DNA from: Chlamydiae bacterium RIFCSPHIGHO2_12_FULL_49_11
Lineage (GTDB): Bacteria; Chlamydiota; Chlamydiia; Chlamydiales; 2-12-FULL-49-11
Assembly: GCA_001794905.1 (NCBI GenBank)
Contig: MGLW01000034.1
Coordinates: 1 to 28,026 of the forward strand
Length of the DNA stretch: 28,026 nucleotides
Direction: 5' to 3'
Within the stretch, counting starts at the first letter, position 1, and the number at the start of each line of letters is the position of its first letter. The position numbers and the translations under genes were made by a program. The notes beneath the pieces were generated by a model. That model had not been told where the DNA came from. It ran no database searches and worked only from the letters and a program-made list of their open reading frames with translations. Shown in pieces: positions 1 to 28,026 of the stretch.

Positions 1-1587
1 TCAGACAAGCAGATTGCCGAACCCCTCCTCTTTCGGCTCGATGCCCTCATCGACATCGGGGTCGAATACCTCCATCTGCACCGTAAAACTATGTCCCTCT
101 CCGGCGGAGAAACGCAAAGAGTCCGCCTTGCCAAGCAACTCTCCTCCCCCCTGACCGAAGTCCTCTACATCCTCGACGAACCTTCGGTCGGTCTGCATCC
201 GCACAACCTAGAACAACTCTTCGTCATGATCCGGAACCTGAAAGAAAAGGGCAACACTCTTGTCGTGATCGAACACGACCTTGCCTTCGTGACTCTCGCC
301 GACCACCTGATCGAAACGGGTCCCGGCTCCGGCATCGAGGGGGGCCATATCCTCTATAGCGGACCCGGGTCTAGCATCAGCGGCGCTCCAGAGTCTCAAA
401 TCAAGGACTACCTCTCGGGGGAAAAGACCGTTCCCGTGCCGTCTTACAGACGCAAATCGAAAAGCCGTTTCAAGGTTGAAAACGCAACCCTCCATAATTT
501 ACGCAATTTTTCCTGTACAATTCCTCTCGGCAGTTGGACCGTGGTGACGGGAGTTTCGGGAAGCGGCAAGTCAACCCTCGTGTTCGACCTGATCGAAACG
601 GCGGTACGCAAAAATCTCGCCCTCAAAAAAAATGCCGGGAGTCGTATTGTACTGCCCCAGGTCACTCTCAGCGGAATCCACTCGATCACAAATGTAGTCA
701 CACTGGACCAAAAGCATACCCAAATCACTTCCCGCTCCGACCTTTCTACTTTCGTCGACCTCTTGACACCGCTGCGCATTTTCTATTCTTCCCTTCCCGA
801 AGCGGCGCGGCTTGGCCTCGGTCCGCGCCATTTCAGTTTCAACAGTCCGAGCGGCATGTGCAAAAAATGCAGCGGCCTCGGAACGATCACGATCGACCTC
901 TTATTTCTACCCCAGCAGCAGTTTCCGTGTGGTGAATGCAAGGGGAAAAAGCTGAATGCCGCCGCCCTTTCGATCCGTTATCGCGACCGTAGCGTCGGCG
1001 ATATTCTTTCCCTCCCGGTAAAAAGTGCATACACTCTTCTCGCCGACCTTCCCAAACCGTGCCGTATTCTCGAATCGCTCCTGGAAGTAGGCCTCGGATA
1101 CCTCACCTTGGGCCAGCCGCTCCAAACCCTTTCGGGAGGGGAACTTGCCCGTGTCAAGCTTGCACTTGCCCTCATGAAGCGCTCATCCAAAACCACCCTG
1201 TTTCTCTTTGACGAGCCCACCTCCGGCCTTTCGCAAAATGATATCGAGGTAATCACGACGCTTCTCCACAAACTGGTCGACAGAGGCAACACCCTCCTGA
1301 TGGTGGAGCACAACATCGATATGATGTGTCAGGCCGATCACATCATCGACCTCGGTCCCGGCGGCGGCGAGGATGGCGGCACCCTCATCGCTTCCGGCAC
1401 CCCCGAAGAGGTGGCCTCTTCCCCCGTTTCCAAAACCGCCCCTTTCTTAAAATCAGCGCTCTCAGGTATAATCGGCCGCGCTGAGGAGCTCGGGAGCGGT
1501 CATGTTTTCGAACCGGGTCAGGACCGGAAGGTAGCAGCCCTAAGAAATCCTCTCTCCGGCCCCGATGCCTCTTCAGCTCTTTTATAG
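1..1587 (+). CDS. uvrA: Excinuclease ABC subunit A, C-terminal part (5'-truncated by the window edge)
   Basis: Frame is open from base 1 (SDKQIAEPLL...). It has two LSGGE signatures, Walker B motifs LYILDEP and FLFDEP, Walker A GVSGSGKS, a zinc finger CKKC...CGEC and the DLGPGGGEDGG motif. The last ~35 codons overlap the SRP RNA. Confidence 0.95.
   Translation, partial: SDKQIAEPLLFRLDALIDIGVEYLHLHRKTMSLSGGETQRVRLAKQLSSPLTEVLYILDEPSVGLHPHNLEQLFVMIRNLKEKGNTLVVIEHDLAFVTLADHLIETGPGSGIEGGHILYSGPGSSISGAPESQIKDYLSGEKTVPVPSYRRKSKSRFKVENATLHNLRNFSCTIPLGSWTVVTGVSGSGKSTLVFDLIETAVRKNLALKKNAGSRIVLPQVTLSGIHSITNVVTLDQKHTQITSRSDLSTFVDLLTPLRIFYSSLPEAARLGLGPRHFSFNSPSGMCKKCSGLGTITIDLLFLPQQQFPCGECKGKKLNAAALSIRYRDRSVGDILSLPVKSAYTLLADLPKPCRILESLLEVGLGYLTLGQPLQTLSGGELARVKLALALMKRSSKTTLFLFDEPTSGLSQNDIEVITTLLHKLVDRGNTLLMVEHNIDMMCQADHIIDLGPGGGEDGGTLIASGTPEEVASSPVSKTAPFLKSALSGIIGRAEELGSGHVFEPGQDRKVAALRNPLSGPDASSALL
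1467..1472 (+). promoter_or_regulatory. Putative -10 box (TATAAT) for the SRP RNA, inside uvrA
   Basis: Perfect TATAAT 7 nt upstream of the predicted SRP RNA 5' end; no clear -35. Confidence 0.6.
1480..1577 (+). ncRNA. ffs: Small bacterial signal recognition particle RNA (4.5S RNA)
   Basis: Conserved domain IV core GGGTCAGGACCGGAAGGTAGCAGCCC with GGAA tetraloop. Closing helix GCTGAGGAG (1480-1488) pairs with CTCTTCAGC (1569-1577), inner helix TCGGG/CCCGA, followed by TCTTTT. Confidence 0.93.
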
Positions 1588-1591
1588 CAGA

Positions 1592-2566
1592 TTAAAAGAT
1601 GAGGCCGCAGGCGATGTTGGCCGTGTAGAAATAAAGATGTGATTTTGCCCAGGTGCTCGTGATAGCAACGTTGTAGCGGTACTGGCGGGGCGCTTTTGCG
1701 ATGTTCCAGAGAGCGAGAAACTCGAAAAACGGCTTGATGTAAAATTCTCCAAATTCGAAAACCACGTAAGGGGTGATTTCCAATCCTTGGGAAAACCGGA
1801 CCCAAGTTTTTTTCTGGTCTACAAAAAGTGTCGCATCATTATCAATGTAGAAAGTGTATTTTTGCACAATCGTATTGGCATAGAGAGCGCCGCGCGTACT
1901 AATGCCCCAAGTGAAATACCAGGTGGGATTGTTTGAAAAGTCGAAACCGAATTGCAATCCTCCCAAATAGTTTTTTTCCTGGGAACTGCCTGTAGAAACC
2001 GACTTGACATTATCCGTATACCGGACCGAGGAAAGGCTCATCGTATCGCGAAGTTGAATATAGCGGGGGCCCAAATTGAGGCCGAAAGAAAAATAGTCGC
2101 GCCGCTTCGGCGTTGCCTGATAAATCCATGCAATGTCAAACGAATTGAAGAGGAGATTGTCTCTGGCATAGACATCGTTTGCCTCTGCCCATTGAAGAGA
2201 ATAATGGGGTGTGAGAGGGACGTGGATGAGCTGCGATGCGTTGTATACTTCACTGTGGCCGCTCCATTGCAAGAGCCCGAGGAACCTCCCCTGCAACTCA
2301 TTTTGGAATGTGGGAAGGATTGTGGCCGTAAGGCGCAGCCCGCTTGCAAACGAGCTGCCGAGGACGCCGGATTCACTCATTGCCGTACCTGTCGACACGC
2401 CGTTTTGAGCAAGAAAAAACATCGCCCTGTCCGTGGAGGGTTTGGCACGCCACGTTGCTGCATAGGCAGCGTCCACTTGCAAATAATAATCCCTTTCGGT
2501 AACAAGATCCTTATCGGCGGCAAGAAGAAGCGCCGAGAGAAACAGCAAAAAGAAGATCCTTTTCAT
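1592..2566 (-). CDS. Putative outer-membrane beta-barrel protein (324 aa)
   Basis: Start reassigned to ATG 2566 (signal peptide MKRIFFLLFLSALLLAA). Alternating aromatic/hydrophobic strands and a C-terminal Phe (ACGLIF). Confidence 0.7.
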   Translation of the reverse strand: MKRIFFLLFLSALLLAADKDLVTERDYYLQVDAAYAATWRAKPSTDRAMFFLAQNGVSTGTAMSESGVLGSSFASGLRLTATILPTFQNELQGRFLGLLQWSGHSEVYNASQLIHVPLTPHYSLQWAEANDVYARDNLLFNSFDIAWIYQATPKRRDYFSFGLNLGPRYIQLRDTMSLSSVRYTDNVKSVSTGSSQEKNYLGGLQFGFDFSNNPTWYFTWGISTRGALYANTIVQKYTFYIDNDATLFVDQKKTWVRFSQGLEITPYVVFEFGEFYIKPFFEFLALWNIAKAPRQYRYNVAITSTWAKSHLYFYTANIACGLIF

Positions 2567-2615
2567 CCCCTTCAATGTAGTGGATATGGGCCGATTTCTT
2601 CCAGAAAATAAAATC

Positions 2616-2644
2616 TTTACTACATAATAAAATATATGTAAACT
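2616..2644 (+). promoter_or_regulatory. Putative sigma70-type promoter for the 1249-aa gene
   Basis: TTTACT-17 bp-TAAACT, overlapping the inverted repeat TACATA-N8-TATGTA. Confidence 0.45.
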
Positions 2645-2663
2645 TGTTGCAAAAGAGAGAACA

Positions 2664-5600
2664 ATGTCGCATTTCATTGGCGGTTTATTGGGAGGAGGTT
2701 TCGAAACTCTCGTCAGCCGTATCACCGAAGGACCGGGGCAGTATGACTTGTTTCCGCGACTGAAAGAAATTGTCGATTCTCTCATGGCCCATTACGGGGC
2801 ATATAAAAATTGCAAGCACCGTTTTGCAGCCAAACATCTGCTTGGTTTTCCTCGCACCGATGCAGAACAGCAAAAACTCAACCGGCGCTCCTTGAAACTC
2901 CTGAGCGATATTCATCGGCTCAATCTCTTTTTTCAAAAGAAACTCCCCTTTTTCGAAGAACTCGGTAACAAACTGCTCGACACCCCCGATATGCCCCTCA
3001 AATCATTGCCGGAAGAACTGTCGACCGAACAAAGGTTGAAACAATCGGTCAGAGCGGTTCAAGAAAGAGAACTGAGTGCAGAACAGATTAGGAATCATGT
3101 TCTGAAAAGGTTATCGCCTCAGGAACATAATAACGTTCTTCTGAAATATTTAAATACGCTTCTTCCGAAAAAGCTCGTATCGAAAATGTCGATGCGAAAC
3201 AGCTTTACGAGAGAGTTTGCCCAATTGCCAAATCTCGCACGCACTTTTTTACAAGCAGTGGAAGGGCCTCACGACCTTGCAGTCATCATTCCGGAAAAAA
3301 TTCCACGTCGCTCAAAACAAGCGCACAAAGAGACGAAACGTCAATTTTTCGGTAAAGTAAACGCGCTTCAAAAATTTTTGAAGGAGTGCGAGCAACGTTT
3401 CCCGGATAAATTAAAAAAATCGAACACATTGGACCTTTTATGGGAAAAAGTGCTCGAATCGTTGTATCACAAACTTGGCAAACTTTCGACACCTACGGGT
3501 GTGCAGAATGTCCCAATTTTTAAGCTGGCCACCCCCCGCTTTGAAACGGGGAAAAAAGACGAAAATTATCCCCGGCCCACCGGCAGTAGCGAAGTGGGTC
3601 TCATGATTTCCAATTTTTTTCGTAGTGACAACGCCCTAGGGGCAAAAATAGAGCTCGTAAAAACCTGGATTTGGATCATGATCCTCTCCAACACGAAAAA
3701 AACTTCACAAGGGGGGAGGGATCATACCCTCCCTATCTCCGAAGTGCAAACGGTTATTTTAGACGCGCTCCGAGGAACCATTACGATGGATCGAGCTCTA
3801 AAACGGATCGGGGAACTTTTCGGCCCTGATGTCATCTCGATCAACAACATTTATGAATTTTGCCTCGGCGCCAAAAGCCCCGCTGCCGATACAATCGACG
3901 AAATGACGAAGAGGTTGGAAACTTTATACCGGAGATATGACGAAAGAATTCCACAAAGCGTCACACGCGAAACATTGGAACAAACCATCGACTGTTTTGC
4001 GGGCGCGTCGGCTTTTTCCCTTTACTATCAACTGGTCAAAGGAATTGTCGGAACTCGGCATATTCGTACGTTTCATGCCATCATGAGTCCCCTTCCACAA
4101 GATGCGCTCACAAATCGGGAGGCTTTACGAAATGCCATATACGAAGGAATTGATTGGACTAGCGTCCCCTTTCTCAAAAAGATAGTCATCCATCTAGCTC
4201 TCCCCTTTTTCCGTATTTTGACTAATCTGGTTTTCCATCGCATCATGAACTTCAGTAGATCGATCAGCATCTCGATGGTAGACGGATCCTTGTCCGAGCG
4301 GATGCCTGTGATTTTGGACAAGCTGCGCCAGGTGTTTGAAACGGTCAAATGGGGCATGGTTTCGTGGGATGAAAAAGAAGGGGTTTCGGCTCTTGCTAAG
4401 GAAGTCTACCTTGCAGCGTATTTTAAACAGAAGCCCGTGCCCGGCATCCGGGCAAGTGCGATCACTTTCCCTTCCCATAGCAGAGATACCGAGGTCCATT
4501 CCCGTTTTGCCACCGCCCTTCTCGAACATTACGGCCTCTATTTTGCTTTCAGGCAGGCTTTTGTCGATGCGAAAGATTCGATTGACAAAGCGTTGCAGAC
4601 TCTCCCCAAGCCGGTTCGTTTCCTTTTGAATGTGGTTCTTTTTGTCCCAATCCTGGCTATGATCATCACAAGGGTGCTTCTCGTCGCTCCCGTCGAAATT
4701 TTATGCAATTTCATCCTAAAGTGGATTGTCCACTTTTTTGCACGCCGTACAAGCTATATCACCGATTTCATCAAGGGACGCATCGAAGCCCTTTCTTCCC
4801 GGCACCGGGTCTCCCTTTTGACCCCCCTCGAAGGATCTCTTCTCAGGACCCTCCGTGACACCGTGAGCTCCATCGCAGAAATGGAGAGAAATGCGGAAAG
4901 CGCGCTTCCCGTATCCGAATCGCGATATATGGAAAAAATGCTTGCTCTCATGAGTTCCATGCATATGGCAACCCAATACTTTTCGTGCCACAGTCCCGAT
5001 GATGTGCATCAAAAAAAGCAGATGCTCACCTCGAGCGGATGGATCGACCTCTTGGAAAAACTTCTCGCTCCCGGCCTGCGCCCTTCGATTGCCCTTTCCA
5101 TGGGGCGGCTCCTCGAATCGTTCATCAAACCCGAAGGACTTCAAAACCACCTTGCCACCCTTTTTTCTTCCATGACGGGAAGTATCCTCCACGCCGATAA
5201 GGAAAATACCACAGAGGAAGAAAAAGTGGAAAACCTGGCCTGTATGTGCAAAGAACTAAAACGCATCATCTACAACAAGGAAGTGGATAACCCCGCCATC
5301 AAATTGCAACAAATTGCAACTTTCCTTAACTCTCATACCGCCCCGCTTCCGGACGATGTAGACAAAACTGCTCTCCTTGCCATCGGTGACGTCAATCTGG
5401 TCGAAGCCGGGCTACAGCGATGGATGCAGCTCCACCATATTGAAGACATGGTGGAACCACGTGAACTCATTGAAAAATACCTCCGTATTCTCCTCCTTTA
5501 TTCGATCCGTTTGGGAACCCGCAAATTTGAAAAACCGCATGCGATGGACCGCGAACTCACTTTGCAGATCGAAAAATTCAAAGATCTCCTTCTTGCCTCC

Positions 5601-6413
5601 GGCGGTCTCATCCCGCGCCTGGAACAGCTCATTTCGGTTCTTCCCGACGCCGGGAGCGAAACCTTCGAGCAAAATATCAGGGGCGCCATGGAACTCATCC
5701 TCAATTTTCGCGAAACGGCACGGGCCGAGCTCATGGAAATGCAGTCCAATAACCGGATCGGAATGCCGACCTGGCAAGTCCATGCAGCCAATGTAAGCGC
5801 CCTGCTGGAAAGACTTACTTTCATTGAAAAACAGTTCCGTATCCTCATCGATACTCTGCCTGAAGTGCGTGAGCTTTTTGCCTTGCTGGAACAAAAAATA
5901 GGGACCGGTATTGCAAGCGAACGTCCGGCAATCCGGGAAATGGTAAACCGGCTTGAACAGAAAGAAGAATTCATGGGAATTCCGTCTTACGTATATGATC
6001 TCAACATAATAAAAAAACGCATCCCGTGGATGGACGCTTCTTCTTCCGATGAGGAAGAAATGCACCTCACCGTCGAAGATGACCATATCGTCGGACAGGC
6101 TCCTCCCACCCCTTCTCCGACGCCTCCGGAAGCTCACGGATATGAGGATGCCGTCATCAGGACCGCAACCGAGGGCGCCCTCGAGACCTTAGGCCTCCTG
6201 AGGGAACAGGCTGCCAGCCAGTTGGAAAACATTTATTTTCACCATATCGACATGCTCGATTCCCTCTTTGAACTTCCCATCGCTCGCTTCATCCAGAACC
6301 GTATTTTAGAGGCTCTTATCTCTGAGGGAGAAGAACTTCTGGAAACACTCCAAGCCCCCTCTACGCTTCGGCTTTTTGCCGGAGTCCTCATGGAATCGTT
6401 CACTAAAAAATAA
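2664..6413 (+). CDS. Large hypothetical protein (1249 aa), helical with central hydrophobic segments; candidate effector or membrane protein
   Basis: Long uninterrupted ORF with hydrophobic stretches (e.g. FLLNVVLFVPILAMIITRVLLVAPVEIL) and an acidic/Pro-rich linker near the C-terminus. No recognisable catalytic motif. Confidence 0.85.
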   Translation: MSHFIGGLLGGGFETLVSRITEGPGQYDLFPRLKEIVDSLMAHYGAYKNCKHRFAAKHLLGFPRTDAEQQKLNRRSLKLLSDIHRLNLFFQKKLPFFEELGNKLLDTPDMPLKSLPEELSTEQRLKQSVRAVQERELSAEQIRNHVLKRLSPQEHNNVLLKYLNTLLPKKLVSKMSMRNSFTREFAQLPNLARTFLQAVEGPHDLAVIIPEKIPRRSKQAHKETKRQFFGKVNALQKFLKECEQRFPDKLKKSNTLDLLWEKVLESLYHKLGKLSTPTGVQNVPIFKLATPRFETGKKDENYPRPTGSSEVGLMISNFFRSDNALGAKIELVKTWIWIMILSNTKKTSQGGRDHTLPISEVQTVILDALRGTITMDRALKRIGELFGPDVISINNIYEFCLGAKSPAADTIDEMTKRLETLYRRYDERIPQSVTRETLEQTIDCFAGASAFSLYYQLVKGIVGTRHIRTFHAIMSPLPQDALTNREALRNAIYEGIDWTSVPFLKKIVIHLALPFFRILTNLVFHRIMNFSRSISISMVDGSLSERMPVILDKLRQVFETVKWGMVSWDEKEGVSALAKEVYLAAYFKQKPVPGIRASAITFPSHSRDTEVHSRFATALLEHYGLYFAFRQAFVDAKDSIDKALQTLPKPVRFLLNVVLFVPILAMIITRVLLVAPVEILCNFILKWIVHFFARRTSYITDFIKGRIEALSSRHRVSLLTPLEGSLLRTLRDTVSSIAEMERNAESALPVSESRYMEKMLALMSSMHMATQYFSCHSPDDVHQKKQMLTSSGWIDLLEKLLAPGLRPSIALSMGRLLESFIKPEGLQNHLATLFSSMTGSILHADKENTTEEEKVENLACMCKELKRIIYNKEVDNPAIKLQQIATFLNSHTAPLPDDVDKTALLAIGDVNLVEAGLQRWMQLHHIEDMVEPRELIEKYLRILLLYSIRLGTRKFEKPHAMDRELTLQIEKFKDLLLASGGLIPRLEQLISVLPDAGSETFEQNIRGAMELILNFRETARAELMEMQSNNRIGMPTWQVHAANVSALLERLTFIEKQFRILIDTLPEVRELFALLEQKIGTGIASERPAIREMVNRLEQKEEFMGIPSYVYDLNIIKKRIPWMDASSSDEEEMHLTVEDDHIVGQAPPTPSPTPPEAHGYEDAVIRTATEGALETLGLLREQAASQLENIYFHHIDMLDSLFELPIARFIQNRILEALISEGEELLETLQAPSTLRLFAGVLMESFTKK

Positions 6414-6438
6414 ACTTATTCATACTTATTATTTTACA

Positions 6439-6467
6439 TTTACGTAATCACAAATTATAGATATAAT
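6439..6467 (+). promoter_or_regulatory. Putative sigma70-type promoter for the 1591-aa gene
   Basis: TTTACG-17 bp-TATAAT, then AAGAGG SD before ATG 6496. Confidence 0.55.
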
Positions 6468-6495
6468 TATCCATGTAATTCAAAGAGGATTTGCC

Positions 6496-9400
6496 ATGGA
6501 TTGGCTGAAGAGAATCGGAACCGCCGTCGTTGATAGATTTTCACATACTGATCAAGAAGGAGATGTAGCTATACAATTGGCGCAGGAAACGATCCGGCAA
6601 GCGGCCGCTACATCTTCGCCGGCAAAGCCCCAAGCACAAGAAACCAACCCGTCTTCATCACAACATAAAGAAGTCCAAACGACCACATCGTCGCAGACGG
6701 CAGCGGCCCCGGCAGCACCTTTAACTATATTGGCAATACGGGTAACAAGGGTAGTCAATGCTCACTTTTTCGTAGAACCTCGGAAGTTTTCCCCTCAACT
6801 GCAGCGACCCCTCATCCGATCGTTTTTGGATAACCTGGACCTATTTTTTTCTACCATCATCCAACCAAATCGTCATAGCCAGGGAGAAATTTATTCCCAT
6901 CTCAAAAGAGTTACCGGTATATTCGATTCCCTTCTAGGAGGAATGAAACCGGAAGAAGTACTCTCCGAGATCGCAAATTACAACCGGGGAATACAGGAGC
7001 TTAAGAAATTTTTCGCAAATAGAGAACCGAAAGACGTAAAACGGTTTTTAGATTACTTGCACGAGCAAACCTCACAAGCGGATCGAAAACGTAGTCTGAC
7101 TGAATTTGAGGTAGACGATGCCTTTCTGGTCGAGTTTGACCGGCTTGAAAAGATGCGGCACGTTCTGGAAAATTTTGCAACCGAATTTCCAGAGCTGGAT
7201 CCTCAAGAAGCGATCCGAAAATTCCTCGGAAAACATAACCAACTGATCGTTGACCTATTTCAATACCAAAATATTTTGGAAGGGAAAGAAAGCAGCACGC
7301 GTGAGGAACTTTCCGGTCTGAGGTGTAGGATTGCCAAAGGAGTATATTTTGTTTCACTTTCGGCTTTGAAACAAATGCAAACTCAGGATGTGGTACAAAA
7401 CGTCCTTTCCGCAATTGATAAAGCCTGCCATGATAGCGCAGCAGCGGTGCAAAAGTCGGCAGCCGCTTTCATTCAGGACCAAATTAACAAACCACCTGAA
7501 GGGTCAGACTGCGATATTCCCCCGATCCTTAAAAGAGGACCTTCGTACGCTTTCCATCACATGCCTCACGGTACAGGTGCAAATCGCCTGGAAGAGCTCC
7601 GGAATATTTTCATCACACCCCAGGCTGCTATTTCTCCCGAGACCCTCGTTCCGATCGATGCACTCCATGAAGCGGTTAGTCGCCCCACTACACGCCAAAA
7701 GCTTCTTTCAGCTCTCGACGGGAGTCTGGCTTCTGTCCGCAAGCTCTTAAACGGCAGGTCTCCCGGTGAATATCACGAGCAGGTGCTCGCAAACGAACAG
7801 CAAATTGCAGAGCTCGAAGAAGGCATAGCAAACGAATCTATTGATTTCGATAGTCCAGATCTTCCAACACACCTCATAGGTAAAAACCCCGCGCTTCTAG
7901 ATGCGGTCAATCGGCTTCTGCTACTCCGCAAAGAGCATGAACATCTTCTCGGACATCTTTCCGCACTCTTCCCCTTTTCCGATCCTAGCGACATCTGGAA
8001 AAACATTTCTGCTCTGGGTGTATTTTACGATCTTGTTTCCCGCTACCGCACTCTCATGGATGCCACCACAACCCTGCCTATTTCGAAAGCCGACCTATTC
8101 CGGCTCAAGGAGGACTTGATCCAAACTACAGCGCGTCTTGATATAAAGAGCATTTATGCCGTTTTTGCAAAAATTCCGACCGGCAATGAGGGCTTGGCGG
8201 ACCGTCTTTATAGCTGGGGAAAAACCAAAGCAGAGGAAGCGGTGCAAAAAATGATGGATCTTCTCCCCCTTTCCTCAAAGGTAGATACCGAAATCATCGA
8301 TATCGACGCGCCCCTGATTGAAGTAATGGAAGAAGGGCACCTTCTCGACCGCCGTCCCGACGTTTCGATCGGACAACTTTTGAACCTTTTATGGAGGGCA
8401 AAAAAAGAGGGAGCCTCCGATGAGAAGAAGAAATGGGCTAAATGGGCTCTTGAACTTGCCGTGAAAAAATTCCTCCTTGAACATTCCGGAAAAGATCCAA
8501 CAGCCGATGAAAAGACGCTTAAGACGGTAAATAGCGTTCTTCACGGACTCGTGGACCAGATCTACGATATGCACTCGGAAGGGGCTCTGCCTGAGTGGAT
8601 TCATGAAAGGCTCCAGCAGTTGCACGGAACAATGCTCGATTTCAATGACCTGTTCACGACACCTCTCATTTCAATAACAGGAAGTGAAGAACCGGAAAAG
8701 CCGGATAGTCTGGAAAAAACACTCCGGCAGAATTTACAAAAATTGAAGGAGCTCAGTGCCCCGCCTGTAAACAAGACGCCTCCTTCTGCTGCGGATCTCC
8801 TCGGCGGACTGCAAGTCGCCGGCGATCTTTTCGTTTTGAAACTCGTAACCCAGTACCTTTCCGGAAGACCCGCCGATACGGACCCGATCGGAAATCTTCA
8901 CAAAGTTTTGAGTAACTCCACCCTTGATACGGGTACGGTAGTTACAAAATTTGTCAAAGAACTCAGAGAAAGCATCCGGACAAATCAACATATCGGATGG
9001 CTGCGCCGCAAAATTATTTCCGCACTCATTCCCTTTTTGTTTGGTGTCATCCACCTCATTCTTGGAGTTGTCTTTGATAGCCTTCGCAAGGCATTTCATG
9101 AAGATACCGAAAACGGGGGAGATGAAAATAAAAAAATCGAAGATAGAAAAAGTTTTTTCCTTGCCTTTTTCAACCGTTTTATCTTCTCTATGAAGGATAT
9201 TCTTCATCAATGCCCCGTCAATCGAAGCCTTACTGAATATTTTGACGAGGTGGCCGGACAGGTAGAGAAACCTCAGAGATCCGCTCCCCATATCCTTCCG
9301 TTTATGTCGACTGCCGATCTGGATGCATCTATGGTACGGCATTTTTTACAAGACTACTCGGTTCGCGTCACAATTCGAAGCATATTTGATGTTCCCATCA

Positions 9401-11271
9401 GTCATTACAAATCACTGGGCGAAAATTCGAAATTATTCAAGTTCCTTTACTACGCTCTCTCAAGCCTGAAAGTCATATTTTGGGAATATTCGATCGGGTG
9501 GGTGATAGAAACGGGACTGAACTGGCTTCTTTATAAAACGTTAGACAGAGCGCTCCATGAAACCAACATATCTGCAACGCTCATTCAAAATACGATCAAA
9601 CGAATGACAAACCAAGGCTATTCGCAAGCCGGCAATGCCCTTCAAGAGAAAATCGAACACATGCTCAAAACCGTTCAAGAGGAACTAGACGACCCAAAAC
9701 CCGGCATGGAGTATAAATCCGAAACGCTGGCGACCACCAAAAGCGCTCTTCAGGAACTTGCTTCCGTAGTACGAGATTATGAAAGAAAAAGTGCCGGAAG
9801 AGAACCTCCGCCGCCGCTTCCTCTCGGACTAGACTCCCTGAATGAAGAATTCAACGTGAAACTCCACGAAACTCTCGGAGAGACGGTAGATCAAGCCCTC
9901 GGAATCCTGTTTAAAGGAGAAAAATTCACAACCACCCTGACCGATATCTATAGTGATGCTCTGCGCAGCATTATTGACATGGATAAACCAATCGAACCGG
10001 CAACAAAAAGCAAAAACCTCCTCACAAAATGGATCAATAACATCTTTTATGCCCACGAACAAGTGACATGGACCGACACGATGCGACTGGGTGCAATGCA
10101 GGAACACCTGGAGGCGTTAAAGAAAGAATGGCAAAAAGCCGGATTGAACGACAAAGATTTTCCTAAGGAGTTCAGAGCTATTAAACAGTCAACTTCTCTT
10201 GACAAGATCCGGGAGCGGGCAGACATTGTGGCAGCAAAAGAAGGGGTTGCAAGACAAGTCTACGCTTCTCGCGTGATCCGTAACCTTCTTGATAAGATCA
10301 TCAGTACGGTCGTAAATCGCGCTCTGCGTGAAAAATTCAGTCCTCAACGGAAAAATAACGCTATCGACGCCCAAGTCAAAACCCTCAAAAGGGATCTCGA
10401 TCCTTCCTCACCCGCTTCTCTGGTGCATCGACAGATAGTTAGTAAAAAGATTAGGCATTTATACTTTCGTGCTAAGATAATTTTGGCACAAAAAACACCG
10501 GTTCAACCAGAGCAGATTCGTAATTTAAAAGTTAAAATCTGGCGAATCAATAAACAGATTCACACTTCCCAACGAATCGAGCAATACATCGCTGCCGCTC
10601 GACTTTCTCTTGAGAGTCTAGAGCAAAATGCTTCGGTAGATAAAACCTCTCTTGAGCAGCACAAGTTCCAAACAAACCTTCTCTTGAACAAACTGGCAAT
10701 GCTTGGAAAAGCCCGTGCCCACCCGATGGCTCGAGATTTTGAAAATTTCGAAGCCGCGCTCACCACCGGTAATTTACGTGCTCTTCTCACAGAATTTGTT
10801 ACAAAGCTGCAGCCTCTCTTAGAACATGAGAAGGCTATCGGAGCCGCCGGTTCTTCCGAAGGAGATGGCGGCGCCGGCGTGAGTGCAGCAAGCGGATCGT
10901 CTGCTCCGCAAGCCGGCAGTTCTTCTGAAGAAGACATTGGCACGAGGGCAGCAAGCAGATCGTCTTCTCCGGAAGTCGGCACCTCTTCCGATTTTGAGGC
11001 GGAAGAAACTCGAAACATTCCCGCACTGATAAACTCAGTCGCACAAGCTGCCCTTGCTTTAAGAGAGAGCGAAACGCACCAGTGCAACATCATCGCCCAT
11101 AGCTGGGTGATCGACACAATGGCAAATATGGCAGCTCTTGAGGCACGAAGACGGATTGAAAAGCATATCGACTTCTTCAGTAACGCACAAATTCTGCGCT
11201 TCTTGATTTCGAATGTCGAACTTGCCTACCTCAATCCGCAAAACGGGACTTATACCAATCACAAGAAATAA
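6496..11271 (+). CDS. Large hypothetical protein (1591 aa), distant paralog of 2664..6413; candidate effector
   Basis: Long ORF with SD, S/T/A/Q/P-rich N-terminus, central amphipathic/hydrophobic segments and an S/G/E-rich C-terminal linker. The final codons (YTNHKK*) run into the MITE. Confidence 0.85.
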   Translation: MDWLKRIGTAVVDRFSHTDQEGDVAIQLAQETIRQAAATSSPAKPQAQETNPSSSQHKEVQTTTSSQTAAAPAAPLTILAIRVTRVVNAHFFVEPRKFSPQLQRPLIRSFLDNLDLFFSTIIQPNRHSQGEIYSHLKRVTGIFDSLLGGMKPEEVLSEIANYNRGIQELKKFFANREPKDVKRFLDYLHEQTSQADRKRSLTEFEVDDAFLVEFDRLEKMRHVLENFATEFPELDPQEAIRKFLGKHNQLIVDLFQYQNILEGKESSTREELSGLRCRIAKGVYFVSLSALKQMQTQDVVQNVLSAIDKACHDSAAAVQKSAAAFIQDQINKPPEGSDCDIPPILKRGPSYAFHHMPHGTGANRLEELRNIFITPQAAISPETLVPIDALHEAVSRPTTRQKLLSALDGSLASVRKLLNGRSPGEYHEQVLANEQQIAELEEGIANESIDFDSPDLPTHLIGKNPALLDAVNRLLLLRKEHEHLLGHLSALFPFSDPSDIWKNISALGVFYDLVSRYRTLMDATTTLPISKADLFRLKEDLIQTTARLDIKSIYAVFAKIPTGNEGLADRLYSWGKTKAEEAVQKMMDLLPLSSKVDTEIIDIDAPLIEVMEEGHLLDRRPDVSIGQLLNLLWRAKKEGASDEKKKWAKWALELAVKKFLLEHSGKDPTADEKTLKTVNSVLHGLVDQIYDMHSEGALPEWIHERLQQLHGTMLDFNDLFTTPLISITGSEEPEKPDSLEKTLRQNLQKLKELSAPPVNKTPPSAADLLGGLQVAGDLFVLKLVTQYLSGRPADTDPIGNLHKVLSNSTLDTGTVVTKFVKELRESIRTNQHIGWLRRKIISALIPFLFGVIHLILGVVFDSLRKAFHEDTENGGDENKKIEDRKSFFLAFFNRFIFSMKDILHQCPVNRSLTEYFDEVAGQVEKPQRSAPHILPFMSTADLDASMVRHFLQDYSVRVTIRSIFDVPISHYKSLGENSKLFKFLYYALSSLKVIFWEYSIGWVIETGLNWLLYKTLDRALHETNISATLIQNTIKRMTNQGYSQAGNALQEKIEHMLKTVQEELDDPKPGMEYKSETLATTKSALQELASVVRDYERKSAGREPPPPLPLGLDSLNEEFNVKLHETLGETVDQALGILFKGEKFTTTLTDIYSDALRSIIDMDKPIEPATKSKNLLTKWINNIFYAHEQVTWTDTMRLGAMQEHLEALKKEWQKAGLNDKDFPKEFRAIKQSTSLDKIRERADIVAAKEGVARQVYASRVIRNLLDKIISTVVNRALREKFSPQRKNNAIDAQVKTLKRDLDPSSPASLVHRQIVSKKIRHLYFRAKIILAQKTPVQPEQIRNLKVKIWRINKQIHTSQRIEQYIAAARLSLESLEQNASVDKTSLEQHKFQTNLLLNKLAMLGKARAHPMARDFENFEAALTTGNLRALLTEFVTKLQPLLEHEKAIGAAGSSEGDGGAGVSAASGSSAPQAGSSSEEDIGTRAASRSSSPEVGTSSDFEAEETRNIPALINSVAQAALALRESETHQCNIIAHSWVIDTMANMAALEARRRIEKHIDFFSNAQILRFLISNVELAYLNPQNGTYTNHKK

Positions 11272-11412
11272 ATTCACAATTTGAGCACTTTTTACCTGCG
11301 GCCATTGGCTTCGCTCGGGCCAACTTTATTCAAGTTTGATCCCTCGCTCCAGCCTTCAGTCCTCGGAAAAAAAATCATCTCAAATTTATGAATTTCTTTC
11401 ATGCGTTTGGTA
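11253..11412 (+). mobile_element. MITE-like fold-back element, family A, copy 1 (160 bp)
   Basis: ~34-bp imperfect TIRs TACCAATCACAAGAAATAAATTCAC.../...ATGAATTTCTTTCATGCGTTTGGTA, flanked by TTA at 11250-52 and 11413-15. Near-identical to 17152..17310. Confidence 0.85.
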
Positions 11413-11544
11413 TTAACCTCTAGAATAACTTCTGGAGCTTCTTTTTTGCTGCTCGTCTTTTTTACCGTTATCTTGTTTGTTGCAAGACACAAATCCTGCG
11501 ATGCTAAATACTGTAAGCATCAAAAATATGATGGTTTTTTTCAT
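11413..11544 (-). CDS. Small putative lipoprotein (43 aa) MKKTIIFLMLTVFSIAGFVSCNKQDNGKKDEQQKRSSRSYSRG
   Basis: Manual translation. AAGGA SD, basic N-terminus, hydrophobic core, lipobox-like FVS-C21. Below the ORF-track length cutoff. Confidence 0.7.
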   Translation of the reverse strand: MKKTIIFLMLTVFSIAGFVSCNKQDNGKKDEQQKRSSRSYSRG

Positions 11545-11557
11545 AATTATTTCCTTT

Positions 11558-11683
11558 TTATTTTAAATTAATCACACATGAACAGCCGCGTTTTTGTTTG
11601 CATGGCTTTTCGTCATTACTTCCACAAGCACTCAACATCATGAGTCCCGTGAGGAGCATTAATGCAGGTAACATTTTTTTCAT
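11558..11683 (-). CDS. Small putative Cys-containing lipoprotein (41 aa) MKKMLPALMLLTGLMMLSACGSNDEKPCKQKRGCSCVINLK
   Basis: Manual translation. Strong SD (GGAGG) and canonical lipobox LSA-C20. Below the ORF-track length cutoff. Confidence 0.78.
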   Translation of the reverse strand: MKKMLPALMLLTGLMMLSACGSNDEKPCKQKRGCSCVINLK

Positions 11684-11709
11684 AATACCCTCCCTCGATT
11701 TCAAGCCCA

Positions 11710-11737
11710 ACTATATTTTCCTGCTTTTTTTTTGCAA
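11710..11737 (-). promoter_or_regulatory. Putative promoter of the two-lipoprotein operon
   Basis: TTGCAA-16 bp-TATAGT on the minus strand, upstream of the SD and ATG 11683. Confidence 0.5.
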
Positions 11738-11776
11738 GAAAGAGAAGTAAAATAAAAGAAACCGCATGGAAAAAAA

Positions 11777-12871
11777 ATGAAACCTACTCTATTTCTGGGA
11801 GCTACAAACCAGCATGAAGGCAAGACAACATGCTCTCTCGGCATCCTAGCAGGCCTTTTCGGGCGGGTGAAAAACCCTGGTTTTTTCAAACCTGTGGGAC
11901 AAAACCACTTAGAGGTTGAACCGGGCGTTTTTGCCGATAAAGATGTTCCCCTCTTCCGTGACAGATTTGATCTTACTGATCCTTACCATCTTATGAGCCC
12001 AGTGTTATTCACACGCCATTTTTCCCGAGACTATCTGAACGGGAAATTCCAGAGCGGCCCGATTTTGGATACGATCCGAACAGCATTCGATACATTGTCC
12101 GAGCACCATGATTTTATGCTTGTCGAAGGGACGGGCCACATGGGGGTTGGGAGTATCTGCGGCATTGATAATGCGACGATTGCCGCACTTTTGGGAGCAA
12201 AAATCGTCCTCGTTACGTCGGGAGGGGTCGGGTCATGCTATGATAAACTGATGCTCAACCTGGCCCTCACGGAAAAAAAGGGGGGAAAGGTGGGCGGAGT
12301 CATTATTAATAAGGTAATCCCTTCCAAGATGGAAATGGTACGAGACTATATGGGCCGTGCCCTCAAGCGGTTGGGAATCCCTCTCGTCGGACTTCTTCCT
12401 TATGACCAAACGCTCACCCTCCTCACTTTTGAGGATTTACTCACCCTCTTTCATCGGAATCCGCTTTCCGGTGGAGAGTACAACAGTCGCATATTCAAAA
12501 CGATCCGTCTCGTTGCTACCTCGCGGGAAATATTCGAACAAACCATCCGCAAACAAGAGCTCATCATCACTCCGGCAACCCGCGAAGATATTATCCTGGC
12601 AGCCCTCAAAGCCGAGCTGAAAGAAAGGTTGCACGGAACGAGTCTTGAAACCGGATTCATTTTCACCGGCAGCGTTCCCCTTTCTCCCACGATGGCAAAA
12701 GAGCTTGAGAATGTCGCTATTCCGGCTTTTTTTACCGGCGAGAACACTTTTGCCTGCATGAAAAAAATCACGGCGCACACATCCAAAATCCGGATCAAAG
12801 ACCGGGGGAAAATCGAAGAAGCGATTTCTCTTGTCCGGGCCAACATCGACTTCGACTTATTGCTTAACTGA
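11777..12871 (+). CDS. AAA_26 (BioD-like P-loop) + DRTGG domain protein, similar to the phosphotransacetylase N-terminal region
   Basis: ATNQHEGKTT P-loop, FFKPVG, LVEGTGH, GVIINKV and the DRTGG-like LIITPATREDIIL. No PTA catalytic domain. Confidence 0.8.
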   Translation: MKPTLFLGATNQHEGKTTCSLGILAGLFGRVKNPGFFKPVGQNHLEVEPGVFADKDVPLFRDRFDLTDPYHLMSPVLFTRHFSRDYLNGKFQSGPILDTIRTAFDTLSEHHDFMLVEGTGHMGVGSICGIDNATIAALLGAKIVLVTSGGVGSCYDKLMLNLALTEKKGGKVGGVIINKVIPSKMEMVRDYMGRALKRLGIPLVGLLPYDQTLTLLTFEDLLTLFHRNPLSGGEYNSRIFKTIRLVATSREIFEQTIRKQELIITPATREDIILAALKAELKERLHGTSLETGFIFTGSVPLSPTMAKELENVAIPAFFTGENTFACMKKITAHTSKIRIKDRGKIEEAISLVRANIDFDLLLN

Positions 12872-13844
12872 TCAATTGTGAAAGAGATTCTATAATCCGG
12901 TTCGGGTGGATCGGATTCATGACCCCCTTCTTCCGGATGCGATGAAAACGATCGGACGAGAGTCCATAGCGCCGGCGGCTTTCTTCGTAGACGTCGATGG
13001 CGTAGTGTTGCTGCAGGTAAGGACCTGAAGCGTGGGACGAAGTTGCGCCGAAAAGAGAAATTACCGGTACTCCCAAGTTATTTGCGATATGGATCGGTCC
13101 CGAATCGGGAGCGACCACGCACGCCGCCCGTTTGATGATTGCGAAAAGCTGCATGAGATCGGTCTTGCCGGCAAGAAATATAACATTTTTCACTTTAGCA
13201 TACATGTTCTCAAACCGGCGATCGAATGCGGAGTTTCCACCACAAACCACGATGGGAACCTCTTCAAACCGTTCGAAAATATCGATGTAACGTTCAAAAG
13301 GGTAATTTTTTTCCCTTTGGCGGGAAACGGGGCAAAACACAAGATACCGGGGCGGTAAATTTGTTTCCACCCAAGGCAGGGCATCGAGGCGGAGCGTATC
13401 CATATCCAGTCTGGAGAGGTTTTCCTGTTTTAACATGCGCGCAATACTCAGGTACCCTTCCATCAAGTGGTTTTTGAGAAACGGGACCGTCTCGTCCACA
13501 AAAAACCTGTGCCCTTCTTTTCCGCGGATCGAATCGAACCCGATTTTTTTTCCTTTGAGCTGCATGGCCGCAAGGTGAGCGGAAGAGCTGGCCTGCGCCA
13601 CAAAGACAAAGTCGTAACTTAGATGGGAAAACATCCGTTTTAACTTCCAAAAGCCCTGCAATGAGCGTACTTTATCCACCCCCACCACCTTCACATTTTC
13701 GGGAAGGTTCCACAGTTCACTAAACCCGCGGTCGGTAATCCAGTCGATCGTCACCTCGGGATTATGGCGCGCGAGGTGTTTTACGACGGAAGAGGCCATC
13801 ACCACGTCACCGAGAGCAGACAATCTAAGAAAAGCAACGTGCAT
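12864..13844 (-). CDS. Glycosyltransferase family 9 (LPS heptosyltransferase-like)
   Basis: RLSALGDVV N-terminal motif, LAGKTDL, DSGPIHIA and VISLFG. Confidence 0.88.
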   Translation of the reverse strand: MHVAFLRLSALGDVVMASSVVKHLARHNPEVTIDWITDRGFSELWNLPENVKVVGVDKVRSLQGFWKLKRMFSHLSYDFVFVAQASSSAHLAAMQLKGKKIGFDSIRGKEGHRFFVDETVPFLKNHLMEGYLSIARMLKQENLSRLDMDTLRLDALPWVETNLPPRYLVFCPVSRQREKNYPFERYIDIFERFEEVPIVVCGGNSAFDRRFENMYAKVKNVIFLAGKTDLMQLFAIIKRAACVVAPDSGPIHIANNLGVPVISLFGATSSHASGPYLQQHYAIDVYEESRRRYGLSSDRFHRIRKKGVMNPIHPNRIIESLSQLIS

Positions 13845-14625
13845 CGAATATCTCCAAAAACGCTTCCGGGACGGGCGCCGTAAATTTCATTTCCTCGCCG
13901 GTAAACGGGTGGGGAAAGGAGAGGGAAAAACTGTGAAGCATCATGCGAGATCCTTCATGAATGCCGTAGATCGCATCGCCGAGAATCGGAAGATGAATAA
14001 GAGCCAAATGGAGGCGAATTTGATGGGTTTTCCCGGTGAGCGGGGTAGCTTTTACTAGGGCCAAGCGGCCACTCACTGCGACAACTTCCCCCTCGGTGAC
14101 CGCAAGGGCTCCATGGGGATCAATAGTCATGATTTTACGCCCTTTACGTTCATGGGCCACTTTGATCCGTTTCCGGACATCCACTTTTGCCCCCGGCCGG
14201 AACGGCTTTTGCATCACACACACGGCAAAATATGTTTTCGAAACAAGACGCTCACGGAAAAGAGCTATCCACGGTGCCGGATCCCCTTTTGCCATCATAA
14301 TCACTCCGCTTGTTTCTTTATCGAGCCGATGAACGGTAAATCGGGAATCGACGGGCACAAACGGCGGCTTGTCAAATACGATCATCCGCTCGTCTTCGTA
14401 CAAAACGGTCCATGTCCCTTTACGCTCCAAAGCTTTTTCATCGAAAGCGACCCGATCCCCTTCCCGGAGTTTATGGGAGGCAAACGTTTCGATCCTTCCA
14501 TTCACACGGCAAGCTTTCTCGTCGATCGCCCGCTTGAGCCTTTTTTTCGAAATATCCATGCGTTCTGATAAAAACCGGATTAAGCTGCTCCCATCATCGC
14601 AGCCGGCAGCCAGAAACTCACGCAC
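13825..14625 (-). CDS. RluA-family RNA pseudouridine synthase with an S4-like N-terminus
   Basis: VHRLDKETSG catalytic motif, TGKTHQIRLHL, PILGDAIYG and LHS; GTG start. Confidence 0.92.
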   Translation of the reverse strand: MREFLAAGCDDGSSLIRFLSERMDISKKRLKRAIDEKACRVNGRIETFASHKLREGDRVAFDEKALERKGTWTVLYEDERMIVFDKPPFVPVDSRFTVHRLDKETSGVIMMAKGDPAPWIALFRERLVSKTYFAVCVMQKPFRPGAKVDVRKRIKVAHERKGRKIMTIDPHGALAVTEGEVVAVSGRLALVKATPLTGKTHQIRLHLALIHLPILGDAIYGIHEGSRMMLHSFSLSFPHPFTGEEMKFTAPVPEAFLEIFDARCFS

Positions 14626-15060
14626 TTAAAAGGGAATTTCCTCTTCTGAAAAAATGTCGTCTTCGGCTTTGAAGCTGTCTTCTGCCGCGTTAGGCTTGCC
14701 GTAGCTCCGAGCATTTGTGCCTGCCTCCTCGCCACCGGCCCCTTTCGGTTTCCCGAACGGACTGAACGAGAGCGAAGTTGCCGTCATATTCACAGACACT
14801 TGAGACTTGCCTTCTTTGTCGGTATAAATCTCCGGTTTGGCCCAGCTGCCCATGGCAAGGACGGGGCTTCCTTTTTTCAGGTGCTGGATCATGTGGTCGA
14901 GGTTGTCTCCCCAGACGGTGACGCGGACCCACATCGTCTCTTCCTTTTGCCCTTTTCTCTGATTGCATGCAACGACCAGCGTCGTCACTTTTGTTCCGTT
15001 CGAGGTGAACCGAACTTCGGGATCGCGGCCGAGATGCCCTGCAATGATTGTATGATTCAT
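14626..15060 (-). CDS. ssb: Single-stranded DNA-binding protein
   Basis: GHLGRDPEVRF OB-fold start and acidic tail EEEIPF; AAAGGAG SD before ATG 15060. Confidence 0.95.
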   Translation of the reverse strand: MNHTIIAGHLGRDPEVRFTSNGTKVTTLVVACNQRKGQKEETMWVRVTVWGDNLDHMIQHLKKGSPVLAMGSWAKPEIYTDKEGKSQVSVNMTATSLSFSPFGKPKGAGGEEAGTNARSYGKPNAAEDSFKAEDDIFSEEEIPF

Positions 15061-15154
15061 ACACACTCCTTTTCAATATGATGAACGCAATTCTAAAACA
15101 AACCCAAATTGATGGATAGACAAAAATGGAGCCTTCCCTTATAGATGAATTCAT

Positions 15155-16987
15155 ATGGCCGACTTTTTTAAAGAAAAAAATGAGTATCCTTCCAAGAAAT
15201 TGAGCGATCCTGCCGAAAGTTCCCTCGAGCTTTCGGGCGATGCCGGTTTTTTTACGACCCCCAAAAGCCGCAGGTCCAAAACCGAATTCCACGATCCGTT
15301 TTCCGACCCCAACCTTTTCCTTGCCAAAAAAATCAAATTGCAAATGTTGCAATCGGACACAACCGAATGGTCGCGTAAAATTGAAACGCATGTGATCGCC
15401 GCCATTTTGCCCGAATTCACGCGCAAATTTCCCTCGTACAAGCTGGGCATCAATATCATCAAAAAAACGTGGCAAAAAGTGGCCTATTACCTGGGCCAGA
15501 TCGAGAAAAAACACCAGGCGCTAAATCCCAACGGAACGTTGCACCTTCCCTTCATTATCAGGGAAAACCTCCGTTTTCTCCTTGAAAAACAGTCTGACCG
15601 TGTAGTACACCCGCTTGGTCTCGCCCATCAACTCGCCCTCAAAGTGTCCGACTGCATAGCCACTCTTGACGGAGAATTCGTCCCGCTCGGCGAGCTCACC
15701 GGACAAATCACCCTCTTACAACGCCATCTCATTCCCAAAGAAGAGATTTCAAAACCCTATTTGCAAGACCACTATACCGAACTGGACAAATGGATTGTCG
15801 AAGTGCAGCTTGAGCTCATCAACGACCATCCCAACCTCTCGGCTTCCCTTTTGCGTGAGGCGGTTGAAGAGCACATCCAGAAAACCGTTTCCCTTGCGAG
15901 CGTAAAAAATCTCACCTTGAGCGCCTTTGCCCTTACGGCTTATCAACTGTACCCATCGACCTCCTTTCACAACTTCAGTACGAGCGACAAAAATCGACTC
16001 CTCGGGTTCATCCGTTCAGAGGTGCGAGAGAAGTTAGAACCGAATTTTAATGAAAGGCACGTTTTCCAGTTCATCCGTAAAATCCTTTTCCTGGCGAAGA
16101 TCAGCCAAAAGATGGACAAAAACCTCGCACAAAATCAGCTTGAAGCTGCTCTCCATTATGTTTTTTCCCTCTCGACAGATTGTCTCGACACCACCATGCC
16201 GACAATCCAGGAAGAAGTGTATGAGCTCATCCAACAGGAACTTGTCACTCTCAAAGAAAAGAAAATCGAGCAAAACATTCCTCATGCAGTTGCCGCCCTA
16301 CTCGACTCTTTTGAAGAGATTGAAAATGAGCCCCTCCTCGGAAAGATCCTACAGGAAGACTTGGAGATTGTGATTTGGAAAGTACTTGAGGAAGAAAAAG
16401 GATTTATTTCCGGTCTTTCTTCTCCCAAACAGGAAATATTGCAGCGCCTCATTGCGCGGGAAATTTTCCATTCGAAAATGCCTTCCCTATCGGAGGCGGT
16501 ACGGGAAGTTTGCATCAAGCTAAAAAAACGCAGCAAAATCGGAACCGAAAAACTCGCAGCACGCTCGCACCTGTGGTCGATTCAAAACGATCTTCCCTAC
16601 GGATGGATCCACCTCGACACACGCGACAAGTATTATGCTTTCATCAAAAAATGCGTCAAAGAAACTCCCGGCCTCACTTTTGCCGAAATTGCAAGGGAAT
16701 CCTCGTACAAATATGTCAAACTCCACTCCTCTCTCCATCCGTGGAGAGAAGAATTGGAAAAATATTTCCTCTTTTTGCTCAAATACATGTGGTACAATGA
16801 AAACCGCTCTTCCCACTCCTCTACTTTCGAGAGGCTGATCCTCTGGCATGAACATGAACTTCTCAGCCATCGGCAAGCCATGTTTCCGGATCTTGTGCAA
16901 AGCACCCTCATCGACACGCTCAAAAACCTCGTCCCCTACCTTCCCGTCGAAGAAAGCCACGTCACCTCAGTCATCCAACCTACCTAA
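15155..16987 (+). CDS. Hypothetical protein (610 aa, helical)
   Basis: Long ORF divergent from ssb with no recognisable motif. Its TAA stop is the left duplication of MITE B1. Confidence 0.85.
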   Translation: MADFFKEKNEYPSKKLSDPAESSLELSGDAGFFTTPKSRRSKTEFHDPFSDPNLFLAKKIKLQMLQSDTTEWSRKIETHVIAAILPEFTRKFPSYKLGINIIKKTWQKVAYYLGQIEKKHQALNPNGTLHLPFIIRENLRFLLEKQSDRVVHPLGLAHQLALKVSDCIATLDGEFVPLGELTGQITLLQRHLIPKEEISKPYLQDHYTELDKWIVEVQLELINDHPNLSASLLREAVEEHIQKTVSLASVKNLTLSAFALTAYQLYPSTSFHNFSTSDKNRLLGFIRSEVREKLEPNFNERHVFQFIRKILFLAKISQKMDKNLAQNQLEAALHYVFSLSTDCLDTTMPTIQEEVYELIQQELVTLKEKKIEQNIPHAVAALLDSFEEIENEPLLGKILQEDLEIVIWKVLEEEKGFISGLSSPKQEILQRLIAREIFHSKMPSLSEAVREVCIKLKKRSKIGTEKLAARSHLWSIQNDLPYGWIHLDTRDKYYAFIKKCVKETPGLTFAEIARESSYKYVKLHSSLHPWREELEKYFLFLLKYMWYNENRSSHSSTFERLILWHEHELLSHRQAMFPDLVQSTLIDTLKNLVPYLPVEESHVTSVIQPT

Positions 16988-17148
16988 TACCAAATGCAAG
17001 AAATAATGTGATAAAGTCGGGTCAGATAACGAGGCAAATTTGCACGATCATTTCGAAACCCATATTTTTAAATATGAGTGAGAAAGGATCGTACAAAGGG
17101 GACCGTTAGATGATCCCGAATTTATGACATTATTTTTTGCGTTTGGTA
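16988..17148 (+). mobile_element. MITE-like fold-back element, family B, copy 1 (161 bp)
   Basis: TIRs TACCAAATGCAAGAAATAATGT.../...ACATTATTTTTTGCGTTTGGTA, flanked by TAA at 16985-87 and 17149-51. Reverse complement of 19299..19459 with 2 mismatches by manual comparison. Confidence 0.87.
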
Positions 17149-17151
17149 TAA

Positions 17152-17310
17152 TACCAATCCCGAGAAATAAATTCACAATTTGAGTACTTTTTACCTGCGG
17201 CCATTGGCTTCGCCCGGGCCAACTTTATTCAAGTTTGATCCCTCGCTCCAGCCTTCAGTCCTCGGCAAAAAATCATCTCAAATTTATGAATTTATTTCTT
17301 GTGATTGGTA
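17152..17310 (+). mobile_element. MITE-like fold-back element, family A, copy 2 (159 bp)
   Basis: About 10 differences from 11253..11412 by manual count. Flanked by TAA at 17149-51 and 17311-13, in tandem with B1. Confidence 0.87.
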
Positions 17311-17313
17311 TAA

Positions 17314-18339
17314 TTATAACATGGTACACAATACTGTGGACGGAGGGGAAGGGGACTGATAATTTCCATCAAACAGCTTCATGATCTCTATCCGGTTCTG
17401 TAAAGGGTAACGCTCCGCCATATGTCGTCTTGCCTCGTCTCTTGGGGTGCACCCGTTTGCATTTCTCCTTTCCAAGGAAGCGGAAATTGCCGCTAAATTC
17501 ATCAAATATTCAGCCGCTGCCAGCCGCGAATGGATAACGGCATAGTGGAGCGGCGTATTACCAAAAACGTCATGTGTATTTATACTCGCACGGTGTTCTA
17601 CAAGTAGTTTCACTCCTTCAAGGTAGCCCGACCTTGTTGCATAGTGCAAGGGTGTTTGTTTGTAACGATTTTCATGATCGAGCAACTCGTAGCCTTCCTT
17701 ACATAAAAGCTGCTGCAATACCCCATCCGGATTTGTTCCCGCCATCGCGGTATGGAATACCGAATCGCCCTGAGCGGTGAGAGCTTTGAGTGATTTCATT
17801 GCACCGGTTTGCAATAAGCATTCCACGACCCCTCTGCCTCCTCGGAGGGCCGCATGATGGAGCGGAGTATAACCGTCTTCATCCGCTGCATTGACAACAC
17901 GAGACATACCCACAGAACAACTTCTGTCAAAATTCAGAATGTTTATTACCGCCTTTATGATGCGAACATCCGTATCTCGGCTTAAACAATGAATGAGCGT
18001 TACGCCGCTCACCTTTTCTTGAAAGAAAAGGGGCTTGCTGAGGGTCAGCGCATTGAACGCTTTCTTGTTGAGCAGAGTCAAAACCATCTGACTATTTACT
18101 CTTGCAATTTCGTTAAGGTAGCGATGGGCAATCTCGTAAACAACTGCCGTAAGCCCAGGAAGATCCTCCGGCTTGGTTGCCTTTTCAAGCCACCTTATCA
18201 CCCCTTCCACATCATCCCGAATAAAATCTCGATAAAACCCGACTTCTTCCAGATTGACGGGACCGCGACTGCATGTAAGCCCGAATGCACATTCCATAGA
18301 TCCTCCTGAGGATTCATTAACGGAATGATAAGGTAACAC
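17314..18339 (-). CDS. Ankyrin-repeat protein with a C-terminal CaaX-like motif (CTML); candidate host-targeted effector
   Basis: Repeats GYTPLHHAA, KQTPLHYAT and GNTPLHYAV plus degenerate ones; ends ...STVLCTML*. Start uncertain (GTG 18339 or ATG 18297). Confidence 0.88.
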   Translation of the reverse strand: MLPYHSVNESSGGSMECAFGLTCSRGPVNLEEVGFYRDFIRDDVEGVIRWLEKATKPEDLPGLTAVVYEIAHRYLNEIARVNSQMVLTLLNKKAFNALTLSKPLFFQEKVSGVTLIHCLSRDTDVRIIKAVINILNFDRSCSVGMSRVVNAADEDGYTPLHHAALRGGRGVVECLLQTGAMKSLKALTAQGDSVFHTAMAGTNPDGVLQQLLCKEGYELLDHENRYKQTPLHYATRSGYLEGVKLLVEHRASINTHDVFGNTPLHYAVIHSRLAAAEYLMNLAAISASLERRNANGCTPRDEARRHMAERYPLQNRIEIMKLFDGNYQSPSPPSTVLCTML

Positions 18340-18411
18340 AAAAAAATTGTCGAGTTGAATTTAAAATACTCATAAATTGGTATTACCATTGTAATTTCAT
18401 GTGTTTACTCT

Positions 18412-19269
18412 CTACTTTAGAAGAGCGGTGCGGCGTCTTTGAACAAGGAGGGCGATCCCGAGGAGGACCATTGGGATGCTGAGATATTGCCCCATCAGAA
18501 GGCTCTGTGCCGAGAGCCACACGCTCTGCTCGGTTTTAATGAATTCGATGCAGAACCGGAACGTGAAAGCCAGAATAAGTCCGATGCTGAAAAGTTGCCC
18601 TTCGGCCCAGGATCGGTAAAATTTTCTCCATAGTAAAAAGAGAAAAGCGGCAAGCAGAATGTAGAAGAGCGATTCGTAGAGCTGCACCGGATGACGGGGT
18701 AAGATCCCCGCATCGTCACGCGGCCGGAGAAAGAGGACAGAAAAGAGACCATTGTAAGGGACGCCCAAAATTTCCTGGTTGATGAAATTGCCCACCCGAA
18801 TAAAACTGCACACCATCATTGTAGGAATCGAAACAAGGTCCATGAGTCCAAAAAAACGGACCGGTGCTAATTCCTTTTTACGGAAGGTGTAAAAAAGAAA
18901 TACGGCAACGATGAGCCCCAGCACGCCTCCATGACTCGCAAGCCCCCCTTCCCATACCTGAAAAATGCGGAGCGGCTCGGATACATATTCGGACACATTT
19001 TCATAAAAAAGGATATGAAATAGCCGCGACCCCACTACAGCACCAATGATGGCATACACGAGCAAACTATCGGACAGGGCGCGCGCCTTATATTTCAACT
19101 CCGAAGGGGCAAGATTTAAACGGAAAGCGAGCGTTTGCCGGAGGAGCCGGCCAAATAGAAAAAGTCCGAGGTAAAACCCGACTGCGAAAAGGAAACCATA
19201 CCAGCTGATCGGCCATTCGACTTTAGGAATCGTAAAAATAAACGGGGACGGATCCCACACCAGCGCCAT
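18412..19269 (-). CDS. lgt: Prolipoprotein diacylglyceryl transferase
   Basis: WYG, GSRLFH, WEGGLASHGG, RVGNFINQE, RHPVQLYE and MGQYLS motifs. Start set at ATG 19269; the ATG at 19323 lies inside the MITE. Confidence 0.95.
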   Translation of the reverse strand: MALVWDPSPFIFTIPKVEWPISWYGFLFAVGFYLGLFLFGRLLRQTLAFRLNLAPSELKYKARALSDSLLVYAIIGAVVGSRLFHILFYENVSEYVSEPLRIFQVWEGGLASHGGVLGLIVAVFLFYTFRKKELAPVRFFGLMDLVSIPTMMVCSFIRVGNFINQEILGVPYNGLFSVLFLRPRDDAGILPRHPVQLYESLFYILLAAFLFLLWRKFYRSWAEGQLFSIGLILAFTFRFCIEFIKTEQSVWLSAQSLLMGQYLSIPMVLLGIALLVQRRRTALLK

Positions 19270-19298
19270 GAGAACTATGGTATCAAAAATCGTCTTTA

Positions 19299-19459
19299 TA
19301 CCAAACGCAAAAAATAATGTCATAAATTCGGGATCATCTAACGGTCACCTTTGTACGATCCTTTCTCACTCATATTTAAAAATATGGGTTTCGAAATGAT
19401 CGTGCAAATTTGCCTCGTTATCTGACCCGACTTTATGACATTATTTCTTGCATTTGGTA
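19299..19459 (-). mobile_element. MITE-like fold-back element, family B, copy 2 (161 bp, inverted relative to copy 1)
   Basis: Reverse complement of 16988..17148, flanked by TTA at 19296-98 and 19460-62, between the divergent lgt and PIN/TRAM genes. Confidence 0.87.
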
Positions 19460-19473
19460 TTATTTACCAGAAA

Positions 19474-19502
19474 TGGACAAAAAAAACATCTCTCGATACA
19501 CT
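19474..19502 (+). promoter_or_regulatory. Putative native promoter of PIN/TRAM-acpS
   Basis: TGGACA-17 bp-TACACT, 13 nt upstream of ATG 19516. Confidence 0.5.
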
Positions 19503-19515
19503 GGCTCGTGTCAGT

Positions 19516-20430
19516 ATGAAAAACGGATTTGTCTTTTTCGTCTTAACTATGTCGGCTTCCCTGCTGACGGCTCTCTTTGTGGCAGCTGCCTATCGCATGC
19601 CCCGCTTTATAAATGCTATAACCCTCTCGGGCCTAGGTCTCATTATCTCGGCATTCGTGTTCACTGCTTTCGAAAAAGCTTTTTCCGTTATGGCTTCCCT
19701 TCCTTATTCTTTTTTTCTTTTTTATTGTGTTTCCCTTTTTGTTTTCACCGCCCTCTTCCGTTTAAAAAAAGGGTTGAAAATGACTTTTCCCTTTTTTGAA
19801 CTTGACAATCGCAAGAGCCATTCCAATAAAATATTACTTCATCCGAGCGCCCTCGACGACGAGCGTCTCATCGATTTTATCAATACCGGTATCCTGAGCG
19901 GACGATTTGTTGTGATCCGTGAACTCGAAAGCAGTTTGATGCAGCAAGCCATCCTTTATCCCGACAGTGAAGATGTGCACCGGCGGCGTCTTGCTGTATT
20001 GAAAAAGATCTTGCACATTCCGGAGCTGGAACTGGTGAGTATGGCTAGCAAAGGTCCTCCGGGCATCGATCTCCTTTACCAGCACCTTCTCTTTGCCGCG
20101 GAAAACCGGATGGATCTTCTCGCTTCCGATTTGCTCGACCTTGCCGATACCGAAGGGAAAAATGTCCGGGTCATCAGCCTGAATCAATTAGCAGGGGCAA
20201 TGAAACCGCTCCTCTCCACCGGAAAAACAGTCTCCGTCAAAGTACAAAGGCCCGGCAAGGAACAAAGACAAGGGATCGGCTACCTCGAAGACGGTTCGAT
20301 GGTGGTCATCAACGACGGCGCCGATTATATAGGGGCAACCCTGGATGTGAGCGTGATTTCGGTCAAACACTCGTCCACGGGGCGCATCATTTTCACAAGC
20401 CCCGTTTTAAAAGCAGCATTGAGGGCATAA
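19516..20430 (+). CDS. Membrane-anchored PIN/TRAM domain protein (YacL-like)
   Basis: N-terminal TM helices and a C-terminal TRAM motif GKEQRQGIGYLEDGSMVV...TGRIIF. Start set at ATG 19516; the ATG at 19435 lies inside the MITE. Confidence 0.85.
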   Translation: MKNGFVFFVLTMSASLLTALFVAAAYRMPRFINAITLSGLGLIISAFVFTAFEKAFSVMASLPYSFFLFYCVSLFVFTALFRLKKGLKMTFPFFELDNRKSHSNKILLHPSALDDERLIDFINTGILSGRFVVIRELESSLMQQAILYPDSEDVHRRRLAVLKKILHIPELELVSMASKGPPGIDLLYQHLLFAAENRMDLLASDLLDLADTEGKNVRVISLNQLAGAMKPLLSTGKTVSVKVQRPGKEQRQGIGYLEDGSMVVINDGADYIGATLDVSVISVKHSSTGRIIFTSPVLKAALRA

Positions 20431-20820
20431 TTGAAAATCATAGGAATAGGAACCGATATCGTTCAAGTGGATCGCATCAGAAAAGCGATGGAAGCGCAGG
20501 AAGGTTTTGAGACGCGTGTCTTTTGCCACGGAGAGCGGGTCTATTGCCGCACTCATAGCGACCCCTATCCTATTTTTGCGGGACGCTTTGCCGCCAAAGA
20601 AGCGTGTGTAAAGGCACTTGGAGAAGGGTTTGGCTCCCTTGGCTTGCAAGATATCGAGGTAAAACACATGCCGTCCGGAAAACCGTACCTTTCTTTTTCC
20701 CACGATGCCAAGAAACACGTAAGCGCCGTCCAGTTTGAAATCTCGATCGCACATGAAAGAGATTACGCCGTAGCCACCGTTATTGCTTTCACAGATCGAA
20801 CGGATAATGGTAATAGATGA
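20431..20820 (+). CDS. acpS: Holo-[acyl-carrier-protein] synthase
   Basis: GIGTDIV, AGRFAAKEACVKALG, GKP and SIAHE; TTG start directly after the upstream stop. Confidence 0.95.
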   Translation: MKIIGIGTDIVQVDRIRKAMEAQEGFETRVFCHGERVYCRTHSDPYPIFAGRFAAKEACVKALGEGFGSLGLQDIEVKHMPSGKPYLSFSHDAKKHVSAVQFEISIAHERDYAVATVIAFTDRTDNGNR

Positions 20821-21601
20821 GCACCCCCTGCCGTCCTTTGGGATAGGCATATGCAAAGGCTCGAGCCAAATAAGAAACGGACAATTTGCCCCACGGGCCG
20901 AAAAGGCGCTGCAATTTCACTTCCAAATCGAGAGATTGATGCCCGATATTGCCCCAACCGTTGAAATCGGCAATGTCGACGACCCGGGTCCCCGCTAAGC
21001 CGAAATAGCCGAGGAGGCCTACCCCCGCAATCCATTTTTCCCGGAATTTTAGTTCCAGGTTGCCCATGACATGAAACCACGGATAGCCTTGATTTGCCAT
21101 ACCGAAATCGGCACCGAGCCACCATCGGTTGGCCCAATCGTCGTAGCGCGTCTTTTCTTTCCCGATCACGGCGCCGATCGTGAAATTCCACATGTTGTGC
21201 AGCGTCGTCACAACATTGGAAATCCGCTCATGGGGGGAAAATACAAGGGAAGCATACGTAGCCAGCGAGATCGGATCTCCTGCGATATCGTTATAAAATT
21301 GATGTTTGAACAGAAAACCGGCCGTATCAAAATTGAAATCGAGGGATCTGGCCTCGTTGAAAGTGATTTCGGCCTGAATGTCGGAAGAGGGGCTGAAGGG
21401 AACGTCAAGCAAAAAACCGAGATCGTTTTCGTGAGAAGAATAGTTTATGGGATAAACCCTGCGGCTTACATTCGGAAAATAAGCATACTCATAAGAACCG
21501 TCGAGCGAGATATGCCACGGCGCCTCGTTCCACGGTTTAAAATCAAAGGCTGCAAGAAGGATAGGAAAAAATCCCATCCATACTTTCAGTGTGAAATCCA
21601 T
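20789..21601 (-). CDS. Hypothetical exported, probably beta-barrel, protein
   Basis: Signal-like N-terminus from ATG 21601 (overlapping the trxB end), aromatic-rich alternating strands, C-terminus YYHYPFDL. Confidence 0.6.
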   Translation of the reverse strand: MDFTLKVWMGFFPILLAAFDFKPWNEAPWHISLDGSYEYAYFPNVSRRVYPINYSSHENDLGFLLDVPFSPSSDIQAEITFNEARSLDFNFDTAGFLFKHQFYNDIAGDPISLATYASLVFSPHERISNVVTTLHNMWNFTIGAVIGKEKTRYDDWANRWWLGADFGMANQGYPWFHVMGNLELKFREKWIAGVGLLGYFGLAGTRVVDIADFNGWGNIGHQSLDLEVKLQRLFGPWGKLSVSYLARAFAYAYPKGRQGVLIYYHYPFDL

Positions 21602-22518
21602 TTTTCTGCATCCATTGCCGCCATACACCCCATTCCGCTTGCGGTGATCGCCTGCCGGTAACGTCGATCTGCCACGTCGCCTGCCACAAAAAGACCGGCC
21701 ACTTTGGTCGCTGCGGTATAATTTTCCACAGCAACATATCCGCCGGAATCGAGATTAAGCAAATTTTTTACCAGGTCGGAGTTCGGCGTATGGCCGATAG
21801 CATAAAAGACGCCGCCTACTTCGAGTGTCTTTTGCTCCCCGTTTTGGCTATTTTTCAAAACTACCCTTTCGACCGCCTTGGATCCTTGGATTTCCACCAG
21901 CTCATGGAAATAGAAGATCTCGATCTTCGGATTCTCTTCGACGCGCCGTTTCATGATTTCGGAAGCGCGCATCTCCCCTTTTCGGACGGCAAGGGTGACT
22001 TTAGAGGCGTATTTGGTCAAATAGGTCGCCTCTTCGGCGGCCGAGTCACCTCCCCCGACGACAAGGAGCGGCGCGCCCCGGAAAATCGGCATGGCCCCGT
22101 CGCAGACGGCGCAAGCCGACACGCCCCGGTTCCAAAATTCTTTATGCCCTTTTACATCGAGAACATTGGCATACGCCCCTGTTGCCAAAATCACCGCCTT
22201 GGCACGGAGAGTCGTTTTCGTCCCCTTTATCGTAAAAGGGGAAGGACCGATAAGTTCAATTACATCTTCCTCGATAACGCGGGCACCAAACCGACGTGCC
22301 TGTTTTTCCATATTTTCTACGAGCTCGGGGCCGCTGATGCCTTCCGGAAACCCGGGAAAATTTTCCACCTCGGTTGTCGTGGAAAGCTGCCCGCCACGAA
22401 CGCCCCCTTTTTGAAAGCCGACGAAAACGATCGGATTCAAGGCACCGCGAGCAGCATAAATTGCTGCAGTCCAGGCGGCAGGTCCCGAACCGATAATGAC
22501 AACTGTTTCTTCCTGCAT
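21586..22518 (-). CDS. trxB: Thioredoxin-disulfide reductase
   Basis: IIGSGPA, GGQL, ENFPGFP, CAVC redox motif, GGGDSAAEEA, AGDV and YRQAITA. Start set at ATG 22518. Confidence 0.96.
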   Translation of the reverse strand: MQEETVVIIGSGPAAWTAAIYAARGALNPIVFVGFQKGGVRGGQLSTTTEVENFPGFPEGISGPELVENMEKQARRFGARVIEEDVIELIGPSPFTIKGTKTTLRAKAVILATGAYANVLDVKGHKEFWNRGVSACAVCDGAMPIFRGAPLLVVGGGDSAAEEATYLTKYASKVTLAVRKGEMRASEIMKRRVEENPKIEIFYFHELVEIQGSKAVERVVLKNSQNGEQKTLEVGGVFYAIGHTPNSDLVKNLLNLDSGGYVAVENYTAATKVAGLFVAGDVADRRYRQAITASGMGCMAAMDAEKWISH

Positions 22519-22525
22519 AGAAAGG

Positions 22526-22554
22526 AGCATAGTGCAAATTTTCGTTTTATTCAA
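22526..22554 (-). promoter_or_regulatory. Putative trxB promoter (leaderless spacing)
   Basis: TTGAAT-17 bp-TATGCT, then 7 nt to ATG 22518 with no SD. Confidence 0.6.
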
Positions 22555-22555
22555 T

Positions 22556-22633
22556 AGACCTCTTGCGTAATTCCATTTGTTTGTTAAAATTGCTCTTTTT
22601 GGCAGATTTGCAAGCAAATTACGCAAGAGGTCT
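22556..22633. repeat. Short inverted-repeat element (78 bp), RPE/MITE-like, family C
   Basis: Perfect IR TAGACCTCTTGCGTAATT (22555-22572) / AATTACGCAAGAGGTCTA (22617-22634). AGACC...GGTCT is flanked by AAT on both sides. Confidence 0.75.
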
Positions 22634-22713
22634 AATTGGGTAAAATTTGATGGAAATAAATCTTGGAGGGGCTAAAATAGTCGTGACCGGTTTGGTTTGT
22701 GTGGGGGAAAGAG

Positions 22714-23808
22714 GTGACAAGGAGTATCCGTCTCGTCGGCGTTTCGAAAACGAAAAACGGAAATAAAATTTTAGATAATGTAACGCTCACGATCCCTTCG
22801 GGAGAATTTTTTGCCCTGCTCGGTCCTTCAGGGTGCGGCAAGACAACCCTGCTGCGGCTGATTGCCGGCCTAGAAAGCGTCGATGCCGGAAAAATCTACC
22901 TCGGCGAGGTCGATATCACCCACATGCCCGTCCATAAGCGGAAAATCAATATCGTCTTCCAAAACTACGCCCTTTTTCCCCACCTCGACGTCTACGATAA
23001 TATTGCCTACAGCCTTTCGATCACCGGCATGCATGAAGACGAAATCGACCGGCGGGTGTTCAAATTACTCAAGGCGTTTCACCTGGATAAATTGGTCGAC
23101 AAGAAACCGTCAGAACTGTCCGGAGGCCAGCAGCAGCGCGTTGCAATTGCGCGTGCCATCATCAACGAGCCGGAGGTGCTTCTTCTCGACGAGCCCCTTG
23201 CCGCCCTCGATTACAAACTCCGCGAAAAAATGCTCATCGAGCTCATCGAGCTGCAGGATAAGCTCCTCACCACTTTCGTCTACGTTACACACGACCAGTT
23301 TGAAGCTCTCACCGTCGCTGACCACATGTGCATCATGGATCCCGAGGGAGGGATCGCCCAGTTCGGTACTCCCAAACAAATTTACGAATTTCCCGACAGC
23401 ACGTTTGTTGCCAAATTCGTCGGAAATACGAACCTGTTTCACGGCAGATTGGGGAAAAAGGGGGATGCTACCCTCTTCCATGCAAGCGACCTCGGCACCT
23501 TTACCGTTGAATGTACGCCCCAGAAACTCGAACTCATCGAGTCGGACAACGCCATTATGAGCATCCGTCCCGAAAAAATCTTCATTTCCAAGAAATCGGT
23601 CGAAAATTTTTCTAACACCCTCAAAGGCATTGTCAACTCTATTGTTTATACGGGCCGTTCCACTTTGTACGAAGTGCTTCTCAAAAACGGCAAAAAAATC
23701 CAGGTATTTGAACAGAACGAAGAACATTTTCCCCAAGTCAATATCGACTACGACGACGAAGTTTTCCTCAGTTGGCAGAAAGAAAATGTTGTGATGTTAA
23801 AGGAGTAG
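22714..23808 (+). CDS. potA: Spermidine/putrescine ABC transporter ATP-binding protein
   Basis: GPSGCGKTT, FQNYALFPH, LSGGQQQR, LLLDEP, YVTHDQ and a TOBE-like C-terminus. GTG start chosen after a purine-rich SD-like tract. Confidence 0.88.
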   Translation: MTRSIRLVGVSKTKNGNKILDNVTLTIPSGEFFALLGPSGCGKTTLLRLIAGLESVDAGKIYLGEVDITHMPVHKRKINIVFQNYALFPHLDVYDNIAYSLSITGMHEDEIDRRVFKLLKAFHLDKLVDKKPSELSGGQQQRVAIARAIINEPEVLLLDEPLAALDYKLREKMLIELIELQDKLLTTFVYVTHDQFEALTVADHMCIMDPEGGIAQFGTPKQIYEFPDSTFVAKFVGNTNLFHGRLGKKGDATLFHASDLGTFTVECTPQKLELIESDNAIMSIRPEKIFISKKSVENFSNTLKGIVNSIVYTGRSTLYEVLLKNGKKIQVFEQNEEHFPQVNIDYDDEVFLSWQKENVVMLKE

Positions 23809-24738
23809 ATGATGGAACAGGAAGTCGTCCTCTCTCCGGGTAGCAGCGCCCCCGCACTCCCCCGGTTTTCCGGTGTGCAGCGCTTCTTAAAGCTTGAGTT
23901 CTTATCTGCTTTGGGACTGCTTCCTTTTATCTGGCAATCGCTGTTTTTTTTCATCCCGATGCTTCTCTTGTTTTCGATGAGTTTTATCGATAATTCGAGC
24001 GGCACCCTCCGGTTTACGATTTCCCATTTTACGCAGCTTTTTTCGACCACCTACCTTTCCATCATTCTCAATTCGGTCGGCCTTTCGCTTTTGACCACAC
24101 TGATAACCCTTTGTATTGCATTCCCGTTCTCCTTCATCTCGATATTCCATTTCTCCAAATATAAAAACATCATTTCCCTCTTCCTCCTCATTCCGTTCTG
24201 GACAAATTTCATTTTGCACATCTACGCCTGGTTTTTCGTTCTCGAAAAAAATGGGTTTCTCAACCAGGTTCTGATGCATTTCGGCTTTATCACGGAGCCG
24301 CTTGCCTTCCTCAACAATTTTTTCTCGATCATGGTGATGATGATTTATTACTACCTTCCTTTTATGATCCTTCCCATTTATTCTACCCTCGAACGGTTCG
24401 ACTCTTCTATTTTCGAAGCCTCCATGGACCTTGGAGCAAACCGGTTTCAGACACTTTTAAAAGTCGTGATCCCGCTTTGCATCGGCGGAATACGAACGGG
24501 CATATTTCTTGTCTTCATCCCGTCGTTCGCCGAATTTCTCATTCCGGAACTGATGGGAGGGGATAAATACTTTTTCATGGGGAACGTGATTTCCCTTTAT
24601 ATGTTTGAGGAAAAGACGCTCGGCACTGCCGTGGCGTTTACCACTCTTTCCCTTGCGGTTGTGCTCATGATCGTGTACTTCATCCAGAAAGGGCTGGTTT
24701 TGTTTACCCGCCGCCTCACCCGAGGAGTCCGCACATGA
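23809..24738 (+). CDS. potB: Polyamine ABC transporter permease
   Basis: IPFWTN, YLPFMILPIY and EAA loop EASMDLGA; operon position. Confidence 0.87.
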   Translation: MMEQEVVLSPGSSAPALPRFSGVQRFLKLEFLSALGLLPFIWQSLFFFIPMLLLFSMSFIDNSSGTLRFTISHFTQLFSTTYLSIILNSVGLSLLTTLITLCIAFPFSFISIFHFSKYKNIISLFLLIPFWTNFILHIYAWFFVLEKNGFLNQVLMHFGFITEPLAFLNNFFSIMVMMIYYYLPFMILPIYSTLERFDSSIFEASMDLGANRFQTLLKVVIPLCIGGIRTGIFLVFIPSFAEFLIPELMGGDKYFFMGNVISLYMFEEKTLGTAVAFTTLSLAVVLMIVYFIQKGLVLFTRRLTRGVRT

Positions 24739-25535
24739 TCTCCCATAGCACTCTCAAAAAACTTACTTCCCCTCTCATTGTATTTTCTATTTTTGTCTTT
24801 CTGTACCTTCCCATCATTGTCCTCATCGTCTATTCGTTTAATTCCCGTTCCTTTCCGGCCCCGTGGAAAACGTTCACATTCGAATGGTATATCGCCCTAT
24901 TCGCACACGGCACATTGTGGATCTCCTTCTTCAATTCGTTCATCGTCGCTTTTGCTTCTACTTTTCTCTGCTTTTTCATGTCGATGTGCATGCTCTTTTT
25001 CCTTTTTATCGGCGGCAAAATTGAAAAGCAGCTTTCCCTCTTTTACCTCAATCTTGTGATTCCCGAAGCGGTCCTGGCAGTCGGACTGCTTGCCTATTTT
25101 TCCCTCCTCCATATCCCGCTTGGCATTGTGACCGTCATCTTTTCCCATGTAGTGATCGGCCTCGGATTCATCGTTCCCGCTCTCTACGCCCGTTTTGTCC
25201 AAATCGACCCGAGGCTCACCGAAGCTTCCTACGTTCTCGGCGCCTCTTCCCTTCAGACGTTTAATAAAGTGATTTTCCCCCTGCTCAAACCGGTGCTCCT
25301 CAGCACTTCTCTCATGATTTTCATGATTTCGTTCGACGATTTCATCCTCTCCTATTTTTGTGCAGGCACCTCTTTCCAAACGCTTTCCCTTTTCCTTGCC
25401 AACTCGCTTCGTAACGGCATCTCGCCGGTCGTCAACGCTCTTGCCACGATCCTCATCATCGCGACCGGATGCGTGACGAGTTTCATTTTCATCTCGTCCC
25501 GAAAACACAAAACACGGGTGTTTGCCCATGATTAA
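24735..25535 (+). CDS. potC: Polyamine ABC transporter permease
   Basis: FLYLPIIVLIVYSFN, EASYVLGA, SFDDF and ISPVVNALAT; ATGA overlap with potB. Confidence 0.87.
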   Translation: MISHSTLKKLTSPLIVFSIFVFLYLPIIVLIVYSFNSRSFPAPWKTFTFEWYIALFAHGTLWISFFNSFIVAFASTFLCFFMSMCMLFFLFIGGKIEKQLSLFYLNLVIPEAVLAVGLLAYFSLLHIPLGIVTVIFSHVVIGLGFIVPALYARFVQIDPRLTEASYVLGASSLQTFNKVIFPLLKPVLLSTSLMIFMISFDDFILSYFCAGTSFQTLSLFLANSLRNGISPVVNALATILIIATGCVTSFIFISSRKHKTRVFAHD

Positions 25536-26592
25536 GTGGACGGTCCGAATCGGCTACCTTTTTGTCTTAACGGGTCTCATCGTAGGGTCTCTTTTCATCA
25601 CTTCGTATTCCGATCAGAAACCGGCAAAAACGCTCGACGTATTTTGTTGGGGCGACTTTCTCGGAGAAGAGCTCATCGCCAAATTCGAAGAAGAAACACA
25701 CATCAAGGTAAATCTGCATACCTGCAATTCCAACGAAGAACTTCTTCTCAAAATGAAAAAGGGAGGTGTGCCGTACGACATCATTTTCCCTTCCGATTAT
25801 GCCGCCGCCCTGCTCATCGAAAACCATCTCCTCCGACCTCTTGACAAGTCGCGCCTTCCCTTTTTCGCATCCCTTTCCAAACAGTTGTGCGGACAATTTT
25901 TCGACAGAGACAATACCTACTCGGTCCCGTTCAGTTGGGAAGCCAGCCTGATTGCCGTCAACAAGAAGCTTGGCCTTGACACTTCCCACGTGCGCGATTA
26001 CTCCCTCCTCTTTTCGCCACCGCCACACCAGCTCAAACTTCTCTCCTCGCAAGATGCGGGAGAAAACTTCCTCACCGCCGCATTTTACCTTTTCGGAAAC
26101 CAGGAGATGCTCACCTCTTCACAAATCAAAGAGGTCCGCTCCCTTCTGCGCAAGCAGCGTACCTTTGTCGAAGCGTATTGTGATTACAGGGCCAAATACC
26201 TTTTTACGAAAGAACATTGCATGATCGGCGTCGGAAAAAGCTGTCTGATCGATCCGATTTTAGAAGAGAATCCCCAGATTGAATTCCTTTTTCCCGAAAC
26301 GGGGATCTTCGTTTCCCTGGAAAACGTGGCCGTTCCCGTTTCCGCCAAAGCGAGCGAGGAGAACATTTACAAATTCATCAATTTCGTGTTTAGACCTGAA
26401 AATATGGCGCTCCACATCGATACGGCAAGTATGTTCCCTTCTCTTCAAGAATCCCTTCTCTATACCCGCAAAAGATCGGACTATTTTAAAGCCCTTCCCG
26501 CCCGTATCCTGGATAATTACCCGATCCTTTTCTATAAACTCGTAGCTTCCCCGAGCACCATCCGAGAAGTGTGGGTCGACGTCAAATCCTAA
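25528..26592 (+). CDS. potD: Polyamine ABC transporter substrate-binding protein (divergent)
   Basis: WGDF, FEEETHIKV, SNEELL, YDIIFPSDY and FINFVFRPE; N-terminal anchor; operon position. Confidence 0.8.
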   Translation: MIKWTVRIGYLFVLTGLIVGSLFITSYSDQKPAKTLDVFCWGDFLGEELIAKFEEETHIKVNLHTCNSNEELLLKMKKGGVPYDIIFPSDYAAALLIENHLLRPLDKSRLPFFASLSKQLCGQFFDRDNTYSVPFSWEASLIAVNKKLGLDTSHVRDYSLLFSPPPHQLKLLSSQDAGENFLTAAFYLFGNQEMLTSSQIKEVRSLLRKQRTFVEAYCDYRAKYLFTKEHCMIGVGKSCLIDPILEENPQIEFLFPETGIFVSLENVAVPVSAKASEENIYKFINFVFRPENMALHIDTASMFPSLQESLLYTRKRSDYFKALPARILDNYPILFYKLVASPSTIREVWVDVKS

Positions 26593-26736
26593 ACAAAATT
26601 ATAAGTTGCTGTATTTAATAAATTTATGATTTTTTCATACAGTAATAATGTTTGCATCGCACCGCGGCAAAATTTACAGGTATCTTTTAATCCCGAAAAA
26701 AGGGAAACTAGTTCATGCAACCAAAACCGGATATCC

Positions 26737-27966
26737 ATGACATTCCAAACCTTTAATTTTCACCCTAAGATCCTCAAAGCACTAGAGGAGTCAGGTTACA
26801 CAGAACCTACTGAGGTTCAGCTCAAAGCAATGCCAAAAATCATGCAGGGGTTCGACATCCGAGCTTCAGCACAAACCGGCACCGGAAAAACCGGCGCCTT
26901 CCTCCTTCCCGCCCTTCACCGCCTCACTACAGTCGAGCCCAAACCGGGGAAAGGGCCCCGCATTTTGGTTCTGGTCCCAACCAGGGAACTTGCCATGCAA
27001 GTCGAAACCCAAGCCCAAAAATATGGAAAATATTTGAATCGGGTTAAAACCGTTTCGGTCGTCGGCGGCGTCCCTTACCCCATCCAACTCCGCAAATTAT
27101 CGCAACCCTACGAAATTCTGATCGCGACCCCGGGCCGCCTCATCGATTTTCTTGACAAATCCAAAATCCATCTGAACCGCCTTGAAATGGTAGTGCTGGA
27201 CGAAGCAGACCGCATGCTCGACATGGGCTTTTTGGAACCTGTTGAACTTATCGTATCGCAAACCCCGGAAGATCGCCAAACCCTGATGTTTTCGGCAACC
27301 CTGGAAAGGGCCGTATTAGAACTTTCGGAAAAACTCCTTAGAAAGCCTATGGATATCGTCGTCCATGCCAAGCACGCGAAAAACGAAAATATCCAGCAAA
27401 TGCTCCACATCGCAGACGACCTCGGCCATAAACACCGCCTTTTGGAACATATTTTGAATAAAGTTGACCGTGCCATCATTTTCACCTCAACAAAACGTCA
27501 TGCCGAAGAACTTGCCGTCGAACTCCAGGACAAAGGACATGAAGCGGGAGCCCTTCACGGCGACATGACGCAGCGTGCCCGTACAAGGACAATTGCTGAC
27601 TTGCGTGCCGGAAAAATCAATATCCTCGTCGCAACCGACGTGGCGGCACGGGGCATAGACGTTCAGCTCGTCTCCCACGTGATCAATTTCGATTTACCGC
27701 GCAATGCAGAAGATTACGTGCACCGGATCGGCCGCACGGGACGTGCCGGAGCAAAAGGGATGGCATTATCTCTAGCTTCTTACCGCGATACCGCTCTTTT
27801 GAAAAAGATTGAAGCCTTTACCGGTCATGCAATCGAACTTGGCGTGATCCCCGGACTCGAGCCTCGTTCTAAGAAAAGCGATCGTCCTAGCATGAAACCG
27901 CACAATAAACACCAGCCGTGGCAACGTACGAAAAAGCCCTTTTTTAAACGTCAACGCCATCAATGA
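26737..27966 (+). CDS. DEAD-box ATP-dependent RNA helicase (RhlE-like)
   Basis: Q motif, AQTGTGKT, PTRELA, TPGR, DEAD, SAT and HRIGRTGR, with a basic C-terminal tail. Start set at ATG 26737. Confidence 0.95.
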   Translation: MTFQTFNFHPKILKALEESGYTEPTEVQLKAMPKIMQGFDIRASAQTGTGKTGAFLLPALHRLTTVEPKPGKGPRILVLVPTRELAMQVETQAQKYGKYLNRVKTVSVVGGVPYPIQLRKLSQPYEILIATPGRLIDFLDKSKIHLNRLEMVVLDEADRMLDMGFLEPVELIVSQTPEDRQTLMFSATLERAVLELSEKLLRKPMDIVVHAKHAKNENIQQMLHIADDLGHKHRLLEHILNKVDRAIIFTSTKRHAEELAVELQDKGHEAGALHGDMTQRARTRTIADLRAGKINILVATDVAARGIDVQLVSHVINFDLPRNAEDYVHRIGRTGRAGAKGMALSLASYRDTALLKKIEAFTGHAIELGVIPGLEPRSKKSDRPSMKPHNKHQPWQRTKKPFFKRQRHQ

Positions 27967-28026
27967 AATACCTAACCGTTTGTTTTTTACTCCTGTTTGC
28001 AAACCTCTTTTGTACACCGGAGTACA
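27963..28026 (+). CDS. Probable start of a downstream exported protein (3'-truncated by the window edge)
   Basis: ATGA overlap with the helicase stop; reads MKYLTVCFLLLFANLFCTPEY..., which is signal-peptide-like. Confidence 0.5.
   Translation, partial: MKYLTVCFLLLFANLFCTPEY

Follow-up and report, generated by a model that had tools for sequence, protein, structure and literature searches.

The locus raises two questions: which transposase moved the four short palindromic elements that lie in it, and why they fold back along their length. A sequence-only reading of the window (the whole stretch of 28,026 nucleotides that was analysed) had described elements of 159-161 bp in two families, A and B, which begin with TACCAA, end with TTGGTA and are flanked by identical triplets (TTA, TAA, TAA and TTA); coordinates, ends and triplets all proved to be correct. 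The elements and the adjoining features are:

6496..11271, + strand: open reading frame of 1591 amino acids without Pfam match; A1 lies within its former stop codon
11250..11252 (left) and 11413-11415 (right): target duplication TTA of A1
11253..11412, + strand: MITE A1, 160 bp; the purine-rich strand with the more stable fold is the minus strand
16985..16987, + strand: left duplication TAA of B1, doubling as stop codon of a 610-aa ORF (15155-16987)
16988..17148, + strand: MITE B1, 161 bp, fold-back along its whole length; the purine-rich strand is the + strand
17055..17081, + strand: conserved apical core of B, with an internal loop in which GAA (17055-17057) faces GA (17080-17081) and by which the apical stem is closed
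17124..17152, + strand: outward promoter-like site of B1 (ATGACA, 17 nt, TG-extended TATAAT; 11/12, consensus match only)
17149..17151: TAA common to B1 (right) and A2 (left)
17152..17310, + strand: MITE A2, 159 bp, with TAA/TAA triplets
17311-17313: right duplication TAA of A2, abutting the stop of an ankyrin-repeat gene (17314-18339, - strand)
19296-19298 and 19460-19462: duplications TTA of B2
19299..19459, - strand: MITE B2, 161 bp, in opposite orientation to B1
19435..19463, + strand: outward promoter-like site of B2 (ATGACA, 17 nt, TATTAT; 10/12, consensus match only)

At the B1/A2 junction the duplication of one element has served as insertion site for the other. The last residues of the 1591-aa ORF are read out of the end of A1, and after deletion of A1 in silico this ORF stops one base past the target triplet. 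B2 is located between the divergent genes lgt (- strand) and a TRAM-domain gene (+ strand). Each of the two listed promoter-like sites is made up of an element end and its duplication, that of B1 facing into A2 and that of B2 pointing to the TRAM-domain gene; at the other end of B2 a putative promoter found by the same consensus matching (ATGACA-17-TATAAA) points to lgt. The B2 ends also provide in-frame ATGs (19323 and 19435), by which the called ORFs are extended.

Copies and ends across genomes

The source genome (G000) contains 15 complete copies on eight contigs, which are short, non-coding and bounded by terminal inverted repeats. Identical triplets flank 13 of the 15 (permutation p 3e-5); the matching triplets are TAA, TTA and TCA, with 12 of 13 being TWA and TCA/TCA occurring at copy C36. 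A strict TAA/TTA duplication had been claimed, of which the 3-bp duplication is real, but the triplet is T-N-A and not strictly TWA. A profile of the eight window ends gave 38 genome sites of at least 20 bits and none in the locally shuffled genome; this result and the matching triplets demonstrate that the element ends are not due to chance. Solo ends in the source genome adjoin host genes.

Of the 401 genomes examined from the order, 73 contain the end pattern; the reversed pattern, as a control, gave 0. Most short end-bounded elements (54 of 63) are 158-162 bp long, across cores unrelated in sequence, and shorter ones of 69, 93 and 151 bp with intact duplications are also present. B1 was not matched in plasmid sequences by BLAST. 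Rfam 15 gave nothing at gathering score over the four elements, the best relaxed match reaching 21 bits against a cut-off of 211 bits.

B1 and B2 differ at two positions, the same count as obtained before, B1-B4 differ at 1-4 sites and B6 and B7 are identical, while A1 and A2 are 93.75% identical. Between B subfamilies both arms change in blocks. Recent movement, as had been proposed, is plausible from these values. It is unproven, since an empty site was not observed, the source genome yielded no IS630 transposase, and nearby inverted copies can be homogenised by recombination. The comparison for empty sites of the four window copies covered four of the seven listed runs over 10600-20400; all were contigs broken at the repeats, none of the joints passed over an element, and the sole listed joint, with a 22-base side, was disregarded.

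An IS630 transposase between the same ends

The search for a transposase gene bounded by these ends, also suggested earlier, was successful in related genomes. Elements of 1-1.2 kb with the same ends of about 30 bp carry a frameshifted IS630 (Tc1/mariner) transposase, and when gene-bearing elements were collected by their ends alone, all four (G019, G242, G269 and G355) encoded this enzyme. The long end-bounded elements match NF033545/DDE_3 and HTH_33. The gene is split between two frames that a -1 shift at an A run connects; the resulting product has 351 amino acids with WFQD, ILD and NPTE motifs. Over 30 bases, the window ends agree with the IS ends at 22-25 positions and with the G355 element at 26-27 positions (by eye). 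In genome G228 an IS630 transposase is located beside B copies, and the IS and B ends of this genome are identical for 22 bases. Plasmid records label relatives of the transposase only as 'IS630 family transposase'.

In agreement with the sequence-only reading, the window contains no transposase, and its elements are non-autonomous and have ends in common with one another. They are gene-less, and their ends match those of the IS630 elements. No IS630 transposase was detected in the source genome (82% complete, 71 contigs) by tblastn or DDE_3. The likeness of the MITEs to the IS is confined to the terminal 30 bp or so, and a simple origin by internal deletion is therefore not established.

On account of the 3-bp TWA duplication, a transposase of the PIF/Harbinger or IS5 type had been suggested to move the elements. 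The duplication is mostly TWA, and an IS5-type DDE was present less than 1.5 kb from an end in two of 28 scanned ORFs (L080 and L088). However, the DNA just inside the TACC end of these two corresponds to the C-terminus of IS630, and the IS5-type gene belongs to an element of its own; furthermore, the gene-bearing elements defined by the ends are without exception IS630, and neither DDE_Tnp_4 nor DDE_Tnp_1 was found in the source genome. This suggestion is largely refuted, and we attach next to no probability to it. With high probability, A and B are MITEs of a subgroup of IS630 (Tc1/mariner superfamily) with TACC...GGTA ends and a T-N-A duplication. The IS630 transposase would be supplied in trans from a copy now lost or unassembled, would bind both ends, excise the element and reinsert it into AT-rich DNA at a TNA triplet, in many cases at the end of a gene.

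Target duplication of three bases

Relatives of the transposase across several phyla were represented by 85 loci, of which 60 gave a TACC...GGTA pair and 25 none. Identical triplets flanked 51 of the 60 IS pairs (TTA 23, TAA 19, TGA 6, TCA 3), compared with a mean of 20 and a maximum of 34 after shuffling. Two IS630 copies in G228 are inserted within B elements, and using the intact B consensus as empty site revealed duplication of TAA and TTA. Matching triplets were absent from 9 of 60 IS pairs, 2 of 15 copies in the source genome, 8 of 44 in G228 and 13 of 46 mixed B copies.

The TA dinucleotide duplication that is usual for IS630-linked MITEs was not encountered; the T-N-A triplet was found instead. 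In sequence, TACC ends with a duplication of 3 bp look the same as ATACC ends with a duplication of 1 bp, and neither is TA. A TA duplication with CCAA ends was considered and rejected: it would leave the identical triplets on both sides to coincidence, whereas a single triplet is seen in the filled/empty pairs. Taken together, this IS630 clade begins with TACC, ends with GGTA and duplicates three bases, not the usual two. A literature search for IS630 elements that duplicate T-N-A and for MITEs of chlamydiae gave no relevant match; a paper on Shewanella mobile elements, outside this scope, reportedly describes an IS630-linked MITE.

Fold and strand bias of the cores

The B core is present in 18 of the 401 genomes, the number of core matches in a genome ranging from 0 to about 198 (G228); 38 of 46 distinct copies are 161 bp long, and the copies are about 65% identical. 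The fold-back structure described before was confirmed, B1 folding at z -12.4 and the + strand of A1 at z -4.2; in A, the minus strand is the better folder (A1: -57 kcal/mol, compared with -40 for the + strand). Although B copies are only 52-94% identical, certain loop bases do not vary (G68 and A94 of the element in 31 of 31 aligned copies) and the purine internal loops are conserved. Among the arm-to-arm pairs, 49 of 60 had changes on both sides, a count that none of 500 shuffles and none of the slid controls reached. Mismatches in the 25 copies whose orientation was set by homology were G-T in 131 and A-C in 29 cases (41 vs 4 columns, counts that overstate independence as the copies share ancestry). 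The parent IS ends showed no strand bias (G-T 42 vs A-C 44).

In G228, single-copy mutations were distributed equally (G-T 9 vs A-C 9) and inherited variants leaned to G-T (42:15 by copies). Counted as distinct events, shared and single variants did not differ significantly (12:5 vs 9:9, p 0.31), and this comparison was dropped as evidence of a fold selected for spread. One copy (L055:219-379) has fully complementary outer arms. Copies in this genome are located between convergent genes in 22 of 44 cases, compared with 106 of 610 junctions, and for this half either strand is possibly transcribed. In tandem contexts the stable strand was the sense strand in 13 of 17 cases (p 0.049), a marginal bias that depends on a crude ORF caller. 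No conserved neighbour genes of B copies were found.

A-type ends show a similar bias (G-T 18 vs A-C 5), and A-type cores have an invariant GGA/GA loop. Homology of A and B was not shown: pairwise core z-scores were -0.7 to 2.2, and a covariance model built on the B core missed both A1 and A2 at E 5, the 20-25 bits that it gave for some A-type cores being no higher than for generic hairpins. The claim of unrelated A and B cores is thus correct for the sequence, but length, strand bias and loop architecture are common to both. In a third core type (L073, L079 and L084) the hairpin is almost perfect, and there is little strand bias.

The interior of the MITEs is not neutral filler, as a length of about 160 bp, arm pairing and purine loops were kept despite divergence of one third, and the mismatches belong to a type that only one of the strands tolerates. 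A hairpin that distant genomes keep on one particular strand is more than simple passengers should need. The covarying arms, the G-T excess absent from the IS ends and the conserved purine loops of the B core point to selection on a single-stranded fold. The excess of G-T over A-C suits a DNA hairpin equally with RNA.

Possible roles of the fold

We prefer the explanation that the fold is selected as RNA and that copying from arm to arm lets an old core change its ends, for which we see the chances as roughly balanced. Copies would persist where read-through transcripts form a stable rod; arm-to-arm copying would change both ends together, and an old core would thereby acquire the ends of the resident IS630. 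The fold of these IS630 MITEs could also be a mutational by-product, with template switching between the arms preserving complementarity. The stabler strand would form hairpins more often, so that A-C mismatches are corrected and G-T mismatches retained. The block changes in both arms, the G228 copy with complementary outer arms and the near-perfect hairpin families are consistent with such copying, which should, however, erase asymmetric loops, in conflict with the invariant loop bases, and which does not predict the 13:4 sense bias. We consider it a possibility, but a rather improbable one.

Alternatively, the fold could be part of mobilisation, in that the folded strand, either element RNA or a hairpin of ssDNA formed at replication forks, recruits the transposase or a host factor or is its substrate, and good folders spread. 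The fixed length across unrelated cores, the invariant loops of both B and A-type cores, the strand bias restricted to the MITE ends and the G-T preference of inherited variants would fit. On the other hand, this preference is not significant by distinct events, the short elements with intact duplications indicate that the core is dispensable for some insertions, the third core type has little strand bias, and IS630/Tc1 enzymes act on duplex ends; we judge a role in mobilisation to be unlikely. We are equally doubtful that a one-strand fold, a rod of about 160 nt with G-A-rich loops, serves in transposition, as an RNA or ssDNA hairpin that a host factor or the IS630 transposase would recognise, and that the core is an old end-swapping module for successive IS630 invaders from a clade that spans phyla and has T-N-A target chemistry. 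A reading of the cores as immobile DNA, domesticated by the host into a non-coding RNA or a promoter cassette, would agree with the strong covariation, the near-consensus promoters formed by ends and duplication, and the position of B2 between divergent genes. The patchy distribution among genomes, a duplication at each site and the lack of conserved neighbours and of an Rfam family make it very improbable.

Significance and comparison with known systems

Orphan MITEs are assigned to transposase families by their target duplication, and a 3-bp TWA normally means PIF/Harbinger/IS5. Since this duplication belongs here to a widespread IS630 clade, the rule misassigns. The clade offers for study an enzyme of Tc1/mariner type whose target chemistry differs, and cultured bacteria contain close relatives of the transposase. 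For the question of why MITEs of bacteria are hairpins over their whole length, the B family is a clean test set, with diverged copies of measurable strand bias and unbiased parent IS ends as internal control. In small-genome chlamydiae, the ends and duplication give rise to promoter-like sites, start codons and altered stops beside host genes.

The proposed IS630 MITEs share a 3-bp TWA-like duplication with PIF/Harbinger Tourist and IS5-family MITEs, which differ in their transposase family, none of which was found bounded by TACC...GGTA ends. The partner elements resemble the IS630 family (NF033545, DDE_3) in size (about 1.1-1.2 kb), HTH and DDE domains, two frames and an A-run frameshift; they differ in duplicating T-N-A where that family duplicates TA. 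Clade members with 3-bp repeats may already be named in ISfinder. Precedent for 3-bp duplications within IS630-Tc1-mariner is provided by the eukaryotic ITm group, with no kinship to the bacterial clade implied. Zator elements have a TWA duplication. For pogo Fot elements, mostly TAA duplications are given in PMC7386202.

RUP of Streptococcus pneumoniae was attributed to IS630-Spn1 by end similarity (PMC2229807), and the ends of Correia/NEMIS elements of Neisseria contain sigma-70-like promoters (PMC10969869), as the A and B ends appear to do. Both differ in having TA targets, restriction to one genus each and lengths of 107 or about 155 bp; for this comparison, no literature report was found of one core with different ends across host families. 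The enterobacterial ERIC, MITEEc1 and MITEPlu5 elements were set apart by description, the sequence comparison (Rfam and plasmid BLAST) giving no match. According to PMC6267812, they are likewise short and non-coding, with a strong fold over the whole length and ends like a subset of IS630, but they have 123-127 bp, CCC-type ends and TA, in contrast to 159-161 bp, TACC and T-N-A here. For ERIC-type elements, RNA-level effects on neighbouring transcripts are described in PMC2229807.

Copies of the elements in the genome

The sequence-only reading had described four fold-back MITEs of two families, A and B, with TACCAA...TTGGTA ends and duplicated flanking triplets, and we confirmed the position, ends and triplets of each:

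A1, 11253-11412: breaks up the stop codon of a 1591-aa ORF
B1, 16988-17148: a 610-aa ORF ends on its left triplet, which serves as the stop codon
A2, 17152-17310: adjoins the stop of an ankyrin gene
B2, 19299-19459: intergenic, between lgt and a TRAM-domain gene, which are divergent

BLAST and an end profile revealed 10 complete B copies, 4 near-complete A copies, partial copies at the ends of contigs C39 and C17 and several solo ends in the genome containing the window (G000; 1.26 Mb, 71 contigs, 82% complete). The profile gave 38 sites of at least 20 bits, compared with 0 in the shuffled genome. Identical triplets flank 13 of 15 complete copies (6 TTA, 6 TAA, 1 TCA; permutation p 3e-5); the other two are A4, whose left end has decayed, and B8 (TCA/TTA). 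The B copies form two tight groups, B1-B4 (at most 4 differences) and B6-B10 (at most 7), plus one intermediate copy. A 69-bp element (C20:73069-73137), located where a 545-aa frame has its stop codon, consists of two ends without a core and has TAA on either side.

Six of the 10 B copies are arranged in close inverted pairs, with spacings of 2.1, 1.7 and 0.84 kb:

Window, 16988-19459
G000 contig C54, 12021-14034
G000 contig C41, 15243-16406

Between B1 and B2 lie A2, the ankyrin gene and lgt, and an inversion between the two B copies would keep the triplets as they are. The solo ends at C5:18098 and C20:82853 directly adjoin the motif TAGGGCGTGTC, which in the retrieved locus L080 borders a fragment of an IS5-type transposase; both sites are nested relics involving a second element family.

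Elsewhere in the window, a small SRP RNA (RF00169, 54.9 bits) at 1481-1579 overlaps the first ORF (91-1587) at its 3' end; by eye this ORF resembles the C-terminus of UvrA. Pfam gave no match for the ORFs at 2664-6413 (1249 aa), 6496-11271 (1591 aa, with a Ser/Ala-rich repeat near 10876-10991) and 15155-16987 (610 aa). The AT-rich spacer that separates lgt from the ankyrin gene (18340-18411) contains TTGGTA with TTA after it; this may be the remnant of an element end, scoring below the profile cut-off.

The partner transposase

The end pattern matched in 73 of 401 genomes of the order (reversed control 0). A search for a transposase gene bounded by these ends, as proposed from the sequence, was successful in related genomes, and all genes found were of the IS630 type. 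In G019, G242 and G269 end pairs about 1.15 kb apart each surround two ORFs, with HTH_33/HTH_23 and DDE_3 domains, and both match the IS630 model NF033545. A -1 shift on an A run fuses the two ORFs to 351 residues with three acidic motifs, and the gene terminates within the terminal repeat. A fourth end-bounded element (G355) is internally shortened; its ends agree with those of the window at 26-27 of 30 bases, as judged by eye.

The sequence-only reading had pointed to PIF/Harbinger and some IS5-family groups. Inward of 36 unpaired ends we scanned 28 of 64 listed ORFs, leaving out repeats, ORFs scanned before and most short overlapping frames. Among these 28, IS5-type domains occurred near unpaired ends at two loci, but at each of them the IS630 C-terminus is what lies immediately inside the end, which argues against that assignment. 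Genes for IS630, DDE_Tnp_4 and DDE_Tnp_1 were not detectable in the 82% of G000 that is available.

Three-base target duplication

Among 85 loci with transposase relatives (80 transposase records and 5 plasmid regions) a TACC...GGTA pair was obtained at 60; 25 gave none, many being broken by contig ends. The triplets are identical at 51 of the 60 loci (TTA 23, TAA 19, TGA 6, TCA 3), compared with a mean of 20 and a maximum of 34 after left-versus-right shuffling; since several loci are copies from the same genome, the count does not represent 60 lineages. The hosts include chlamydiae, Polaromonas, Noviherbaspirillum, a Methylococcales genome, Shewanella, Psychromonas, Vibrio, Aeromonas and Desulforhopalus. 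In the genome G228 two TACT-ended IS630 copies of this T-N-A clade (named after the target triplet) are inserted within B elements, and comparison with the intact B consensus demonstrated that one duplicated TAA and the other TTA. Three of seven inspected IS630 copies in two regions of its contig C1 (600-1000 and 1800-2200 kb) are located within or directly beside B elements. Elements of G228 pile up on common triplets, as do B1 and A2 in the window.

Structure of the cores

The cores are old and structured. The B-core pattern is present in 18 of 401 genomes, which belong to several families (control 0); G228 alone has about 198 matches. The length is 161 bp in 38 of 46 distinct complete B copies (7 from G000, 10 from G228), and 33 of the 46 have matching triplets. 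The ends vary widely from genome to genome, but left and right arms co-vary: across 31 aligned copies both partners have changed in 49 of 60 pairs, and pairing is kept in 93% of the cells, compared with 37-44% for slid partners. The internal loop GAA/GA contains the invariant bases G68 and A94.

For the strand analysis we used 25 of the 161-bp copies (mean identity 65%, range 52-94%), with near-duplicates removed by eye, oriented them by homology and paired position i with 162-i. G-T mismatches outnumbered A-C (131 vs 29; 41 vs 4 columns) and purine-purine outnumbered pyrimidine-pyrimidine (183 vs 39), and the more stable fold was on the same strand in all 25 copies. Thirty-two distinct autonomous elements showed no such bias at their ends (42:44), nor did single-copy mutations in G228 (9:9). 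The Rfam comparison suggested earlier yielded no family matching the elements.

Homology between A and B was not detectable, in line with the unrelated cores noted before. Full-length A relatives (70-75%) exist in G385, G226 and G248, and more distant cores chain onto A with an invariant GGA/GA loop and 34 of 54 pairs covarying. A-type ends lean to G-T, 18 to 5. In a set of 63 distinct short end-bounded elements, which is enriched by the A and B queries, 54 measure 158-162 bp; several cores found by their ends only have the same length. A third type of core, which shares these ends and this length (L073:1504-1663, L079:1377-1535, L084:1504-1662), forms a near-perfect hairpin with little strand bias.

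In L055:219-697, a G228 locus, adjacent B copies carry TAA/TTA and TTA/TAA, the pattern expected if recombination inverted the intervening 157 bp; the outer arms of the first copy are fully complementary. A different fold-back of about 160 bp with CCCC-type ends (L066:1104-1265, genome G081) reaches 41.8 bits against the B-core model, a hint that interiors resembling that of B also move with other ends. L063:2026-2121 scores 31.2 bits.

Placement and mechanism

Within 800 kb of G228 we counted 84 B loci, 44 of them complete (22 on each strand). Using crude ORF calls, 22 of these 44 lie between convergent genes, compared with 106 of 610 junctions, and in 13 of 17 tandem contexts the sense strand is the stable one (p 0.049). 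End and triplet together resemble extended -10 boxes, and B additionally has a near-consensus -35 at a distance of 17 nt (11 and 10 of 12 consensus positions), which suggests that insertion creates promoter-like sites.

Taken together, the analysis showed that the elements share their ends with IS630, duplicate three bases, are dispersed and have a fold conserved on one strand. Cut-and-paste in trans by an IS630 transposase would very probably account for the movement. The fold may be maintained by selection on read-through RNA together with arm-to-arm copying, the reason we favor, at roughly even chances. It is unlikely that the folded strand acts in mobilization: the G-T lean of inherited variants is not significant when distinct events are counted (12:5 vs 9:9, p 0.31), and short core-less elements keep intact duplications, so the core was dispensable in some insertions. 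That template-switch mutagenesis alone explains the fold seems doubtful to us.

Comparison with known systems

We found no description of such MITEs in chlamydiae in the literature; the main text of a prokaryote-wide MITE census (bioRxiv 2024.01.18.576219) is silent on chlamydial IS630 MITEs, which its supplements may list. We also found no publication on a bacterial IS630 with T-N-A duplication in a search outside ISfinder and most subscription literature, so a prior record is possible. ERIC/MITEPlu5, RUP and the Orientia mISOt2 elements are IS630-moved MITEs that fold as long hairpins (PMC6267812, PMC2229807, PMC2575882), as A and B do here. Promoters of this kind are reported on the ends of Correia and on other MITEs (PMC10969869); the B ends are promoter-like by sequence. 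For IS630-type elements and their MITEs TA duplications have been described (PMC6267812, PMC2229807), in contrast to T-N-A in this bacterial clade. Duplication of TAA is known from the eukaryotic pogo Fot elements (PMC7386202). This T-N-A IS630 clade and the controlled strand bias are what differs from the literature consulted.
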